Source: Eubacteriales bacterium (lineage in GTDB: Bacteria > Bacillota > Clostridia > Oscillospirales > Oscillospiraceae). Taken from it: a stretch of 64,000 nt of DNA. This document shows positions 1 through 64,000 of this stretch, one piece after another. The translations under genes and the position numbers were made by a program. Below the pieces are notes generated by a model. The model saw only the letters and a list, made by a program, of their open reading frames with translations. It ran no database searches and was not told where the DNA came from. Where the stretch lies: NCBI GenBank assembly GCA_030533415.1, contig JAUNJE010000009.1:9268-73267 (forward strand), given 5' to 3'. Numbering within the stretch: the first letter of the stretch is position 1; the number at the start of each line of letters is the position of its first letter.

Positions 1-20
1 TTAAAAATGCTTTGCTTCAT
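1..20 (-). CDS. 5' end of the next gene in the pyr operon (MKQSIF...), possibly dihydroorotate dehydrogenase electron-transfer subunit; runs off the window
   Basis: ATG at 20 preceded by AAGGAG RBS on the minus strand, directly downstream of carB. Only 6 codons are visible, so the product is a guess from context. Confidence 0.35.
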
Positions 21-88
21 GCTGTCTCCTTTGTCCGCTTCTTATCTATGCAGGGAGCGCCAGCCCTGGCGTTCCCTGCGCTTTTTCA

Positions 89-3000
89 TTAGGCGTCAAT
101 CGTGGAAATGGTCAGCGTGGTTTCTTCCAGAACATCCAACAGGACCTTGATGGTGTCCAGGGCAGTAAACAGGGTTACATTGTGCTCGGTAGCGATTTGG
201 CGGATCTTGATGCCGTCGGTTTCGCTGGCACCCAGGTCCTTGGTGTTGATGACATAGGCGATATGGCCCTGGCGCAGGGCTTTGGGGATCTCATCGCTGC
301 CGTCGCTGATCTTGCCCAGCACATGGGTGCGGATGCCGTTGTTCTTTAAGAACATGGCGGTGCCATAGGTGGCCTCAATATTGAAGCCAAGCTGGTAGAA
401 GCGGCGGATCAGGGGCAGGGCCTCCTCCTTGTCCTTGTCGGCAATGGTGGCAAAGACGGTGCCATAGTTCTGCAGCTTCATTCCGGCGGCCTGCAGGGCC
501 TTGTACAGGGCGCGGGTCATGGTGCGGTCGTAGCCGATGGCCTCGCCTGTGGACTTCATTTCGGGAGACAGATAGGCGTCCAGGCCGCGAATTTTGTTGA
601 AGGAGAAGACAGGAGCTTTGGCATACCAGCGGTCCTTCTCCTCAGGATAAATGTCGAAGAAGCCCTGTTCCTTCAGGCTCTTGCCCAGGATGACCTCGGT
701 GGCGATGTCCGCCAGGGAGTAGCCCGTGGCTTTGCTCAGGAAGGGAACAGTACGGGAGGAACGGGGGTTGACCTCGATGATGAACACGTTGTCGTCCTTA
801 TCCACGATAAACTGGATGTTGAACAGGCCGATGATGCCGATGCCCAGGCCCAGCTTTTTGGCATACTGAAGGATGATGCCCTTGACCTTGTTGGAAATGG
901 AGAAGGAGGGATAGACGGAAATGGAGTCGCCGGAGTGAATACCGGTGCGTTCCACCAGCTCCATGATGCCGGGGACAAAGACGTCCCGCCCGTCACAGAT
1001 GGCGTCGATTTCCACCTCCCGGCCCTGGATATACTTGTCCACCAGAACGGGCTTGTCCTCGTCGATTTCCACGGCGGTGCGCAGGTAATGGCGCAGCTGT
1101 TTTTCGTTGGCGACGATCTGCATGGCCCGGCCGCCCAGAACGAAGGAGGGACGGACCAGAACGGGATAGCCGATTTCGTTTGCGGCGGCAAGGCCGTCCT
1201 CAATTTTGGTGACGGCCCGGCCCTTGGGCTGGGGGATGTTCAGGGAAAGCAGCAGCTTTTCAAAGGCGTCCCGGTTTTCTGCCTTGTCGATGGCGGCGCA
1301 GTCGGTGCCGATGATCCGGACGCCCCGGTCGGTCAGGGGCTGCGCCAGGTTGATGGCGGTCTGTCCGCCCAGGGAGGCAATGACACCGTCGGGCTTCTCA
1401 AACTCGATGATGTTCATTACGTCCTCGACGGTCAGCGGCTCAAAGTACAGCTTATCGGCGGTGGTGTAGTCCGTGGAGACCGTCTCGGGGTTGTTGTTGA
1501 TGATGATGGCCTCGTAGCCGGCCTGCTTGATGGTCATAACGGCGTGGACGGTGGAGTAATCGAATTCCACACCCTGACCGATGCGGATGGGGCCGGCGCC
1601 CAGAACCACGATTTTCTTTTTGTCCGTCAGGCGGGAGGCGTTTTCCCCGGTGTAGGAGGAGTAGAAGTAGGGAATATAGGCACCGGTATGGCAGGTGTCC
1701 ACCATCTTAAAGACGGGAAAAACATTGTGTTCCTTGCGGAATCCGTATACATCCAGTTCGGTGCATTTCCACATCCGGGCGATGTATTTGTCGCTGAAGC
1801 CCATCTTTTTGGCCTGCTTCAGGATATCCAGGTTTTGGACATTGGCCTTCAGTGTTTCCTCCATGTCCACAATCCGCTGGATGGCCTCCAGGAAGTAAGG
1901 GGTGATCTGGGTGATTTCGTGTACCTGCTCCACGCTGATGCCCCGGGCCAGCAACTCTGCAATGGCGAAAATGTTGTCGGCGCGGAAAGGCTCGATGTAT
2001 TTGAGCAGTTCCTCGTTGGTCATGTCGTCAAATTTGGACAGATAGATATGTCTGGCGCCGATTTCCAGAGAGCGGATGCCCTTCAAAAGGGCTTCTTCCA
2101 GATTGGCACCGATGCCCATCACTTCGCCGGTGGCTTTCATCTGAGTGCCTAAGGTGTTGGGAGCGGTGGTGAACTTATCGAAGGGGAAACGGGGCAGCTT
2201 GGCAATGACATAGTCCAGGCTTGGCTCAAAGGACGCGTTGGTGTTGGCAATCTTGATGTCCTCCAGAGCCATGCCCACTGCGATCTTGGCGGTGACCCGG
2301 GCAATGGGATAGCCGGAAGCTTTGGAGGCCAGGGCGGAAGAACGGGAGACACGGGGGTTGACCTCAATGAGGTAATATTCGGAGGAATTGGGATTCAGGG
2401 CAAACTGAATGTTGCAGCCGCCTTCGATTTTCAGCTCCCGAATGATCTTGATGGCGGAGTCATTGAGCATCTTCTGGTCATGCTCGCTCAGGGTCATGAT
2501 GGGGGCCACCACCAGGCTGTCGCCGGTATGGACGCCGACAGGGTCGATGTTTTCCATGCCGCAGATGGTGATGGCGTGGTCATTGGAGTCCCGCATGACC
2601 TCGAATTCGATCTCCTTAAAGCCCTTGACGGACTTTTCCACCAGCACTTGGTGGACGGGGGACAGGGGGAAGGCGTTCAGACCCACTTCCACCAATTCCG
2701 CTTCGTCGTAGGCGAAGCCGCCGCCGGTACCGCCCAGGGTGAAGGCGGGACGCAGAACCACGGGGTAGCCAATGCGCTTGGCCGCCGCTTTGGCCTCCTC
2801 CAGGGAGTAGGTGATCTCAGAGGGAATTACAGGCTCGCCGATGGACTGGCACAGCTCCTTGAACAGTTCCCGGTCCTCGGCCCGCTCGATGGATTTGCTG
2901 GAAGTGCCCAGCAGCTTGACACGGCATTCCTTCAGAACCCCCTTCTTTTCCAGCTGCATGGCCAGATTCAGGCCGGTCTGGCCGCCGATGCCGGGAATAA

Positions 3001-3256
3001 TGGCGTCGGGGCGCTCATAGCGGATGATCTTGGCAATATATTCCAGTGTCAGAGGCTCCATATAGACCTTGTCAGCAATGATGGTGTCGGTCATAATGGT
3101 GGCGGGATTGGAGTTGCACAGGACGACCTCGTACCCCTCCTCCTTCAAGGCCAGACAGGCCTGGGTGCCGGCGTAGTCAAACTCAGCGGCCTGGCCGATG
3201 ACGATGGGGCCGGAGCCAATGATCAGAATTTTCTTGATATCCGTTCTCTTTGCCAT
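89..3256 (-). CDS. carB: Carbamoyl-phosphate synthase large subunit
   Basis: 1055 aa; N-terminal KKILIIGSGPIVIGQAAEFDYAGTQAC, duplicated ATP-grasp halves with IEVNPRVSRSS and IEVNPRSSRTVP, C-terminal MGS-like domain. Confidence 0.98.
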   Translation of the reverse strand: MAKRTDIKKILIIGSGPIVIGQAAEFDYAGTQACLALKEEGYEVVLCNSNPATIMTDTIIADKVYMEPLTLEYIAKIIRYERPDAIIPGIGGQTGLNLAMQLEKKGVLKECRVKLLGTSSKSIERAEDRELFKELCQSIGEPVIPSEITYSLEEAKAAAKRIGYPVVLRPAFTLGGTGGGFAYDEAELVEVGLNAFPLSPVHQVLVEKSVKGFKEIEFEVMRDSNDHAITICGMENIDPVGVHTGDSLVVAPIMTLSEHDQKMLNDSAIKIIRELKIEGGCNIQFALNPNSSEYYLIEVNPRVSRSSALASKASGYPIARVTAKIAVGMALEDIKIANTNASFEPSLDYVIAKLPRFPFDKFTTAPNTLGTQMKATGEVMGIGANLEEALLKGIRSLEIGARHIYLSKFDDMTNEELLKYIEPFRADNIFAIAELLARGISVEQVHEITQITPYFLEAIQRIVDMEETLKANVQNLDILKQAKKMGFSDKYIARMWKCTELDVYGFRKEHNVFPVFKMVDTCHTGAYIPYFYSSYTGENASRLTDKKKIVVLGAGPIRIGQGVEFDYSTVHAVMTIKQAGYEAIIINNNPETVSTDYTTADKLYFEPLTVEDVMNIIEFEKPDGVIASLGGQTAINLAQPLTDRGVRIIGTDCAAIDKAENRDAFEKLLLSLNIPQPKGRAVTKIEDGLAAANEIGYPVLVRPSFVLGGRAMQIVANEKQLRHYLRTAVEIDEDKPVLVDKYIQGREVEIDAICDGRDVFVPGIMELVERTGIHSGDSISVYPSFSISNKVKGIILQYAKKLGLGIGIIGLFNIQFIVDKDDNVFIIEVNPRSSRTVPFLSKATGYSLADIATEVILGKSLKEQGFFDIYPEEKDRWYAKAPVFSFNKIRGLDAYLSPEMKSTGEAIGYDRTMTRALYKALQAAGMKLQNYGTVFATIADKDKEEALPLIRRFYQLGFNIEATYGTAMFLKNNGIRTHVLGKISDGSDEIPKALRQGHIAYVINTKDLGASETDGIKIRQIATEHNVTLFTALDTIKVLLDVLEETTLTISTIDA

Positions 3257-3302
3257 TTTGTGATGTCCTCCTGGTTTCTTGTTGTATGGGATACAGGATA
3301 TT

Positions 3303-4517
3303 TTAGTCTCTGTAGACGGGTTTCCCGCCGCAGATGGTGGCCATGCACTTGCCGCTGACGTTCCAGCCGGTAAAGGGTGTAGCCTTGCCCATGGAAAGGA
3401 AGTCCGCAGGATCGATGGCGTATTCCGCCTCCAAATCCCAGACGCTGTAATCGCAGCCCAGGCCGATACCGAAGCGCTTCCTGGGATTGATGCACAGCAG
3501 TTCCACCAGCTTCTCCAGGCGCAGAATGCCGGGCTTTACCAGATAGGTGTATAGAATGGGGAACGCCGTCTCAAGGCCGACAATGCCGAAGGCGCTTTTT
3601 TCCAGTCCCCGGGATTTTTCCGCGGCGGAATGGGGGGCGTGGTCGGTGGCGATCATATCGATGGTGCCGTCCAGAACGCCCTGGATCAGCGCTTCCCGGT
3701 CCTCCCGGCCGCGAAGGGGCGGATTCATCTTAAAACGTCCATCCTCTTGCAGCATGCTGTCATCCATTACCAGATAGTGTGGCCCGGTTTCACAGGTCAC
3801 ATCCAACCCTTCCTCCTTGGCCCTGCGGATCAGCGCCACGCTCTTCTTGGTGGAGACGTGGCAGACATGATAGGATACGCCGGTCTCCTTCACCAGCTTC
3901 AGGTCTCTTGCGATCTGGCCCCATTCGCTTTCGGAGCAGATTCCCCGGTGGCCGTGGACCCGGGCATATTCCCCCTCATGGATGTAGCCGCCCCGGAGCA
4001 GGGTGTTGTCCTCGCAGTGGGCAGCGATGGGTTTGCCCAGAGCCTTTGCCCGGCCCATGGCTTGGCGCATTCTGTCGTCACTTTGGACGCCCCGGCCATC
4101 GTCAGAAAAACCGATCACGCCGGGGGCCATCCCCTCCAGATCGGCCACCTGCAATCCCTGTTCGGCCACGGTGATGGCGCCATAGGGATAGACGTGGATG
4201 CACGCGGTTTTGCGGATGATATCCCGCTGGAAATCCAGATGCTCCACGCTGTCGGGAACGGGGTCCAGGTTTGGCATGGTGCATACGGCGGTGTAGCCGC
4301 CCCGGGCCGCGGCCAAGCTTCCTGTGGCAATGGTCTCCTTATAAGAAAAACCCGGCTCTCTGAAGTGCACATGCACGTCGCAGAAGCCGGGAAAAATAAC
4401 AAATCTGGGAGAATTGAAAACAGAAAGCTCAGGGGTGGAAAGGGAAGCACCAACACCCTCCGCAAAAACGGAATCCAGGGAAGCGGAAATGACCTTTGCC
4501 TTGGTAACTTCAGTCAT
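3303..4517 (-). CDS. pyrC: Dihydroorotase
   Basis: PGFCDVHVHFREPG metal motif, KMNPPLR, IATDHAPH, TPF.G; AAAGGAG RBS; adjacent to carB. Confidence 0.95.
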   Translation of the reverse strand: MTEVTKAKVISASLDSVFAEGVGASLSTPELSVFNSPRFVIFPGFCDVHVHFREPGFSYKETIATGSLAAARGGYTAVCTMPNLDPVPDSVEHLDFQRDIIRKTACIHVYPYGAITVAEQGLQVADLEGMAPGVIGFSDDGRGVQSDDRMRQAMGRAKALGKPIAAHCEDNTLLRGGYIHEGEYARVHGHRGICSESEWGQIARDLKLVKETGVSYHVCHVSTKKSVALIRRAKEEGLDVTCETGPHYLVMDDSMLQEDGRFKMNPPLRGREDREALIQGVLDGTIDMIATDHAPHSAAEKSRGLEKSAFGIVGLETAFPILYTYLVKPGILRLEKLVELLCINPRKRFGIGLGCDYSVWDLEAEYAIDPADFLSMGKATPFTGWNVSGKCMATICGGKPVYRD

Positions 4518-4538
4518 GGGAGTCTCCTTTCAGTGCCT

Positions 4539-4569
4539 AAAAAAATGTCCTGCCGAGAGGCGGCAAGAC
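4539..4569 (-). terminator. Terminator-like hairpin in the pyrC leader (candidate attenuator)
   Basis: Minus strand GTCTTGCCG-CCTCT-CGGCAGGAC followed by A and a T-run, between promoter and RBS. Confidence 0.55.
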
Positions 4570-4604
4570 GAGTATGGCGGCAAGCCGCTGTATTTATCCC
4601 GAAG

Positions 4605-4633
4605 ATTATAGCATGGAGGGAAATGCTTGTCAA
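4605..4633 (-). promoter_or_regulatory. Sigma-A promoter of the pyrC-carB operon
   Basis: Minus strand TTGACA-17 bp-TATAAT, perfect consensus. Confidence 0.85.
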
Positions 4634-4772
4634 CAGGAAATATGATACAAAAAACGGCGGAAAGGACGGGAAAATCTGTATGTACTATGAATTTTCGTCC
4701 TGCCCGGACTGCCGGGATATTCCCCTTATCGGAAAACGCGCCGCTGAAACGCGGCGCGTTTTGGGGTGGGGC

Positions 4773-6221
4773 TTACCGCTGCTTCCAGGTGCTCCTGGAA
4801 AACAGCACCAGAATGGGAAAAATCTCCAGCCGTCCTGCCAGCATAGCCCAGGACAGGACCAGCTTGCTCAGACTGCTGTATTGGCTGAAATTGCAGGTAG
4901 GACCGACGGCCTCCAGGCCGGGACCAATGTTATTGAAGGTACACAGAACGGCGGAGAAATTCGTCCCCACAGAGAAGCCATCCAGGGAAATGATGGTGAA
5001 TACCACAAACAAAATGATGACGTAGGCCACAAGGTAGGTGTTGGTGTTGTCCAGAACCTTTTGGCTTACGGTCTGGCCATTGTTTCGCACCAGCTCTACC
5101 TTCCGGGGCTGCAGCATCTGGCGGACATTCCGGTGCAGGCCCTTGAACAGCAGCAGCACGCGCGCCACCTTTAGGCCGCCGCCGGTGGAGCCTGCGCAGG
5201 CACCAATCACCATCAGGCACAGCAGAATGGTGCGGGAAAAGCTGGGCCATAGGTCATAGTCCGTGGTGGAGAATCCCGTGGTGGTGATGATGCTGCCCAC
5301 CTGGAAGGCGGCATGGCGGAGGGTTTCTCCTATGGTGCCGTAGTACCCCCGGAGGTTCAGCGTGATGAGCACAATGCTGCCAAGAATGATGCCCAAATAG
5401 GCCCGCAGCTCCTCATCCAGGATCACGCTCTTCCACTGCCGGATCAGCAGCAGGTAATAGCAGCTGAAGTTGACGCCGAAGAGAATCATAAAGACGGTGG
5501 TGACATTTTGCAGATAAGGGCTGTAGCCCCCCATGGAGTCATTCTTTATGCCGAAGCCCCCGGTGCCCGCGGTGCCGAAGGCGGTGCACACCGCTTCAAA
5601 CAGGGGCATATCCCCGGCCATCAGGAAAACAATGTCGAGAATGGTCAGCACGACATAGATCAGGTACAAAATGGCAGCGGTCTTGCGCATTTTAGGGACC
5701 AGCTTGCCCACATTGGGGCCGGGGCTTTCCGCCCGGAGCAGGTGCATGGTAAACCCCTGGCCCTTTTCTCCTGTGAAGGCCAGCAGAAACACCAGCACAC
5801 CCATGCCGCCCAGCCAGTGGCTGAAGCTGCGCCAGTAGAGGATGGCTTTGCTGAGGGCTTCCACATCCGGGACGATGGAAGCGCCAGTGGTGGTAAAACC
5901 GGAAACCATCTCGAAAAAGCAGTCAATATAGCTGGGAATTTCCCGGGAGATATAAAAGGGCAGGCAGCCCACCAGGCTCAGCACGATCCAGCTGATACCC
6001 ACGCAGACCAGACCTTCCCGGGCGCGGAAGGCACTTGGTGCCCCCCGGCAGAGCAGAAACAGCACGAGTACGATCCCCACGATCAGCAGCAGGGTGTCCA
6101 GAAACCCCCGGAAAGCTGCCATTTCGCCGCAGTACAGGCTGATACCCAGGGCGGGGAGCATGAAAATTCCCTCTATGGAAAGGATTTGGGCCAGGAAGTG
6201 CCCCATCATTTTGTAATTCAC
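4773..6221 (-). CDS. trkH: Trk-type potassium uptake permease
   Basis: Multi-TM protein with pore motifs SGFTTTG, TAGTGGF, TTTGF, GSTGGG, NNIGPGL; GTG start. Confidence 0.93.
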   Translation of the reverse strand: MNYKMMGHFLAQILSIEGIFMLPALGISLYCGEMAAFRGFLDTLLLIVGIVLVLFLLCRGAPSAFRAREGLVCVGISWIVLSLVGCLPFYISREIPSYIDCFFEMVSGFTTTGASIVPDVEALSKAILYWRSFSHWLGGMGVLVFLLAFTGEKGQGFTMHLLRAESPGPNVGKLVPKMRKTAAILYLIYVVLTILDIVFLMAGDMPLFEAVCTAFGTAGTGGFGIKNDSMGGYSPYLQNVTTVFMILFGVNFSCYYLLLIRQWKSVILDEELRAYLGIILGSIVLITLNLRGYYGTIGETLRHAAFQVGSIITTTGFSTTDYDLWPSFSRTILLCLMVIGACAGSTGGGLKVARVLLLFKGLHRNVRQMLQPRKVELVRNNGQTVSQKVLDNTNTYLVAYVIILFVVFTIISLDGFSVGTNFSAVLCTFNNIGPGLEAVGPTCNFSQYSSLSKLVLSWAMLAGRLEIFPILVLFSRSTWKQR

Positions 6222-6233
6222 CAGGAGGCCCCC

Positions 6234-7592
6234 TTATGCGAAGATGTCGTTGAACTGCCGGATGACCTCCCGGCCGTTGGTGACCACCACGACCACATCC
6301 CCCCGGACATACGAGGAGTCGCCGTTGGCGATTTCCGTGACGGCGCCGTGGGCAATGCTGACCAGCAGCACATTGGGCTTTAGCTTGATTTCTTTCAGGG
6401 GCTTGCCGCAGTTGCGGGTATGCTCGTCCACCAGAAACTCCATGGCCTCAGCCTGGCCGTCTGCAATGGTATGGACGGAAATGGCGGCGCCGGTCTGATG
6501 CTCCATGGCGCGTACATAGCGGACAATGTTGCTGCACACCAGCTCCCGGGGAGAGATCACGCTGCCCAGGGAAAGGCTGTCGATGACGCTGCGGTTTCCG
6601 GTATGGCCCAGCTTGGTGATCACCTGGGGAACGCCCTGGGCAGTGCCGTAAAGGGAGACGATCATGTTTAGCTCGTCCAGCCCGGTCAGGGTTACGATGG
6701 CGTCGGTCTGGGCAAGGTCCTCGCTTTCCAGCAGGGCCTGCTCGCTGATATCCCCGCAGATGATGTCCGTGTCAGGCAGCAGCTCGCACAGCTCCTGGCA
6801 GCGGACATAATCCTTCTCAATGATCCGGGAGGAAATGCCGGACCGTTTCAGCCGCTTGGCCAGATAGTAGCTGATGCGTCCGCCGCCGCAGAGGGTGACA
6901 CTGCGTGCCCGGCGGCTGAGGATGCCCAAACTTTTCAGCAGGGTGGTCAGGTTCTGGGAAAGGGCGGTGACAAAGACCCGGTCGCCCTCCCGCAGGACAA
7001 AATCGCCCTTGGGGGCCACGGTGCTGCCGCCCCGGATGACGGCGCAGACCAACACCTGGCATTTGATAATGCCCCGCAGATCCATCAGCTTGACGTTGCA
7101 GAGCTTGCTGCCGGAGTCCACCCGCAGCTCCACGATCTCCGTCCGGCCCTTGGCGAAGGTGTCCCGCCGCAGAAAGCCGGGATATTTCAGCAGCCGGTCG
7201 ATTTCTGTGGCCGCCTGGTTTTCAGGATTGATGACCATGGAAAGGCCGAAAATCTCCCGCATACGGTAAATCTGATCGGTGTATTCGGGATTCCGGATCC
7301 GGGCAATGGTGTGCAGCTTGGGATTCAGCGCGTGGGCGGTGGTGCAGCAGAGCAGATTGATTTCATCCTCGCTGGTAGCAGCGATCAGCAGGTTCGCGTC
7401 CCTGACCCCGGCCTGCTGCAGAACGCTCATGGAAGCGCAGTTGCCCTGGACGGAAATCACGTCATAGCGTTCCACGCTGGATTCCAGGACTCTGGCGTCC
7501 GAATCGATGACGGTGATGTCATGGCCCTCCGAAGACAGCTGCCGGGTCAGCATGGAGCCGACCTTGCCGTCGCCTGCGATGATTATATTCAT
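6234..7592 (-). CDS. trkA: Trk potassium uptake NAD-binding subunit
   Basis: Two RCK halves (IIIAGDGKVG; LCGGGRIS); 452 aa; upstream of trkH. Confidence 0.95.
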   Translation of the reverse strand: MNIIIAGDGKVGSMLTRQLSSEGHDITVIDSDARVLESSVERYDVISVQGNCASMSVLQQAGVRDANLLIAATSEDEINLLCCTTAHALNPKLHTIARIRNPEYTDQIYRMREIFGLSMVINPENQAATEIDRLLKYPGFLRRDTFAKGRTEIVELRVDSGSKLCNVKLMDLRGIIKCQVLVCAVIRGGSTVAPKGDFVLREGDRVFVTALSQNLTTLLKSLGILSRRARSVTLCGGGRISYYLAKRLKRSGISSRIIEKDYVRCQELCELLPDTDIICGDISEQALLESEDLAQTDAIVTLTGLDELNMIVSLYGTAQGVPQVITKLGHTGNRSVIDSLSLGSVISPRELVCSNIVRYVRAMEHQTGAAISVHTIADGQAEAMEFLVDEHTRNCGKPLKEIKLKPNVLLVSIAHGAVTEIANGDSSYVRGDVVVVVTNGREVIRQFNDIFA

Positions 7593-7743
7593 AGAAGCCT
7601 CCTGAGTGATAAGGAAATTTCCTGTGATAAATGTGCGTTACCCCATATTATAGCAGTATTTGCCGAAAATGACAACTGTTTATTGGCAAAGGGAAGGTAA
7701 ATTATTGCATATTGGTAAGAGCGCTTTCCCGGTTTATATTTAT

Positions 7744-7796
7744 GTTGACAAGTCAACAAGCCCGTGGTATAATACGGCAAAAGTTGAAAGCTCAAC
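7744..7796 (+). promoter_or_regulatory. Sigma-A promoter of marR-degV with two palindromic operators
   Basis: TTGACA (7745-7750), 17 bp, TATAAT (7768-7773) with extended TG; GTTGA-N4-TCAAC at 7744-7757 and 7783-7796. Confidence 0.75.
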
Positions 7797-7815
7797 ATCT
7801 TTGGAGGTGAATACC

Positions 7816-8277
7816 TTGCTCAGCAAATACGAACTGTTTTCCTCGTCGATTTCCTGCGTATATCATGACATTCAGAAGATCGAGCGGACGGAGATGGCAA
7901 AATACGGTCTGAAAGGACCCCATGCCCAGTGCCTGCTGGCCATGAGCCGCTATCCCCAGGGCATTACGGCGGCCCGGCTGTGTGAAGTCTGCGAAAAGGA
8001 CAAGGCGGCCATTTCCCGTACCCTATCGGAATTGGAGCAGATGGATATGATCCGCCGCACCGGGCAGAACGGCACCCATTACCGGGCAAGCCTGACGCTG
8101 ACGGAGCGGGGCAGGGCCGCTGCGGAGACGGTCAGCGAAAAGGCCCGTCTGGCTGTGGAGCAGGCGGGACAGGGCCTGGAGGATGGCCAGCGGGAGGTTT
8201 TCTACCAGGTGCTCGCCCAGATCGCGGAGAATTTGCATGCCATCTGTAAGGATGGCATCAAAGAGAAGAAAATATAA
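7816..8277 (+). CDS. MarR-family transcriptional regulator
   Basis: wHTH pattern (DKAAISRTLSELE...LTERG); TTG start after GGAGGTG RBS. Confidence 0.85.
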   Translation: MLSKYELFSSSISCVYHDIQKIERTEMAKYGLKGPHAQCLLAMSRYPQGITAARLCEVCEKDKAAISRTLSELEQMDMIRRTGQNGTHYRASLTLTERGRAAAETVSEKARLAVEQAGQGLEDGQREVFYQVLAQIAENLHAICKDGIKEKKI

Positions 8278-8301
8278 CCCAATATATGCTAAGGAGATTT
8301 T

Positions 8302-9147
8302 ATGGGAGTAAAAATAATTGTGGATTCCACAGCAGACCTGACGCCGGAGGTGGCGGTACGGGTTGGGATTGTGCCGCTGACGATTCATTTCGGTGAAAAG
8401 GAATACATTTCCGGGGTGGACATTGACGCGAAGCTCTTCTATGAAAAGCTGGTGGAAAGCGATGTGCTGCCTACCACCAGCCAGCCTACGCCCTATGTGT
8501 TTACGCAGGCCTTCCGGGAGGCGGTCAAGGCGGGGGATACGGTGGTCTGCATTACCGTGTCGTCCAAGCTTTCCGGTACTTACCAGAGCGCGGTCATTGC
8601 CGCGGCGGATTTTCCTGGCAAGGTGTTCGTGGTGGACAGTCTGACGGTAGCCATCGGCAGCGGAATATTGACGGAATATGCCCTGCGTCTGGCAGACAGA
8701 GGGCTGGGCGCGGAGGAGATTGCCTGGAAGCTGCTGCAAAAGCGGGAGCGGGTCCATGTGCTGGCGCTGGTGGATACGCTGGAGTATCTGAAGAAAGGCG
8801 GCCGCATCTCTCCCACGGTGGCCTTTGCAGGGGGACTGCTGAATATCAAGCCGGTGATCACCGTTTCCGAAGGCGAGGTAAAGCTGCTGGGCAAGGCCCG
8901 GGGTTCCAAACAGGGCAACAACCTGCTGGTGCAGGAGATCAGCAAAGCCGGCGGCGTGGACTTTGGAAAGCCGCTCATGCTGGGCTATACCGGGCTGAGT
9001 GATGCCATGCTGCAAAAATACATCCTTGACAGCGCCGCGCTGTGGGAGGGCAAGGTGGAAAAGCTGCCTGTTTCCATTGTAGGCAGTGTAGTCGGGACCC
9101 ATGTCGGCCCAGGTGCGGTAGCGGTGGCTTTTTTCGCGGCGGAATAA
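8302..9147 (+). CDS. DegV-family (FakB-like) fatty acid-binding protein
   Basis: IIVDSTAD, PTTSQP, SSKLSGTYQSA, LKKGGRI, THVGPGA motifs. Confidence 0.95.
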   Translation: MGVKIIVDSTADLTPEVAVRVGIVPLTIHFGEKEYISGVDIDAKLFYEKLVESDVLPTTSQPTPYVFTQAFREAVKAGDTVVCITVSSKLSGTYQSAVIAAADFPGKVFVVDSLTVAIGSGILTEYALRLADRGLGAEEIAWKLLQKRERVHVLALVDTLEYLKKGGRISPTVAFAGGLLNIKPVITVSEGEVKLLGKARGSKQGNNLLVQEISKAGGVDFGKPLMLGYTGLSDAMLQKYILDSAALWEGKVEKLPVSIVGSVVGTHVGPGAVAVAFFAAE

Positions 9148-9217
9148 CGAAGCGGCGGCGGGACAGATGTCCCGCCGCTTTCCGTATGCCGGTGCGAATG
9201 GTCCGCTATTTCCAATG

Positions 9218-11098
9218 TCACGGTTTGCTTTTCCATTTCAGTAATAACGCGGAATGGATAATCACAAGCACCGAGCCTGCATTGTGCACCAAAGCACCAA
9301 TGACAGGATTCAGGATCCCCGGAAATGCAAGCCCGATCGCGATGAAATTCAGTGCCATGGAGAACGTCAGATTCCATTTGATTGTTTTCATCATTTTTTG
9401 GGACAGTGCCAGCAAATGGGGCAGCTCCTTGATTTCATCGTCAACGAGCACAATGTCGGCTGCATCTACGGCAATATCGCTTCCGATGCCGCCCATCGCA
9501 ATTCCCACGTCTGCCTTTTTCAGAGCGGGGGCATCGTTGATCCCGTCCCCGATCATGCAAACGCATTGCCCCTCCTGCTGGTATTGACCGATCCATTTCA
9601 GCTTATCCTCCGGCAGGCAATTTGCGTGCATTTGGACAATATGCAGTTCGTTTGCAATGGCTCCGGCGGCATTTTCGCTGTCGCCGGTCAGCAAAACCGG
9701 CTGAACGCCCAGAGCCTGGATGCCGCATATCATGGATGCGCTTTCCCCGCGCACTGTGTCCGAAAGGGCAATGTACCCGGCAAACGCCCCGTCCACGGCA
9801 ATATAAATCAGCGTGCTGCCCCGCTGCAAATGGGCATCGGTCTCCGCCTTCACATTTGGCAGAAGGGGGATTCCATTCTCAGATAGCATTTCCCGGTTGC
9901 CGGCAAGGATTCTGTGGCCCTGTACCGCCGCGGAAACACCCCGTCCGGGTATCATGCGGAATTGCTCGCAGGGAGGGATTGTTTCTGCACCGGACCGCTT
10001 GCAGCCCTTTACGACGGCTTTTCCCAAAGGATGCTCCGATAGTTGCTCTGCCGCGGCCGCAAGGATGTAGATTTCTTTTTCCGTATATCCGGAAATACAT
10101 TTCACAGCCGTTACTTCGGGGATGCCATAGGTCAGTGTTCCGGTTTTGTCAAAGGTCATTTTTGTCACCGTGGAAAGCCGTTCCAGGGCGTCTCCCTCCC
10201 GGACCAGAAAGCCATGTTTTGTGGCGTTGCCGATTGCGGCCATGACCGCAGTCGGTGTTGCAAGCACCAATGCACACGGACAGAATACGACAAGGATTGT
10301 CACGGCTCGGATGATCTGCCCCGAAATCAGCCAGGTCAGGACAGCGGCCGTCAGCGCGGCGACCACGACCCAAGTTGCCCAGCGGTCCGCAAGGCCGACA
10401 ATTTTCGCCTTTCCCGCGTCGGCAGACTGTACCAGACGTATCATGCGCTGAATGGAGCTGTCCTCCCCAACCTTGGTGGCCCTCATTTCAAATGCGCCGA
10501 ACTGATTGACTGTACCGCTGGATATTTCGTCTCCCACCGTCTTATCGACCGGCAGGGATTCCCCTGTCATTACCGCTTGATTGACGGATGTTTGTCCCGA
10601 CAAAATCACACCGTCCACTGGAACCGTTTCGCCGGGCAATACCCGGATAACATCCCCGATGCGCACCTGGTCGGCAGGGAGAACGGTTTCCTGCTCCCCG
10701 GACACCACCCGCGCCGTCCGGGGCGTAAGGCGTACCAGCTTTTCGATTCCCGCCCGTGCCTTTGCCACGGTCAGATCCTCCAGCAGTGCGCCGATCTGCA
10801 TAATGAAGGCGATCTCTCCGGCGGCAAAGTCCTCTCCGATGCAGACGGATGCGATCAGGGCTAGCGAAACCAGCACATCCGCTTTGATGTCAAACGCGGT
10901 AACAAGCCCGATGATGGCTTCCAGCACAATGGGAATGCCGCACAGCAGAATTGCCACCCAGGCCGGGTCAAAGGGCAAAGGCAGGAAATCAAAAATGCTG
11001 GCAAGAAGCGCGGCACCGGAAATGACCAGAAAGACGATGTCCTTCTTTTCTCCGCCCATTTCCAATAGGTGCTCTGCTTTTTTCAAAAGTGATTTCAT
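9218..11098 (-). CDS. Heavy-metal translocating P1B-type ATPase lacking an N-terminal HMA domain
   Basis: TGES, CPC, DKTGT, SEHP, GDGINDAP motifs; start MKSLLKK after AAGGAGG RBS. Confidence 0.95.
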   Translation of the reverse strand: MKSLLKKAEHLLEMGGEKKDIVFLVISGAALLASIFDFLPLPFDPAWVAILLCGIPIVLEAIIGLVTAFDIKADVLVSLALIASVCIGEDFAAGEIAFIMQIGALLEDLTVAKARAGIEKLVRLTPRTARVVSGEQETVLPADQVRIGDVIRVLPGETVPVDGVILSGQTSVNQAVMTGESLPVDKTVGDEISSGTVNQFGAFEMRATKVGEDSSIQRMIRLVQSADAGKAKIVGLADRWATWVVVAALTAAVLTWLISGQIIRAVTILVVFCPCALVLATPTAVMAAIGNATKHGFLVREGDALERLSTVTKMTFDKTGTLTYGIPEVTAVKCISGYTEKEIYILAAAAEQLSEHPLGKAVVKGCKRSGAETIPPCEQFRMIPGRGVSAAVQGHRILAGNREMLSENGIPLLPNVKAETDAHLQRGSTLIYIAVDGAFAGYIALSDTVRGESASMICGIQALGVQPVLLTGDSENAAGAIANELHIVQMHANCLPEDKLKWIGQYQQEGQCVCMIGDGINDAPALKKADVGIAMGGIGSDIAVDAADIVLVDDEIKELPHLLALSQKMMKTIKWNLTFSMALNFIAIGLAFPGILNPVIGALVHNAGSVLVIIHSALLLKWKSKP

Positions 11099-11113
11099 AA
11101 AAGCGTCCTCCTT

Positions 11114-11164
11114 ATACATATAGGGGTATGGGTATATTATACCTATGGGGGTATGGGTTGTCAA
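11114..11164 (-). promoter_or_regulatory. Sigma-A promoter of the ATPase with two CsoR/RcnR-type operators
   Basis: TTGACA (11164-11159), 17 bp, TATAAT (11141-11136); ATACCCCCATAGGTAT and ATACCCCTATATGTAT pseudo-palindromes with C/G tracts. Confidence 0.8.
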
Positions 11165-11231
11165 GAGGAAAAAGAAAAGACAGCCCATTGGGCTGCCTTC
11201 GCTGCATATAAAATTCCCGGTTTTACACGGA

Positions 11232-11374
11232 TATTCCGTTAAAAAGTTTCATTCGCCAGAATGGAACGTTTTAACAGGAAGATCATAATGAGACGGGTTA
11301 TCGTGATTTCCTATCTTAAAAATCACGATAACGACAACGCTGTCAGGCGGTGCCTTCTTTATAAAAAACAGTAT
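11232..11374 (+). repeat. Dispersed intergenic repeat family A, composite copy with internal hairpin element
   Basis: Core (~11270-11362) matches the reverse complement of ~56410-56510; flanks match 34601-34656; internal perfect 13-bp stem GTTATCGTGATTT/AAATCACGATAAC. Confidence 0.75.
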
Positions 11375-11649
11375 TACTGCATATTTGCAAAGCGCTCGAC
11401 CGCTTTTGTAAAACTTTCGATGGTCTTATCCGCGTCGCCATGTTCAATTCCATCACGGACGCAATGCTTAATATGTCCCTCCAATACGACCTGACCGACC
11501 TTATTCAGAGCCGATTTCGCCGCATTGATCTGGGAAAGAATGTCCTCGCAGGGGACATCCTCATCCACCATCCTGTCAATTGCCTGTACCTGGCCGATAA
11601 TTTTCTTTAATCTGCGGTGCAGATTCTCCGCATCCATACACTGTCTCAT
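11374..11649 (-). CDS. CsoR/RcnR-family metal-sensing repressor
   Basis: RRLKKIIGQVQAI...PCEDILSQINAA...HIKHCV; GGAGG RBS; operator-like ATACCCCTAAATGTA upstream (11665-11679). Confidence 0.92.
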   Translation of the reverse strand: MRQCMDAENLHRRLKKIIGQVQAIDRMVDEDVPCEDILSQINAAKSALNKVGQVVLEGHIKHCVRDGIEHGDADKTIESFTKAVERFANMQ

Positions 11650-11773
11650 TGTGCAGACCTCCACTACATTTAGGGGTATATGTATCATATCATTGAATCA
11701 TTGTTCTGTCAATGACGGAATACGCTGACGCTTACCGCAGCGGCTGCGTCCTGCGGAAAACGAAGCGCCGCTG

Positions 11774-12793
11774 TCATGCTTTTGACTGGGCTGTTTTCTT
11801 TGGATGGTTTTCATAATACCAGTTCAGGAATTCCCCGAAAATCCGTTCCTCTGCTTCTTTTCTCGCCTTCGCGGCGTCCTCGATTTTGGAATAGGTCCCC
11901 AGATTGTACAGCTTTCCCTTGAAGGTGATCTGGGCCTTCCATTTTCCACGGTAGGCCATTACCCCCGTGTAGCCGCTGGTGTTGTCTTTTCTCAGGCCCT
12001 TCCGTTCCAGCATTTCCACACAGGTTCCGTCGATATAACGCATGTAACTTACGGGACTTTCGTGCTCCTTGGGCAGGCAGCCGCAGCTTTTGGTGTTCCC
12101 CTGCACAAGACTGTTGTAGGAGACCTCAGTCTCCCCTCCGCAGTCACACCGGCACTTCCAGACCACACTGCCGCCCATGCGCCCTTCGGTGGGCTCCAGC
12201 GCAACCAGCCGCCCAAAACGCTGCCCGGCGATATCCCCGGCCCGCTTTTTCAGCATTTCGCTTCGGATGCAGCCACAGCTTTTGGTGCCGCCCTGCAGCA
12301 ATGCGTTGGCGGATACCTCCGTCAATTGCCCGCAGTCACAGCGGCACAGCCAGGCGTAGCTGGACCCCAGCTTTTTGTCCAGCCGCCGCAGGGCGGTGAG
12401 CCTGCCGAAGCGCTGGTTGGTCAGGTCCTTGATTTTATGCTCCGAGCGCAGGCAGCCGCAGCTTTCGATGACGCCGTTGGATATTTTGTAGCCCTCGGTC
12501 AGAAACTCCCGCCCGCAGTCACAGCGGCATTTCCAGAGGACCACGCCCCGGCGTTTTTCCTCCGTGGGCGCCAGGGCCACCACCTTCCCGGAACGCAGTC
12601 CGGTGATGTCCTTTTTCCGGCCTTCGCCCCGGGCGCAGCCGCAGGAGGTGAAAAACTTTGTCAGCAGCAAAGTATCCGCCAGGGTGACCGTATTGCCGCA
12701 GTCGCAGCGGCACAGGAGCCTGCCATCCTCCGTCTGTTCCAGCACCGTCAGCCTGCCAAAGCGCTGCCCCGTCAGGCTGGATGTTACCGTCAT
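11774..12793 (-). CDS. Cys-rich repeat plus C-terminal AP2-domain putative DNA-binding protein, copy 1
   Basis: Four ~62-aa repeats (DxxGQRFGRL..W.CRCDCG..SCGC) then NTSGYTGV..GKWKAQITFKGKLYNLGTY..EDAAKARKEAE; GGAGG RBS. Confidence 0.85.
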   Translation of the reverse strand: MTVTSSLTGQRFGRLTVLEQTEDGRLLCRCDCGNTVTLADTLLLTKFFTSCGCARGEGRKKDITGLRSGKVVALAPTEEKRRGVVLWKCRCDCGREFLTEGYKISNGVIESCGCLRSEHKIKDLTNQRFGRLTALRRLDKKLGSSYAWLCRCDCGQLTEVSANALLQGGTKSCGCIRSEMLKKRAGDIAGQRFGRLVALEPTEGRMGGSVVWKCRCDCGGETEVSYNSLVQGNTKSCGCLPKEHESPVSYMRYIDGTCVEMLERKGLRKDNTSGYTGVMAYRGKWKAQITFKGKLYNLGTYSKIEDAAKARKEAEERIFGEFLNWYYENHPKKTAQSKA

Positions 12794-13853
12794 GATTTCC
12801 CTCCTTCCGGCTATGGAAAGGGCGGCAGGGGATGGCTCCCGCTGCCGCCTTTTTTAGGGGTTACTTACTGCTTATCTGGTTTTCTTTTTCTTCACGGTGA
12901 GGATCAGCACCACGCCCAGAACCACCGCGCAGGCAACCAGCACGCCGATCCACAGGCCGATGTTGCTGGTGTCTCCGGTTTCGGGAATCAGGGAGATCTT
13001 GTTGGAGACGGTCACTTTCACGGTATCACTGGGCGTACCGGGAACGGGATCACCGCCAGCCTCGGTGATGACTACAGTATTCTTGATCACCGTTCCATTC
13101 TTCACACCGGACTTGACCGTGGCCTTGATGGTCAGTTTGGCGGTTTTGCCATTTTTCAGCTCGGAAATCGTCCACAGGCCGTCCTTGACCGCATAATTTC
13201 CATCGCCGCTGGCGCTGACAAAGGTCAGATTTGCATCCAGCTTTTCGGAAACGACGATATCTTCCAGGTCCTCGCCAGTCCTGTTGGTGACCTTGATGGT
13301 GTAAGTGATGGTCTTACCGGGACGCACTGTCGTGCGGTTGGCCGACTTATCGATGGTCAGTTTGCCGTAGTCCGGCGTCGGGTCAGGAGTAACAGACTCA
13401 TCAGGTTTGAATGACCAAACGCCCTCCAGAAGCATATCCTGCTGGATGTTCTTCAGTTCGGTGACCTTAGTGCCATTGTATGTCCAGCCCTCGAAGGTGA
13501 AGGTACCATCCTTACCATTATATTTACCCTTCCGGCTCTCGGGAACACCTTCCACGGTGTAGTCGCCACCCGCCGGGACAGTTGTGCCATCAGGTGCAGT
13601 ATATCCATCGGGAATCGTACCTGTAACTTGATAGGTCACATTGTATTTTTTCGCTGCAACGGTGTATTCTACAGTGGGCTTTTCGAAAGACTCGGGAACA
13701 CCATCACTTCCGTTAGAATCCTTAGGATACAGTATCGCACTTGTATTCGTATACAAGCCTTCATACCGCTTGGCTCCATCGGCATCATACTTGCCATATG
13801 TGCCTGCTTCGGTCTTGGGATTCATCAGCTTCACGGTGTAGGTCAACTGAACC
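11811..13853. repeat. Outer inverted repeat, left arm (~2043 bp; partner 21258-23300)
   Basis: Reverse complement of 21258-23300; covers the surface-protein 3' end, intergenic hairpin and AP2 gene; scattered mismatches mainly at the distal end. Confidence 0.95.
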
Positions 13854-16800
13854 GGGGCAAAGTTGGTAATCGGCTCATTGATGTACCATACGAAGTGCTC
13901 TTCTCCCTTACCGTTGCCCTTTACATAGGTTACGGTGTAGGCATAGCCTTCGCTCACCTTCTTGAAACCATACTCATTTTCACCAAGTTTGACTGCCTTG
14001 TAAGTTGCGTCGCCTATCTTCAATTCCATACTGTCGGCGTCATTTACAAAGTCAAAGTCATAATCACCCTCAACGTAGCCAATGAAATCCTCTACACGGG
14101 AACCTTTGTCTACCAAATAGAGAATGTCATTTTTGATGGTTTCAAAGCTGTACGTACTGCCACCAGCCAGGAACTCCATAAAGGAGGGACCCCATTCGTA
14201 TTGACCACCGCTGCCCGTATCAGCCTTGACAGCGTAGCAGTGATAGCCTTCCTGTGCGATAGACTGATAAGCCAAATAGGTTAAGTAAAGGGCTTTGTCG
14301 ATGGAGTTTGCATAATCGGACTGCTTTTCCACAGGCGTTGCATTGGTGACTGTGCCGCCATAAGGATACTCATACAGTGTTCCCTGGGCCGCAACCTGCT
14401 TGCTGACCGCAACCAGATAATCTTTCCAGCTCTCAGGCGCATCGTTGCTCTTATATTTGGAATTCCAGTTATCAGGACCTGCCCAATTCAGAACTGTATC
14501 TGCCTTAAAAGTCCAAGCGGTTACAGTTGGCACCGCATTGTACATATAAGTAATACCGTCACTGACAAAGATCAGATACTTGCGGCTGGCGGACACGGAT
14601 GTGTCAGCATCCAGCATAGCCTTGCCCGCAAGCAGTCCAGCGTGGGTATTCGTACCACTGGAAATCTCCTGCTTAATTGCTGCTTCGATAGCACTGTATT
14701 GCGTTGCAAGATCCATAAAGTTTGTGACATGCGCTTCGTTATTGAAAATCACAACGCCTACGTTGACTTTAGCGCTGGTATTTTGGATTTGCGTTTGCAG
14801 GTCCTTAAGCATCTGGAGTGCCTGGTTTTCCAAAGCCGCACTGGTGGATTTATCCAGCACAAACACGACATCGGAAACCAATTGCTGCTCTGCGGAAGGC
14901 AGAGACAGAGTTACCTTGGACTCAAAATTCTCATCCAGATTGGTAGCGGTCTTGGATTTGGAAACCTTCCAATCGGGGGTAACAACCGGCAGGTCAGGAA
15001 CGTCAACATTCAAGGCATGGGCAGCCTTCAAAGCCAATTTCCCGGTGAATGCTTTGCCGTAATCAGTATACTCCACGGTATAGGGTTTACCGCTATGGGC
15101 ATCCCAACGGAAGATGATTGGAATTCCGTCCTTATCTGTGGCATATCCGTCATAGTACCAACCGTCAATGGCATCGGTGCAATCGGGAGCGCCATCTAAG
15201 GCCCAATTAGAGCCAACTTTGCCGAAGGTGATAGTACCGACGTTGTAGATGTCGTCGCCAGCCTTATCGGCATGGTTATTATACAGAGAAATACTCTCGG
15301 AAAGCACCGCCTCCCCTTTGTTGTAAATGCCACCGCCGTAACTGTCGGTGCTATTATTCATAACTACGACATTTGCACCGGGGTCGACCTGTAACTTATA
15401 CGCGTTATAAATTCCGCCATCTTTATTCCGAAGGATTTCAACATTGGCGCCTTTTTCGATGGTCACATCGCCATACCAGTAGTTGCTGCCGGAATAAACC
15501 CATAGACCGCTTTTGGCATTATCATTCAGTTTGACGGCCGCGCCTGCCGCAATGGTACCCTTTCCGCCAACAGTGATTCCATTTCCCGTGTTTCCGCATG
15601 CTTCGACTTTAGAAGTGCCGTCAACTTCAAGCTCTTTGACAAAGATTCCCCAAGAAGATCCCTTGTTATTATTTGCAATCACTGCGGAACCATTGGTAAC
15701 GGTCAACTTGCCATAGTAGCATCCAAGGCCTCCACCATATGTCGCGGCACCGTTCCCAGTTAGACTCAGCGTCGAACTACCAGTAACGGTGAGATTAATC
15801 GGGTTAATGGTCATTCCATGCCAGCCGCAATTACTAATATTTACAGCCGAACTGCCACTAATTACAATCTCGCGATTAGGTTTACCGTCGTACTCCGAGT
15901 TGTCTGCGTAAATGCCACTGGCTTGCGCTCCATTGAATCCAGTGATATTCACAACAGAGCCACCGGTAATGTACAGATTACTTTCTTGGTAGAGATAAAT
16001 TCCACTTATCGCTTTATTGCTTGCCAAGTTCAGAACAGCATTATTCAGCGTCAAATTGGAGTTACTAATCAGATTGGCTGTACCTCCACTCGCCCCTGGG
16101 TTGTTTTCGACTTGCTGCATATCGAGTTCGCAGTTCTGGAATGTAAGCTTGCTTTTCGACGCATAGATACCCAACGCACCAAATGTGATCTTGTTTTTCC
16201 CACCATCAATGGTAATGGCCTTATCTTTGACAGTAAGTCCATTTACGTCACAGTCGGCCAGCAGTTCAATTGTATCACCATCTGATGCATTCTTTATGGC
16301 TTCGTCCAAGGTTTCGTATTCTGTTTCACCAATTTTGGCAACATATGTTGTTTCCAACGTCTGCAAGCCGCCAGTTAAGAAATCCATAGCCTTCTTCATT
16401 GTAGCTATTGCGGCTTGTACGTCCTCCCGGGCAAGTTCCTCTTCACTCAGCGCACCATACGCTTCTTGTGCCGCGCCAATTTGTTCGTTCAGTACGGGAC
16501 CGGTTTCCTCGTTGATTTCTTCCGGAAGCACAATAGCTGCAACGGCGTCTAAAAATGCCTTAACTGTGTCAGAAACTTCTTCCGGTTCACTTGCTTCTGT
16601 GTCCTTCTCAGCAACATATTTAGGACAGTCCTCTGTATGGGTTTCAGCTTCGCAATCGTCGTCCCCTGTGCATTCCTTCACAGTGACAAGTTTAGGGCAC
16701 CCCTCAACATGGGTCTCAGCTTCACAATTGTTGTCCTTGGTGCATTCCTTCACAGTGACAAGTTTAGGGCATCCCTCAACATGGGCTTCAGCTTCGCAAT

Positions 16801-16993
16801 TGTCATCCTTTATGCATCCCTCGGCAGCAACATATTTCGGACAGTCTGTAAAATGTGTGTCAGCCTCGCAATCAGCATTCTTTGTACACGTCAAGTTGTC
16901 CTCCGCCGATGCGGTTACCGGGCAAACGGAGAGCATCAGGACAGCCGCCAGCACCAGGGCCAAAAAGCGTTTTCCTTTCGTGTTCTTTCGCAT
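12872..16993 (-). CDS. Sortase-anchored vWA/beta-helix-like/DUF11-like surface protein, variant A
   Basis: Signal peptide MRKNTKGKRFLALVLAAVLMLSVCPVTASA; 24-aa Cys/His repeats; GG.IY repeat region; vWA MIDAS-like DVVFVLDKSTS...LIFVSDG; LTIDKSANRTTVRPGKTITYTIKVTN; IPETG + TM + KKKKTR. Alternative starts 17005/17017. Confidence 0.88.
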   Translation of the reverse strand: MRKNTKGKRFLALVLAAVLMLSVCPVTASAEDNLTCTKNADCEADTHFTDCPKYVAAEGCIKDDNCEAEAHVEGCPKLVTVKECTKDNNCEAETHVEGCPKLVTVKECTGDDDCEAETHTEDCPKYVAEKDTEASEPEEVSDTVKAFLDAVAAIVLPEEINEETGPVLNEQIGAAQEAYGALSEEELAREDVQAAIATMKKAMDFLTGGLQTLETTYVAKIGETEYETLDEAIKNASDGDTIELLADCDVNGLTVKDKAITIDGGKNKITFGALGIYASKSKLTFQNCELDMQQVENNPGASGGTANLISNSNLTLNNAVLNLASNKAISGIYLYQESNLYITGGSVVNITGFNGAQASGIYADNSEYDGKPNREIVISGSSAVNISNCGWHGMTINPINLTVTGSSTLSLTGNGAATYGGGLGCYYGKLTVTNGSAVIANNNKGSSWGIFVKELEVDGTSKVEACGNTGNGITVGGKGTIAAGAAVKLNDNAKSGLWVYSGSNYWYGDVTIEKGANVEILRNKDGGIYNAYKLQVDPGANVVVMNNSTDSYGGGIYNKGEAVLSESISLYNNHADKAGDDIYNVGTITFGKVGSNWALDGAPDCTDAIDGWYYDGYATDKDGIPIIFRWDAHSGKPYTVEYTDYGKAFTGKLALKAAHALNVDVPDLPVVTPDWKVSKSKTATNLDENFESKVTLSLPSAEQQLVSDVVFVLDKSTSAALENQALQMLKDLQTQIQNTSAKVNVGVVIFNNEAHVTNFMDLATQYSAIEAAIKQEISSGTNTHAGLLAGKAMLDADTSVSASRKYLIFVSDGITYMYNAVPTVTAWTFKADTVLNWAGPDNWNSKYKSNDAPESWKDYLVAVSKQVAAQGTLYEYPYGGTVTNATPVEKQSDYANSIDKALYLTYLAYQSIAQEGYHCYAVKADTGSGGQYEWGPSFMEFLAGGSTYSFETIKNDILYLVDKGSRVEDFIGYVEGDYDFDFVNDADSMELKIGDATYKAVKLGENEYGFKKVSEGYAYTVTYVKGNGKGEEHFVWYINEPITNFAPVQLTYTVKLMNPKTEAGTYGKYDADGAKRYEGLYTNTSAILYPKDSNGSDGVPESFEKPTVEYTVAAKKYNVTYQVTGTIPDGYTAPDGTTVPAGGDYTVEGVPESRKGKYNGKDGTFTFEGWTYNGTKVTELKNIQQDMLLEGVWSFKPDESVTPDPTPDYGKLTIDKSANRTTVRPGKTITYTIKVTNRTGEDLEDIVVSEKLDANLTFVSASGDGNYAVKDGLWTISELKNGKTAKLTIKATVKSGVKNGTVIKNTVVITEAGGDPVPGTPSDTVKVTVSNKISLIPETGDTSNIGLWIGVLVACAVVLGVVLILTVKKKKTR
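15156..15262. repeat. Internal 107-bp homology block, left (partner 19825-19931)
   Basis: Encodes AGDDIYNVGTITFGKVGSNWALDGAPDCTDAIDGWY in both paralogs; 2 synonymous mismatches by eye, flanked by divergent DNA. Confidence 0.9.
16613..16890 (-). repeat. Intragenic 72-bp tandem repeats (four Cys/His-rich 24-aa units)
   Basis: CTKNADCEADTHFTDCPKYV / CIKDDNCEAEAHVEGCPKLV / CTKDNNCEAETHVEGCPKLV / CTGDDDCEAETHTEDCPKYV. Confidence 0.85.
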
Positions 16994-17119
16994 CTTGTTT
17001 TCCATCCTTCCTTTCAATTCGTTCCATAGATAAATTTTCGGAGCAAATTTTCAGTCGGATAGGATATATTCCGCCATCCCATTCGTGACTTTGCCACATA
17101 ATTCATATTATGTAGTAAA
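16899..17119. repeat. Inner inverted repeat, left arm (221 bp; partner 17683-17903)
   Basis: Reverse complement of 17683-17903 with 2 mismatches; covers 5' leader, RBS and signal-peptide codons. Confidence 0.95.
17091..17118 (-). other. dif-like 28-bp candidate recombination site, left
   Basis: Minus strand TTACTACATAA-TATGAA-TTATGTGGCAA (11-6-11 dyad) at the inner edge of the repeat. Confidence 0.6.
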
Positions 17120-17224
17120 AATGAAAATTCGAACTCCATTTTAGAGCCAGTAAGAACGGCATAACCTGCCTTCTGCTGCTGTCTGTAGACAAGACGTTAC
17201 ATAGCCAGCCCTAAGTTTGGTTTC

Positions 17225-17253
17225 ATTATAGTACTAAAAAATTTTTTTGTCAA
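17225..17253 (-). promoter_or_regulatory. Sigma-A promoter directed at surface protein variant A
   Basis: Minus strand TTGACA (17253-17248), 17 bp, TATAAT (17230-17225), perfect consensus; no equivalent seen facing variant B. Confidence 0.85.
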
Positions 17254-17384
17254 TGGAAAACAGGGGATTTGGGCATGAAAAAATAAGCCTTTCCAGCCGC
17301 CAATTTTGGAAAGGCTTTGCCGTTATGTCATTTTTTGCCGAATTCTTGCCAATTTTCCCCAGGGGGATGGATCGCAGCGCACCA

Positions 17385-17666
17385 AAGCCTCCCTTGTGCA
17401 AAGGGAGGTGGCACGGCGTGAGCCGTGACGGAGGGATTGTGCGGTAACATCTCACGGTTTTGCCTAGCTTCCGGCAAATTCGCACTCCCTGCCGCAACAA
17501 TCCCTCAGTCAAAAATCAGAGATTTTTGACAGCTCCCTTTGCACAAGGGAGCCTTGGGCGCTCCCGCGCCAGTGATTCGCGGGAAAATTGGCTCAGAAAA
17601 TGATTGGATGCTTATCGATTTTGCTTGGCAAGCCTGATTTACAGCGCACAAGGGAGCCCTTGGCGC
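17385..17666. repeat. REP/REPIN-like palindromic cluster inside the spacer
   Basis: CCTCCCTTGTGCAAAGGGAGG and GCTCCCTTTGCACAAGGGAGC hairpins in inverted arrangement; GAGGGATTGT/ACAATCCCTC; GTCAAAAATC-AGA-GATTTTTGAC; partial third copy ~17646-17666. Confidence 0.7.
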
Positions 17667-17682
17667 GTCCAGGCTAGAACGG

Positions 17683-17903
17683 TTTACCACATAATATGAA
17701 TTATGTGGCAAAGTCACGAATGGGATGGCGGAATATATCCTGTCCGACTGAAAATTTGCTCCGAAAATTTATCTATGGAACGAATTGAAAGGAAGGATGG
17801 AAAACAAGATGCGAAAGAACACGAAAGGAAAACGCTTTTTGGCCCTGGTGCTGGCGGCTGTCCTGATGCTCTCCGTTTGCCCGGTAACCGCATCGGCGGA
17901 GGA
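17683..17903. repeat. Inner inverted repeat, right arm
   Basis: Reverse complement of 16899-17119. Confidence 0.95.
17684..17711 (+). other. dif-like 28-bp candidate recombination site, right
   Basis: TTACCACATAA-TATGAA-TTATGTGGCAA; inverted relative to 17091-17118 with one difference in the spacer-facing arm. Confidence 0.6.
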
Positions 17904-20900
17904 TACCGACTGTCAGCATAAGAATGTAAATCCACTTGAAGCAGTTGAGCCCACTTGCACTGAGGATGGATTAACTGCGGGAAAACAATGCCTTGATTGC
18001 AATGCTGTAACCGAAGCGCAGCAGACGATTCCGGCCACTGGCCACAGCTATGACAAAGGGAAAGTGACCCAAGAGCCAACTGCGGAAGAAGCAGGTGTAA
18101 AAACCTATACATGCAGTGTGTGTGGTGAAACATATACGGAGGGGATTCCTGCTACGGGCCCGGATCACCACTGGGATGAGGGAAAAGTGACTACCCAGGT
18201 GACGTGCACGGCAGAAGGTGTAATGACATACACCTGCACTGACGAAGGCTGCGAAGAAACCAAAACGGAGACGATTCCAGCCACTGGCCACAGCTGGGAC
18301 GAGGGGAAAGTGACCCAAGAGCCAACTGCGGAAAAAGCAGGTGTAAAAACCTATACATGCAGTGTATGTGGTGAAACATATACGGAGGAGATTCCTGCTA
18401 CGGGCACGGATCACCACTGGGATGAGGGAAAAGTAACTACCCCGGCGACGTGCACGGCAGAAGGTGTAATGACATACACCTGCACTGACGAGGGCTGCGA
18501 AGAAACCAAAACGGACACGATTCCAGCCACTGGACACAGCTATGGCGAGCCAACGTGGGATCGGGACGAAAAGGAGGAAAATTTCATTGCAACCTTTGTT
18601 TGCGCTACATGTGGGGCTTCGGAGACGGTGACTGCCACAATTGACGAAGATGGCAAAGCGGTTGTGACCTTTGGCGATGAAACATATTCTTATGAGTTTG
18701 AGGCCGCTCCTGTCGTTGATGCAGAACAGTTTGTTGCCCAAATTGGTAGCGAAAAATATGAGACTTTAGGTGAAGCTTTTCAGAAGGCCTGCACGATATC
18801 TCAAGAAACTAACACTACGGTGACAGTGGAGGTCTTGACAGACTGCGAGGAAAAGGCTAACAACATCCAAATAAAGAATGGTGGAAATGTAATTGTTAAA
18901 GCTGCCGACGGTGCTAACGTTACGGTCACTCTTACGGGAACAGGAGCATACCAAGCGACAACAGTAACAAACAGCTCGCTCACATTCCAGAATCTAACTA
19001 TCATTGATACATCCCTGATCGCACTGTATGAAAATGCTATCTTAACCTTTGATAATGTCAATTTGTCCATGGATGGCACAAATGTTCAGGTCGTCAGTAA
19101 TGGATATTATTCTTGCGCGATTGCACTTGAGAATCCGAAAACTACTTTGGTCTTCAAAAATTCTAAAGTTCACATTGAGAATTATCCCGGAACAGGCAGC
19201 GGCATCAGATGGGATTCTGAGCTGGATGGATACTCTATTAAATTTCTAAACGGTACGAACTTTACGGTCACAAAATGCTATTCCGGATTCACCGGTACAA
19301 ACAATATTACCATTGAGGATAGTACTGTTAATGTATATGAAAACAGAGGAAATGGGTCTAATGGCTCCAATTTTGAAATAAAAAACTCCACTGTAAATTT
19401 CAATAACAATGGTTCTCATGGCCTCTCTGCTGGTAAATTGCTTATTGATAATTCGACTGTTACTGCGAATGGCAATGGCGGAAATGGTATCCATACAAAT
19501 AGTACATTGACAATTCAAAACAAATCGACGGTCACTGTTGCGGAAAATAAATGTTCTATCAGCAGCAAATGGACCATTCCCGGAGCTGTCCATATCGGAG
19601 CAGGTGATTCTGTAATTAAAGATAGTACCGTCATGATTCAGAATAACAGTGGCTCAGGTATTTATCAGAAGTCTGCTAGTGGTTCCCTGACGATTGAGGA
19701 CAGCGCTAATGTAACCATTGTGAAAAACACCGCTGAAAAACTGGGCCTTGGCGGCGGTATTTATGTCAACGGTACTGTAACACTTGCCAACAATGTTGTT
19801 CTCTATAACAACCATGCGGGTACTGCTGGCGACGACATCTACAACGTCGGTACTATCACCTTTGGCAAAGTTGGCTCTAATTGGGCCTTAGATGGCGCTC
19901 CCGATTGCACCGATGCCATTGACGGCTGGTATGTCGATGCTGAAAATAACCGCTGGGTAGCCCATAAAACTCCCGTCCATGTAGAGGAGTTTACCAGCGG
20001 CACGGTTACATCTTCTTCTGAAAATCCCCTGGCGCTGAAGGCTGCCCACAAGCTGATACCGCTTCAGCCTGGTGATTCCTCCCACAGTTGGGAGCACTCC
20101 AAGTCCAAAACGGCGACCGAACTGGACGAGAATTATGCGTCCAAGGTAACTCTGTCTCTCCCCAGCGGTCAAACGCCGGTGGAATATGACGTGATGTTTG
20201 TGTTGGATAAGTCCAAGAGTACTGAAAAAGAGCAGATTGCCGATGAAGTAGAGAAGCTTTTGGACAAGATTCAAGGTTCCAAGGCCAAGGTGAATATCGG
20301 TGTCGTTACCTTCAACAACAATGCAAATACCTACCTGCCTTTGACGGAGCTAACCGCCAGCAGTCTGCCTAAAATTACAGAAGCAATCAATACCACTATC
20401 AGTTCCGGCACGAATATCCATGCCGGTTTGCAGAAGGGCATTGAGCTGCTTGAGGCTGGAAGTGCAGAGGAAAAATATCTTATCCTTGTCACTGACGGCA
20501 TCACCTATCTCTATAACGATGATGCGGGCAACGGCCCCTTGGGCATCAGCTATGAAGGCACAGCCGAGTCGCTGCATTATTCCTATAAATATGGCACCGG
20601 CAAAGCGCCGACAGAGTGGGAAAACCCGATGGATTGGGGCACATATTTAGGCGTCATCGATGGGCTGGTTAAGGAAGATGGAACCCGATTCGAGGGATCA
20701 TGGAATTCCACTGGCGCTACTGTAAACTCAGCGGAAAGACTGAAAAGCCCGTCTTACTCAGACGGTAACAGCATTGCGGATCATGCTATGTCTGCCGATA
20801 AAGCCCTGTTACTGACCTATCAGGAATATGAAAAGGCAATTCAGAAATTCGGCAAAGACCACGTCTATGCAGTTACGAAAGAGTTCACAACTGCCGAATT

Positions 20901-22239
20901 CCTGTGGGGAAACAGCTTCGTGGACTATCTGTCCAGCATTTCTGCGAATGAGCAGGACATTGGAACCATTATCAATCGTGACATCTACTATTTGCTCGAC
21001 GCCGGTTCCAGCGTTAAGGACTACATTGGCTTTGTTGAGAATGATTACAACTTCGACTTTGTAAACGATGTCAGCGCCCTTTCGCTGAAGGTGGGCGAGG
21101 TAACCTACGAGGCAGAAGAAATCGAAACCAATAAATATGGCTTTGTTCCGAATGAGAAGGGCGGCTACGATTACGTTGTTACTTACAACGAGGGCAACCT
21201 TGAGGACACAGAGCATTTTGTCTGGGAAATCAATGTTCCTGTCACCATTGATAAAGTGGTTCAGCTGACCTACACCGTGAAGCTGATGAATCCCAAGACC
21301 GAAGCAGGCACATATGGCAAGTATGATGCCGATGGAGCCAAGCGGTATGAAGGCTTGTATACGAATACAAGTGCGATACTGTATCCTAAGGATTCTAACG
21401 GAAGTGATGGTGTTCCCGAGTCTTTCGAAAAGCCCACTGTAGAATACACCGTTGCAGCGAAAAAATACAATGTGACCTATCAAGTTACAGGTACGATTCC
21501 CGATGGATATACTGCACCTGATGGCACAACTGTCCCGGCGGGTGGCGACTACACCGTGGAAGGTGTTCCCGAGAGCCGGAAGGGTAAATATAATGGTAAG
21601 GATGGTACCTTCACCTTCGAGGGCTGGACATACAATGGCACTAAGGTCACCGAACTGAAGAACATCCAGCAGGATATGCTTCTGGAGGGCGTTTGGTCAT
21701 TCAAACCTGATGAGTCTGTTACTCCTGACCCGACGCCGGACTACGGCAAACTGACCATCGATAAGTCGGCCAACCGCACGACAGTGCGTCCCGGTAAGAC
21801 CATCACTTACACCATCAAGGTCACCAACAGGACTGGCGAGGACCTGGAAGATATCGTCGTTTCCGAAAAGCTGGATGCAAATCTGACCTTTGTCAGCGCC
21901 AGCGGCGATGGAAATTATGCGGTCAAGGACGGCCTGTGGACGATTTCCGAGCTGAAAAATGGCAAAACCGCCAAACTGACCATCAAGGCCACGGTCAAGT
22001 CCGGTGTGAAGAATGGAACGGTGATCAAGAATACTGTAGTCATCACCGAGGCTGGCGGTGATCCCGTTCCCGGTACGCCCAGTGATACCGTGAAAGTGAC
22101 CGTCTCCAACAAGATCTCCCTGATTCCCGAAACCGGAGACACCAGCAACATCGGCCTGTGGATCGGCGTGCTGGTTGCCTGCGCGGTGGTTCTGGGCGTG
22201 GTGCTGATCCTCACCGTGAAGAAAAAGAAAACCAGATAA
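17809..22239 (+). CDS. Sortase-anchored vWA/beta-helix-like/DUF11-like surface protein, variant B
   Basis: Same signal peptide and same last ~325 aa as variant A; different Cys/His repeats (H.WDEGKVT..TCT.EG..TYTC); vWA DVMFVLDKSKS...LILVTDG; IPETG anchor. Alternative starts 17797/17785. Confidence 0.88.
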   Translation: MRKNTKGKRFLALVLAAVLMLSVCPVTASAEDTDCQHKNVNPLEAVEPTCTEDGLTAGKQCLDCNAVTEAQQTIPATGHSYDKGKVTQEPTAEEAGVKTYTCSVCGETYTEGIPATGPDHHWDEGKVTTQVTCTAEGVMTYTCTDEGCEETKTETIPATGHSWDEGKVTQEPTAEKAGVKTYTCSVCGETYTEEIPATGTDHHWDEGKVTTPATCTAEGVMTYTCTDEGCEETKTDTIPATGHSYGEPTWDRDEKEENFIATFVCATCGASETVTATIDEDGKAVVTFGDETYSYEFEAAPVVDAEQFVAQIGSEKYETLGEAFQKACTISQETNTTVTVEVLTDCEEKANNIQIKNGGNVIVKAADGANVTVTLTGTGAYQATTVTNSSLTFQNLTIIDTSLIALYENAILTFDNVNLSMDGTNVQVVSNGYYSCAIALENPKTTLVFKNSKVHIENYPGTGSGIRWDSELDGYSIKFLNGTNFTVTKCYSGFTGTNNITIEDSTVNVYENRGNGSNGSNFEIKNSTVNFNNNGSHGLSAGKLLIDNSTVTANGNGGNGIHTNSTLTIQNKSTVTVAENKCSISSKWTIPGAVHIGAGDSVIKDSTVMIQNNSGSGIYQKSASGSLTIEDSANVTIVKNTAEKLGLGGGIYVNGTVTLANNVVLYNNHAGTAGDDIYNVGTITFGKVGSNWALDGAPDCTDAIDGWYVDAENNRWVAHKTPVHVEEFTSGTVTSSSENPLALKAAHKLIPLQPGDSSHSWEHSKSKTATELDENYASKVTLSLPSGQTPVEYDVMFVLDKSKSTEKEQIADEVEKLLDKIQGSKAKVNIGVVTFNNNANTYLPLTELTASSLPKITEAINTTISSGTNIHAGLQKGIELLEAGSAEEKYLILVTDGITYLYNDDAGNGPLGISYEGTAESLHYSYKYGTGKAPTEWENPMDWGTYLGVIDGLVKEDGTRFEGSWNSTGATVNSAERLKSPSYSDGNSIADHAMSADKALLLTYQEYEKAIQKFGKDHVYAVTKEFTTAEFLWGNSFVDYLSSISANEQDIGTIINRDIYYLLDAGSSVKDYIGFVENDYNFDFVNDVSALSLKVGEVTYEAEEIETNKYGFVPNEKGGYDYVVTYNEGNLEDTEHFVWEINVPVTIDKVVQLTYTVKLMNPKTEAGTYGKYDADGAKRYEGLYTNTSAILYPKDSNGSDGVPESFEKPTVEYTVAAKKYNVTYQVTGTIPDGYTAPDGTTVPAGGDYTVEGVPESRKGKYNGKDGTFTFEGWTYNGTKVTELKNIQQDMLLEGVWSFKPDESVTPDPTPDYGKLTIDKSANRTTVRPGKTITYTIKVTNRTGEDLEDIVVSEKLDANLTFVSASGDGNYAVKDGLWTISELKNGKTAKLTIKATVKSGVKNGTVIKNTVVITEAGGDPVPGTPSDTVKVTVSNKISLIPETGDTSNIGLWIGVLVACAVVLGVVLILTVKKKKTR
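18025..18545 (+). repeat. Intragenic tandem duplication with 246-bp (82-aa) period
   Basis: ACGATTCC(G/A)GCCACTGG(C/A)CACAGC recurs at 18025, 18271 and 18517 with near-identical intervening DNA. Confidence 0.85.
19825..19931. repeat. Internal 107-bp homology block, right
   Basis: Reverse complement of 15156-15262. Confidence 0.9.
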
Positions 22240-23300
22240 GCAGTAAGTAACCCCTAAAAAAGGCGGCAGCGGGAGCCATCCCCTGCCGCCCTTTCCATAG
22301 CCGGAAGGAGGGAAATCATGACGGTAACATCCAGCCTGACGGGGCAGCGCTTTGGCAGGCTGACGGTGCTGGAACAGACGGAGGATGGCAGGCTCCTGTG
22401 CCGCTGCGACTGCGGCAATACGGTCACCCTGGCGGATACTTTGCTGCTGACAAAGTTTTTCACCTCCTGCGGCTGCGCCCGGGGCGAAGGCCGGAAAAAG
22501 GACATCACCGGACTGCGTTCCGGGAAGGTGGTGGCCCTGGCGCCCACGGAGGAAAAACGCCGGGGCGTGGTCCTCTGGAAATGCCGCTGTGACTGCGGGC
22601 GGGAGTTTCTGACCGAGGGCTACAAAATATCCAACGGCGTCATCGAAAGCTGCGGCTGCCTGCGCTCGGAGCATAAAATCAAGGACCTGACCAACCAGCG
22701 CTTCGGCAGGCTCACCGCCCTGCGGCGGCTGGACAAAAAGCTGGGGTCCAGCTACGCCTGGCTGTGCCGCTGTGACTGCGGGCAATTGACGGAGGTATCC
22801 GCCAACGCATTGCTGCAGGGCGGCACCAAAAGCTGTGGCTGCATCCGGAGCGAAATGCTGAAAAAGCGGGCCGGAGACATCGCCGGGCAGCGTTTTGGGC
22901 GGCTGGTTGCGCTGGAGCCCACCGAAGGACGCATGGGCGGCAGTGTGGTCTGGAAGTGCCGGTGTGACTGCGGCGGGGAGACAGAGGTCTCCTACAACAG
23001 TCTGGTGCAGGGGAATACCAAAAGCTGCGGCTGTCTGCCCAAGGAGCACGAAAGTCCCGTAAGTTACATGCGTTATATCGACGGCACCTGTGTGGAAATG
23101 CTGGAACGGAAGGGCCTGAGAAAAGACAACACCAGCGGCTACACGGGGGTAATGGCCTACCGTGGAAAATGGAAGGCCCAGATCACCTTCAAGGGAAAGC
23201 TGTACAATCTGGGGACCTATTCCAAAATCGAGGACGCCGCAAAGGCGAGAAAAGAAGCAGAAGAACGGATTTTCGGAGAATTCCTGGACTGGTATTATGA
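21258..23300. repeat. Outer inverted repeat, right arm
   Basis: Reverse complement of 11811-13853. Confidence 0.95.
22256..22294. terminator. GC-rich hairpin between surface gene and AP2 gene (mirror copy at 12817-12855)
   Basis: AAAAAA-GGCGGCAG(C)GGGA...TCCCCTGCCGCC-CTTT; weak U-tail in the sense direction. Confidence 0.55.
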
Positions 23301-23391
23301 GCATTTTCCCCCAAAAGGGAAAACGGGACTCACCGTCAAAGCCAATGACGCCCAATATACAGGCCCGGCATGCAGAAAAACACGCGAATAA
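22318..23391 (+). CDS. Cys-rich repeat plus AP2-domain protein, copy 2
   Basis: Identical to copy 1 up to EERIFGEFL, then a different and longer C-terminal tail. Confidence 0.85.
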   Translation: MTVTSSLTGQRFGRLTVLEQTEDGRLLCRCDCGNTVTLADTLLLTKFFTSCGCARGEGRKKDITGLRSGKVVALAPTEEKRRGVVLWKCRCDCGREFLTEGYKISNGVIESCGCLRSEHKIKDLTNQRFGRLTALRRLDKKLGSSYAWLCRCDCGQLTEVSANALLQGGTKSCGCIRSEMLKKRAGDIAGQRFGRLVALEPTEGRMGGSVVWKCRCDCGGETEVSYNSLVQGNTKSCGCLPKEHESPVSYMRYIDGTCVEMLERKGLRKDNTSGYTGVMAYRGKWKAQITFKGKLYNLGTYSKIEDAAKARKEAEERIFGEFLDWYYEHFPPKGKTGLTVKANDAQYTGPACRKTRE

Positions 23392-23393
23392 GG

Positions 23394-23427
23394 AAACCGC
23401 CGCAGGAAAATCCCCTGCGGCGGTTTT
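23394..23427. terminator. Bidirectional intrinsic terminator
   Basis: AAACCGCCGCAGG-loop-CCTGCGGCGGTTTT between convergent genes. Confidence 0.75.
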
Positions 23428-23437
23428 GATTGAAAAA

Positions 23438-25144
23438 TTACAGTTTGGTATCCCAGCGGCCGCACCAGACATTCTCTTCGGGAATGCCCGTAAATGCACT
23501 GCCGCCGCAGAGCTTGTCAATAACGGCGTCAATGACCTCGGGGGAATCCATATAGCAGTTGACATAGGTACGGCTCATGGTCAGGTCGATCAGATAGTTG
23601 GGCAGGTACAGGCTGATGAAAGCCGTAGGAACCTGGCTGGCGTACCAGGGTTGCTGGGTGGGCATGGTCCACTTGACCCGCATGGTGTTGTACTGCGCGA
23701 AGCCAACCTGGTCGATAAAGACCAGCACCGCATCGGTGTTTGCGCGGAAGGCCTCCATCTTTCCCTTGGCGGGAATGGCGTCTCCGTCCTCAACGGCAAA
23801 GCCCCGCTCTTCCAGCTTTTGGATGATCTGTGCTTTGGTTTTTGCCCCGGAATCATCCTTTATCAGCTTGCCGGCAATGACCCGGCCATCTCCCTCCAGG
23901 AAGTAAACGCGGATACGCTTCTGCTTGGCGGGGTCCAGAGGCAGCATCTTCTGAGTGTCTTTGACCAGCGTCACAAATTTGTCCGCACATTCTCTGGCAA
24001 TGGCGCTGTGCTCCGGGCAGCCCACCACGGAGATACCCTCCTTGGGCGGCATCAGGGTGCCGGCGGCTTGCTTCCGGTGCAGTCCGATGCTGGCCTTGAC
24101 GCCCAGAATGCGCATCAGGGCGTCGGTCATGCGTTCCTCGGTGATGATGCCGTTTTTGTAGCCGTCCATCATGTAGCCGAAATCCTCTTCCATGTCATTG
24201 AAGAACAGGTACATGTCACAGCCGGCGGCAATGGCCTGGGGAACCTGCTGGCTGCGGGGCATTGCGCCAAACATACCGATCATGTGGGAGGCGTCGGTGA
24301 CTACCAGGCCGTTGAAGCCCAGTTTTTCCTTCAGCAGCCCGGTGATCAGCTCGGGACAAAGGGTGGCGGGCAGAATTTCGTGGTCATCCAGCTGACGGCC
24401 GGCCAGTCTGCGCTGCCATGCGGGCTGGGCGATGTGTCCGGCCATAATGGTTTTGACACCGGCGTCGATCAGCTCGGCATATACTTTGCCAAAGGTGTCC
24501 ATCCAGGTGTCGCAGTCCAGATCGTTGATGCCCATCATCAGGTGCTGGTCGTTTTCCTCGGTGCCGTCACCGGGGAAGTGCTTGATGGTGGTGGCCATTT
24601 CGCATTCTTCCGTGCCCTTCAGGAAGGCCTTGGCATATGCCACCGTGCGCTCTGCATCCGCACAGAAGGAGCGGGTCTGCACGATGGTGTTCCGCCAGTT
24701 TTGCAGCAGGTCAACAATGGGGGCAAAATTCCAGTTGGAGCCGATGGCCATAGCTTCCATGCCGCCGACCTTTGCCGCTTTGTAGGCCACTTCGGGGTCC
24801 CGGGAGGCGGCGGTTGCCGCACCGCAGGCCACAGCGGTACCGCCGCCGACACCGCCGTTGCCGCCGGCCTCGCAATTGCTGGCAACCAGCAGGGGAATGC
24901 GGCTGTGCTGCTGGAAGGTGTTGACCATGTCCCACAGCTCAGAGGCGGATTTGTTGTGATAGCGCAGCGCTCCGGGATGATAGGTTTCGGCCACCTTCCG
25001 AATGCCCTCGGGGCTGAAATCGGTGACCATATTGACAAATAGCTGACCAACCTTTTCCTCGTCGGTCATACCGGCAATGGTGTCCATTACCCACTGGACA
25101 TCCTCGTCGGACAGATAGTAGGGTTTTGCTTTCAAATTGACCAT
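23438..25144 (-). CDS. Glycoside hydrolase family 3 (beta-hexosaminidase/beta-glucosidase-like)
   Basis: WNFAPIVDL, IKHFPGDG, IMAGHI, LGFNGLVVTDAS; start MVNLKAKPY after AGGAG; no signal peptide. Confidence 0.9.
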   Translation of the reverse strand: MVNLKAKPYYLSDEDVQWVMDTIAGMTDEEKVGQLFVNMVTDFSPEGIRKVAETYHPGALRYHNKSASELWDMVNTFQQHSRIPLLVASNCEAGGNGGVGGGTAVACGAATAASRDPEVAYKAAKVGGMEAMAIGSNWNFAPIVDLLQNWRNTIVQTRSFCADAERTVAYAKAFLKGTEECEMATTIKHFPGDGTEENDQHLMMGINDLDCDTWMDTFGKVYAELIDAGVKTIMAGHIAQPAWQRRLAGRQLDDHEILPATLCPELITGLLKEKLGFNGLVVTDASHMIGMFGAMPRSQQVPQAIAAGCDMYLFFNDMEEDFGYMMDGYKNGIITEERMTDALMRILGVKASIGLHRKQAAGTLMPPKEGISVVGCPEHSAIARECADKFVTLVKDTQKMLPLDPAKQKRIRVYFLEGDGRVIAGKLIKDDSGAKTKAQIIQKLEERGFAVEDGDAIPAKGKMEAFRANTDAVLVFIDQVGFAQYNTMRVKWTMPTQQPWYASQVPTAFISLYLPNYLIDLTMSRTYVNCYMDSPEVIDAVIDKLCGGSAFTGIPEENVWCGRWDTKL

Positions 25145-25397
25145 GGTGATACTCCTTTTGTTAAAAATAGATAATCTTTGCGCATGCTCGATGCCATTAT
25201 ACAGCACATTTGCGCATTTTACCAGTGCGATTTTAAGGTATCTCCGAAAAATAGCAATATGCCCAACAAGCGGGGGCTTTTTTTGCCGGATAAGTCATGT
25301 TCCCGGGGAACGGTTATACTGTTTATAAGGAAACAGTATTAGAAAATACAGGAAAAATCCCCTGGAGAAAACCTCTCCAGGGGAAGATCGGGGCCGG

Positions 25398-25940
25398 TCA
25401 AATACCCAGCACACCGAACAAAAGAAATCCCATGCCCGCGCTGAAAAGCAGAATTTTTGGAATGCTGACCTTGTATTTCAGAAGCAGCACCAGATCGGTG
25501 GCACCGATGGCAACGGCGGGGCAGTTAAGGCCGGAAGAACCCCAATAGCTGCTTAGACTCAGGGACACCAGCACACCCAGCACCATGCCCAGGCAGGCGG
25601 GGCGCACGCCAAGCAGGATCCGCTGCATGATGCGGCTGTCCTTAAAACGGTGGAAGAAAGCGGCCGCCGCGGCGCAGAGCGTCAGTGTGGGGGTCAGGGT
25701 GCCTAAGTTAGCGGCAATGGCGCCGGGAACGCCTGCGGCCTGCATCCCGGCAAAGGTGGCGCAGTTTAAGCCAAGGGGGCCGGGAGTCATCTCCGCAATG
25801 GCAACGATATCCGTGACCTGCTCCACCGTCATCCAGCCGTGGCTCAGCACCTCGCTGGAAATTTGGGGGATCATGGACAACCCGCCGAAGCTGCCAAATC
25901 CGATCAGAAGAAAGCTCCAGTACAGTTTAAGCAGCACCAT
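25398..25940 (-). CDS. Short-chain chromate transporter (ChrA family), subunit 2
   Basis: IGFGSFGG, AIAEMTPGP motifs. Confidence 0.88.
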   Translation of the reverse strand: MVLLKLYWSFLLIGFGSFGGLSMIPQISSEVLSHGWMTVEQVTDIVAIAEMTPGPLGLNCATFAGMQAAGVPGAIAANLGTLTPTLTLCAAAAAFFHRFKDSRIMQRILLGVRPACLGMVLGVLVSLSLSSYWGSSGLNCPAVAIGATDLVLLLKYKVSIPKILLFSAGMGFLLFGVLGI

Positions 25941-26508
25941 GGTCTTTTTCCCCCTTCCGTTCGTAGTATCCGCCGATGAGGAAGCCTGCCGCAATGCCGA
26001 CGGCCACCAGGAAAATGGCGTTGATATCCAGAAAAAGGTACAGGCCCAGGCACAGCAGCACCACAAAAACGCAGGGAGGATACTTGACGCTGCCTTTGGC
26101 CAGGCCGATGGCGGCGCTGGCGATAATGGGCACCACTGCCGCCTGCATCCCGCTCATGACAGCCATGACCCAGTAATTGCTGCGAAAGGCGTTATATCCA
26201 AAGCTGATGGCAATGAGAATTAACATCGGCGGCACGGTCATGCCGAATACGCAGACGAACCCGCCCAAAATTCCCCCGGCCCGGTAGCCGTAGAGCATGG
26301 CCACATTGGCGATCATGGTGCCGGGCAGGCTTTTTGCCACGCTGGTCAAGTCCAGCAGCTCCTCCGCCGTGATGACCTTTTTCTTTTCCACATACAGCTG
26401 CTGCATCTGGGCGATGATGCTCCAGCCGCCACCAAAGGTGAAGCAGCCGAAGCGCATAAATTCCAGAAGCAGAATCCAAAGTTCTTTTGCCCGTTTCGTA
26501 ACAGTCAC
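25927..26508 (-). CDS. Short-chain chromate transporter (ChrA family), subunit 1
   Basis: FGCFTFGGG, AKSLPG motifs; GTG start overlaps the citXG stop (GTGA). Confidence 0.88.
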   Translation of the reverse strand: MTVTKRAKELWILLLEFMRFGCFTFGGGWSIIAQMQQLYVEKKKVITAEELLDLTSVAKSLPGTMIANVAMLYGYRAGGILGGFVCVFGMTVPPMLILIAISFGYNAFRSNYWVMAVMSGMQAAVVPIIASAAIGLAKGSVKYPPCVFVVLLCLGLYLFLDINAIFLVAVGIAAGFLIGGYYERKGEKDHGAA

Positions 26509-27848
26509 CTCGATTGTGTGGTCAGCTTGTCTACAAAATATACTGCTGCCAGCAGATCCGCACATCCGCCGGGGGAGAGGTTCCGCCGGATGAACTGGCT
26601 GTCCAGGTTTTCAATTTCCGCCAGAGCGGGAAAGGGGGCTTCCTTCAGCAGTTCTGCGGCCCAGGCCGCCCCTTCTGCCGCCCCTTCCGCGCCGCCCCGG
26701 GCGAGCATGTTGGTGTCCTCTACCTTGGCGATCAGGTGCAGAAGGGTTATGGCGCCGGCCGCATTGTGGTCAAGTCCCTGTTTCAGGCAGGCATAATAGG
26801 TGGGCAGGCCGATTTTTTCCACCGAAGGCAGCCCCCGGGCCGCCTCGCCCCGGATGCCAGGGATGCCCCGCTGCAGGTACAGCCTTTGGCCTGTGGTATC
26901 CCCGCTGCTGCTGCGCAGATCCTCCTGCATGGGAATCCTTGTCATGGCGGAAACCTCCCGGAACAGCGCTGCCGCGTTCCAGCGGGACTCCGGGTCCCAA
27001 AGCCGTCCCGCCGCCCCGCAGAGGATCCCCATGGTGAAGATGGCGCCTTTATGGGTGTTGACACCTCCTGTGGCCCGGTACATATCCTGCTCCGCCTGCA
27101 GTCCTTCCCTGCGAAGCTGCCGGAAGGTTTCCTCCGGGGCACAGCCGGCGGTTTCCATGCCGGTTTGCGCGCATTTTTGAAAATAAGGCGCCAATGCGGC
27201 GGCGCTGGCCAGAAAGGTAAAAATATCCATGTCTTTGTGGCTGCCGCAGTTGCGGCGGTCCACCAGTCCGGGCTTGGGGGTGGTGCACACCTCATCCAGA
27301 AGGCTTTGTACGGCCCAGGCGCCGATGCGTTTGGCGTCCTCCCGGGCGAAATGCTCCCGCAGAATCCGCTGGACAGCCTGCTGCAGTTGCCCGACGCTGT
27401 GACTGCGCCGGGAAGCGCATCCCCGGCCCGCCGCTCCGCAGACGATGCAGTCCCGGTTTCCGCCTCCAACCAAGGCCCGGTCCAGCTTATTGCCCTGGGC
27501 GTCCAGCACGTCCATGTCGAAGAGCCTGCCGAGAGCGGTTTCCTCCTCGATGGCGGTGGTGAGCTTTTTCAGGGAAAGGGCGTCCATGTTCACCGCGTAC
27601 ATGGCTTCGCAGCCGGTAACGGCGCAATGGGACGCGGAATAAAGAATACCGGACTTTGGCAGACGGTGTTCCAGCACATCACAGCCAAAGGCGAAAGCGC
27701 GGCGGATCAGAGGGGAGTCCTTCACAGGACCGGGAATATTCATGGTAAAGCACAGAAGCGGGGTGCGGAATTTCCGCAGCAGCCGCTGCTGCTCCATGGC
27801 CCGGCTCTCCCGGGCATCCAGCATTTCCATCAGGGTGACTTCCCGCAT
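26505..27848 (-). CDS. citXG: Fused holo-ACP synthase CitX / triphosphoribosyl-dephospho-CoA synthase CitG
   Basis: N-terminal LDARE.R, TMNIPGPVK, GRLFDMDV (CitX); C-terminal TPKPGLVD, GVNTHKGAIF, NLSPGGCADL (CitG). Confidence 0.93.
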   Translation of the reverse strand: MREVTLMEMLDARESRAMEQQRLLRKFRTPLLCFTMNIPGPVKDSPLIRRAFAFGCDVLEHRLPKSGILYSASHCAVTGCEAMYAVNMDALSLKKLTTAIEEETALGRLFDMDVLDAQGNKLDRALVGGGNRDCIVCGAAGRGCASRRSHSVGQLQQAVQRILREHFAREDAKRIGAWAVQSLLDEVCTTPKPGLVDRRNCGSHKDMDIFTFLASAAALAPYFQKCAQTGMETAGCAPEETFRQLRREGLQAEQDMYRATGGVNTHKGAIFTMGILCGAAGRLWDPESRWNAAALFREVSAMTRIPMQEDLRSSSGDTTGQRLYLQRGIPGIRGEAARGLPSVEKIGLPTYYACLKQGLDHNAAGAITLLHLIAKVEDTNMLARGGAEGAAEGAAWAAELLKEAPFPALAEIENLDSQFIRRNLSPGGCADLLAAVYFVDKLTTQSR

Positions 27849-27859
27849 AAACATACTCC

Positions 27860-28903
27860 TTAATAATGAATGACGTCCGGCGTGTTCCGAATGGCGGCGC
27901 GTACCGCCTCTGCCTGGGGGCTGGTAAAGTAGCGGTATGTGCTTTCCGGTACCAGCCTGCGGATATCCTCCACCCGTCCGTCATGGATGGCCTGGCGGAC
28001 GGTGCTGGCGCTGATGATGCCGCCATCCGCCCGGAGCCGGGGGACAATATGGCAATCCATGCCAAGCACCGGAAGACGGGCGGCCATAATTTCATTGTAC
28101 AGCGCGGTGACATGGCTGGATGTTTCTTCTCCCACATACCGGCGCTGAATGCCGAGACACTGGGCGATCCGGGAAAAAACCGTCAGGTCCAAAGCGGCCT
28201 GGGTGCGGATCACGGTGTCGCTGTCCTTGAGAAAATAGCTGGGGAAGGTGGCGGAGCTGATCATATAGGGGCCGGATTCGTGAAGGACCACATTGGGAAA
28301 CTCCGCGGTCCCTTCCTCGGCCAGCCTTCGGCGGACGGCATGGGGAATGGGACCGGCTTCTTCGCTGAGCAGAAACAGGTGGACCACGTCGTTTTCTTCG
28401 CTGGCCTGTTGGACCAGATAGCGGTGTCCCAGGGTGAAGGGATTGGCATTCATGACGATGGCGGCAATGCGGTCTGCCTCTACCCGCTTTTTTTGCAGGG
28501 CAGCGCAGTAGCTGCAAAAGCCGTTCCGCCTGTTTTCCATAAACACCAGGTCATTGCCGGCCCGGGCAATTTCGTAAAAGCCCAGGCTGGTCATGAATTT
28601 GGCGGAGCCGGCCTTGGTATACAGAAACAGGTGGGTGTTGCCCCTGGTGAGCTGCACCTCCACCAGGTGCCCTATGATTCGGTTCAGCAGCCCTTCCCCC
28701 TGATGCTCCTGGGATACCGCAAGGCAGCGAAGGGTGCTGGCAAAGCAGCTTCCGGTGGCAATCAGCACTTCGTTTTCGTCAAAAATGCCGCAGGAATAGT
28801 CGAGACAGCGGTCCCGGCGAATCCCCTCCGCTTCCAGCAGGCGGTCCATTTGGGCCTGGGCAAAGCGGTCCCCGGGGGATATGGCGCATAGCGTATCAGA
28901 CAT
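27860..28903 (-). CDS. citC: [Citrate (pro-3S)-lyase] ligase
   Basis: GNAT-like N-terminus, IVMNANPFTLGH, YMISSATFPSYFLK, ISAS.VR. Confidence 0.95.
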   Translation of the reverse strand: MSDTLCAISPGDRFAQAQMDRLLEAEGIRRDRCLDYSCGIFDENEVLIATGSCFASTLRCLAVSQEHQGEGLLNRIIGHLVEVQLTRGNTHLFLYTKAGSAKFMTSLGFYEIARAGNDLVFMENRRNGFCSYCAALQKKRVEADRIAAIVMNANPFTLGHRYLVQQASEENDVVHLFLLSEEAGPIPHAVRRRLAEEGTAEFPNVVLHESGPYMISSATFPSYFLKDSDTVIRTQAALDLTVFSRIAQCLGIQRRYVGEETSSHVTALYNEIMAARLPVLGMDCHIVPRLRADGGIISASTVRQAIHDGRVEDIRRLVPESTYRYFTSPQAEAVRAAIRNTPDVIHY

Positions 28904-29031
28904 GGAAATCACCTTTTTTCTGTCAGTATAACATATTTCAGCAGGGAAGTTCAAGTATAGAACCAAGCCCCGGCCCCAATATGGGAACCGGGGCTTGGCA
29001 TGGAGGAAGCTATCTGCTGTGATGGGGCTGC

Positions 29032-30396
29032 TTACAGGGGCATGATGCCGACGAGGATGGCAAAGACCATGCACAGGAAGGAGAAGCCCCAAACCCACAG
29101 GAAGGAATTCTTGATGTGGTCCTTGATGTCCACATCCGCCAGGCCCACACCCAGCAGTGTGGCGGGGACCATGGGGCTGATGAAGGTGGCGCAGTTGCGG
29201 CAGACCACCATTGCCACACCGATGGAAACCGGATCGATGCCGAAGCCCTGACCGATGCCGATCATGACGGGCAGCATGCCATAGAAATAGGAGTCGGTGT
29301 CGAAGGCCAGAGCCAGCGGTACGGACAGAATGCCGATGACCAGGGGCAGATGGCGGCCCAGGAAGGCGGGCAGGATCATCTTAATCAGATCGGCCATGCA
29401 GGTGACAACGCTGGGAATCTCCGTGTCGCCTACGGTAACGCTCTTGACCAGTACGCCCATGAGGACAGCGGCGCCCATCAGGGTAGAGCACATCATCAGT
29501 GCGGGACCGGCGTGGGCATTGATGATCTTTTTCTGCATTTTGGCGCCGGGGTAGTTGACCAGTATGGCAATGGCGACGCCCAGCATGAAGGGCACATAGC
29601 TGGGGAACTCATCCCAAATCAGCAGGGCAATGACGGCCACGGTCAGAATGATGTTGAACAGGAACAGCTTGGGACGGGCCAGCTCGCTGGCAGCGGCGGC
29701 TTCCGCTTCATCCAGGACGACCTCGCCCTCGATCTGCGCCAGTTTGCCGTCCAGTCCGGCGCCCCGCTTCTTTTCCAGAATGCCGACGATAACGGCATGT
29801 ACCAGAGCCAGAATGACGCCGAAAATCTGGATGGGGATCAGGGTGCCCCACAGCTCTCCCGCTTCCATGCCCAGCACGGAGGCGGCGCGCATGGTGGGGC
29901 CGGCCCAGGGCATCAGGTTCAGCACGCCCATGGCCAGAACAGCGACCTGCAGCAGGCTGGTGGGCTTCATATGCATCTTCTTATAGATGGGCAGCATGGC
30001 GGGAACAACGATGCAGAAGGTGGAGGCGCCGCCGCCGTCCAGGTGGCCGATCAGGGCGATGATGCAGGTCATAACGGTAACGCCAATGACATTGCCGCCT
30101 ACCAGCTTCATCAGCTTTCCGATGATGACATCAAACATGCCCGCGTCGGTCATGATGCCGAAGTACAGTACGGAGAAGACGAACAGGGCCGCAGTGGGGC
30201 CGGTGCTGCCGAAGCCGGATTTGATCAGGGCAGCCACATTGCCGAAGCTGTAATAGCCGCCGATCACCAGGATAACGGCCAGAATGGCGGGGAACACAAT
30301 GAAGGCGATGCTGGGCAGGGTCTTGCTTTTGAACAGGGTCAGCACAATGGCCGCGATGGTCAGAAAACCAAGAATGCCAACGATGGTTTCGTTCAT
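29032..30396 (-). CDS. CitMHS-family citrate transporter
   Basis: YFGIMTDAGMFD, HLDGGGA, NLMPWAGPT.R, DSYFYG.LP; within the cit cluster. Confidence 0.9.
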   Translation of the reverse strand: MNETIVGILGFLTIAAIVLTLFKSKTLPSIAFIVFPAILAVILVIGGYYSFGNVAALIKSGFGSTGPTAALFVFSVLYFGIMTDAGMFDVIIGKLMKLVGGNVIGVTVMTCIIALIGHLDGGGASTFCIVVPAMLPIYKKMHMKPTSLLQVAVLAMGVLNLMPWAGPTMRAASVLGMEAGELWGTLIPIQIFGVILALVHAVIVGILEKKRGAGLDGKLAQIEGEVVLDEAEAAAASELARPKLFLFNIILTVAVIALLIWDEFPSYVPFMLGVAIAILVNYPGAKMQKKIINAHAGPALMMCSTLMGAAVLMGVLVKSVTVGDTEIPSVVTCMADLIKMILPAFLGRHLPLVIGILSVPLALAFDTDSYFYGMLPVMIGIGQGFGIDPVSIGVAMVVCRNCATFISPMVPATLLGVGLADVDIKDHIKNSFLWVWGFSFLCMVFAILVGIMPL

Positions 30397-30601
30397 GATT
30401 GGTACCTCTTTCTTTTGTTTTTATTTTTCCGGGCAGCCGCGCTTGCCCGGCAGATTACCATTTTAAGCGGCTGGAATGAAAAAGCAGCTAACCGGAATTT
30501 GACAAAAATTGAATAATGTAATTTGAATTTAGAGGCCAGCTGCTTTTCCATACCGGCACGGTTTCCTTCGGAAGGGGCCCCCCTCCGGGTAAGGACATTT
30601 G

Positions 30602-32158
30602 TTACAGCTCCAGGGGCTTGATTTTGCGGACTACATCCAAGATGGTGCCATCCCGGGCTTCCAGAACCGCCACTACCTTGTCCTCCCACTCCAGGTCGTC
30701 GGGACGGCCCACCAGGGAGTAGGCTTTTTCCTTCAGGCTCTCGATGGTGACGTGGGGAATGCCTGCCTTGTCCAGGCATTCGATCAAATCCGGACGCAGG
30801 GGATTGACCGCGATGCCGTAGTCCGTTACCAGCACATCCACGCAGTCGCCGGGGGTGGTGACCGTGACCACCTTCTCGCACACCGTGGCCATCCGGCCCC
30901 GGGTCAGAGGGGTGACGATGATGCAGACCTTGCTGCCTGCTGCTGTGTCGGGGTGGCCGCCGGGGGCACCCCGGAGAATTCCGTCAGAACCAGTCAGGAC
31001 GTTGACGTTGAAGCCGGTGTCGATTTCCAGAGCTGCCAGCACCACGAAATCCAGCTTGTTGACGAAGGCTCCCTTGTTGGCGGGGTTGGCGTACTGGGAA
31101 GCGGACATTTCATAGTGGCCGGGAGTTTGGTTGATGGAATTGACGGCATCTAAGTCAAAGTCCTGGACATCAATGACCTTTTGGACCTTCCCCTTTTTCA
31201 GCAGCTCCACCATGGGACCGCAGATACCGCCGATGGCCCAGCCCATTTTGATATTCCGCTCATCCATATATTTTTCCAGGAACAGGTTGGCCGCCAGGCT
31301 GGGGCCGCCTACACCGGTCTGGAAGGAAAAACCGTCCTTAAAATAGGGGGTGGAGGCGATGACCTTCGCCACATTCTCCGCCATCATCAGGTCCCGGGGG
31401 TTCTGGCTGATCCGGGCGGCAGCGGAGGCAATCTTCTTGGGATTGCCGATGGAATCCACCACAACCACCGCGTCCACGTCAATGGCCTCTACCGATGCGG
31501 GGAAGTTGGGGAAATCCACCAGGCAGTCTGTGACCACCACCACATGGTCGGCGTATTTGGCGTCGGTCATGGCGTAGCCCATGGAGCCGCAGTTGCTCTT
31601 TCCGCCGATGCCCCGGCAGTTGCCCACGCAATCGGCAGTGGGGGCGGCGATAAAAGCGATATCAATGTGGACTTCTCCGGCCTCGATGGCCCGGGGACGT
31701 CCGCCGTGGCTGCGGATGATGGCGGGGGTTTTCAGCTTCCCGGCGGAAACCACTTCCCCCATCCGTCCCCGGATGCCGGAGGTCTGGATGCCGGTGACCT
31801 TGCCCTGCTCGATGTAGTCGGCAATGGGATCATGGGCATTGCCCAGGGAGGTGGCGGCGATGGTCAGGTCCTTCAGCCCCAGCTCCTCAATGGCGGCCTT
31901 CATGACCATGTTTACCACATAGTCTCCGTCCCGCAGATGGTGGTGGAAGGAGAAGGTCATGCCGTCCTTTGCGCCGCAGTGCTTCAGGGCATCCACCAGG
32001 GTCTCCACGATTTTGGATTCCTGGGGCTTTTCGTAACGGCGGGTTCTGGGGGAGGCCTTCTGGATATACTTGCCGTCCATATAATTTTTGCCCTGATAGC
32101 CCTGCTTGCCGTTTCTCAGCAGTTCATCGGGAATTTCACGTCCTACCGCGTTTCTCAT
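30602..32158 (-). CDS. citF: Citrate lyase alpha subunit (citrate-ACP transferase)
   Basis: SFHHHLRDGD, SHGGR, FSFQTG, GGHPDTAAG, VLVTDYGIAVNP. Confidence 0.97.
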   Translation of the reverse strand: MRNAVGREIPDELLRNGKQGYQGKNYMDGKYIQKASPRTRRYEKPQESKIVETLVDALKHCGAKDGMTFSFHHHLRDGDYVVNMVMKAAIEELGLKDLTIAATSLGNAHDPIADYIEQGKVTGIQTSGIRGRMGEVVSAGKLKTPAIIRSHGGRPRAIEAGEVHIDIAFIAAPTADCVGNCRGIGGKSNCGSMGYAMTDAKYADHVVVVTDCLVDFPNFPASVEAIDVDAVVVVDSIGNPKKIASAAARISQNPRDLMMAENVAKVIASTPYFKDGFSFQTGVGGPSLAANLFLEKYMDERNIKMGWAIGGICGPMVELLKKGKVQKVIDVQDFDLDAVNSINQTPGHYEMSASQYANPANKGAFVNKLDFVVLAALEIDTGFNVNVLTGSDGILRGAPGGHPDTAAGSKVCIIVTPLTRGRMATVCEKVVTVTTPGDCVDVLVTDYGIAVNPLRPDLIECLDKAGIPHVTIESLKEKAYSLVGRPDDLEWEDKVVAVLEARDGTILDVVRKIKPLEL

Positions 32159-33069
32159 ACCAAATCCCCCTCATACATACCGCAGGCCCGCGCCAGCCGG
32201 AGCGTCCGCTCCGCGCCGGGAATAAAGGCCACGTCGATCATTTTTCCGTCCACGGTGAAAACGCCCACACCGGCAGCGGACTGCTCCCGGAAGGCCCGGA
32301 GGATCTTCTCCGCCTGGCGGACTTCCTTTTCCGTAGGCGCGAAAACCTCATGCACCAGCCGAATCTGCTTGGGGTTGATCAGGCTCTTGCCGTCAAAGCC
32401 CATGGCCTTGTTCTGCAGGACCTCCGCCCGGAAGCCTGCTTCGTTGTCAAGGTCCGTAAACACCGTGTCGAAGCACTGGATGCCTGCGGCTCTTGCCGCC
32501 AGCAGCATTTGGCCTCTCGCCGCCAGCATGTCCACGCCGTCGGGCTGGAAGGAGGTCTGCATGCACTTGCGGAAATCGCCGCCGGAGATGGCCACGCCGA
32601 ACATGCGCTCAGAGGCGGAACAGATTTCGTAGGCGTTCAGAATGCCCTTGGGGCTTTCCAGGGCGGCCATCAGCAGGGTGCGGCCCACCTCTGCGCCGAA
32701 TTCCCGTTCCGCCGCTTCCACGGCGGCTTCCACGGTGTGAACGTCCTTTGCGCTTTCGCATTTGGCGATGCGGATGCCGTCGGCGCCGCCCGCCACACAT
32801 ACCCGGATGTCCTCCTGCCAGTGGGGCGTATCCAGGCCGTTGATCCGCACAATGACCTCGGTATTGCCGTAGTCAATGGTGGTCAGGGCGTGGTACAGGG
32901 AGAAGCGGGCGGCATCCTTCTGGTTTTCCGCCACCGCGTCCTCCAGGTCCAGCATGATGGAGTCGCAGCCGTAGATGTAGGCGTCCTTGATCAGGCCCGG
33001 TTTCTGGGCATTCATGAACATCATGGTCCGGCGCAGGCGGAACCGCTCGGGCTTGGGTCTTTGGATCAT
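32155..33069 (-). CDS. citE: Citrate lyase beta subunit
   Basis: RLRRTMMF, DLEDAV, VRINGL, GFDGKSLINP, DGKMID; overlaps citD and citF ends. Confidence 0.95.
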   Translation of the reverse strand: MIQRPKPERFRLRRTMMFMNAQKPGLIKDAYIYGCDSIMLDLEDAVAENQKDAARFSLYHALTTIDYGNTEVIVRINGLDTPHWQEDIRVCVAGGADGIRIAKCESAKDVHTVEAAVEAAEREFGAEVGRTLLMAALESPKGILNAYEICSASERMFGVAISGGDFRKCMQTSFQPDGVDMLAARGQMLLAARAAGIQCFDTVFTDLDNEAGFRAEVLQNKAMGFDGKSLINPKQIRLVHEVFAPTEKEVRQAEKILRAFREQSAAGVGVFTVDGKMIDVAFIPGAERTLRLARACGMYEGDLV

Positions 33070-33365
33070 CTGACAGCACCTCCCCAGGGAATGTTGGATG
33101 CCGATGCGCCGCAGCTGCGGTAGACCGCGCATTCCACTCTGGCTTTCAGGGTGCAGTCCAGGGCGCCCTTGTCCACCACGGTAACGCAGGCGTCCTTCAC
33201 TTCCAGCCGTTCCAGGGTTTCCAGAACCGTGGCCTTGATTTGGCGGCCGTACTGGTTCATGACGCTGCTGCTTAAATCCAGAGTGATGCCCTGTCCAGGC
33301 TCCACGGTGACGAGACAGTCGCTGGATTCCAGGGTGCCGGCAGCGGCGGATTTGAGAATTTCCAT
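33066..33365 (-). CDS. citD: Citrate lyase acyl carrier protein (gamma subunit)
   Basis: AAAGTLESSD, DKGALDCTLKAR. Confidence 0.95.
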   Translation of the reverse strand: MEILKSAAAGTLESSDCLVTVEPGQGITLDLSSSVMNQYGRQIKATVLETLERLEVKDACVTVVDKGALDCTLKARVECAVYRSCGASASNIPWGGAVR

Positions 33366-33578
33366 GCTGTTTCCTCCATTCGGTTTTGTTTTTTCCTTTG
33401 TCCACATTCTAACAGGGCTTTCTAATAATTGCAAATATATGTATTATGATGCAAACTATAATAAAAAGGTTATAATTCGGCGGTTTTTCTTGACTTTTAT
33501 AAGAAAAAGATTATGATATAGATAGGAATATTATAATCTTTTTTGTTATATTGCACCAATTTGGGGAGGGGCAATTTT

Positions 33579-34508
33579 ATGAACCTGAAGCAGGCACAAT
33601 ATGTCAAAACCATTGCCGAGTGCGGCAGCATCACTGCCGCTGCCAAAAAGCTGTTTGTCAGCCAGCCTTCCCTGAGCCAGATGCTCCGCCAAATCGAGCA
33701 GGAAATCGGACTTCCGGTTTTTGACAGGAGCACGTCGCCCCTGCGCCTGACCTATGCGGGGGAAAAGTACCTGCACGCGGCGGAGCGGATGCTGGCGGCA
33801 AACGCGGAGCTGGAAAGCCAGCTCCGGGAGATTCGGCAGGAGCACTCCGGCCGTCTGCGGCTGGGCATCAGCGTCACCCGGGCCATGCAGGTCATGCCGC
33901 TGGTGCTGCCAGTTTTTACGGAACAATATCCCAACGTATCGCTGGAAATGACGGAAAGCGGCTCCGCTACCCTGGAGCAGCTGCTGCAGGCAGGGGAAAT
34001 CGACCTGGCTCTGGCGGCCCTGGAATCCACCAGCACCGGCATGGCCTACCAGCTGATCGAAAAGGAAACCATCGGGATCCTGGCAGGCAGGGATTCCGCC
34101 ATCGCCAGGCGCTTTGTTTCGGGGACCCCGGTGACCCTGGCAGCTGCGGAAGGGGACAGCTTTGTATGTCTGACCAAAAGTCATTCCGCCCGGATCATTC
34201 AGGACAAGCTGTTCCGGCGGGGGAATTTCACGCCCCATGTGCTGCTGGAAACCGACTCTTTGGAGGTGGGGCGCCGGGTGGCGCTGGAAACCGGGAGCTG
34301 CATGATTCTGTCCAATATCTATGTGGATGATTATGTGCGGCAGAGGCGGGGCGAATTCTTCCCGCTGAAGGACTACGAAAACCACCGCCATTTTTATGCC
34401 TGTTACAGAAAGGACGAATTTGTCCCCAGGTACACCAGGGATTTTATTGAAATCACTGCCCGGGCATTGGCCAGGCAGCGGGAAAAGGATATGGCGTTTC
34501 GGATTTGA
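33579..34508 (+). CDS. LysR-family regulator divergent from the cit operon
   Basis: SITAAAKKLFVSQPSLSQ HTH; ~309 aa. Confidence 0.93.
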   Translation: MNLKQAQYVKTIAECGSITAAAKKLFVSQPSLSQMLRQIEQEIGLPVFDRSTSPLRLTYAGEKYLHAAERMLAANAELESQLREIRQEHSGRLRLGISVTRAMQVMPLVLPVFTEQYPNVSLEMTESGSATLEQLLQAGEIDLALAALESTSTGMAYQLIEKETIGILAGRDSAIARRFVSGTPVTLAAAEGDSFVCLTKSHSARIIQDKLFRRGNFTPHVLLETDSLEVGRRVALETGSCMILSNIYVDDYVRQRRGEFFPLKDYENHRHFYACYRKDEFVPRYTRDFIEITARALARQREKDMAFRI

Positions 34509-34600
34509 TCAGGAAATGGTGTTCGTTGAATATCAGGATAAGGACGCTATGGGATAAAAAATGCCGCCCCTCAGGGGGCGGCATCCTTGCTGGCCACTGA

Positions 34601-34656
34601 TATTCCGTTAAAAAATTTTATTCGTCAGAATGGAACTTTTTATAAAGAAACAGTAT
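34601..34656 (+). repeat. Repeat family A, short (empty-site-like) copy
   Basis: TATTCCGTTAAAAAATTTTATTCGTCAGAATGGAACTTTTTATAAAGAAACAGTAT matches the two flanks of 11232-11374 joined together. Confidence 0.7.
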
Positions 34657-34700
34657 GAATGTGAATCAATAGTTGAAACAGTGAAAGCATTCTGAACGGC

Positions 34701-34820
34701 TGTCATCCTGAGGGTCGCCGCCAAAGGCGGCGGAGTCGAAGGATCTTCGCATTTGCTTTTTCTTGGTACGTAACTTAAGTGCCAAGATCCTTCGACTCGC
34801 TCCGCTCGCTCAGGATGACA
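34701..34820. repeat. REP-like inverted doublet
   Basis: TGTCATCCTGAG...GAGTCGAAGGATCTT ... AAGATCCTTCGACTC...CTCAGGATGACA. Confidence 0.8.
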
Positions 34821-34922
34821 ACTGGTGTGTTTTCCCGTTTTTTCCAAACAATTTAACTCTTGATTCGCATTATTAGAGTGCGGATATGGGGAAGATAGCA
34901 GGCAGAGCGGAGGACCGTTGGG

Positions 34923-36131
34923 CTATACTGCGGGCAGCTGTACGAAAAAGGTATTGATACCGTCCGTGCTTTCTGCCCAGATCTTTCCTCCGTGCTCTTT
35001 TACAATGCTGTCGGCAATGGACAGGCCGAGACCATAGCTGTGGTTCATACTGCGGGCCTTGTCAATGCGGTAGAAGCGCTTGAAGATATTTTTCAGGTCC
35101 TCCTTGCTGATGGGACTGCCGGGACTGGACACCGCCAGCAGACAGTGGCTGCCCTGCCGCTTTGCCCGTACCGTAACGGTTCCGTTGGGGGTGGAATATT
35201 TGGCCGCGTTGTCCAGCAGAATGTCCAGCACCTGCTTTAGGTGGGACTGGCTGCCCTTGACACGGAGTCCGTCCTCAATTTCGCTTTCCAGCACCAGCTC
35301 TTTTTCAAAGTATACCGGCTCGAAGGGCAGCAGTCCGTCGGATACCAGCTCGCCGAAATCCAGCGGGGAAAATACCATTTTTGCCGCGCCGTTGTCCACC
35401 CTTGCCAGCTCCAGAAGGCTTTCCACCAGGCCCCGCATCTGATGGGACATGGTCAGAATACTGTCCGCAAACCGGTCCCGTTCCGTTTCGCCGTAGTTCG
35501 GAGACTGCAGCAGCTCCGCGTTGGTCATGATCACCGTCAAAGGAGTCTTCAGCTCATGGGAAGCGTCCGCCACGAACTGGCGCTGCTGGTTCCAGGCCCG
35601 TTCCACCGGGCGTATGGCCCACCGCGCCAGCAGAAAGCTCAGGCAAAGAAAGAGGGAAAAGCTGATCAAACCGATGAAAATACAGCTTTTTACCAGGCTG
35701 CGCATGGTGGCCAGCTCGCTGGATATGTCCACAAAGACGATGGATTGGCCCATCGGGGTGGTTTTCTTGCTGAAGCGCAGATTGTACTGGCTGAGCAGGC
35801 CCGTTTCCTCACCGGTGTTGCTGGCCAGCAGAATGATTTCCAGAATCGCGGTTTTGTCGGTCAGGTCGTAATAGCCGCCGGAGGCTGCCATCAGCTCCCC
35901 GCTTCGGTTGATGCTCACCAGAAAGAAGGGCAGCTGGACTTCTCCGGGGACTTCTCCCGGGCGCCACAGCTGACTGGGGTTGCTGTCCATTAGGGTCTGC
36001 ATCGTCCGAAGGCTCTGCTCCTCCAGATTGTCCCGGGTAAAATGGAGCACCATGCCGAAGATCACCAGGAGCATCACCGTAACGATGACCATATTGATAC
36101 ACACAAATTTGATTCTGAGGCGTTTGATCAC
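34923..36131 (-). CDS. Sensor histidine kinase
   Basis: Two TM segments, ASHELKTPL H-box, LLDNAAKY N-box, FYR.D, GLGLSI. Confidence 0.95.
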   Translation of the reverse strand: MIKRLRIKFVCINMVIVTVMLLVIFGMVLHFTRDNLEEQSLRTMQTLMDSNPSQLWRPGEVPGEVQLPFFLVSINRSGELMAASGGYYDLTDKTAILEIILLASNTGEETGLLSQYNLRFSKKTTPMGQSIVFVDISSELATMRSLVKSCIFIGLISFSLFLCLSFLLARWAIRPVERAWNQQRQFVADASHELKTPLTVIMTNAELLQSPNYGETERDRFADSILTMSHQMRGLVESLLELARVDNGAAKMVFSPLDFGELVSDGLLPFEPVYFEKELVLESEIEDGLRVKGSQSHLKQVLDILLDNAAKYSTPNGTVTVRAKRQGSHCLLAVSSPGSPISKEDLKNIFKRFYRIDKARSMNHSYGLGLSIADSIVKEHGGKIWAESTDGINTFFVQLPAV

Positions 36132-36802
36132 TCCCCGTCCACCTCCAAATGGTAACCCAGCCGCCGGATGGCTTCGATGCGTACATTGGAGCCGATGGCC
36201 TTTAGCTTTTTCCGCAGGAAGCCCACATAGACCTCCACATGATTTTCCACCGCGTTGGAGTCATACCCCCATACCCTGGCCAAAATCATTTCCTTGGACA
36301 AGATCCGGTCCTGGGCCTGCAGCAAAAAGCGCATAACATCGAATTCCCGGGCGGACAGGCGCACGGACTTGCCGCCGCAGACCAGGGTGCAGGTGTCCAG
36401 GTCCAGGGCGGTGTTGCCGAATACCAGTTCATCCACCTGTTTGCCCTGGCGCCGCAGCAGGGCGTTGATGCAGGCCAGCAGTTCCCGGGTATCAAAAGGC
36501 TTTGTCAGGTAATAATCCGCGCCGGAATTCAGTCCAAGGATGCGGTCCTCCACGGCCGACTTTGCCGTCAGCATCAGGATGGAGGTGGTGCAGCGCTTGG
36601 ACCGCACATGCCGGGCCACCTGATAGCCGTCCATACCGGGCATCATTACATCCAGAATCAGCAGGTCATAAATGCCCAGCTCCGCATATTCCGCGCCGGT
36701 CTCGCCGTCATAGGCCGCTTCCACTTCAAAGCCCTTGCTTTCCAGCAGGGTCTTGATGGAATCTGCCAGCAGCCGTTCGTCTTCGATTACCAGAATTTTC
36801 AT
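36128..36802 (-). CDS. OmpR-family response regulator
   Basis: VIEDE, LDVMMP, LTAK, KPF, wHTH C-terminus. Confidence 0.96.
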   Translation of the reverse strand: MKILVIEDERLLADSIKTLLESKGFEVEAAYDGETGAEYAELGIYDLLILDVMMPGMDGYQVARHVRSKRCTTSILMLTAKSAVEDRILGLNSGADYYLTKPFDTRELLACINALLRRQGKQVDELVFGNTALDLDTCTLVCGGKSVRLSAREFDVMRFLLQAQDRILSKEMILARVWGYDSNAVENHVEVYVGFLRKKLKAIGSNVRIEAIRRLGYHLEVDGE

Positions 36803-36954
36803 AATACAGTCCTCCGCAGTATTTCTATTGTATTATAATAGCAAATTCTGCTGAATCAAAGCTGAAAAAATATTTGTTTACAGTTCTTTTACTTTTTTCT
36901 TTCGCTGCGGTACGTCAAAAGACGGAACCCCCAAAAGGAGATTCCGTCTTTTGG

Positions 36955-37938
36955 TTACAGGGTTGCCGCCATGACCGCTTTGATGGTGTGCATCCGGTTT
37001 TCCGCCTCGTCAAAGACGATGGATTGCTCACCTTCGAAGACCTCGTCGGTGACCTCCATGCAGCCGATGCCGAATTTCTCTCCGATCTGTTTGCCAATGG
37101 TGGTGTTCCGGTCGTGGAAGGAAGGCAGACAGTGCATAAAGCGGCATTGGGCGCCCGCGTTGTCCATCAGGGCTTTGGTCACCCGGTAAGGTGACAGCTC
37201 TTTGATCCTTGTCTGCCATACGCTGTCCGGTTCCCCCATGGAGACCCAGACGTCGGTGTAAATGACGTCGGCGCCTTTGGCCGCCGCCAGGGGATCGGTG
37301 CTGAATTCCAGCATGGCGCCGGTTTCGGCGGCGATGGCCTGGCACTGGGCGGTCAGAGCCTTGTTGGGGAAGTATGCTTCCGGCGCACAGGCCACGAAGT
37401 GCATCCCCATCTTGGCACATCCGACCATGAGGGAATTCCCCATATTATACCGGGCGTCTCCCAGATACACCAGCTTTTTGCCCTTCAGGCTGCCGAAATG
37501 CTCCCGGATGGTGAGCAGGTCCGCCAGAAGCTGGGTGGGGTGGAATTCATTGGTCAGACCGTTCCACACGGGAACGCCCGCGAACTGCGCCAGTTGCTCC
37601 ACAATTTCCTGCCCAAAGCCCCGGTATTCGATGCCGTCATACATCCGTCCCAGGACCCGTGCCGTGTCGGCAATGGACTCTTTTTTGCCCATCTGGGAGC
37701 CGGTGGGGCCTAAGTATGTGCAGGACATGCCCAGGTCGCCGGCGGCCACCTCAAAGGCACAGCGGGTGCGGGTGGAATCCTTTTCAAACAGCAAAACAAT
37801 GTTTTTGCCCTCGCACAGGCGGTGCCGGATGCCCGCTTTCTTTTGGGCTTTCAGCTCCGCAGCCAGATCCAAAAGGCCCGTGATCTCATCGGGCGTGAAA
37901 TCCAGCAGCTTGAGGAAGCTCTTTCCCTTCAAATCCAT
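36955..37938 (-). CDS. argF: Ornithine carbamoyltransferase
   Basis: [22 protein letters not shown]. Confidence 0.96.
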
Positions 37939-37983
37939 GTTTTTTCCTCCTTTATCCATATCCGCTTCGGGAGGGAACCACGT

Positions 37984-39153
37984 TTACGCCAGTTCCTTTG
38001 CGGTTTCCTTGATGATTTCGGCGGCCCACCGCAGATCCTCCATGGGAATGTTCAGCGCGGGCAGCAGGCGGATCTTGTCCTTGGCGGTCAGGCAAAGCAC
38101 GCCTTTTTCCATGCAGGCTCTCACCACGTCCCCGGCGGGAGCCGTGGTTTTCAGCCCCAGCATCAGGCCCATGCCCGTAACGCTTTCCACACCGGGAGCG
38201 CCGGAAAAGGTGTCCATCAGGTATTTACCCTTGCTCCGGACGGAGGCCAGAAGTTCGTCGTCCAGCCGCTGCAGAATGTTCAGCGCACCGGCACAGCATA
38301 CGGGATTGCCGCCGAAGGTGGAGCCGTGGTCACCGGGGCGGAGCACCTCGTGCACCTTTTCGCTCATCAGCGTCGCGCCGATGGGCAGGCCGCCGCCCAG
38401 ACCCTTGGCCGTGGAAACGATATCCGGGGACAGGCCGAAATGCATATAGCTGTAGAGCTTCCCGGTGCGGCCGTTTCCGGTCTGTACTTCGTCGATCATC
38501 AGGGGAATGTCCTTTTCCTTCGCCAATGCCCCGGCTGCCGCCAGGAAGCCGGGGGTCAGAGGATTCACCCCGCCCTCTCCCTGGATACATTCCAGCAGAA
38601 TTCCGGCTGCCTTGTGTTCCGCCACAGCCTTTGCGAGGGCTTCGGCGTTGTTGGCCTCCACATGGACAAAACCGGGGGTCAGGGGCTGGAAGTTCCGGTG
38701 AAAATGGTCCTGTCCGGTGGCGGCCAGCGTGGTCAGGGTACGCCCGTGGAAGCTGTTTACCAAGGTGACAATCGTGAAATAGCCGCTGCCCTTTTTTTCG
38801 GCGGAATATTTTCGCGCGATTTTGATTGCGCATTCGTTGGCCTCCGCCCCGGAATTGGAGAAGAAAACCTTTTTCATGCCGGTTTTTTCACACAGCAGCC
38901 GGGCAAGCTGGGCGCATGGCTCCGTATAATACAGGTTGGAGGTATGCTGTACCTTTCCAAGCTGCTCCGTCACAGCCGCGCTCCAGGCGCCGTCGGCAAA
39001 ACCAAAGGCGGTAACGCCGATGCCCGAGCCCATATCCACGTAGGTCTTTCCGTTGATGTCCACGACCCGGCTTCCCTTGCCCCGGACGATCTCCACAGGA
39101 AAACGGTTATAGGTCCCTGCCACAAAGGCTTGGTCCAAATTCATAAAGTGCAT
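37984..39153 (-). CDS. argD: Acetylornithine aminotransferase
   Basis: NSGAEANE, FHGRT, DEVQTG, AKGLGGG, HGSTFGGNP. Confidence 0.93.
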   Translation of the reverse strand: MHFMNLDQAFVAGTYNRFPVEIVRGKGSRVVDINGKTYVDMGSGIGVTAFGFADGAWSAAVTEQLGKVQHTSNLYYTEPCAQLARLLCEKTGMKKVFFSNSGAEANECAIKIARKYSAEKKGSGYFTIVTLVNSFHGRTLTTLAATGQDHFHRNFQPLTPGFVHVEANNAEALAKAVAEHKAAGILLECIQGEGGVNPLTPGFLAAAGALAKEKDIPLMIDEVQTGNGRTGKLYSYMHFGLSPDIVSTAKGLGGGLPIGATLMSEKVHEVLRPGDHGSTFGGNPVCCAGALNILQRLDDELLASVRSKGKYLMDTFSGAPGVESVTGMGLMLGLKTTAPAGDVVRACMEKGVLCLTAKDKIRLLPALNIPMEDLRWAAEIIKETAKELA

Positions 39154-39154
39154 G

Positions 39155-40018
39155 TCAATCACCTCTTACCAGTGTGCCGGCACCCTCGTTCGTCAGCAGC
39201 TCGATCAGGATGGAGTGGGATACCCGGCCGTCCATAATGACCACATTCCGAACGCCCTTGCCAATGGCCTCCGCGCAGCACTCCACCTTCGGGATCATAC
39301 CGCCGGAAATAATGCCCTCGTCGAAAAGGGTTCCAAGCTGGCTGACCCGCAGCTCCCGGATCAGGGTATCGGGGTCATCCTTGTCCCGCAGAATGCCGCT
39401 GACATCCGTCATCATAATCAGCCGCTCCGCCCTGAGGGCACCCGCGATGCAGGCGGCGGCAGTGTCGCCGTTGACGTTGTAGGTATTGCCCTGACGGTCA
39501 CTGGCCACGGTGGAGATCACCGGGATATAGTTTTTCTCCAACAGGTCCAAAATGGGCTGTGTACGGACTTTTGTGATTTCTCCTACAAAGCCCAGGGCTT
39601 CCTCCTTCATTTTGGCTTCCAGAATGCCGCCGTCGATACCGGACAGGCCCACCGCATGGCCGCCTTTCATCTGCAAAAGATTTACCAGGGTCTTGTTTAC
39701 CTTGCCGGCCAGTACCATCTGGACGATGTCCACGGTTTCCTTGTCGGTTACCCGCAGGCCGCCGATAAATACGGACTGCTTTCCCAGCCGCTTCATGGTT
39801 TCGCTGATCTCGGGCCCGCCGCCGTGAATCAGAACCACCTTCACGCCGATGAGCCACAGCAGCGCGATGTCTCCCATCACCTGCTCCTTCAGCTGCTCAT
39901 TTACCATGGCATTGCCGCCGTATTTGATGGCGACGATCTTGCCGCGGTACTGCTTGATATAGGGAAGGGCCTGGGTTAAAACCTCTGCCCGTTCTTCACT
40001 TGAGAATGCTGTATCCAT
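39155..40018 (-). CDS. argB: Acetylglutamate kinase
   Basis: IKYGGNA, HGGGP, NVNGD, GGMIPK. Confidence 0.96.
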   Translation of the reverse strand: MDTAFSSEERAEVLTQALPYIKQYRGKIVAIKYGGNAMVNEQLKEQVMGDIALLWLIGVKVVLIHGGGPEISETMKRLGKQSVFIGGLRVTDKETVDIVQMVLAGKVNKTLVNLLQMKGGHAVGLSGIDGGILEAKMKEEALGFVGEITKVRTQPILDLLEKNYIPVISTVASDRQGNTYNVNGDTAAACIAGALRAERLIMMTDVSGILRDKDDPDTLIRELRVSQLGTLFDEGIISGGMIPKVECCAEAIGKGVRNVVIMDGRVSHSILIELLTNEGAGTLVRGD

Positions 40019-40031
40019 GGATGTGCCTCCG

Positions 40032-41246
40032 TTATGTGCGGTAATCGCCGTTGATCCGGACATAGTCATAGGTCAAATCGCAGCCCCAGGCGGTGGCACA
40101 GGCATTGCCGCTGTTCAGGCCCACCAGAATCTCGATTTCTTTTTCCGACAGAATCCGCTTGGCCAGCTCCTCGGAGAAGTCCACGCCGGTTCCGTTTTGG
40201 CACACCGCGATACATCCCGCGGCGCTTTGGAAGGATACATCGATTTTTTCCACATCCACTGCCGCGCCGCTGTAGCCGATGGCGCACAAAACCCGTCCCC
40301 AGTTCGCGTCCGCACCGAACATGGCGGCTTTCAGAAGGCTGGAGCAGATCACGCTTTTCGCGGCGGTTTTGGCCGTCGCCGAATCTGCCGCGCCGCTTAC
40401 CCTGCATTCCAGCAGCTTGGTCGCGCCTTCGCCGTCTCCCGCGATCTTACGGCACAGCGCGATGGTCACGGTGTTCAGGGCCTTCATGAATTCCGCGAAA
40501 TCCCCGCCCCCGGCGGTGATCTCGGGATTGCCGGCCATACCGTTGGCCAGAATGGTGACCATATCGTTTGTGGAGGTGTCCCCGTCGATGCTGATCATGT
40601 TAAATGTTCCGGCCACGTCTCCGGACAGCGCCTTTTGCAGCATCTGGGGAGAAATGGCGGCATCCGTGGTCAGAAACACCAGCATGGTGGCCATATTGGG
40701 GTGAATCATTCCGCTGCCTTTGGCAATGCCGCCCAGCCGGCAGGTCCGGCCCCCAAGGGTAAATTCCACGGCGGCCTCTTTTCTGACGGTATCCGTGGTC
40801 ATGATGCCTTCCGCGGCGGCATGGCAGCCCTCCGCCGATAGGCCCGCCGCCAACAGGGGAAGCCCTGCGGCTATGGGCGTGATATCCAGCGGCTGTCCGA
40901 TGACGCCGGTGGAGGCCACAATGATATCCTCCGCCGGAATGCCCAGCTGTTTGGCAGTCAGGTCGCTCATGGCTTCGGCGATTTCCCTGCCGTTGGCATT
41001 GCAGGTGTTGGCATTGCCGCTGTTGCAGACCACCGCCTGGGCAGTGCCGTTTTGCAGGTGCCTTTTTGTCACGGCCAAAGGTGCGCCCTTGACCAGATTG
41101 GTGGTATACACCGCCGCAGCGCTGGCCGGAACGGCACTGAAAATCAAAGACAGGTCCTTTTTGGAATGGTTTTTCCGAATTCCGCAATGGATACCGTTGG
41201 CGGTAAAGCCTTTTGCGGCACAGACGCCGCCCTCTACTACTCGCAT
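40032..41246 (-). CDS. argJ: Ornithine acetyltransferase / N-acetylglutamate synthase
   Basis: NSGNAN, STGVIG, IMTTD, KGSGMIHPNMATML, DGEGATK. Confidence 0.97.
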   Translation of the reverse strand: MRVVEGGVCAAKGFTANGIHCGIRKNHSKKDLSLIFSAVPASAAAVYTTNLVKGAPLAVTKRHLQNGTAQAVVCNSGNANTCNANGREIAEAMSDLTAKQLGIPAEDIIVASTGVIGQPLDITPIAAGLPLLAAGLSAEGCHAAAEGIMTTDTVRKEAAVEFTLGGRTCRLGGIAKGSGMIHPNMATMLVFLTTDAAISPQMLQKALSGDVAGTFNMISIDGDTSTNDMVTILANGMAGNPEITAGGGDFAEFMKALNTVTIALCRKIAGDGEGATKLLECRVSGAADSATAKTAAKSVICSSLLKAAMFGADANWGRVLCAIGYSGAAVDVEKIDVSFQSAAGCIAVCQNGTGVDFSEELAKRILSEKEIEILVGLNSGNACATAWGCDLTYDYVRINGDYRT

Positions 41247-41273
41247 CTTTTTCTCCTTATGTAAAATTTCGGA

Positions 41274-42200
41274 TTACAGGTTCAGTCCGGCGGCTTCGTC
41301 TACACCCATCAGGAGGTTCATGTTTTGAATGGCGGCCCCGGAGGCGCCTTTGCCCAGATTGTCGAATAAGGCGGTCACCATACATTGCCGGGCGTGGCCG
41401 CTGACCTGTATGCGCATGCTGTCCTTTCCCGCAAGGGTCCCGGCGTAAACCACAGGCTCATCGCCGCCCAGGGGGGCCACCGTCACGATTTTTTCTTCCG
41501 CGTAATGCCCGCTCAGGCAAGCCCATACCCGCTCTGCGTCATAGCCGGGCAGCAGGATGGTGGTGGCCATTCCCGCGTAGAAGTCCCCCAGGATCGGGGA
41601 AAACACGGGAGGCTGTGCCAAGCCGCAGACCTTTTGCATCTCGGGCAGGTGCTTGTGCTGCAGGGATGTGCCATAGATACGGTGGCTTTTGTGCCGGGGG
41701 TCCCGGTTTTCGTCCTGGTATTCCGCGATCAGGCTCTTTCCGCCGCCGGAATAGCCTGTCAGGGAATAGGCCGTCAGCGGGAAATCCTTAGGGATGACAC
41801 CGTGGGCCACCAGCGGATAGCAGGCGGCGATAAAGCCGCTGGCATGGCAGCCGGGATTGGCGATCCGCTTGGCCCTTCGGATGGCGTCCCGGTACTCTTC
41901 GGACAGTTCGGGAAAGCCGTAGACCCAGCCGCCGCAGGTACGGTGGGCGGTGGAGGTGTCGATGATTGCCGTGTTGGGGTTTTCCACCAGTGCCGCCGCC
42001 TCGATTGCCGCCTTGTCCGGCAGGCACAGGAACGCAATGTCCGCCAGATTCAGCATCTGGCGGCGGGCGTGGATGTCTTTTCGCAGTTCCTCTCCCAGGG
42101 TAAGCAGCTCGATATCCTGGCGGGCGCTTAACCGCTCATAGATTCGCAGGCCGGTGGTGCCGGCGCTGCCGTCAACAAATACCTTCAATGTCCGAGACAC
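41274..42200 (-). CDS. argC: N-acetyl-gamma-glutamyl-phosphate reductase (short type-2 form)
   Basis: VFVDGSAGTTG, IANPGCH, GYSGGG, DNLGKGASG. Confidence 0.94.
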   Translation of the reverse strand: MSRTLKVFVDGSAGTTGLRIYERLSARQDIELLTLGEELRKDIHARRQMLNLADIAFLCLPDKAAIEAAALVENPNTAIIDTSTAHRTCGGWVYGFPELSEEYRDAIRRAKRIANPGCHASGFIAACYPLVAHGVIPKDFPLTAYSLTGYSGGGKSLIAEYQDENRDPRHKSHRIYGTSLQHKHLPEMQKVCGLAQPPVFSPILGDFYAGMATTILLPGYDAERVWACLSGHYAEEKIVTVAPLGGDEPVVYAGTLAGKDSMRIQVSGHARQCMVTALFDNLGKGASGAAIQNMNLLMGVDEAAGLNL

Positions 42201-43561
42201 TCCTTTACATAGGCGATTTGCGCCTCCACGGAAGCGGGGGAGGTACCGCCCTCGGAGCTTCGCTTTTCCACGCAGGCCAGCAGGTCGATGGCCGGATAGA
42301 GGTCCGCGTCAAACAGGCCGCTGAATGCTTTGTATTCTTCCAGAGGCAGGGCCTCCAGTACGCAGCCCAGGCGGATGCACTTTGCGACGACCTGCCCGGA
42401 AATCTTGTAGGCGCTGCGGAAGGGCATCCCCTTCTTCACCAGGTAATCCGCCAGGTCAGTGGCGTTGATGAAGCCCTCCTGGGCGGCTTTCTTCATCTTT
42501 TCCGGCTTGACGGTCATGGAAGAGAGCATGGGCGCAAAGACCTGCAGGCACATTTTTACCGTCTCCACCGCGTCAAAGACCGCTTCCTTATCCTCCTGCA
42601 TGTCCTTGTTATAAGCCAGGGGCAGGCCCTTCAGCGTGGTCAAAAGCGCCATCAGGTCGCCGTAAACCCGGCCGGTCTTGCCCCGGACAAGCTCCGCCAT
42701 GTCGGGATTTTTCTTCTGGGGCATGATGGACGAGCCGGTGGTATAGGCGTCGCTCAGCTCGATGAACTGAAATTCCCAGCTGGCCCAAAGGATGATTTCC
42801 TCGGAAAAACGGCTCAGGTGCATCATCAGCAGGGAAATGCCGCTCATAAGCTCTACACAGAAATCCCGGTCGGAAACACCGTCAAGGGAGTTTCTGGTCA
42901 CACCGTCAAAGCCCAGACGGTTGGCTTCAAAACGGCGGTCGGTATCGTAGGTCGTGCCTGCCAGGGCGCAGCAGCCGATGGGGGAGACGTTCATCCGCCG
43001 GCGGCAGTCCGAAAGCCGGTCCAGATCCCGCAGCAGCATCATGGCATAGGCCATCAGGTGGTGGCTGAACAGAATGGGCTGTGCCCGCTGCAAATGGGTA
43101 TAGCCGGGCATGATGACACTCTTGTTGGCCTCCGCCTGGTGCAAAATGGCGTCCAGCACGGCCCTGACCAGCGGCACAATTTCGTCGATTTCCGCGCGCA
43201 GGTACATCCTCAGATCCAGCGCCACCTGGTCATTGCGGCTCCGGGCGGTGTGAAGCTTTCTGCCAACATCGCCCAGGCGCTGGGTCAGCACCTGCTCCAC
43301 GAACATATGGATATCCTCGCAGCCAAAGTCGAATTCCAGGGAACCGGACTCCAGATCGTCCAGGATTCCCTGCAGGCCGTCAATCAGCTGCTCCGCTTCC
43401 TGCTTTGCGATGATGCCCTTCGCCCCCAGCATGGCGGCGTGGGCCATGGAGCCGGTAATATCCTGTTTGTACATTTTGCAGTCAAAGCGGATGGAGGAAT
43501 TGAAATCGTCCGCGATGCTGTCCGTCACGCCGGACGTCCGTCCGGCCCACATTTTCTGCAT
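42185..43561 (-). CDS. argH: Argininosuccinate lyase
   Basis: HTARSRNDQ, GYTHLQRAQP, GSSIMPQKKNPD. Confidence 0.97.
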   Translation of the reverse strand: MQKMWAGRTSGVTDSIADDFNSSIRFDCKMYKQDITGSMAHAAMLGAKGIIAKQEAEQLIDGLQGILDDLESGSLEFDFGCEDIHMFVEQVLTQRLGDVGRKLHTARSRNDQVALDLRMYLRAEIDEIVPLVRAVLDAILHQAEANKSVIMPGYTHLQRAQPILFSHHLMAYAMMLLRDLDRLSDCRRRMNVSPIGCCALAGTTYDTDRRFEANRLGFDGVTRNSLDGVSDRDFCVELMSGISLLMMHLSRFSEEIILWASWEFQFIELSDAYTTGSSIMPQKKNPDMAELVRGKTGRVYGDLMALLTTLKGLPLAYNKDMQEDKEAVFDAVETVKMCLQVFAPMLSSMTVKPEKMKKAAQEGFINATDLADYLVKKGMPFRSAYKISGQVVAKCIRLGCVLEALPLEEYKAFSGLFDADLYPAIDLLACVEKRSSEGGTSPASVEAQIAYVKECLGH

Positions 43562-43633
43562 AGCCTGTATCCTCGAATTCTATTAAGAATGAAAAATTCA
43601 AAATGGAAAATTACGGAGCCATTTTCAACTTGC

Positions 43634-44854
<1,221 letters not shown>

Positions 44855-44867
44855 ATATACAACCTCC

Positions 44868-44958
44868 GTATGAATATTATTCGTAATTTGTGAGTAATAA
44901 TACAGGATTATACTGCGCTGGCCTGGATTTGTCAACGCCGAATTTGCATAAAAATCCA
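44868..44958 (-). promoter_or_regulatory. arg operon sigma-A promoter with ARG-box-like sites
   Basis: TTGACA (44935-44930), 17 bp, TATAAT (44912-44907); ATGAATATTATTCG (~44870) and TTGCATAAAAATCCA (~44944) resemble ArgR boxes. Confidence 0.75.
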
Positions 44959-45147
44959 CCGGGCCGCACTTTTGGTACTTTGCCCGGATTTTGCCGTTTC
45001 CTCCTGGACTTTACAGGTAAAATCCACAATTTTCCGTTTTAACGTATGAATTCCCAGGGCGGATATCCGAATAAATATTCCTGGAGAAACAGGCGGGAGC
45101 CTTTTCCGTATACAAAACCGGCGTGCCGCGGCACGCCGGTCGTTTTT

Positions 45148-45927
45148 CTATTCCATCCAGAGGAAATTCATAAAATCAGGCACAAGCTTTTCCCAGTCCG
45201 CCTCGCAGTGCCCACCGCCTACCTGGCAGCGCAGCTTTACCGCCGCGCCGCTGGTCTGGGCACAGCCGGCGATGCGTTTGTTTCGGACGTAGGCCATGCT
45301 GCTGGTATCCTCTTTGTCCGGGTCCTGGATGCCGTAGGCCTCCCGGGTCCCCCAGGACAGGTAGATCCGGGTGTCGGGACTCAGGCGGTTTTCCTCCATA
45401 TCCCCCATCAGCGGCCCCATGCAGAACCCCACGGCGCTGGACACGCAGCCGCCCTTGGAAAACCAGCGGTTATAGCGCACCACGGCATACAGCGCCATCA
45501 GGCCGCCCATGCTGGAGCCGGCAATCCCGGTGCACTCCCGGAAGGGAATGGTGCGGTATTCCCGGTCGATCATAGGCTTGACGTCCTGGAGAATCCACCG
45601 CATGGTTTCATCCCCCATTGGTGCGAAGCGTTCAAAATGGCTGCCCCGGTCGGCGGGGTATGGCAGGTATTCGCTGAGGCGCTCCTGCCCGTCGTGGCCG
45701 CACTCCATGCCGACGACGATCATTTTCTTCTCCCAGCCGTCCAAAAAGGCCTTCAGTCCCCAGGATTTTCCGTAGGTGGCGTCCTCGTCGCTGTAGAGGT
45801 TGTGTCCGTCAAAGAAATACATGACAGGATAGCGCTCCCCGGAGGTAACATAATCCTCCGGCAGATAAATGTGCAGGGGACGGTTCGTTCCCTTGGGGGT
45901 GTAGACAAAATCTCGTTTGATAACCAT
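45148..45927 (-). CDS. Alpha/beta-hydrolase, putative esterase
   Basis: IYLP..Y...ERYPVMYFFDG.N, GSSMGG nucleophile elbow, GGH.E..W. Confidence 0.88.
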   Translation of the reverse strand: MVIKRDFVYTPKGTNRPLHIYLPEDYVTSGERYPVMYFFDGHNLYSDEDATYGKSWGLKAFLDGWEKKMIVVGMECGHDGQERLSEYLPYPADRGSHFERFAPMGDETMRWILQDVKPMIDREYRTIPFRECTGIAGSSMGGLMALYAVVRYNRWFSKGGCVSSAVGFCMGPLMGDMEENRLSPDTRIYLSWGTREAYGIQDPDKEDTSSMAYVRNKRIAGCAQTSGAAVKLRCQVGGGHCEADWEKLVPDFMNFLWME

Positions 45928-46013
45928 GGCAGATTCTCCTATTTTCGTAGATCAAAAGGATTATACCAGGAAATGGAAAGAAAATCAACCACAGCAAAGT
46001 ACCCCGCCGGACC

Positions 46014-47402
46014 TCAAGCCACCGGCTGCCCGTTTGCCTCTTTTTCGGCCTGGCCGATCTTTTTCTTCATGCCGATGATAATGGGAACGGCCAGGGCCAT
46101 GGTCAGTCCGTCCGCCACCGCCTGTACCATGGCGACACCGTAGCTGCCAAAGCCCCAGGCCATGGGATACAGGATGGGAATGAAGCAGGTGCCCTGCCGG
46201 GCCGTGGACAGAGCCAGAGCGCCCTTGGCATTGCCAAGGCCCGCGCACAGCATGTTCACCACCGCGACCCATGCCTGGATGGGCAGTGCGATGCACTGGG
46301 AAACCATGCAGATCACGCCGATTTTGCGCATCTCTGGATCGGTTCCGGCGAAAAGAACGATGATTTTGTCGGCAAATACACCTAAGAGCACGGCCATGAC
46401 CACGGAGCCGATGAGGGCCACCCGGGAACTGAAATGGTAGCTTTCCCGCACCCGGTCGAAGCGCCTGGCGCCCCAGTTAAAGCCCGCCACTGGCTGGAAG
46501 CCGTTGCCGAAGCCCAGAATAATGCTGAAGGGGAACATCATCACCTTGGTGCACACGCCGATGCCGGCCAGGACCGAGTCGGAAATACTGCCCGCAATGT
46601 CGTTGAGCATGATGGCAGCCACCACGGCAAGGCCGGAACGGAACATGGAGGAAGAGCCGACGCTGACCACTGTGGAGATGATATCCCTGGTGCAGTGGAA
46701 ATTCCGAAGGGCCAGGTGCAGCAGGCTCCGCCGGGTCAGGTAGGGGAAGATCAGAATGCCAAAGCTGACCCACTTGGAGATCGCTGTCGCCAGAGACGCG
46801 CCGGCAACGCCCATGTTCAGGCCAAAGATAAAAATGGGGTCAAGGACGCAGTTCAGAATGCCGCCGAAGCCCATGCCCACCATGGACAGCGTGGCGCTGC
46901 CCTCGCTGCGCAGGCACTGGTTCATGACAAAGTTGGCCGCCATAAACGGCGCCGCGTACAGCACATAGGTGGCATAGTCAATGGAATACTGCTCGCAGGT
47001 GGGGGTGGCCCCCAGCAGCCGCACCATGGGCGTCATAAAGAGCGTGCCGAACACCATCAATATGGTCCCAAGCCCCGCCGCCAGGAAAAAGGCCGTGGAC
47101 AGCACCTGGCTGGCCTTTTTCTCGTTGTTTTCCCCCAGCAGCCGGGCAATGTAGCTGTTGGCGCCCATGGCCAGCATGGAGCCGGCCATCATGATCAGCT
47201 GGTCCAAGGAGGCGTTGACGCTGACCGCCGCCGTGGCGTTGGTGCCCAAGGAGCTGACGAAATAGGTGTCTGCCAGGGAATAGATGGAGTTGATCAGGAA
47301 CGCCACGATGGTGGGGATCGCCATTTTGGGGATGACCCGGGAAATCGGCTCGTTCAGCATCATCATTTTGCGCTGTTCCTGACTTTGTTGCCTTTGACTC
47401 AT
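46014..47402 (-). CDS. MATE-family efflux transporter
   Basis: IYSLADTYFV, LRSEG, LNCVLDPIFI, QPVAGFNWGA. Confidence 0.93.
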   Translation of the reverse strand: MSQRQQSQEQRKMMMLNEPISRVIPKMAIPTIVAFLINSIYSLADTYFVSSLGTNATAAVSVNASLDQLIMMAGSMLAMGANSYIARLLGENNEKKASQVLSTAFFLAAGLGTILMVFGTLFMTPMVRLLGATPTCEQYSIDYATYVLYAAPFMAANFVMNQCLRSEGSATLSMVGMGFGGILNCVLDPIFIFGLNMGVAGASLATAISKWVSFGILIFPYLTRRSLLHLALRNFHCTRDIISTVVSVGSSSMFRSGLAVVAAIMLNDIAGSISDSVLAGIGVCTKVMMFPFSIILGFGNGFQPVAGFNWGARRFDRVRESYHFSSRVALIGSVVMAVLLGVFADKIIVLFAGTDPEMRKIGVICMVSQCIALPIQAWVAVVNMLCAGLGNAKGALALSTARQGTCFIPILYPMAWGFGSYGVAMVQAVADGLTMALAVPIIIGMKKKIGQAEKEANGQPVA

Positions 47403-47577
47403 GTCTGTCTTTCATCCCTTCTGATTTCTTTCAATGATAGCAGACATATTATAGCATATTCCCTGTGAGAATTGCAATATATGACGGTAGAAAATGTAGC
47501 GTGCGACATTCTTTGTCACACATTCTTCGGCGCAGATAGGGCCTGCTCAACGGAGCAGGCCCTATCTGGATTACAGT

Positions 47578-48099
47578 TCAAACCGGTAGATCCGGATTTC
47601 CCGCAGACCCTTCCATAACATACACATAGGACGCAACCTGTTCCGCATAGCACTCCCGGACAAATCCCAGCTTTTCAAACAGGCCAATGCTGGCCCGGTT
47701 CTCCGGCTCGATCAGCGCCACGATATCCATACCGGGGTAACGCTGCCGAAGGGCTTCCGTGACAGCCTGCAGCAGCTCAAAGCCATAGCCCTTGCGCTGG
47801 TACTCCGGGGCAATGGTGATGCCCAGGGTGATGCAATTGTCCTTTTCCGTATAGAAACAGGCCAGGTCCCCCGCCAGTGCCTCTCCGGCGCATATGGCAT
47901 AATGCTGTTCTTCCTTGCCGGACAGGAAAATATCCGCGCCAAAAGCCGCAACAAATGCCTGTATAGCGCGCATAGAGGTATCCTCCCAGCGCTGGTAGGC
48001 ATAGCACCGCCGGTCATTGCGGTAGGCATAGATAAGCGCGGCGTCCTCCATTCGGAAATTGCGCAGGTATAACCGTTGGGTTTGCAGCATTTTTTCCAT
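47578..48099 (-). CDS. GNAT acetyltransferase (RimJ/RimL-like)
   Basis: TQRLYLRNF, YQRKGYG, N.ASI.LFEKLGF. Confidence 0.88.
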   Translation of the reverse strand: MEKMLQTQRLYLRNFRMEDAALIYAYRNDRRCYAYQRWEDTSMRAIQAFVAAFGADIFLSGKEEQHYAICAGEALAGDLACFYTEKDNCITLGITIAPEYQRKGYGFELLQAVTEALRQRYPGMDIVALIEPENRASIGLFEKLGFVRECYAEQVASYVYVMEGSAGNPDLPV

Positions 48100-48196
48100 T
48101 TTCTCTCCCTCCAGTTTGGGCTATTATAACATATTCCGGGTTGACCAGCAATAAATATATCTGTTATAATAGCAAAAATATGCAGGAGGTTTTGCG

Positions 48197-48715
48197 ATGG
48201 AGCGTGAAGAGCATGCGGGTTCCTGGGAAAGCAGGAATCCCGCTGTAGTGGAACTTGTGATACCAACTCTTGCGGAAATGGCGTTTCGAAAGGCCCTGCT
48301 GGCGGATGAGAAGACGATGTCTTATAACCGCGCCTGGGGCGGCACCATTGATTTTTCCCAAGACCGCTGGGCGCTCTGGTACCAAAAATGGATCGCGGAC
48401 GAAAATCCCCATTACTGCTACCGCTATCTTTACAGCCGGGTCCTGGATGCCTATGTGGGGGAAGCGGCCTATCATTACGAAGCGGAAACGGACCGCTATT
48501 TGTGTGATGTGATCGTCCACGCCCAATACCGGGGCCGTGGCTTTGGCGCCGCGGCCCTGACCCGGCTTTGTGAGGCCGCGAAAGAAAACGGGGTAGAAGA
48601 ACTGTATGATGACATTCTGCCGGACAATCCCTCCATCCGCCTGTTTCTGAAACAGGGGTTTGAGGAGGTCGGCCGCAGCGAAACGGCCTGCATTGTAAGA
48701 AAGAAATTGAGGTGA
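48197..48715 (+). CDS. GNAT acetyltransferase
   Basis: YRGRGFG acetyl-CoA motif, N.SI.LFLKQGF; AGGAGG RBS. Confidence 0.85.
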   Translation: MEREEHAGSWESRNPAVVELVIPTLAEMAFRKALLADEKTMSYNRAWGGTIDFSQDRWALWYQKWIADENPHYCYRYLYSRVLDAYVGEAAYHYEAETDRYLCDVIVHAQYRGRGFGAAALTRLCEAAKENGVEELYDDILPDNPSIRLFLKQGFEEVGRSETACIVRKKLR

Positions 48716-48721
48716 TTCCAA

Positions 48722-49510
48722 ATGAAAGAACAATTACAGCGCATCCATGCCAAGAACAAGGACTTCAACGCCGGTGACATGGCCGGTGAGTACTTCGGCT
48801 TCCGTTCAGACGTACATTACGACATGCTGGTGGTGGCGCCGGCGTGGCAGCCTACGAAAATTCTGAAGGAAATGGACTGTGAAGTCACAGTCACGGCGGA
48901 GCATACTTACACCAACGGCTATGAGGTGGTCATGGGCGGGAAACGGATCGCCTGGATGCAGTGCGCTTCCGGCGCCTGCAACCTGATCGACCATCTGCTT
49001 GTCTGCCTGGACCTGGATTTTGACAAGCTGGTTTTCCTGGGCGCGGTGGGTGCCCTGAAGCCGGGGGTTCAGGTGGGCGACGTCTGCACGCCGGTCCGCT
49101 GCATTGCCGGAACCATGGCGGACGCTTACCTTCTTGACGATTTTCGGGACTGGCAGCCCTTCCGGGAAGTAAGGCCCAATGACCCCGCCTTTGTGGAGCA
49201 GGTCATTGCCCTGGCGGATTTCCCGGTGAGGAAAGCCGGCGTGTATTGTACCGATTCCATTTCCTGCGAATATTACCACCTGGACTTCATCAAGGGATTT
49301 GATGTGGACCTGATCGAAATGGAGACCAGCTCCTTCTACCGTCTGGCCGGACTGATGGAGAAAAAAGCGGTGGCGCTGCTGGCAGTATCCGACAATTCCG
49401 CCGTCGGGGAGCCGCTGCTGGGAATGACCGAAGCGCAGCGTGACCGTTTTCATCAGGGCAGAAACATTCTGATCCCGCGGCTTCTGGAAAAAATCGCGCA
49501 GATGGACTGA
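48722..49510 (+). CDS. Nucleoside phosphorylase (PNP/UDP) family protein
   Basis: FLGAVGAL..GD, IEMETS, AVSDN motifs. Confidence 0.8.
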   Translation: MKEQLQRIHAKNKDFNAGDMAGEYFGFRSDVHYDMLVVAPAWQPTKILKEMDCEVTVTAEHTYTNGYEVVMGGKRIAWMQCASGACNLIDHLLVCLDLDFDKLVFLGAVGALKPGVQVGDVCTPVRCIAGTMADAYLLDDFRDWQPFREVRPNDPAFVEQVIALADFPVRKAGVYCTDSISCEYYHLDFIKGFDVDLIEMETSSFYRLAGLMEKKAVALLAVSDNSAVGEPLLGMTEAQRDRFHQGRNILIPRLLEKIAQMD

Positions 49511-49560
49511 TACTGTTTCTTTATAAAAATGTTTCATTTTTAAAGAAGACACCGCCTGAT
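49511..49560 (-). repeat. Repeat family A, partial copy
   Basis: Minus strand CAGGCGGTGTCTTCTTTAAAAATGAAACATTTTTATAAAGAAACAGTA matches the end of the 56385-56510 and 11232-11374 copies. Confidence 0.65.
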
Positions 49561-49597
49561 ACATCAAAGCCGCACCGCGAAAGCGGTGCGGCTGCGC

Positions 49598-50995
49598 TTA
49601 TGCGGCGGCTGCCGCATACATTTTCTTTTTCCACCTGCCCATGGCATAGACGATGATGGAAAGGACCATTCCCAAGGTCCAGGAGATCATCAGAGAGCCG
49701 AACAGGGCGATGGGGTCGCCATGGGGATATGCTTCGCTTTTGGTGAAGTGGGCCATCACATAGGCAACGGGCACCCGGATCACGATGGTGGTAACAATGG
49801 AAATCCACATGGGAGATACAGTGTCGCCCGCACCCCGCATGACACCGCCCAGCACCTGGGTCACGGAGATGCAGATGTACCCCACCGCCATAATGCGGAT
49901 CATCCGCACGGCCAGGCCGATCAGCTCCGATGTGGTGGTGAAGAACGCAAACAGGTACTTGCTGAAAAACAGCAGGATGATGGTAATGACGGTGGCAAAG
50001 GCCGCCGCGATCAGGCCGCCCTGTTTGACGCCGCTGAAGACCCGGTCGAATTTTCCGGCCCCCACATTCTGCCCCGTGTAGACGGACATGGCCTGCCCGA
50101 AGGAGAAATTGGGCATCATGGCAAAGCCGTCCACACGCATGATGATGACGTTGCAGGCAATGACCACCTCTCCCATGGCATTGGTCAGATTCAGCACCAC
50201 CATGCCGGCCATGGCCATGATGGCCTGGGTAATGCCGGAGGGGATGCCCAGCGTTAAAATGCGGCCTGAAACGGCGGGGATCAGGCGCATGGTTTTGACG
50301 CTCAGGTCGAAGATATCGTGCATTTTCACCAGCTTGATGTAGCACAGTACGGCGGAGATCCCCTGGGAGATCACGGTTGCCAGGGAAACGCCGGCGACGC
50401 CCATGTGGAAGCTTGCGACGAATACGATGTCCAGTCCCACGTTCAGTGCCGCTGCCACCAGCAGGAAGCCCAGGGCGGAAACGCTGTCCCCCAGGCCCCG
50501 CAGGACGCCGGAAAGCATGTTATAAAAGAAGAACCCCACGATGCCGTAAAAATAGATGTTCAGGTAGTCGGCGCACCACTGGATAATGGACTCCGGGGTG
50601 CCCAGCAGGGTCAGCAGGGGCATGGTCACCAGAGGGCCGGTGATCATGATGATAACGGAGGCAATGGCGGACAGGGCGATGCAGTTGCCGACGCTTTCGG
50701 TCAGCCCATTCCGGTCCTTCGCGCCGAAGCTCTGGGAGACCACGATGCCGGCGCCTGTGGCGACACCCACAAACAGCGCCAGCAGCAGGTTCAGAATGGG
50801 ACTGGCGCTGCCGACCGCCGCCAGGGCGTTATCTCCCACATAACGGCCTACAATGATGGAATCGGCGGTGTTGTACAGCTGCTGCGCCAGATTGCCCAGC
50901 AGCATGGGGATGGAAAATTCCAGAATACGCTTCCAGGGTGCGCCTTCGGTCATATCCTTCGCCGAAAACAAACTCTTCAAATTCAAAATTTTCAC
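49598..50995 (-). CDS. MATE-family efflux transporter
   Basis: QQLYNTADSIIVG, LRGLGDS, GQNVGAG. Confidence 0.93.
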   Translation of the reverse strand: MKILNLKSLFSAKDMTEGAPWKRILEFSIPMLLGNLAQQLYNTADSIIVGRYVGDNALAAVGSASPILNLLLALFVGVATGAGIVVSQSFGAKDRNGLTESVGNCIALSAIASVIIMITGPLVTMPLLTLLGTPESIIQWCADYLNIYFYGIVGFFFYNMLSGVLRGLGDSVSALGFLLVAAALNVGLDIVFVASFHMGVAGVSLATVISQGISAVLCYIKLVKMHDIFDLSVKTMRLIPAVSGRILTLGIPSGITQAIMAMAGMVVLNLTNAMGEVVIACNVIIMRVDGFAMMPNFSFGQAMSVYTGQNVGAGKFDRVFSGVKQGGLIAAAFATVITIILLFFSKYLFAFFTTTSELIGLAVRMIRIMAVGYICISVTQVLGGVMRGAGDTVSPMWISIVTTIVIRVPVAYVMAHFTKSEAYPHGDPIALFGSLMISWTLGMVLSIIVYAMGRWKKKMYAAAAA

Positions 50996-51167
50996 TCCTC
51001 TCTTTCCTGAAAAATATTGTATCCTATCTTTTGACAGAATTCAATCGCTTTTGTAAGAACAGGTAGTTTCTACAAAACTAAGTTGTCAGGACTGTGAAAG
51101 GTGCTGAATTGACACTATCGCGGAAGAAATGATAAAATAATATAATATTTGTTAAGGAGAAGTTGCC

Positions 51168-51497
51168 GTGGAGCGAAGGGAATCCATTGTAGACGCGTTT
51201 ATCCGGGAAATGCGGGAAGAAACCGGGCTGACGGTGCTCTGTCCCAGACTGTGCGGTGTGAAGCAGTTTCCCGTGGAGAATGGACGGTATCTGGTGCTGT
51301 TGTTTGAGACAGAGAACTTTACCGGGGAGCTATGTTCCTCCGATGAGGGGCAGATGGAGTGGATTTCCCGGGAAAAGCTTTCCCGGTATCCCACCGTGGA
51401 GGATCTGGAAACGCTTCTGGATGTGATGCTTCGGCCGGACCTGACAGAATTTCAGTACGTCCCGGAAGGAGACAATTGGCTGGTACAGCTGAGGTAA
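51168..51497 (+). pseudogene. N-terminally truncated Nudix hydrolase (MutX/8-oxo-dGTPase-like)
   Basis: REMREETGL and SSDEG..W present, but the ORF starts inside the Nudix box; in-frame TAA just upstream. Confidence 0.55.
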
Positions 51498-51502
51498 GCA
51501 CC

Positions 51503-52375
51503 ATGCACTTTGTAAAAGCAAAATCCATTCTCTCTGCCGGGAACGGAATGAACCTGTACCGGGGCTGCCTTCACGGGTGCATCTACTGTGATGCCAGGAG
51601 CCTGTGCTATCAGATGAACCATGTTTTTGAGGACATTGCGGTCAAGGAAAACGCCCTGGAGCTGCTGGAACAGGCGCTGAAGCGCAAACGAAAGCGCTGC
51701 ATGATCGGCACCGGGGCTATGACCGACCCCTATCTCCCCATTGAAGAAAAACTGTGCCTGACCCGGGGCGCTTTGGAACTGATTGATCAATATGGCTTTG
51801 GCGTGACGGTCCAGACAAAATCCGCGAAAATTCTGCGGGATTTGGAGCTGCTGGACAGGATCAACAGGCGGTCAAAGGCCGTGGTACAGATGACCCTGAC
51901 CACCCATGACGATTCCCTTTGCCGCTTGATCGAGCCGAATGTCTCCGTCACCTCGGAGCGCGTTGCCGCGCTGAAGGTTTTCCGGGATGCCGGGATCCCC
52001 ACGGTGGTTTGGCTTTCCCCCATCCTTCCGTTCCTCAACGACACCCGGGAGAATATCGAAGGCATTCTGCAAAGCTGCATTGACGCCAAGGTCAAGGGCA
52101 TTCTCTGCTTCAATATGGGTGTGACCCTGCGGGACGGGAACCGGGAATATTTCTACGCCCAGCTGGACAGGCACTTTCCGGGACTGAAGGAGCGCTATAT
52201 CCATACCTATGGAAACCGCTACGAGCTTCTCAGTCCCAGAAACGAAGAGCTGATGGAACTGTTTCACGGCATCTGCGAGGAAAACGGCATTTTGCATGAT
52301 GGAAACGCCGTTTTCGCGTACCTTCACGACTTCACGGAGCAGGCGGATAATTCCCAAATCAGCCTCTTTGACTGA
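51503..52375 (+). CDS. Radical SAM protein (SplB-like DNA-repair family)
   Basis: NLYRGCLHGCIYCD CxxxCxxC, TDPY, IEP, C-terminal QISLF. Confidence 0.9.
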   Translation: MHFVKAKSILSAGNGMNLYRGCLHGCIYCDARSLCYQMNHVFEDIAVKENALELLEQALKRKRKRCMIGTGAMTDPYLPIEEKLCLTRGALELIDQYGFGVTVQTKSAKILRDLELLDRINRRSKAVVQMTLTTHDDSLCRLIEPNVSVTSERVAALKVFRDAGIPTVVWLSPILPFLNDTRENIEGILQSCIDAKVKGILCFNMGVTLRDGNREYFYAQLDRHFPGLKERYIHTYGNRYELLSPRNEELMELFHGICEENGILHDGNAVFAYLHDFTEQADNSQISLFD

Positions 52376-52489
52376 GCAGCGGATAAGAGGAAAGATAATA
52401 CAACATTGACAATTGACGGCAAATAGTTTATAGTATATTTGGTTGAATTGCGTAAAAACGCAAATTACATAAAGGATAAGGTGATAAAC

Positions 52490-54172
52490 ATGTACATGGA
52501 TGATTATAAGCGCTGGCTGGCTGCCGACCTGGAGGACCCCGCTCTGACGCAGGAGCTGAAACGGATCGAGGGCCAGGACGACGAAATCAAGGACCGCTTT
52601 GCCGTGGCCCTGAAATTCGGCACTGCCGGCCTGCGGGGTGTTCTGGGGGCAGGCTCCAACCGGATGAACATTTATGTGGTCCGGCAGGCCACCCAGGGCC
52701 TTGCGAACTGGGTCAAGACCCAGGGCGGCAACCAGCTGGTTGCCATCTCCTACGACAGCCGCATCAACTCCGACGTGTTTGCCAAAACCGCCGCCTGTGT
52801 GCTGGCCGCCAACGGCATCAAGGTCCGCATCTATGACGCGCTGATGCCCGTCCCCGCCCTGTCCTTCGCTACCCGCTACTATGGCGCCAACGCCGGCATC
52901 ATGGTCACGGCTTCCCACAATCCCGCCAAGTACAACGGCTACAAGGCCTATGGCCCCGACGGCTGCCAGATGACCGACGATGCCGCCGCCATTGTCTATG
53001 CCGAGATTCAAAAGACCGACATCCTCACCGGCGCCAGGCTGGTTTCCTTTGAGGAGGGCTTGGCCCAGGGACTGATCGAGTACGTGGGCGACGACTGCAA
53101 GGAGGCGCTGTATGACGCCATCAAGGCCCGCTCTGTCCGTCCCGGCCTGTGCAGGACCGCGGGACTGAAGCTGGTTTACTCCCCCTTGAACGGCTCCGGC
53201 CTGGTGCCCGTCACCCGGGTCCTGCGGGACATCGGCATCGACGACATTACCATCGTCCCCGAGCAGCAATATCCCGACGGCAATTTCCCCACCTGTCCCT
53301 ATCCCAATCCCGAGATCTTCGAGGCACTGCGCTTAGGGCTGGAGCTGGCGAAGAAATCCGGCGCTGACCTGATGCTGGCCACCGATCCCGACGCCGACCG
53401 GGTCGGCATTGCCATCAAGTGTCCCGACGGTTCCTATGAGCTGGTTTCCGGCAATGAAGTGGGCGTTCTGCTGCTGGACTATATCTGCCAGGGCCGCATT
53501 GAAAAGGGAACCATGCCCAAAAATGCCGTGGCTGTCAAGTCCATCGTCTCCACCCCCCTGGCCGACGCTGTCGCCGCCAACTATGGTGTGGAAATGCGCA
53601 GCGTGCTGACGGGCTTCAAGTGGATCGGCGACCAAATCGCCAATCTGGAAGCAGCCGGGGAGGTTGACCGCTTCATCTTCGGCTTTGAAGAGAGCTACGG
53701 CTATCTCGCCGGTCCCTATGTCCGGGACAAGGATGCCATCATCGGCTCCATGCTGATCTGCGAAATGGCCGCCTACTACCGCTCCATCGGCTCCTCCATC
53801 AAAGAGCGCTTGGAAGCCATCTATGCCAAGTACGGCCGCTATCTGAACAAGGTGGACTCCTTTGAGTTCCCCGGCCTGTCCGGTATGGACAAGATGACGG
53901 GCATCATGGATTCCCTGCGCAGCAATCCGCCCACGCAGATCGGCGGCTACAAGGTCACCAAGGTCACCGACTACAAAAAGCCCGAAGAGACTGGCCTGCC
54001 TGCGGCGAATGTCCTGATCTACGCACTGGAAGGCGGTGCCACCGTGGTGGTCCGTCCCTCCGGCACCGAGCCGAAGATTAAGACCTACTTCACCACCCTG
54101 GGCAAGGATTTGGCGGAAGCCGAGGCCCAGAAGGCCGTTTTGGCGGAAGCGCTGAAGCCCATTTTGGCATAA
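52490..54172 (+). CDS. pgm: Phosphoglucomutase/phosphomannomutase
   Basis: FGTAGLRG, TASHNP, DPDADR, GFEES, RPSGTEPK. Confidence 0.93.
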   Translation: MYMDDYKRWLAADLEDPALTQELKRIEGQDDEIKDRFAVALKFGTAGLRGVLGAGSNRMNIYVVRQATQGLANWVKTQGGNQLVAISYDSRINSDVFAKTAACVLAANGIKVRIYDALMPVPALSFATRYYGANAGIMVTASHNPAKYNGYKAYGPDGCQMTDDAAAIVYAEIQKTDILTGARLVSFEEGLAQGLIEYVGDDCKEALYDAIKARSVRPGLCRTAGLKLVYSPLNGSGLVPVTRVLRDIGIDDITIVPEQQYPDGNFPTCPYPNPEIFEALRLGLELAKKSGADLMLATDPDADRVGIAIKCPDGSYELVSGNEVGVLLLDYICQGRIEKGTMPKNAVAVKSIVSTPLADAVAANYGVEMRSVLTGFKWIGDQIANLEAAGEVDRFIFGFEESYGYLAGPYVRDKDAIIGSMLICEMAAYYRSIGSSIKERLEAIYAKYGRYLNKVDSFEFPGLSGMDKMTGIMDSLRSNPPTQIGGYKVTKVTDYKKPEETGLPAANVLIYALEGGATVVVRPSGTEPKIKTYFTTLGKDLAEAEAQKAVLAEALKPILA

Positions 54173-54250
54173 CGGTTATCTCCAAAGTCCCCAAGCGCGC
54201 TAAGCCGCTTGGGGACTTTTGGTAAATGATATGGAAAGGAACTGCGCAAT

Positions 54251-54820
54251 ATGGAATACATCCCGATTCCGGTCCTGGAAACCCGGCGGCTGCTTCTGCG
54301 GAAGCTGAATATGCAGGATGCTCCCCACTATTTTACCCGTCTGGGCAGCAGCGGGAGGGTAACGGAGCACATGCTGTGGGACCCGCATCAGGACATTTCC
54401 GAATCCATTGCCAGCATACAAAAAACCCTTGCACGGTACGGGGCCGGACATTGTTACCGGTGGGGCATCGCGCTGCGCAGTGACAATTCTCTGATCGGTG
54501 TCATTGAACTGCTGAGATTTGATGAGACTGCGAACGCCTGCAGCTTTGCCTACATGCTGGGAGAGGACTTCTGGGGAGTGGGCTATGGAACCGAGACCCT
54601 GGAGGCCGTTTTCCGGTTTGCCTTCATGGAGCTAAAGATAGAAACCATTGTTTCAGATCATTTTGCGGAAAATCCCGCCTCCGGGGCGGCTATGCGAAAG
54701 GCCGGGATGCGGTATCTAAGGACGCTGCCCGGAAAATACGAAAAGCACGGAATCCTGCACGATGCCCTGGAATACCGGATAACAAAGGAAGAATGGGACA
54801 GAAAAACACGGCACCCGTAG
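54251..54820 (+). CDS. GNAT acetyltransferase (RimJ/RimL-like)
   Basis: LETRRLLLR, FWGVGYG, NPASG..M.KAGM. Confidence 0.88.
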   Translation: MEYIPIPVLETRRLLLRKLNMQDAPHYFTRLGSSGRVTEHMLWDPHQDISESIASIQKTLARYGAGHCYRWGIALRSDNSLIGVIELLRFDETANACSFAYMLGEDFWGVGYGTETLEAVFRFAFMELKIETIVSDHFAENPASGAAMRKAGMRYLRTLPGKYEKHGILHDALEYRITKEEWDRKTRHP

Positions 54821-54839
54821 TGCCGTGCTTTTTGTTGTT

Positions 54840-56222
54840 CTATTGTAACTTCGCTTCCTTTTGGGGCGCTTCCTGTCTGAAAATCCGCAGCAGCATGATC
54901 ACTGCGGCAATTGCCAGAAGGAATTCCGCCATAAACTGGGCGTATGCCAAACCATACAGTGGAAAAATGGCATTCAGCAGGAACAGCAGCGGAATTTCCA
55001 GAACTACCTTCCGCAGGACCGCGAAGATCAGAGAGTATTTTCCCATGCCCAGGGACGCAAAGACACCCACCACCATGAAATCCGTGCAAAGGAACACCAT
55101 ACCGAGGCATAGTCCCCGCAGGAACGCCGTGCCGTAGGACACGATTTCGGCGTTGTCCATGAACAAACGGATCAGTCCCGGCGCGTTGAACCAGTAAAGA
55201 GCCGTAACCGCCGCCATGATGGGCAGGATGATGCTCATGGCAAAGACGATGCTGTTTTTCATCCGCTTGCGGTTGCCGCTGGCGTAATTATAACTGACCA
55301 GAGGCATAATGCCCTGGGAAAAGCCCATGGCTACCTGCATAGGCAGCATACTGATTTTGGAGGCAACGCCCATGGCCGCGACAGCGGAGGCTCCATAGAC
55401 CGCGGTGAAATTGTTGAGAATGGTGGAGCCGGTGACGTTCAGAAGATTTTGGATGGATGCAGGCACGCCGACCCCCAGAATGCCCAAGACCACTTCCTTG
55501 CTCAGCTTTTTCAGCTTGCGGATATCCAGGCACACAAAGGTCTTTCCACGCTTGGCGCTTGCCAGCACAAAGAAGTAGCCGCAGGCTACACAGTTGCTCA
55601 GGAAGGTGGCCAGGCCAGCGCCTGCGGCCCCCATATTCAGCCCCCAAGGCAGAATGAAGATGGGGTCCAAAACGATGTTCAGCACGCAGCCGCTCATGGT
55701 GCCGATGCTGGCATGCACGGACGCACCCTCGCTGCGCACCATCTGGCCCTGCACCACATTCAAAATCGCGGGCATGGCGCCGCAGGTCACCGTCCAGAAC
55801 ATATAATTGGCAGTTGCCTCCCATGTGGTGGCGTCCGTACCCAGCAGGTGCATCAGCGGCGTTCGAAACAGCGTGCACAGCACCGCAAACAGCAGGCCGC
55901 TGAATACCGCCCCATAAAACCCGAAGGCGGAGCTGGTCCGCACCATCTCATAATCGCCCCGGCCCAGGCTGCGGCTCATCATACTGGAGGTGCCAACCCC
56001 AAACAGGTTGTTTACTGCATTGAAAGCCAGCATCACGGGATACACCAGCGTTACCGCCGCATTCTGCACAGGGTCATTCAGCATACCCACAAAGAAAGTG
56101 TCCGCCAGATTGTAAATTACCATCACCAGAGAGGTGACCACCATGGGGATGGTCAGCTGTGCCACTGCCTTCGGAATGGGCATGGCTTCGAATAAGTATG
56201 TCTTGCTGTTGTCCTGCTCCAT
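54840..56222 (-). CDS. MATE-family efflux transporter
   Basis: IYNLADTFFV, VRSEG, LNIVLDPIFI. Confidence 0.93.
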   Translation of the reverse strand: MEQDNSKTYLFEAMPIPKAVAQLTIPMVVTSLVMVIYNLADTFFVGMLNDPVQNAAVTLVYPVMLAFNAVNNLFGVGTSSMMSRSLGRGDYEMVRTSSAFGFYGAVFSGLLFAVLCTLFRTPLMHLLGTDATTWEATANYMFWTVTCGAMPAILNVVQGQMVRSEGASVHASIGTMSGCVLNIVLDPIFILPWGLNMGAAGAGLATFLSNCVACGYFFVLASAKRGKTFVCLDIRKLKKLSKEVVLGILGVGVPASIQNLLNVTGSTILNNFTAVYGASAVAAMGVASKISMLPMQVAMGFSQGIMPLVSYNYASGNRKRMKNSIVFAMSIILPIMAAVTALYWFNAPGLIRLFMDNAEIVSYGTAFLRGLCLGMVFLCTDFMVVGVFASLGMGKYSLIFAVLRKVVLEIPLLFLLNAIFPLYGLAYAQFMAEFLLAIAAVIMLLRIFRQEAPQKEAKLQ

Positions 56223-56384
56223 AAACCGTTCCTTTCTCTGACCGAAATCAAGTTAGCTCCCTGTTCGGATATCTTTACCGCCGGATTTTATGCAGACTCG
56301 TTTCTGATCCTTTTCCGTTTTCCACAGAAATCCCCGTTCCGGGTCAATTCCGGGGACCTCCGGATGCCCCCCAAACCGTGTCTC

Positions 56385-56510
56385 ATACTGTTTCTTTCTA
56401 AAAATGATTCATTTTTAGAAAGAAGGCACCGCCTGGCGGCGTTGCTGTTTTTGTGATTTTTAAGATAGAAAATCACGAAAACACGTCTCATAATGATCTT
56501 CCTATTAAAA
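56385..56510 (-). repeat. Repeat family A copy
   Basis: Reverse complement matches 11270-11374; includes palindrome TTTCTAAAAATGA.TCATTTTTAGAAA. Confidence 0.75.
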
Positions 56511-56927
56511 AGTATAACTTAGTATAACAGATGTTGCATGCAAATTCAATAGCAGGCAGGGGGAACCCTTTTACCGGATTTCCGGGGGAGAAGGTGCCGG
56601 ATTTGCCGCGGATGTCCACATCAAAAGAACGCCTTTCCGCGGCTGGGATACAAAATCGGCAGAATGAAGAAAAATAGGGCATTCTATTTTGCATTATTAT
56701 GAATATTATACAATTTTTGCTTATTTCTATCCCACAAAGCGCCACGTTTTTGCATTTTTGGACGTGAAAAAACTCGTAACAACCGCGATTTTAACAGAAT
56801 TTTGGGGGGTCGAAAAGCTTGGCTTGCAATTTTTAGCTTGCAAAATTGCAAATCAAAGTGTATAATCATCACATAATCCATATTTGGAAGCAATTCCAAG
56901 GGAAAAGAAGACGAGGAGGAACCTGTT

Positions 56928-57893
56928 ATGAAAATGAAGAAGATGCTTTCTATCGTTCTGGCGATGGCTTTGGTGCTCACCCTGGCGGCCTGCAGCGGCT
57001 CCGGAAGCGGGAAGATGACCATGGGTACCGGCGGTACCTCAGGCACCTATTATGCCTTTGGCGGCGTTCTGGGCCAGTACATCAAAAACCACGCAGGTAT
57101 CGATGTTACCATCGTTTCCACCGACGGCTCCAAGGCCAATATCGAAAGCATTGCCGCTGGGGACTACCAGCTGGGCCTGGTGCAGTCCGATGTTATGGCC
57201 TATGCCTGGGAGGGCACCCGCTCCTTTGAGTCCAACGGCAAGGTAGATTCCTTCCGCGTGGTTGCCGGCTTGTACGCCGAGGCGGTGCAGCTGATCACCA
57301 TGGATCCGGAAATCAAGAGCGTTGCCGACCTGGCGGGCAAGAGCGTATCCATCGGCGCGCCCAGCTCCGGCGTTTATTTTAACGCCGTGGATATCCTGGC
57401 AGCGGCCGGCCTGACGGAGGCGGATATTAAGCCCCAGTATCAGAGCTTTGCGGACAGCACCGACGCCCTGAAGGACGGGAAAATCGACGCCGCGTTCATT
57501 GTTGCCGGTGCTCCCACCGCCGCCATCACGGAGCTTTGCACCACCAACAGCGCTTACTTAATCCCCATTGACGGTGCCATAGCGGATACCCTGATGGCCG
57601 ACTGCCCCTTCTATACCGCTTATACCATTCCCGCCGGCACCTACAGCGGTCAGGACACGGATGTGACCACCGTTACGGTGAAGGCCACTCTGATCGTCTC
57701 CGCCTCCGCCAGCGAGGACAGCGTCTACAATCTGACCAAGGCGATCTTCGACAATGCCGACGCCATTGCGGCGGAAAACGGCAAGGGTGCTGAGCTGAGC
57801 GTCGGGAACGCTACCAGCGGCATGTCCGCACCCTTCCATGCCGGTGCTGCCAAGTACTTTGCCGAAAAGGGTGTCACCGTCGAGAGCGAGTAA
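56928..57893 (+). CDS. TAXI-family TRAP transporter solute-binding lipoprotein
   Basis: Lipobox LAAC, TGGTSGTYY, GS.ANI, QSD, PFH.GA..YF. Confidence 0.93.
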   Translation: MKMKKMLSIVLAMALVLTLAACSGSGSGKMTMGTGGTSGTYYAFGGVLGQYIKNHAGIDVTIVSTDGSKANIESIAAGDYQLGLVQSDVMAYAWEGTRSFESNGKVDSFRVVAGLYAEAVQLITMDPEIKSVADLAGKSVSIGAPSSGVYFNAVDILAAAGLTEADIKPQYQSFADSTDALKDGKIDAAFIVAGAPTAAITELCTTNSAYLIPIDGAIADTLMADCPFYTAYTIPAGTYSGQDTDVTTVTVKATLIVSASASEDSVYNLTKAIFDNADAIAAENGKGAELSVGNATSGMSAPFHAGAAKYFAEKGVTVESE

Positions 57894-57971
57894 TTTCGGA
57901 AAACATACGGCGATTGGCTGCGGCGAATCCCTGCCGCAGCCAATTTCATACGATTTGTTAGGAGGTAGACA

Positions 57972-59918
57972 ATGGCGTTATTTAAGAAGGAACCAAAACC
58001 CGAAGAGCCCATGGACCTGGAGTCCGTAATGAAGAAATACGACCGGGAATCCAATGTCCGAATCTGGGAAGGGAAGGCAAGATGGGCGGTCAACTGCATT
58101 CTTGCGCTTTTCTCCCTGTTCTGTATCTACGTTACCCTGTTCACCAGCTGGCTGGAGGAGCTGCGCCTGACCTCCTTTGTGGCCTTCATCATTTTCCTGG
58201 GTTACCTGGTGTTCCCGGCCAAAAAGGGACAGCAAAAGGTCAATTACATGCCATGGTACGACATCTTTCTGATGATCGCGGGCACCGGCGCTTTTTTGTA
58301 TTTTACCGCCAACGCCATCAGCATCATCCAGCAGGGCAGCAATTTCGCGTGGTATCAGATTGTTATCGGCATTGTGGGCATTCTCTCCCTGGCCGAGGTC
58401 TGCCGCCGCAGTGTGGGCCTGCCCATTCTGATCGTCGCGGCCTGCTTTCTTGTTTACGCGCTGGTATGGGGGCTTTCCAATCCGTCCTTTGTGGGCAAGC
58501 TGAATTATGCGGTCCGTTACCTGTTCTACAGCAAGGAGGGCATTCTGTCCACCCCCATTAACGTGTGCTCCAAATTCATCGTGGTGTTCATCATCTTCGG
58601 CGCATTCTTAGAGCGAACCGGCATCGCGGATTTCTTCATCAACATTTCCAATGCCGTCGTCGGCGGCTTCTCCGGCGGTCCGGCGAAGGTGGCGGTGGTC
58701 ACCAGCGCCATGGAGGGCATGGTCTCCGGCTCCTCCGTCGCCAATACGGTGGGCAGCGGTTCCGTTACCATCCCCCTGATGAAGAAGACCGGATATACGC
58801 CGGAATTTGCCGCGGCGGCGGAAGCCTCCGCTTCCACCGGCGGCCAGATTATGCCGCCTATTATGGGCGCCGCCGCATTTTTGATGGCGGATTATGTTCA
58901 GGTTCCCTACAGCGAAATCGTGGTCAAGGCCATTCTGCCTGCCGTGCTGTACTTCACCGGCATTTTCATCGCCGTCCACCTGGAGGCCAAGAAGCTGGGC
59001 CTGCGGGGCCTGACAAAGGAAGAGCTTCCCAAGATCCGCCCCCTGCTGAGGCAGACCTACCTGCTGCTGCCTCTGGTGCTGCTGATCTATCTGGTCAGCA
59101 CCAACCAGAAGAGCATCCAGTATGCCGCGGCCATGGCCATTGTGGCGACCATCTTCGTCAGCCTCTTCAACAGGGAAAACCGCATTACCCCCAAACGGAT
59201 TCTGGAAGCCCTTGCCGCCGGCGGCCAGGGGACCATTACGGTTGCCGCCGCCTGCGGCGTGGCGGGCATCATCGCGGGCACCATCACCATGACCGGACTT
59301 GCCAATATGCTGATCAACGGCATCGTGGTGATGGCCGGCAACCATGTGATCATCGCGCTGTTTTTGACCATGATCTGCTGCATCGTGCTGGGCATGGGCG
59401 TTCCCACCACTGCGAACTACTGCATTATGGCAGCCACCTGCGCCCCCATTCTGGTGCGGATGGGTGTTCCCGCCATTGCGGCCCATTTCTTCGTGTTCTA
59501 TTTCGGCATCGTGGCGGATCTGACACCGCCTGTGGCGTTGGCTGCCTATGCAGGCGCTGCCATCGCGCAGGGCAATCCCATGAAAACGGCGCTGACCTCC
59601 ACCAAGCTGGCCATCGCGGCGTTCATCGTACCTTATGTATTTGCCCTGAACCCCGCCATGCTGCTGATTGACACCACGGCAGGTGAGGTCGTTCTGATCT
59701 GCATCACATCCCTGGTGGGAATTTTTGCCATAGCCGCCGCTTTGGAAGGGTACCTGTTCCACCGTATTCCCTGGTATCTGCGCATTGTCAGTGCCGTGGG
59801 GGGCCTGATGCTGATCTATCCCGGCCTGGTGACGGACACTGCCGGCGTGGCAATGGTGGGAGCTGTGGCCCTGCTGCAATATTTCAGCAGAAAGACCGCT
59901 CCGACCTCTCTGGCATAA
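57972..59918 (+). CDS. TRAP transporter fused 4TM/12TM permease
   Basis: GGPAKVAV, SGSSVAN, ASTGGQIMPP, GMGVPT, DLTPPVALAA. Confidence 0.95.
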   Translation: MALFKKEPKPEEPMDLESVMKKYDRESNVRIWEGKARWAVNCILALFSLFCIYVTLFTSWLEELRLTSFVAFIIFLGYLVFPAKKGQQKVNYMPWYDIFLMIAGTGAFLYFTANAISIIQQGSNFAWYQIVIGIVGILSLAEVCRRSVGLPILIVAACFLVYALVWGLSNPSFVGKLNYAVRYLFYSKEGILSTPINVCSKFIVVFIIFGAFLERTGIADFFINISNAVVGGFSGGPAKVAVVTSAMEGMVSGSSVANTVGSGSVTIPLMKKTGYTPEFAAAAEASASTGGQIMPPIMGAAAFLMADYVQVPYSEIVVKAILPAVLYFTGIFIAVHLEAKKLGLRGLTKEELPKIRPLLRQTYLLLPLVLLIYLVSTNQKSIQYAAAMAIVATIFVSLFNRENRITPKRILEALAAGGQGTITVAAACGVAGIIAGTITMTGLANMLINGIVVMAGNHVIIALFLTMICCIVLGMGVPTTANYCIMAATCAPILVRMGVPAIAAHFFVFYFGIVADLTPPVALAAYAGAAIAQGNPMKTALTSTKLAIAAFIVPYVFALNPAMLLIDTTAGEVVLICITSLVGIFAIAAALEGYLFHRIPWYLRIVSAVGGLMLIYPGLVTDTAGVAMVGAVALLQYFSRKTAPTSLA

Positions 59919-60050
59919 GCTTCATATGAAACAAGGCTGGGGTTCTCCCCGGCCTTGCTTTTGTGCCCCAAAGCGACGGGGTATCCCATTGCAAATGAAA
60001 GCGTTTTATCGTATAATACTTCCGACCAGTAAACGCAAAGGAGCAAGTTC

Positions 60051-60713
60051 ATGCAATACCTGATTTCCTTCCTGGAGGGCATCATCACCTTCCTCTCTCC
60101 CTGCCTGCTGCCGATGCTGCCTATTTATATCTCCTATTTCGCGGGCGGCGGTGAACGGACGGTGAAAAAGACGCTGACGGGAGCGCTGGGCTTCGTGCTG
60201 GGCTTCACGGCGGTGTTTACCGCCATGGGCGCGCTGGCGGGGACTCTGGGCAGCTTCCTGACCCGGTATCAGACCTGGGTGAATATCGTCTGCGGCCTCC
60301 TTGTCATCGCTTTTGGCCTGAACTACATGGGCCTGATCCGGATAAACCTGTTCCGGGGAATGAACCGTACCGTGAAGCAGGGAGACATGGGCTTCCTCTC
60401 CGCTGTCCTTTTTGGCATTATTTTTTCCGTGGGCTGGACGCCCTGCGTGGGAACCTTCCTGGGGTCGGCCCTGATGCTTGCCTCCCAGCAGGGCCATACG
60501 CTGGAGGGGATGGGGATGCTGCTGTGCTATTCCCTGGGACTGGGGATCCCTTTTCTGCTCAGCGCGGTGCTGATCGACCGGCTGAAATCCACATTCAATT
60601 GGATCAAGGCCCACTATGCCGTTCTCAATTTGGTGTGCGGCGGGCTGCTGGTGGCTGTGGGGGTTCTCATGGCTACGGGCATGCTGGGGCTGTTTTTGAA
60701 TCTGCTGCGTTAA
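60051..60713 (+). CDS. ccdA: Cytochrome c biogenesis / DsbD-like transmembrane protein
   Basis: FLSPCLLP and WTPCVG catalytic Cys motifs. Confidence 0.9.
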   Translation: MQYLISFLEGIITFLSPCLLPMLPIYISYFAGGGERTVKKTLTGALGFVLGFTAVFTAMGALAGTLGSFLTRYQTWVNIVCGLLVIAFGLNYMGLIRINLFRGMNRTVKQGDMGFLSAVLFGIIFSVGWTPCVGTFLGSALMLASQQGHTLEGMGMLLCYSLGLGIPFLLSAVLIDRLKSTFNWIKAHYAVLNLVCGGLLVAVGVLMATGMLGLFLNLLR

Positions 60714-60723
60714 GGAGGCCGTT

Positions 60724-61296
60724 ATGGAAAAGACCTATCAAATTTTGAAGCTGCTGATCTGGGTGCTGGTGTTTGCCGTGCTGTTTGCGGGGGCTTATGT
60801 ATTGTACAACAGGCTGGGAGCGGATTCTCTGCCCCAGAATCTGGCCACGGAGCCGGCGGAAACCGAAGGAGCGGCCAACATGGCCCCGGACTTTACCGTC
60901 TACGATGCTGAAGGCGGTGCCTACCGGCTGTCGGATTTTCAGGGGAAGCCCGTGATTTTGAATTTCTGGGCCAGCTGGTGCGGGCCATGCACCGGGGAAA
61001 TGCCGGAATTCCAGAGCTTCTATGAAACCTATGGCGAAGAGATTCACTTTGTGCTGGTAAACCTGACGGATGGCTTTCAGGAGACGGTGGAATCGGCGTC
61101 CGCCTATATCGGGGGGCAGGGGTATACCTTTCCTGTGTACTACGATACCGATGGGGATGCCGCCAGGGTCTATAGCGTCAACGCCATCCCGGCGACCTAT
61201 TTTATCGGCGCCAACGGCGGACTGGTTGCCAGAACCCAGGGGGCCTTGACTGCGGATACGCTGCAAAAGGGCGTAGATATGCTGCTGGAGCCGTGA
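60724..61296 (+). CDS. TlpA/ResA-family membrane-anchored thiol-disulfide oxidoreductase
   Basis: APDF, NFWASWCGPC, IP.TYFI. Confidence 0.92.
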   Translation: MEKTYQILKLLIWVLVFAVLFAGAYVLYNRLGADSLPQNLATEPAETEGAANMAPDFTVYDAEGGAYRLSDFQGKPVILNFWASWCGPCTGEMPEFQSFYETYGEEIHFVLVNLTDGFQETVESASAYIGGQGYTFPVYYDTDGDAARVYSVNAIPATYFIGANGGLVARTQGALTADTLQKGVDMLLEP

Positions 61297-61422
61297 CCGC
61301 GGCTGGATTGTAGGTATCAAGGTTTTTATCAGGAAACGGATTCAAAATGGGGAGCCGCGCCAGCGGCTCCCCATCTATTTGTAAAGGCACGGCATTATTT
61401 GAAAAAATTTTTGAAATGGGCA

Positions 61423-61485
61423 TTGACATTCCCCTGAGATTGTGCTATTGTATTAGTGAACTAATACACCAATACAATAATACAA
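61423..61485 (+). promoter_or_regulatory. Promoter and YtrA-type operator
   Basis: TTGACA at 61423; TGTATTAG-TGAA-CTAATACA palindrome followed by AATACA repeats. Confidence 0.65.
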
Positions 61486-61498
61486 AAAGGAGGTGCCT

Positions 61499-61870
61499 AT
61501 GAACTGGAAATTTACCGGCGACCGCCCGGTGTATCAGCAGATCATGGCGACCATACGGGGCGCGATTCTCAAGGGGGAGCTTCCTCCGGGGAGAAAGATC
61601 CCTTCCGTCCGGGACCTGGCGGCGGAGGCCCAGGTCAATCCCAATACCATGCAGCGGGCGCTGACGGAATTGGAGCGGGAGGGGCTTTTGATCAGCGGCG
61701 GCACCAGCGGACGCAGTGTCACGCAGGAGGAGAGTGTCCTGTCCGCCATGCGGGAAGCGGCGCTGCGGGAATTGGCGGTGGAATGCGCCGAAAAATTCAT
61801 GGTTTTCGGCATCACACCCACCCAGGCGGCACGGCTTTTGCAAAGTCTGGATGAGAAGAAGGAGGAATAA
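61499..61870 (+). CDS. GntR-family (YtrA subfamily) regulator
   Basis: PVYQQI, PSVRDLA...VNPNTMQRA; AGGAGG RBS. Confidence 0.93.
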   Translation: MNWKFTGDRPVYQQIMATIRGAILKGELPPGRKIPSVRDLAAEAQVNPNTMQRALTELEREGLLISGGTSGRSVTQEESVLSAMREAALRELAVECAEKFMVFGITPTQAARLLQSLDEKKEE

Positions 61871-61873
61871 CGA

Positions 61874-62587
61874 GTGGAACAATACGCATTAAAGGCCAGC
61901 GGCCTTACCATGCGCTACCACAGCGCGCTGGCCCTGGACAATCTGAATCTGGAGCTGCCCCAGGGGAAAATTATCGGCCTGCTTGGCCCCAATGGCAGCG
62001 GCAAAACCACATTTATCAAGCTGGCGGCGGGGCTTCTGACGCCTGCCGCCGGGGAAATCACCATCTGCGGTGAAAAGGTGGGAACCCGGACGAAAGCCGT
62101 CGTCTCTTACCTGCCCGACAGGCCCTATTTCAGCAAGCAGATGCGGGTGTCCCAGCAGCTGGATTTTTTCCAGGACTTTTATGAGGACTTTGACCGGGAG
62201 CGGGCCGAGCAGATGCTGTATGCCCTGGGGATTTCCCCGGAGGCCAAATTCCGCACCCTTTCCAAGGGCACCCAGGAGAAGGTGCAGCTGGTGCTGGTCA
62301 TGTCCCGCAGGGCAAAGCTGTACCTGCTGGATGAACCCATCGGCGGCGTGGACCCGGCGGCCCGGGACTACATCCTCAATACCATCATCAGCAACTACGA
62401 TCCCGACGCCACCATCCTGATCTCCACCCATCTGATTTCCGATGTGGAGCGGGTGCTGGATGAATTTCTGTTCTTACATCAGGGCCGGGTGATCCGCACC
62501 GGCAATGCCGACGAAACCAGGGAAGAAACCGGAAAATCCCTGGATGAGCTGTTCCGGGAGGTGTTCAGATGTTTGCCAAACTGTTAA
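61874..62587 (+). CDS. ABC transporter ATP-binding protein
   Basis: GPNGSGKT Walker A, LSKG, LLDEP, STH. Confidence 0.95.
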   Translation: MEQYALKASGLTMRYHSALALDNLNLELPQGKIIGLLGPNGSGKTTFIKLAAGLLTPAAGEITICGEKVGTRTKAVVSYLPDRPYFSKQMRVSQQLDFFQDFYEDFDRERAEQMLYALGISPEAKFRTLSKGTQEKVQLVLVMSRRAKLYLLDEPIGGVDPAARDYILNTIISNYDPDATILISTHLISDVERVLDEFLFLHQGRVIRTGNADETREETGKSLDELFREVFRCLPNC

Positions 62588-63384
62588 AACATGATTTTAA
62601 GTCCACTTGGGGCGTGATCGGGCTGCTGTGCCTGGTCAGCCTGGGCGCCGGTATTCTGGGCGGCGGAGCCATGCGCTACCTGGTCTGGATCGAAGGCCGG
62701 GGCGGGGAGGAAATGACCGTTCCGACGGTGCTGTGCATTCTGACCATGATCGTATCCATCCTCTTCATTGCCGTTTGCGGCGTTGGCGCCCTGTTTGCCC
62801 TGATCTGGCGTTTCTACAAAAGCCGGTTTACAGATGAAGGCTACCTGACCTTTACCCTGCCTGTGACCAGCCATCAGATCCTGCTGTCCAGCATGGTAAA
62901 CAGCGCTGTCAACATGCTGATCGTGGGCATTACCACCTTCGTGTCGGTGATGGTCTTGATGCTTTTTGGCTTTAGCGCACTGGACGGTTTTTGGACAGAT
63001 TTTTGGGAGGCGATTGCCGGAGTTATCCAGGACATAGCAAAGTCTCTGACGGGCAGAGAGATTGGCTATCTGCTGCAGATGCTCTTTACGGCCATTGCGG
63101 CTTTTGCCTGCGAGCTGGCCGTGCTGATGCTGTCGGTGACCATCGGCGCGCTGGCGGCGAAGAAGCACAAAATTTTGGCGGCTGTGGGCATCTACTATGG
63201 CATCCATCTGGCGCTTACCGTTGTCAATGCCGTTTTCGTAGGGACAGTTGTGCTCACGGAGGCGGGAAGCAGCGCCGTGGCAACCAAGCTGTTTTGGGAG
63301 CAGGGGCTGTTTGTGCTGCTGGTCGGTGTGTGCAGCTACTTCCTGATGCACTACCTGGTCAGCAAAAAGCTGAACCTGAACTGA
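62569..63384 (+). CDS. ABC-2-type transporter permease
   Basis: Six TM segments; EGYLTFTLPV motif; overlaps the ATPase end. Confidence 0.85.
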   Translation: MFAKLLKHDFKSTWGVIGLLCLVSLGAGILGGGAMRYLVWIEGRGGEEMTVPTVLCILTMIVSILFIAVCGVGALFALIWRFYKSRFTDEGYLTFTLPVTSHQILLSSMVNSAVNMLIVGITTFVSVMVLMLFGFSALDGFWTDFWEAIAGVIQDIAKSLTGREIGYLLQMLFTAIAAFACELAVLMLSVTIGALAAKKHKILAAVGIYYGIHLALTVVNAVFVGTVVLTEAGSSAVATKLFWEQGLFVLLVGVCSYFLMHYLVSKKLNLN

Positions 63385-63470
63385 CAGAAACCGGAAATGA
63401 CCTCCGGCCGGACAGCCGGAGGTCAAGAAGGCAGCTTTGTATTCGCGGCGGAAACGGAAAGGATCCCTTT

Positions 63471-64000
63471 ATGACAACCACGACTTTGAAATTGATTGCC
63501 CTGGTCCTGATGCTCATCGACCATATCGGTGAATTCATTCCCGGAATGCCGGCGTTTTTCCGGATTCTCGGCCGGGCCAGCGCTCCGGTCTTTCTCTTCT
63601 GCACGGTCTGGGGCTTTCACTATACCCACAGCCGGAAGGTCTACCTGACCCGGATGTACCTGTGCTCGGCGCTGATGGGAATTTTGGACATGATGCTGAA
63701 CCTCAGCGTTTCCCAGCCCGTCACGCCCTGCTACAACAACATTTTCTCCACACTGCTTCTCGTCTGCCTGTTTATCTGGCTGTGGGAGAAGGGGGATAGG
63801 CCCTGGAAAAAGGCGCTTTGGGTGCTCGCCTATCTGGCGCTGAATGTTGGATCACTGCTCCTGGCAAATCTGGTGGTGGCGCCATCCCTGTACGAATATT
63901 TGCCCCAGGAGGTCTATGCTGCCTGCCAGACGGCTGTGTACGGGGTGCTGCCCAATGCAGTCACCTGTGAGGGAAGCTATCTGGTTGTGGTCATGGGTCT
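63471..64000 (+). CDS. TraX-family membrane protein (partial, runs off the window)
   Basis: MTTTTLKLIALVLMLIDHIG...GRASAPVF...GF.YT.S...Y..R, NIF.TL; AAAGGA RBS. Confidence 0.8.
   Translation, partial: MTTTTLKLIALVLMLIDHIGEFIPGMPAFFRILGRASAPVFLFCTVWGFHYTHSRKVYLTRMYLCSALMGILDMMLNLSVSQPVTPCYNNIFSTLLLVCLFIWLWEKGDRPWKKALWVLAYLALNVGSLLLANLVVAPSLYEYLPQEVYAACQTAVYGVLPNAVTCEGSYLVVVMG

Follow-up and report, generated by a model that had tools for sequence, protein, structure and literature searches.

A recombinase-less promoter cassette between two divergent surface-protein genes as a probable either/or phase-variation switch in an uncultured gut Clostridia genome

The window analysed here is a stretch of 64,000 nucleotides from a Eubacteriales bacterium (Clostridia, Oscillospiraceae; assembly GCA_030533415.1, contig JAUNJE010000009.1, positions 9,268 to 73,267). 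It contains a mirror-image locus which is probably a real either/or phase-variation switch, served by a recombinase in trans and insulated by one base from a second promoter cassette of the same genome. A tyrosine recombinase encoded elsewhere would flip a promoter-bearing segment of 587 bp, bounded by two matched sites, and its orientation would decide whether a cell makes surface protein A or B (Table 1).

Table 1. Features of the mirror-image locus, with positions in the window
Feature	Position	Strand	Remarks
AP2-like gene, left copy	11774-12793	-	Cys-repeat protein, weak C-terminal AP2-like domain, HNH-family-associated
Outer inverted repeat, left arm	11811-13853		3' third of gene A and AP2-like gene
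Surface protein A gene	12872-16993	-	1373 aa; faces promoter as assembled
Signal-peptide coding block with leader and RBS, left copy	16899-17089	-	Shared with right copy
Left recombination site	17090-17119	+	12-bp arm, core TTCATA (17102-17107), 12-bp arm
Predicted invertible segment	17108-17694		587 bp between cores; 98.7% identical to C67:32-653
Sigma-70 consensus promoter	17225-17253	-	12/12 match; points at gene A; no start site measured
Dispersed hairpin repeat in cassette	17345-17650		60 loci on 36 contigs
Right recombination site	17683-17712	-	Inverted; same core TTCATA (17695-17700)
Signal-peptide coding block with leader and RBS, right copy	17713-17903	+	Shared with left copy
Surface protein B gene	17809-22239	+	1476 aa; promoterless as assembled
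Outer inverted repeat, right arm	21258-23300		
AP2-like gene, right copy	22318-23391	+	

Two divergent paralogous genes for sortase-anchored vWA proteins had been proposed in a preliminary description of the locus, and this is borne out by the open reading frames, by Pfam VWA and DUF11 domains and a C-terminal IPETG sorting motif in both A and B, and by a score of 17.9 with the LPXTG model TIGR01167 (cut-off 15.9). Protein A is built up by a signal peptide, 24-aa Cys/His repeats, a predicted beta-rich region, vWA, DUF11 and the IPETG anchor. Protein B has the signal peptide of A, different Cys/His repeats, a divergent middle, vWA and a C-terminus identical to that of A. The middle regions are 26-51% identical per 100 aa over A residues 101-1000. 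A beta-helix in the middle of A is only a suggestion because the model, made from a single sequence, has a mean pLDDT of 46.7, Foldseek gave no match to it at E<=0.001 and a PDB sequence search gave no match. Both proteins appear adhesin-like and would be mutually exclusive in expression.

The near-identical 5' block of 221 bp reported for the two genes was found as an inner inverted repeat (16899-17119 and 17683-17903) with 2 mismatches between its arms (17060/17742 and 17114/17688), and it stops where the coding for the signal peptide stops. The common 3' block of about 2.04 kb was also recovered, as an outer inverted repeat with arms of 2043 bp that differ by 15 mismatches and are identical over 1582 bp. 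It includes most of a gene previously named AP2. The duplication of this gene stands, and 13 of the 14 differences between its left and right copies within the repeat are synonymous, but the AP2 label is tentative because the Pfam AP2 E-values (0.022 for the protein, 0.0013 for the domain) are both below the curated cut-off and the best PHROG matches are families of HNH endonucleases.

The cassette between the genes measures 593 bp from site to site. Both sites have an arm-core-arm structure and are inverted relative to each other with identical cores, and their arm motif matches that of sites in other genomes. The sigma-70 consensus is found on a single strand of the cassette and reads outward. 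Perfect matches of this kind number only 66 in the whole assembly of 2.72 Mb. Toward gene B, the best candidate reaches 9/12 with a 19-bp spacer, in agreement with the original observation of one perfect promoter facing the left gene only. When the segment is flipped in silico, the -10 box comes to lie 231 bp from the ATG of B, which is its present distance from the ATG of A. The cassette is about twice the usual length because the hairpin repeat sits inside it.

Sequence comparisons show that the window sites are arm-core-arm targets of a tyrosine-invertase family that is widespread in gut Clostridia. Among 106 distinct modules from other genomes, 104 have the same core at both sites, and 56 different cores occur, whereas 2000 shuffles of the cores produced 3.9 matches on average and never more than 10. 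The spacing between sites is mostly 200-305 bp, and promoters with at least 10/12 matches were found in 86 modules, 60 facing toward the recombinase and 26 away from it. Members of the family flip at such sites elsewhere, judging from a near-identical pair of loci that is inverted exactly at the sites: L133 has the same 253-bp segment as L166/L304 (1 difference) in the opposite orientation, with flanks of 97-98% identity that extend over 1.7 and 8 kb, and the break is inside the site. This favours the either/or switch in the window. The layout also has precedents because locus L302 (G425:C4) is two-way, L303 has its cassette 17 kb from its own recombinase, and L115 has no recombinase within the 16 kb examined. 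L302 resembles the window locus in its site motif, in the match of its cores and in having a single promoter and two divergent paralogues whose leader and signal peptide are identical, but differs in that its recombinase gene is inside a 1047-bp cassette, while here it is encoded elsewhere and a second cassette copy is present.

Screening the sequence just outside site pairs for long repeats gave only loci with tandem sites and missed L302, so the screen is uninformative on the absence of mirror layouts. A pattern scan of metagenomes yielded 3 loci, none from the window locus, and a viral scan yielded 27 stretches, mostly with single sites.

The spacer, originally proposed to invert at 17120-17682, can thus be assigned to a family of invertible promoters of the fimS-like kind, and its limits are refined to core-to-core, 17108-17694. 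The further proposal that flipping changes expression from A to B is consistent with the membership in a flipping family, the equal distance to the ATG after a flip and the precedent of L302, with the switching itself being a prediction.

It is very improbable that the spacer is instead a mobile remnant that does not switch, lying between chromosomal dif or Xer-integration sites. The family recombinase is distantly XerC/D-like, scoring below all curated cut-offs, and the arms of the sites resemble dif. However, the assembly has four sites in two inverted pairs, and across the family the sites adjoin their own recombinase with a promoter between them, and the cores vary between loci yet match within each. 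The expression "dif-like" used previously should therefore not be read as chromosomal dif, a candidate largely refuted by the many sites, the 56 free core types and the local recombinases. A search of the whole assembly with two dif consensus motifs gave no convincing chromosomal dif.

As assembled, the whole window has no recombinase, and none is present within 5 kb of the cassette. The same assembly has, on contig C67, a cassette adjoining an intact recombinase (697-1536) with PF00589, PF02899 and the complete catalytic residues R138-K162-H225-R228-H251-Y260, and this recombinase adjoins the same site arms as those in the window. The cores are TTCATA/TTCATA in the window and TTCACA/TTCACA at C67. 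The C67 recombinase would act in trans on the window cassette, and the one-base core difference would prevent recombination between the two cassettes. A second copy of the recombinase is found at the start of contig C5, where it is cut inside the gene.

The C5 copy speaks against the either/or switch because with it nothing is missing for two canonical modules: recombinase copies, cassettes and units of a surface gene plus an AP2-like gene each number exactly two in the assembly. For this reason the warning of a mis-assembly in the preliminary description still applies. An assembly chimera is accordingly the alternative in which rec1 (C67), a cassette and gene A (ON) and rec2 (C5), a cassette and gene B (OFF) were mis-joined via the 528-bp identical interior of the cassettes. 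We consider this unlikely, although it has several observations on its side. The order recombinase, cassette, surface gene and AP2-like gene is found in the relatives L039 and L257, C67 begins at a 55-bp vertex of the assembly graph, and the outer repeat is one of only three exact repeat pairs longer than 299 bp that have both copies inside contigs. The assembled pairing also implies a target-less recombinase-promoter-recombinase locus, and no such locus was found among the other loci examined.

The cores, on the other hand, favour the either/or switch because the four site junctions of the assembly are matched solely under the assembled pairing (A with B, recombinase with recombinase), in line with the almost invariable match within modules of the family. 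A chimera would leave both modules with mismatched cores (TTCACA and TTCATA), as found in only 2 of the 106 family modules. Inversion by a tyrosine recombinase between mismatched cores should homogenise them, and by this reasoning it is unexpected for the two modules to stand in opposite orientations with their cores still different. Each core is at most 55 bp from flank-specific bases, which makes graph simplification an unlikely source of the pattern. Where a genome has two modules, their cores are often different, as with TCCGCA and TTCGCA in G423, which also favours an either/or switch.

The assembly graph has k=55, with 65 of 160 contig ends overlapping by exactly 55 bp. Most repeats with both copies inside contigs do not exceed 299 bp, so read pairs probably give no direct support to the join across the 528 bp of the cassette or to that across the 1582 bp of the outer repeat. 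No reads showing an inversion of this locus were found, which speaks against the switch; X1, the sole listed run, is shallow and has no piece that spans the cassette. Contigs from this run, with a depth of about 2-5, include parts of gene B, the right AP2-like gene, GH3 and the recombinase, and the junction between the right AP2-like gene and the GH3 gene is among them (piece 23281-23566, 1 difference); gaps in the cover were not counted as evidence. Both flanks have a replication-strand signal of equal sign (z=8.1 and 4.6), which favours the either/or switch. The strand skew speaks against a pairing of rec2 with A and rec1 with B but fits the assembled pairing and the chimeric one (rec1 with A, rec2 with B) equally, and the test is soft, with the sign flipping in 3 of 23 controls of adjacent windows.

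Gene order in the genus is scrambled, and no empty site could be identified in 20 regions adjoining homologues of the left or right flank and 20 recombinase loci. A module, cit genes and copA are present within 15 kb in G246:C21, in a different relative orientation, and this region was hence not counted.

A mosaic allele of A (P0028), 67% identical and from another assembly, lacks a linker that is common to A and B in the present assembly. This suggests, as far as sequences can tell, a recent exchange between A and B, which would be easier between nearby inverted copies and so favours the either/or arrangement. The same mosaic structure, with A seemingly holding a linker of B type, could also point to a real mirror in which site-specific switching is rare or absent and RecA-type recombination acts in the 221-bp and 2-kb repeats as in C. 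fetus, or in which gene conversion draws on B as a silent donor. The recombinase is absent from the locus and the repeats reach far past the 30-bp sites, as such a reading would have it. It is nevertheless improbable, since neither site is disrupted, their cores match, the assembly encodes an intact cognate recombinase, and A and B are both intact with the same leader.

If the locus is the either/or switch that we favour, its layout may have arisen from two on/off modules, each with recombinase, promoter and gene, by one recombination between the modules, which would have left the second, target-less cassette between two recombinase genes. It is tentatively proposed that two duplicated modules were rewired in this way into a recombinase-free either/or adhesin switch and a target-less cassette, and that a one-base change in the core fixed the wiring.

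Systems in which one promoter serves alternative surface genes with conserved 5' ends by inversion include the sapA homologues of Campylobacter fetus and slpA/slpB of Lactobacillus acidophilus, where the inversions are of kilobase scale and driven by homology. The preliminary description drew this analogy, and it is apt for the layout as assembled, since C. fetus sap also has a single promoter between opposed homologues with conserved 5' ends. It is less apt for the mechanism: the segment here measures 0.6 kb, its sites are of defined arm-core-arm structure, a cognate tyrosine recombinase exists, A and B are substrates of sortase and not S-layers, and a site-specific tyrosine recombinase fits better than a homology-driven process. 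In eps2A/eps2B of Bifidobacterium breve UCC2003, one unit is expressed and the other is silent until the promoter is reoriented (PMC4155821). This locus likewise has one promoter between two opposed units and no recombinase identified at the locus, but it consists of polysaccharide operons, not paralogous anchored proteins with identical leaders, and belongs to another phylum. The vpma locus of Mycoplasma agalactiae shares a tyrosine recombinase (Xer1), a single promoter and alternative surface-protein genes, which are put behind the unique promoter via sites in the 5' UTR (PMC2268961). It differs in that six genes are shuffled and xer1 adjoins the locus, while here a small promoter cassette would flip between two genes. 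Action in trans is proposed with caution because Xer1 may prefer cis (PMC2268961).

The family itself appears to have been catalogued. Inverton group 139 of Jin 2025 comprises 33 invertons, 32 of them in Clostridia and nearly all adjoining a tyrosine recombinase, and one example has 25-bp repeats 231 bp apart; flipping was seen in reads in that study (PMC11892184). These dimensions fit the spacing of the present family, which is probably the same as group 139 / tyrosine invertase group 35, given that dimensions and host class agree. The window cassette differs from the group in its length, in the lack of an adjoining recombinase as assembled and in its two flanking genes, which have the same leader. 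A tyrosine recombinase within 5 kb of the inverton, taken as a mark of the group, is present at C67 and not at the window cassette, and would be present at both modules if these were mis-joined. A two-way layout is not described in the available part of the account (PMC11892184). The arrangement had not been recognised as a described system, but novelty in kind is not supported because the recombinase-site family appears catalogued and two-way invertible promoters are known from eps2, sap and vpma. New here is the recombinase-less, trans-driven layout of a two-way switch; literature searches gave nothing relevant on the site motif or on divergent surface genes with a single promoter.

Should the chimera be true after all, it would be a warning that assembly from short reads can produce mirror-image loci where inverton cassettes are near-identical. 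The many natural site variants, with 56 cores among 104 matched modules, may be mutually orthogonal and are of interest for recombinase tools. If the switch is real, an uncultured gut commensal has a heritable either/or choice of two adhesin-like coat proteins, which might help it to escape phage or host antibodies or to change niche. An either/or switch could then arise from on/off invertons and stay insulated from them via the free 6-bp core, and if the proposed rewiring is true, the locus would show, caught midway, how two phase-variation switches are made into one for antigenic variation.

The window locus holds divergent surface-protein genes, gene A on the left and gene B on the right, and the mirror-image pair of paralogues reported in the preliminary description is present as it was described. 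The 221-bp 5' block is an inverted repeat with 2 mismatches spanning a recombination site, the leader and the signal peptide, and the 3' block of about 2.04 kb is a 2043-bp inverted repeat with 15 mismatches that extends over the 3' ends of A and B and takes in an AP2-like gene. A and B have one and the same signal peptide and agree fully over about 330 C-terminal residues, with 26-51% identity per 100 residues over residues 101-1000 of A. No structural match was found for the middle region of A in a search with a modelled structure or in a sequence search of the PDB. P0028, a gene A allele from another assembly, is near-identical to A in the N-terminal repeats and vWA; its middle region is replaced and the linker is its own, suggesting mosaic exchange of a hypervariable domain. 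A third anchored protein is encoded on another contig of the same assembly.

Positions of features in the window (bare coordinates), on other contigs of the same assembly (C numbers) and in loci of other genomes
Feature	Position	Strand	Description
Gene A	12872-16993	minus	1373 aa; vWA, DUF11 and IPETG anchor
Tandem repeats, A N-terminus	16602-16872		72-bp units
Gene B	17809-22239	plus	1476 aa; vWA, DUF11 and IPETG anchor
Tandem repeats, B N-terminus	18023-18514		two 246-bp units
Segment flipped in silico	17108-17694		
Hairpin repeat	17345-17650		60 loci on 36 contigs
Dispersed element	11221-11367		about 145 bp; dozens of copies
Further sites of the window type	C67:32-61 and 624-653		core TTCACA
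Second promoter cassette (L016)	C67:1-1536		recombinase-type flank on both sides; no target gene as assembled
Cut-off start of second recombinase gene copy	C5:1-145		upstream region differs from the C67 copy
Third anchored protein	C14:8965-13077		DUF11 C-terminus in common (61%); no cassette
Third AP2-like gene	C47:96297-97307		93-94% identical; behind a sortase-like gene
TetR-like gene with two flanking palindromes	C38:100751-101457		
Two-way cassette of L302	L302 9511-10577 (G425:C4)		
Module of L040 with doubled sites	7609-7980		tandem, at both module ends, 40 bp apart; four possible pairings

The single promoter said to face only A was recovered, with one 12/12 consensus toward A and a best score of 9/12 toward B. 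Once the segment is flipped in silico, the -10 box lies 231 bp from the ATG of B, which is its present distance to the ATG of A. The sites called dif-like have a 12-6-12 structure (a 6-bp core between 12-bp arms), one starting each inner repeat, and form an inverted pair with the common core TTCATA. The layout is similar to that of sap in Campylobacter fetus. The two dispersed repeats in the window belong to different families. On C38, a gene that we take to be TetR-like lies between palindromes sharing a TTATGT half-site, which are more likely operators than recombination sites.

A scan of the source genome gave only two further sites of the window type, both on C67, where they enclose a full-length copy of the window cassette (the promoter segment between inverted sites) at 98.7% identity. 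This site pair is followed by a hairpin that resembles a terminator (T-run; z=-4.4) and then by a tyrosine recombinase gene (rec1; 279 aa, full catalytic set), whose 3' end comes first. A second, truncated copy (rec2) begins C5.

When as many as 2 mismatches are allowed, the site pattern is found in 15 of 400 same-genus genomes (0 for the reversed control); a shorter pattern, matched exactly, is found in 48 of 298 genomes (control 1), and recombinase homologues occur in 68 of the 298. Species-representative genomes contain at least 122 stretches with the pattern, mostly titled Clostridia, Oscillospiraceae or Lachnospiraceae. A survey of modules (recombinase plus site-flanked cassette) was anchored on the recombinase, with sites chosen by arm score only. 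Among 165 recombinase matches, 137 have a site pair, equal to 106 distinct modules; 25 have no distal site (19 of these had less than 400 bp of sequence left) and three no proximal site. In 104 of the 106 modules the two cores agree, with 56 core types (shuffles: mean 3.9, maximum 10), the significance of such family counts being overstated because kin are not independent. This covariation is what a recombining core would have to show. Where the promoter scores at least 10/12 (86 modules), it points toward the recombinase in 60 and away in 26. Direct evidence of flipping comes from L133 compared with L166 and L304, in which one segment (one difference) stands in opposite orientations between flanks that are 97-98% identical, with the break inside the site. 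The downstream genes mostly appear secreted, surface or polysaccharide-related, on an uncounted inspection by eye of their N-termini and best matches. AP2-like genes also follow surface operons in modules L039, L049 and L257, and L040 has doubled sites. L245 (G246:C21) combines a recombinase module, citC/citXG and copA within 15 kb; these gene types also flank the window locus, in a different relative orientation.

Inverton group 139 of Jin et al. 2025 comprises 33 invertons, 32 of them from Clostridia, and is tied to tyrosine invertase group 35; in one example, 25-bp repeats stand 231 bp from each other (PMC11892184). By dimensions and host class, the window sites and the recombinase probably belong to this family, although the adjacent recombinase usual in group 139 is missing from the window locus as assembled. 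The switch would work like promoter inversion at eps2A/eps2B in Bifidobacterium breve (PMC4155821) and like vpma/Xer1 in Mycoplasma agalactiae (PMC2268961). The initial view that the arrangement is not a described system is not supported for the family or its way of working; for the recombinase-less two-way form with a twin cassette, our literature search found no account.

The source assembly is a k=55 graph assembly, with 65 of 160 contig ends overlapping elsewhere by exactly 55 bp; C67 begins at such a vertex, and C5 inside rec2. Four arms (rec1, rec2, gene A and gene B) surround two cassettes, and the cassette interiors agree exactly over 528 bp. Among 118 exact repeats that lie within contigs in both copies, only three are longer than 299 bp (2816, 1582 and 1119 bp), so joins across the cassettes probably lack direct read-pair support. 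The mirror might be a mis-join of two canonical modules, in which each recombinase is paired with a surface gene rather than A with B; there are two copies of each part, and rec1 with A and rec2 with B fits the strand skew as well as the assembled pairing does; the skew argues against another pairing. Synteny in relatives is uninformative on pairing. The two AP2-like genes show 13 synonymous differences at their 3' ends, suggesting that the units are older paralogues with inner parts homogenised or collapsed, which fits an origin in two separate modules.

Read from the sequence, the cores discriminate between the two pairings: both leader-side sites have TTCATA and both recombinase-side sites TTCACA, every core lying at most one k-mer from flank-specific bases. 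As assembled, both loci are core-matched and one base apart from each other, as are two G423 modules. A mis-join would leave both modules with mismatched cores, as in 2 of 106, and in opposite orientations without the core homogenisation expected from inversion. L302 has a two-way cassette with matched cores and one promoter, which also contains the recombinase; the divergent paralogues on either side of it (1170 and 817 aa) have identical leaders, and a third paralogue comes next. In L303 the recombinase is 17 kb from the site pair, at the far end of a polysaccharide operon, and in L115 none is found within 16 kb. Given the matched cores, L302 and L303, we lean toward a real either/or switch and consider a mis-join rather unlikely, both by judgement and not computed. 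The mirror is a real feature of the sequence as assembled, and its reading as a switch carries the assembly caveat. Other assemblies contain both AP2-like end types, the mosaic A allele (called start inside the signal peptide) and four recombinase variants on contigs of 912-927 bp; these lengths and starts suggest that other strains have the duplicated parts as well, phase aside.

Sites, cores, promoter consensus, equal leaders and an intact recombinase are all present, and inversion is seen in relatives. For the favoured either/or switch, the C67 or C5 recombinase would bind the site arms in trans, and strand exchange across TTCATA would turn the promoter away from A and toward B; the differing C67 core would keep the two loci from exchanging with each other. 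With leader and signal peptide alike either way, one adhesin-like protein would replace the other on the cell wall.

What the first reader, a model, noticed from the sequence alone, without database searches (positions are those of the whole stretch)
15156..19931. 107-bp near-identical island in the middle of otherwise divergent paralogs: a domain-swap point
Seen: 15156-15262 and 19825-19931 are inverted copies with about 2 synonymous mismatches, while flanking codons diverge heavily. The block lies in frame in both genes, between the N-terminal repeat/beta-helix-like region and the vWA domain. Inference: nucleotide-level identity indicates recent gene conversion or crossover. Inversion at this block would yield in-frame chimeras (N-A with vWA-B, N-B with vWA-A), giving up to four surface variants in combination with the promoter flip.
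Basis: partly seen in the sequence, partly recalled or inferred. Interest (0 to 1): 0.7.

Follow-up and report, generated by a model that had tools for sequence, protein, structure and literature searches.

The report
Swap hinge in paired gut adhesins
Two back-to-back surface-protein genes of a likely gut bacterium share a nearly identical 107-base stretch at a spot where related genes show swapped front halves, so it likely serves as a recombination hinge that could give mixed versions of a predicted adhesin, although no mixed version of these two genes was found.

Summary
Observation confirmed: 105/107 identical, both differences synonymous, in frame in two inverted paralogs (A, B) encoding predicted sortase-anchored β-helix–vWA adhesins. 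Protein constraint alone fails: 31/34 identical codons versus 87/191 in the flanks; 558 distant homologue pairs average 0.46. The block is a family-wide cassette-exchange hinge. P0004, 99% identical to A's vWA side, carries a third β-helix cassette that ends in the block, and 7 of 9 lineages with swapped cassettes break at or just before it. However, relatives swap there in single-copy genes, the block has no recombinase site, and no A/B chimera was found (no data could show one). The likely main switch is a 620-bp promoter segment between 11-6-11 tyrosine-recombinase-type sites, with the recombinase on another contig. Relatives have recombinase–switch–gene (18 of 19 loci); this gene–switch–gene layout occurred in none of 157 related loci and crosses a 528-bp perfect repeat in a short-read-type assembly, so misjoining (~20%) is open. 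Works like pneumococcal spnIII nested inversions or L. acidophilus slpA/slpB; member of neither. The scan noted a similar converted-paralog case on other DNA.

The parts
15156..15262 (-). Block, copy in gene A (aa 586-621, AGDDIY...DGWY motif; predicted cap of the β-helix)
19825..19931 (+). Block, copy in gene B (aa 681-716)
12872..17017 (-). Gene A, 1381-aa ORF (recorded protein starts at the ATG at 17005): signal peptide, Cys-rich repeats, β-helix cassette, block, vWA, SHIRT-like, DUF11, IPETG anchor; faced by the promoter in the assembled state
17785..22239 (+). Gene B, 1484-aa ORF with the same layout; no consensus promoter faces it in the assembled state
15263..16342 (-). β-helix cassette of A (about aa 226-585); replaced by another cassette in P0004
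18730..19824 (+). β-helix cassette of B (about aa 316-680), about 30% identical to A's
14543..14872 (-). vWA domain of A (Pfam PF00092, aa 716-825; DxSxS motif seen in sequence)
20188..20505 (+). vWA domain of B (PF00092, aa 802-907; DxSxS motif seen in sequence)
16899..17119 (-). 5' tract, copy A (site, 5' UTR, signal peptide), 219/221 identical to 17683-17903
17683..17903 (+). 5' tract, copy B
17091..17118 (.). Left 11-6-11 tyrosine-recombinase-type site (spacer TTCATA)
17684..17711 (.). Right 11-6-11 site, inverted, same spacer
17225..17253 (-). Perfect sigma-70 consensus promoter (TTGACA-17-TATAAT) inside the predicted invertible segment, pointing at gene A
17379..17561 (.). Multi-copy palindromic repeat element inside the segment
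11811..13853 (-). 3' tract, copy A (C-terminus plus downstream gene), 2028/2043 identical to 21258-23300; no mismatch over 12264-13845
21258..23300 (+). 3' tract, copy B
11774..12793 (-). Cys-repeat gene downstream of A ('AP2-like' is a recalled label; Pfam and NCBIfam gave only weak hits); homologues lie beside related vWA genes
22318..23391 (+). Copy of the Cys-repeat gene downstream of B

Best explanation
The 107-bp block encodes one of the best-conserved motifs of this adhesin family (the predicted cap of the β-helix), and it likely acts as a homologous-recombination hinge where β-helix cassettes are exchanged, which likely explains why genes A and B share it almost base for base. Steps: (1) Shown: the identity is at the DNA level and in frame. 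(2) Shown in homologues: cassettes are swapped with breakpoints at this motif, including in a near-identical allele of A and in single-copy loci. (3) Inferred: A and B came to share the block through allele exchange or gene conversion ending at the motif; getting from N-A/vWA-A to N-B/vWA-B with one block implies chimeric intermediates at some time. (4) Inferred from anatomy: the everyday switch is the promoter segment, flipped at its two 11-6-11 sites by the tyrosine recombinase on contig C67 acting in trans, so that A or B is expressed. (5) Predicted, untested: because the copies are inverted 4.5 kb apart, homology-driven crossovers at the block would give in-frame chimeras (1389 and 1476 aa), but as a rare, recombinase-independent side route.
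For: Codon identity 31/34 vs 87/191, p=3.7e-7; 558 distant pairs average 0.46 in the block vs 0.38 and 0.41 in flanks. Mean pairwise identity of the block window is 0.66, second highest of 23 windows. P0004 is near-identical to A over aa ~28-232, 34-38% in the cassette, 92% in the block, 95-99% in linker and vWA. Of 46 vWA-side lineages among 185 proteins, 9 carry two or more N cassettes; in 7 the breakpoint lies from 10 residues before to 34 after the GDDI glycine, and the other two have pairs both inside and outside. Distance correlation is 0.64 within the N cassette, 0.82 within the vWA side and -0.16 across them; 26 of 33 supported N-tree splits conflict with the vWA tree. Five related records show all four N/V combinations. 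No site-like sequence in the block (best other match in the locus has 8 or more mismatches of 22), and no unusual folding (z=0.18). Switch: promoter 12/12; site pattern in 45 of 301 congeners; recombinase next to the site in 18 of 19 such loci; C67 protein hits tyrosine-recombinase models. Precedent: an 85-bp inverted repeat in pneumococcal hsdS switches at about 1.5%, independent of CreX and RecA (PMC6620402, passages).
Against: No A/B chimera was seen, and the searches could not have shown one. P0004 is known only as a protein, so its breakpoint and its being conspecific are inferred from 99% identity. Breakpoints tend to be placed at conserved motifs anyway, other hinges exist (about aa 430, 660-710, 980, 1057), and the homologues were picked by similarity to A or B, which biases the cross-cassette correlation downward. 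The gene-switch-gene layout occurred in none of 157 related loci and depends on an assembly join.
Confidence: 0.55

Rival explanations
1. Programmed nested inversion: the block is kept identical because inversion at it is frequent and selected, so clonal populations hold all four variants (N-A/V-A, N-B/V-B, N-A/V-B, N-B/V-A), as at the pneumococcal spnIII locus.
For: Three nested inverted tracts of 221, 107 and 2043 bp around a promoter; in-frame products; the block sits exactly between two variable cassettes; an 85-bp repeat suffices for about 1.5% switching in spnIII (PMC6620402, passages).
Against: No recombinase site in the block. It carries 2 mismatches while 1582 bp of the C-terminal tract carry none; its divergence resembles strain-level differences seen in run X1 (4/252 and 9/438). 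The same motif is the swap point in single-copy loci, so no local switch is needed to explain it. The contig runs through the block, which suggests chimeras were not near half of the source population (inference from assembler behaviour, recalled).
Confidence: 0.2
2. Assembly misjoin: A and B belong to two separate canonical modules (recombinase, switch, gene), joined wrongly across the identical core of their promoter segments. The block would still be a swap hinge or a relic of module duplication, but no local inversion could occur.
For: Canonical layout in 18 of 19 congeneric site loci and in the recombinase-bearing vWA loci. The complementary piece exists: C67 holds a 98.7% copy of the segment with recombinase flank at both ends, and C5 starts inside a second recombinase copy. 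The two segments are identical over 17107-17634. 42 contig ends overlap by 55 bases, as in a short-read graph assembly.
Against: As assembled, spacers match within each pair (TTCATA twice, TTCACA twice); the alternative join gives mismatched spacers in both modules, whereas all 14 pairs found in 18 canonical loci match (the search favoured matching pairs). The same assembly also passes a 1582-bp and a 1119-bp perfect inverted repeat inside contigs, which hints at long-range information. A real recombination between two modules gives the same reciprocal pieces.
Confidence: 0.2
3. Pure constraint or chance: the motif is so constrained that both genes kept the same sequence without recombination.
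For: The motif is strongly conserved at the protein level (mean identity 0.64-0.66).
Against: None of 299 motif-bearing homologues reaches 95% protein identity to the block, while A and B are 100%. Identical-codon fraction is 0.91 for A/B against a 99th percentile of 0.69 in distant pairs; the maximum, 0.87, is a pair of related, themselves mosaic records.
Confidence: 0.03

Closest known systems
Streptococcus pneumoniae spnIII (cod/ivr) hsdS inversion locus (PMC6620402, passages read)
   Same: Oppositely oriented gene copies with nested inverted repeats, one of about 100 bp between two variable domains; tyrosine recombinase for the short site, with the 85-bp repeat switching independently of it.
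   Different: Target here is a predicted sortase-anchored adhesin, not a type I R-M specificity subunit; both genes are full length; the recombinase site brackets a promoter and is absent from the mid-gene repeat; no switching has been measured.
Lactobacillus acidophilus slpA/slpB inversion (review PMC3666127, passages read)
   Same: Two surface-protein genes, one active and one silent, exchanged by inversion of a chromosomal segment.
   Different: Here a short promoter segment with 11-6-11 sites lies between divergent genes, and a mid-gene hinge adds possible chimeras; the proteins are not S-layer proteins.
Clostridial invertons, group 139 with tyrosine invertase group 35 (Jin et al., PMC11892184, passages read; supplement unreadable)
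   Same: Segments of about 250-310 bp in Clostridia, nearly always beside a tyrosine recombinase, shown to flip in culture; relatives of this switch are 200-380 bp with the recombinase adjacent.
   Different: Here the segment is 620 bp (it holds a repeat element), sits between two genes and has its recombinase on another contig. Motif identity with group 139 could not be checked.
Campylobacter fetus sap nested inversions (titles seen in the reference list of PMC1950947; papers not held; details recalled)
   Same: Invertible promoter between oppositely oriented surface-protein homologues; recombination in shared tracts.
   Different: Recalled as homology-driven inversion in 5' conserved regions among many copies; here two copies, site-specific-type sites and a mid-gene tract.
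vWA tip adhesins SpaC, PitA, RrgA, GBS104, Mfa5 (Foldseek)
   Same: vWA domain with DxSxS motif flanked by β-rich domains; sortase anchor in A and B.
   Different: Only partial structural matches (TM about 0.2 over the whole model); a β-helix precedes the vWA (AlgG also matches); no pilin genes seen among the neighbours scanned.

Membership tests
spnIII/cod-type invertible hsdS locus | Type I R-M hsdS genes with target-recognition domains | tested here: not met
   Pfam and NCBIfam give vWA, DUF11 and LPXTG, no HsdS
spnIII/cod-type invertible hsdS locus | Nested inverted repeats, one between two variable domains, in frame | tested here: met
spnIII/cod-type invertible hsdS locus | Both orientations at the mid-gene repeat coexist in a clone | not testable with these tools
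   Only one run, as contigs, not covering the block
Shufflon (site-specific, recombinase site at each junction) | Recombinase site within each swap junction | tested here: not met
   Only the two promoter-flanking positions match the site; all others have 8 or more mismatches of 22. A site of a different recombinase was not tested.
Tyrosine-recombinase invertible promoter (clostridial inverton) | Two inverted 11-6-11 sites with matching spacer | tested here: met
   17091-17118 and 17684-17711
Tyrosine-recombinase invertible promoter (clostridial inverton) | Promoter inside the segment facing a flanking gene | tested here: met
   12/12 consensus match at 17253-17225; activity not shown
Tyrosine-recombinase invertible promoter (clostridial inverton) | Cognate recombinase adjacent | tested here: not met
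   Absent beside the window segment; present on C67 beside a 98.7% copy of the segment
Tyrosine-recombinase invertible promoter (clostridial inverton) | Reads in both orientations | not testable with these tools
   No raw reads available
Inverton group 139 of Jin et al. 2025 | Inverted-repeat motif and invertase cluster match | not testable with these tools
   Supplement too large to read
L. acidophilus slpA/slpB system | S-layer protein genes | tested here: not met
   Sortase-anchored vWA proteins
Sortase-anchored vWA adhesin | Signal peptide, vWA with DxSxS, LPXTG-like anchor | tested here: met
   (TIGR01167 above cut-off); ligand binding not tested

The most novel reading that the evidence does not exclude
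Two ordinary clostridial ON/OFF modules recombined into one either/or switch (gene-promoter-gene, with the recombinases left on a twin promoterless-of-target segment elsewhere), and the family's inter-strain swap hinge was thereby captured as an in-genome inversion point: a two-level, four-variant adhesin shuffler in a gut commensal.
Probability: 0.22. Interest if true: 0.72.

Novelty: new variant of a known kind. Interest (0 to 1): 0.48.

Why it matters
It ties three things together in an uncultured-type gut Clostridia lineage: a widespread recombinase-promoter module in front of vWA surface genes, a family-wide hinge where β-helix cassettes are exchanged between strains, and one genome where two alleles face each other across the switch. 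If the local inversion is real, it shows how a combinatorial antigen or adhesin shuffler can arise from simple parts, and it is directly testable with four junction PCRs. If not, the block still marks a recombination hotspot that explains the mosaic diversity of a large, undescribed adhesin family. Searches returned no paper on this family or motif; passages of PMC9881135, PMC11892184 and PMC11602134 had no 'vWA' hit. Supplements of PMC11892184 could not be read and may list such loci.

Tried and rejected
Exact 40-mer of the block in metagenome contigs: 0 matches. Sequencing runs: one DNA run (X1, contigs, share 0.06), no RNA holder listed; it covers pieces of B and A's N-terminus but not the block or the sites, so it is no evidence on chimeras or orientation. 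Whole-locus DNA search of 60 relatives: only the repeat element, the C-terminal region and the Cys-repeat gene matched. Protein searches of 400 congeners (3 hits) and 400 family members (15 hits): no paired locus; the two genomes with two hits were one split gene and two unlinked genes. C38 'dif-like' pair: overlaps a promoter and operator of a regulator gene, not followed. A recombinase site or hairpin in the block: rejected. L166/L167 versus L066 'swap': dropped, N region missing from the extracted ORF. P0085: dropped from the breakpoint count as truncated. One search's pair counts (374) are not independent and were replaced by the lineage count. C. fetus primary papers were not held. No complex prediction was run, as no binding claim is made.
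Full report
Observation. The two stretches are inverted copies, 105 of 107 bases identical, with synonymous differences in a Phe and a Gly codon. The block is in frame in gene A (12872-17017, minus, aa 586-621) and gene B (17785-22239, plus, aa 681-716). All 36 residues are identical; 31 of 34 degenerate codons are identical against 87 of 191 in the flanking cassettes (p=3.7e-7). The longest other exact match in the variable regions is 21 nt, and the genome holds no third copy.

The genes. Both encode a signal peptide, Cys-rich repeats, a β-rich region, a vWA domain with DxSxS, a SHIRT-like region, DUF11 and an IPETG anchor. An AlphaFold model of A aa 224-1056 (67 sequences, pLDDT 86.6, pTM 0.61) shows a run of short strands consistent with a β-helix up to and including the block, then the vWA fold. 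Foldseek's best hits are vWA tip adhesins (SpaC E=8.6e-7, Mfa5, PilB, PitA) and the β-helix protein AlgG. Of 116 shorter homologues with the motif, 4 have a vWA start motif (some are contig-cut), so the block goes with the β-helix as its cap and is not the border of the vWA domain. The names of records holding homologues point to gut Clostridia; the host taxon of the window is inferred from that only.

The locus. Three inverted tracts are nested: 221 bp (5' UTR and signal peptide, 2 mismatches), the block, and 2043 bp (C-terminus and a downstream Cys-repeat gene, 15 mismatches, none over 1582 bp). Between the genes is a 620-bp segment with a perfect sigma-70 consensus promoter facing A, bounded by two inverted 11-6-11 sites with the same spacer. 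A 98.7% copy of the segment lies at the start of contig C67 next to a 298-aa protein that hits tyrosine-recombinase models. The site pattern occurs in 45 of 301 congeneric genomes, the reversed control in one listed row; 18 of 19 such loci examined have the recombinase adjacent. Many related vWA genes sit behind the same module. This resembles clostridial inverton group 139 (PMC11892184, passages); membership could not be tested.

Is the block constraint or recombination? The motif is conserved: mean pairwise identity 0.66, second highest of 23 windows. But among 558 distant pairs (from 37 loci plus A and B, not independent) identical codons average 0.46 in the block and 0.38-0.41 in the flanks, with a 99th percentile of 0.69; A/B is 0.91. 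None of 299 motif-bearing homologues reaches 95% protein identity to the block. Constraint supplies the homology but does not explain the identity.

Is it a swap point? Yes at the population level. P0004, from another contig, is near-identical to A in the N-terminal repeats, 34-38% in the β-helix cassette, and 95-99% from within the block through the vWA side; its cassette is 84% like that of P0005. Among 185 proteins in 46 vWA-side lineages, 9 lineages carry two or more cassettes; in 7 the breakpoint lies between 10 residues before and 34 after the GDDI glycine (several just before the 107-bp stretch, at YNNHA), and in two there are pairs inside and outside. Distances correlate within the cassette (0.64) and within the vWA side (0.82) but not across (-0.16); 26 of 33 supported splits conflict between the trees (65 sequences, picked by similarity to A or B, which biases this). 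The uncoupling zone runs from about aa 590 to 710, so a second anchor follows the block. Five related records show all four combinations of two N and two distal-vWA types.

What is not shown. No N-A/vWA-B or N-B/vWA-A molecule was found, and none could be: no homologue is 90% identical to N-A, N-B or vWA-B, the exact-match scan was empty, and run X1 misses the block. The swaps in relatives occur in single-copy loci: none of 157 related loci has an inverted paralog pair (flanks up to 10 kb, many contigs short), and three congeners hold one gene with no sites nearby. The block lacks the recombinase site and special folding. Its 1.9% divergence is like strain-level differences in X1 and higher than the C-terminal tract's.

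Assembly caveat. The window's gene-switch-gene layout and C67's recombinase-switch-recombinase-flank layout are reciprocal products of two canonical modules; C5 begins inside a second recombinase copy. The two segments are identical over 528 bp, 42 contig ends overlap by 55 bases, and C67 begins at a 55-base repeat of its own recombinase flank. This is either a real rearrangement or a misjoin. For real: spacers match within each assembled pair and would mismatch in the alternative, while 14 of 14 pairs found in 18 canonical loci match (search biased to matches); and the assembly passes two longer perfect inverted repeats. I put misjoining at about 20%.

Mechanism and comparison. Most likely the block is a homologous-recombination hinge, homogenised by allele exchange or conversion (inferred), the promoter flip is the routine A-or-B switch (inferred from anatomy), and block crossovers would give rare in-frame chimeras of 1389 and 1476 aa (lengths; untested). 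The pneumococcal spnIII locus shows that an 85-bp inverted repeat can switch at about 1.5% without its recombinase or RecA (PMC6620402, passages), so the four-variant reading is plausible. L. acidophilus slpA/slpB is the closest two-gene surface switch (PMC3666127, passages). The locus works like these but is a member of neither. Papers seen: passages of PMC6620402, PMC11892184, PMC9881135, PMC11602134, PMC3666127, PMC4534519 and PMC1950947; listing and abstract start only for PMC2784873 (cwpV); C. fetus details are recalled.

Verdict. Real feature, swap-point reading supported in the family, local shuffling unproven. New variant of a known kind; interest 0.48.

Noticed in passing
G000:C67:1-1593 (L029) and G000:C5:1-144 (L030): Second copy of the promoter segment (spacer TTCACA) beside the tyrosine recombinase, with recombinase flank at both ends; C5 starts inside a second recombinase copy. 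In the assembled state the promoter points antisense into the recombinase.
   Followed up: yes
window 11774-12793 and 22318-23391; G000:C47:96297-97310: Cys-repeat gene in three copies (98.6% and 94%); homologues lie beside related vWA genes and switches in other Clostridia, upstream or downstream. Function unclear.
   Followed up: partly
gene A about aa 226-240 and aa 1057 (window about 16340 and 13850): Two more swap boundaries: P0004 leaves A at the VAKIG..YETL motif and differs again after VQLTYTVKL, where the A/B 3' tract begins.
   Followed up: partly
window 16602-16872 and 18023-18514: Different Cys-rich tandem repeats at the N-termini: 72-nt units in A, 246-nt units in B.
   Followed up: no
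G000:C14:8965-13092: A third large surface protein shares only the DUF11 and anchor region (57% aa) with A and B.
   Followed up: no
G000:C73:89275-90399 and 131486-132610: Two near-identical inverted copies of an element with split ORFs resembling an IS630-type transposase (label recalled), both inside one contig.
   Followed up: partly
L049, L058, L068, L082, L084, L086, L109: Related genes with two vWA modules in tandem on the same strand.
   Followed up: no
P0129-P0218: About 80 clusters of near-equal-length SLH-anchored relatives, each under 90% identical to the others; hotspots of their variation were not mapped.
   Followed up: no
window 11226-11367, 34595-34649, 56412-56513: A second dispersed intergenic repeat family.
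   Followed up: no
L215 (G145:C95:29960-30022): Two copies of the 11-6-11 site in direct orientation 41 bp apart behind the recombinase, possibly a deletion scar.
   Followed up: no

Follow-up and report, generated by a model that had tools for sequence, protein, structure and literature searches.

How a single promoter lying between two divergent surface-protein genes may come to serve either of them is the question raised by the locus described here, which is part of a window of 64,000 nucleotides (the whole stretch of DNA that was analysed) from a bacterium of the order Eubacteriales (assembly GCA_030533415.1). The promoter segment is bordered by two inverted sites that resemble dif, and the original prediction held that a Xer-like recombinase encoded elsewhere, possibly the housekeeping one, flips the segment, with transcription-factor operators as an alternative. 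Judging from sequence comparisons, the window probably holds an orphan either/or switch from a family that is very common in Clostridia, driven in trans by a recombinase of that family.

The site pair and the segment between the paralogs

Both 28-mers occupy the positions that had been predicted for them (Table 1). Their asymmetric 6-nt cores are identical in inverted reading, and the single difference between them (17114/17688) falls in the spacer-facing arm. The sites are located where the two arms of a 221-nt inverted repeat (16899-17119 / 17683-17903) end on the inner side; these arms are 99% identical, and the homology, which was expected to end within about a base of the sites, stops one base inside them. 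A second marker difference, proposed at 17061/17741, is actually found at 17060/17742. The arms of both sites fit the profile WWACMACATAA of the recombinase family discussed below. When the whole 2.72-Mb genome (G000) was scanned for further copies of the 28-mer, allowing up to 7 mismatches, two more were found, both on contig C67 and both with TGTGAA instead of TATGAA as their core. That only these two matches occur in the genome, together with the association of the motif with a recombinase family in the genus, argues that the sites are not a product of chance.

Table 1. Features of the switch locus and its surroundings (positions in the window; "." where no strand is given).
Feature	Position	Strand	Remarks
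HNH-endonuclease-like gene behind gene A	11774-12793	-	Cysteine repeats; within the 2043-nt outer inverted repeat
Left cargo gene A, surface protein of about 1370 aa, VWA + DUF11	12872-16993	-	C-terminal IPETG sortase-type motif; predicted ON as assembled
5' leader, ribosome site and 32-codon signal-peptide start of left gene	16899-17090	-	Part of the 221-nt repeat
Putative left recombination site, 28-mer 11-6-11	17091-17118	-	TTACTACATAA-TATGAA-TTATGTGGCAA; core reads outward; promoter end of segment
Predicted invertible segment, 565 nt between sites	17119-17683	.	Whole copy including sites, 621 nt
Predicted sigma-70/sigma-A consensus promoter, TTGACA-17-TATAAT	17225-17253	-	12/12 consensus match; faces left gene
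12-bp hairpin behind promoter, possible terminator	17285-17317	.	z -1.78, weak
REP-like palindromic repeat copy inside segment	17374-17649	.	Many matches on other contigs
Putative right recombination site, 28-mer 11-6-11	17684-17711	+	TTACCACATAA-TATGAA-TTATGTGGCAA; non-promoter end of segment
Leader and signal-peptide start of right gene	17712-17903	+	One base off left counterpart (17742 vs 17060)
Right cargo gene B, paralog of about 1475 aa, VWA + DUF11	17809-22239	+	Predicted OFF as assembled
Second HNH-like gene copy, behind gene B	22318-23391	+	phrog_374, E 4e-77

The segment contains an outward-facing promoter, as is characteristic of invertible promoters, predicted here from its consensus match; no promoter-like site was found on the plus strand within 16900-17950. 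The hairpin behind the promoter was not called in a terminator scan, and similar hairpins are present in the segments of relatives. The segment is longer than the family median of 233 nt, and most of this extra length is due to an inserted REP-like repeat, for which an Rfam search returned nothing near the gathering score. This palindromic repeat is abundant throughout the genome, and many contigs end in it.

The proteins encoded by genes A and B are 48% identical overall and identical at both ends, and the protein cluster of gene B has one member on one contig. Together the two genes are framed by an outer inverted repeat of 2043 nt (11811-13853 / 21258-23300). A third surface-protein paralog, 61% identical in its C-terminal part, was identified on another contig (L060, G000:C14:8965-13077), and no recombination site was found near it. 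The HNH-like genes of the window carry repeated CxCDCG motifs, and a third copy of this gene (93% aa; L061, G000:C47:96297-97307) lies behind a sortase gene. Relatives of the HNH-like gene were also seen near family recombinases in four loci (L019, L026, L034 and L153); it is possibly a mobile passenger of recombinase cassettes.

A recombinase family with paired sites

The two further sites on C67 border a second copy of the segment (G000:C67:33-652), which is 98.7% identical to that of the window over 623 nt. As assembled, both sites of the C67 pair have TGTGAA as their core and both sites of the window pair TATGAA. The gene of a 279-aa tyrosine recombinase (G000:C67:697-1536) ends 44 nt beyond one of the C67 sites, and its product matches PF00589 and PF02899, both above cut-off. 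The catalytic R-K-H-R-H-Y residues (R138, K160/K162, H225, R228, H251 and Y260) are invariant in 25/25 aligned family members, and they are intact in the C67 enzyme. This enzyme scores 115-120 bits against XerC/XerD cut-offs of 330-335, while a separate gene in the same genome passes the XerD cut-off and a XerC-like gene falls below its own. The expectation that the enzyme is encoded elsewhere agrees with the distribution of PF00589, which has no match on the window's contig (C62, 78.7 kb) and eight on other contigs; a tyrosine invertase is present within 5 kb of the C67 copy and absent from the whole contig of the window copy. Five near-identical recombinase proteins were found in other records, four of them on contigs of 912-927 nt, and this short length hints at assembly branches on both sides of the recombinase gene.

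The family to which this recombinase belongs is present in 98/400 genomes of the genus and has relatives in at least 588 metagenome stretches; named relatives are Clostridia. In total 120 loci were examined (29 from the genus, 11 GTDB contigs and 80 from metagenomes, some of them near-duplicates). A pair of ACATAA-N6-TTATGT sites was detected in 91/120, with a median spacing of 233 nt and the first site just behind the recombinase stop codon; the 29 loci lacking a pair comprised 14 with less than 450 nt after the gene, 12 with no site and three with one. The cores were reverse-complementary in all 91 paired loci, which together show 45 different cores, and there was no two-site locus with unmatched cores. 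Shuffling the pairs among loci gave 3.5 core matches on average and a maximum of 14, against the 91 observed. Across the genus, at least two exact ACATAA-N6-TTATGT sites occur in 71/98 genomes with the family and 3/302 without it, and at least one in 83/98 and 34/302, respectively, related genomes not being independent in these counts.

Both orientations of the segment are represented in the family. Among 31 paired genus and GTDB loci, a count that left out the window genome's own locus, a promoter-like sequence near one end of the segment pointed away from the recombinase in nine, toward it in 20 and was unclear in two; the numbers for 55 metagenome loci were nine, 33 and 13, respectively. 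Homologous segments (at least 85% alike) were inverted relative to the recombinase in four of 22 close pairs, for example in L090/L091, which share 92% identity in the segment and 97.6% in recombinase DNA. Among the matches listed from other genus genomes (150 of 472, plus 20 genomes chosen for extra sites), 44 pairs had matched cores, of which 41 lay beside a family recombinase, two at a contig edge and one as an orphan. One mismatched pair was present among the 45 pairs so listed (G157:C37, outside the set of 120 loci); it adjoins a recombinase that is apparently shortened at its start (L168, L169). This orphan, the second after the window copy, is in G188, where the matched pair (L162:5429-5746, G188:C4) lies about 1.2 kb upstream of the gene of a large secreted protein; no family recombinase was found in the 11 kb fetched around it from this genome, which is 73% complete.

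The matched cores and the site pattern across the family bear out the prediction that tyrosine-recombinase sites border the promoter segment, and we consider the nature of the window 28-mers settled with high confidence as invertase sites. The second copy behind a recombinase, the family with its matched-core pairs and the homologous segments in both orientations identify the window copy, as assembled, as an orphan of this kind.

Enzyme, layout and rival explanations

The explanation that we favour, and consider reasonably likely, is that a recombinase of the C67 type flips the promoter segment of the window in trans and thereby selects gene A or gene B. One recombinase protein would bind the two nearly symmetric arms at each site, and strands would be exchanged across the 6-nt core, which would invert the 565-nt segment. 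As assembled, transcription from the promoter would cross the left site and enter gene A; once the segment has flipped, it would cross the right site and reach gene B by way of the same leader. Each site has a copy of the leader, ribosome site and signal peptide on its outer side, so either orientation would give an equivalent transcript start with the other gene silenced, so that A and B would be expressed exclusively.

Three other explanations concern the sites themselves or the activity that acts on them. Dyads serving only as transcription-factor operators are extremely improbable, even if a precedent for such a role may exist in this genome, where two similar CATAA-N6-TTATG dyads flank a TetR-like gene on C38 (G000:C38:100746-100773 and 101433-101460). 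These are likely operators of that gene, and were rejected as part of the switch on account of their unmatched spacers and TetR context. Strand exchange by tyrosine recombinases requires matching spacers within a pair, whereas an operator does not; the spacers vary among loci yet match within the pair in all 91 paired loci, across 45 different ones, which argues against operators, as do the location of sites a few bases behind the recombinase stop codon and the segments found inverted between such sites. Co-option of the housekeeping XerC/XerD is highly improbable too. The window sites share with dif the 11-6-11 geometry and the inner CATAA-N6-TTATGT letters, and the genome encodes the XerD and XerC-like proteins mentioned above. 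However, dif is a single site at the terminus with arms that differ, each serving another protein, whereas sites of the window type are near-perfect dyads (9-10/11 vs 6/11 for E. coli dif), paired, with locus-specific cores, an enzyme of their own and four copies in the genome; the window arms match those of E. coli dif at 5-6 and, for the XerD arm, 7 of 11 places, and across the genus the motif goes with the dedicated family, a member of which adjoins the second segment copy. Some cross-reaction of the host XerC/XerD at the window sites may occur, the comparison having been made with the dif of E. coli; a candidate host dif on C3 was rejected, as it was not conserved (3/36 genus genomes, all with a mismatch). 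The original prediction is therefore partly supported: the sites are real and its general idea was right, but the enzyme was wrong. A further explanation accepts the layout and attributes inversion mainly to homologous recombination of the RecA type in the repeats of 221 or 2043 nt, the sites being leftovers of a duplication. Repeats of this size are long enough for homologous recombination, those of the window are 99% identical, and the genes are mosaic with identical ends. We nevertheless regard it as very unlikely, given that the repeats cease to match one base inside the sites, that both window sites keep intact arms and a shared core distinct from that of the C67 copy, and that the genome encodes an intact cognate enzyme.

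The layout itself requires closer consideration, since the divergent arrangement could stem from the assembler, a possibility absent from the original prediction. The assembly was made with k=55, and 65/160 contig ends share a 55-nt overlap with another place. Over 528 nt (17107-17634) there is no difference between the window and C67 copies of the segment; elsewhere they differ in their cores, in one outer-arm base and in four bases at 17635-17661 near the non-promoter end. C67 starts with an inverted recombinase-side flank, at an exact 55-mer where two ends branch, while contig C5 starts with the 5' end of an apparent second copy of the recombinase gene, through which alone this copy is visible, and continues into different upstream DNA. 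In the assembly graph, recombinase flanks, gene flanks and segments thus each occur twice, with all four end-flank junctions present, and the graph allows either gene-switch-gene and recombinase-switch-recombinase with matched cores or two standard cassettes with mismatched cores. Given k=55 and 528 exact shared bases, the pairing of the ends rests on the read pairs of the source. The window's contig further runs through an exact inverted repeat of 1582 nt, too long for short pairs to span, and because of this repeat the assignment of A and B to the outer flanks is not fixed. Other long exact repeats of 721-2816 nt are passed elsewhere in the assembly; those of 1.1-2.8 kb, which are passed or duplicated, include G000:C73:89275-90399 / 131486-132610, C45/C51 and C15/C26.

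Several further comparisons were made for the four flanks. GC skew is compatible with both layouts. In terms of synteny, the closest relatives reach just 66-76% similarity at the protein level, and neighbouring genes vary widely among 20 regions; two to three of these regions place a part of C62 by the C5 gene, and this is not the part that adjoins the cassette. The recombinase-switch-recombinase layout was not found among the 80 metagenome loci, one of which (L124) has a contig ending in an inverted flank, and the exact site pattern of the window had no match in the metagenome collection. One DNA run (13% of words) contained single 151-nt pieces, at depth 2 and with no joints, on the window and the C67 copy; one such piece shows one difference to the C67 promoter-end site and three to that of the window, which is too little for phasing. 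A flipped window locus was found neither among the contigs nor in these sparse depth-2 reads.

A mis-pairing by the assembler would mean that the genome has two cassettes of the ordinary kind, one with gene A (recombinase-switch-gene A, ON) and one with gene B (recombinase-switch-gene B, OFF), which were crossed in the 528-nt middle. The window sites would then be genuine but would stem from separate cassettes. Both of these would carry a TGTGAA/TATGAA mismatch, which would make local flipping slower, although long-distance recombination between the two TATGAA sites could still take place. We consider this unlikely, though clearly less so than the three explanations above. The graph permits it, C67 starts at a branching 55-mer, the standard cassette layout is the rule among relatives, and the pair of G157:C37 indicates that mismatched cassettes are possible; it is above all the rarity of orphans and the ability of the assembler to pass repeats longer than short read pairs that keep it alive. 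It requires, however, that both cassettes be mismatched, and in opposite orientations, where mismatches number 0/91 in paired loci and 1/45 in the listed genus pairs, and exchange across a mismatched core would, from the mechanism of tyrosine recombinases, tend to equalise the cores. The matching-core rule therefore favours the layout as assembled.

For the favoured explanation, in which the layout is real and a recombinase acts in trans, an origin from a standard recombinase-switch-cargo gene cassette can be proposed. The cassette would have been duplicated, and the recombinase-side site of one copy would have recombined with the gene-side site of the other, with gene-switch-gene (window) and recombinase-switch-recombinase (C67/C5) as the outcome. 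A one-base change in the core, copied to both sites, would now prevent recombination between the two loci. All four flanks that this model requires exist in the assembly. We tentatively suggest that a common ON/OFF switch became an A-or-B antigenic switch between two adhesin paralogs when its own enzyme made two mirror-image loci, with the one-base core as the address that separates them and one enzyme serving both; the promoter of the second locus would then point at the tail of either recombinase copy. If the layout holds, the locus would offer a natural case of an ON/OFF promoter with a linked recombinase developing into an either/or surface-protein switch driven in trans, with the core as an insulating code. 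If the layout is an artefact, it would caution that the assembly of short-read genome bins can join phase-variable cassettes into divergent gene pairs that do not exist.

Relation to known inversion systems

Invertible promoters moved by a recombinase include E. coli fimS with FimB/FimE and those served by RecV in C. difficile and Mpi in Bacteroides fragilis, of which RecV and Mpi act at distant sites and Mpi is a serine enzyme. Their site sequences are unrelated to those of the window, and they are mostly ON/OFF instead of A-or-B switches. In the sap locus of Campylobacter fetus, the inverting promoter segment is placed between divergent surface-protein genes that have their 5' ends in common; this segment is of kilobase scale and its inversion is driven by homology, whereas the window has defined 11-6-11 sites at which homology ends.

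The sap locus is also named in PMC5634654. According to PMC5634654 and PMC11868660, the tyrosine recombinase Xer1 of Mycoplasma agalactiae switches the vpma surface-protein paralogs by site-specific inversion. As described there, vpma is a multi-gene shufflon with an adjoining recombinase, whereas at the window locus just two genes are involved, the segment carries only the promoter and the enzyme is encoded at a distance. Inversions that select one of several surface paralogs are already known from vpma/Xer1 and sap. A literature search, mostly of sources other than subscription journals and the supplement of PMC11892184, found no paper on covarying cores or on an orphan either/or switch.

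The main text of PMC11892184 describes 33 invertons of inverton group 139, 32 of them from Clostridia, linked to tyrosine invertase group 35. The invertase is reported within 5 kb in nearly all of them, the motif is called new, and for two examples of about 255 nt a change of orientation is shown from reads. The recombinase family described here resembles this group, as presented there, in its small size, its gut-Clostridia hosts and its adjacent tyrosine recombinase, and is likely identical with inverton group 139 / invertase group 35 based on size, host class and adjacency. The window copy differs from the group as described in having no invertase on its 78.7-kb contig, a length of 621 nt with an inserted repeat, and two divergent paralogs.

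The dif-like appearance of the window sites thus belongs to a very common invertase family of gut Clostridia. If the core indeed acts as an address, the 45 natural cores in 91 loci would make this family a ready-made source of mutually orthogonal sites. In one genome (G222; L166, L167), two cassettes share the same core. Finally, some variants, seen in L041, L045 and L172 and in G078, G145, G147 and G259, have three or four sites with one common core spaced about 40 nt apart, an arrangement that would permit more than two states.
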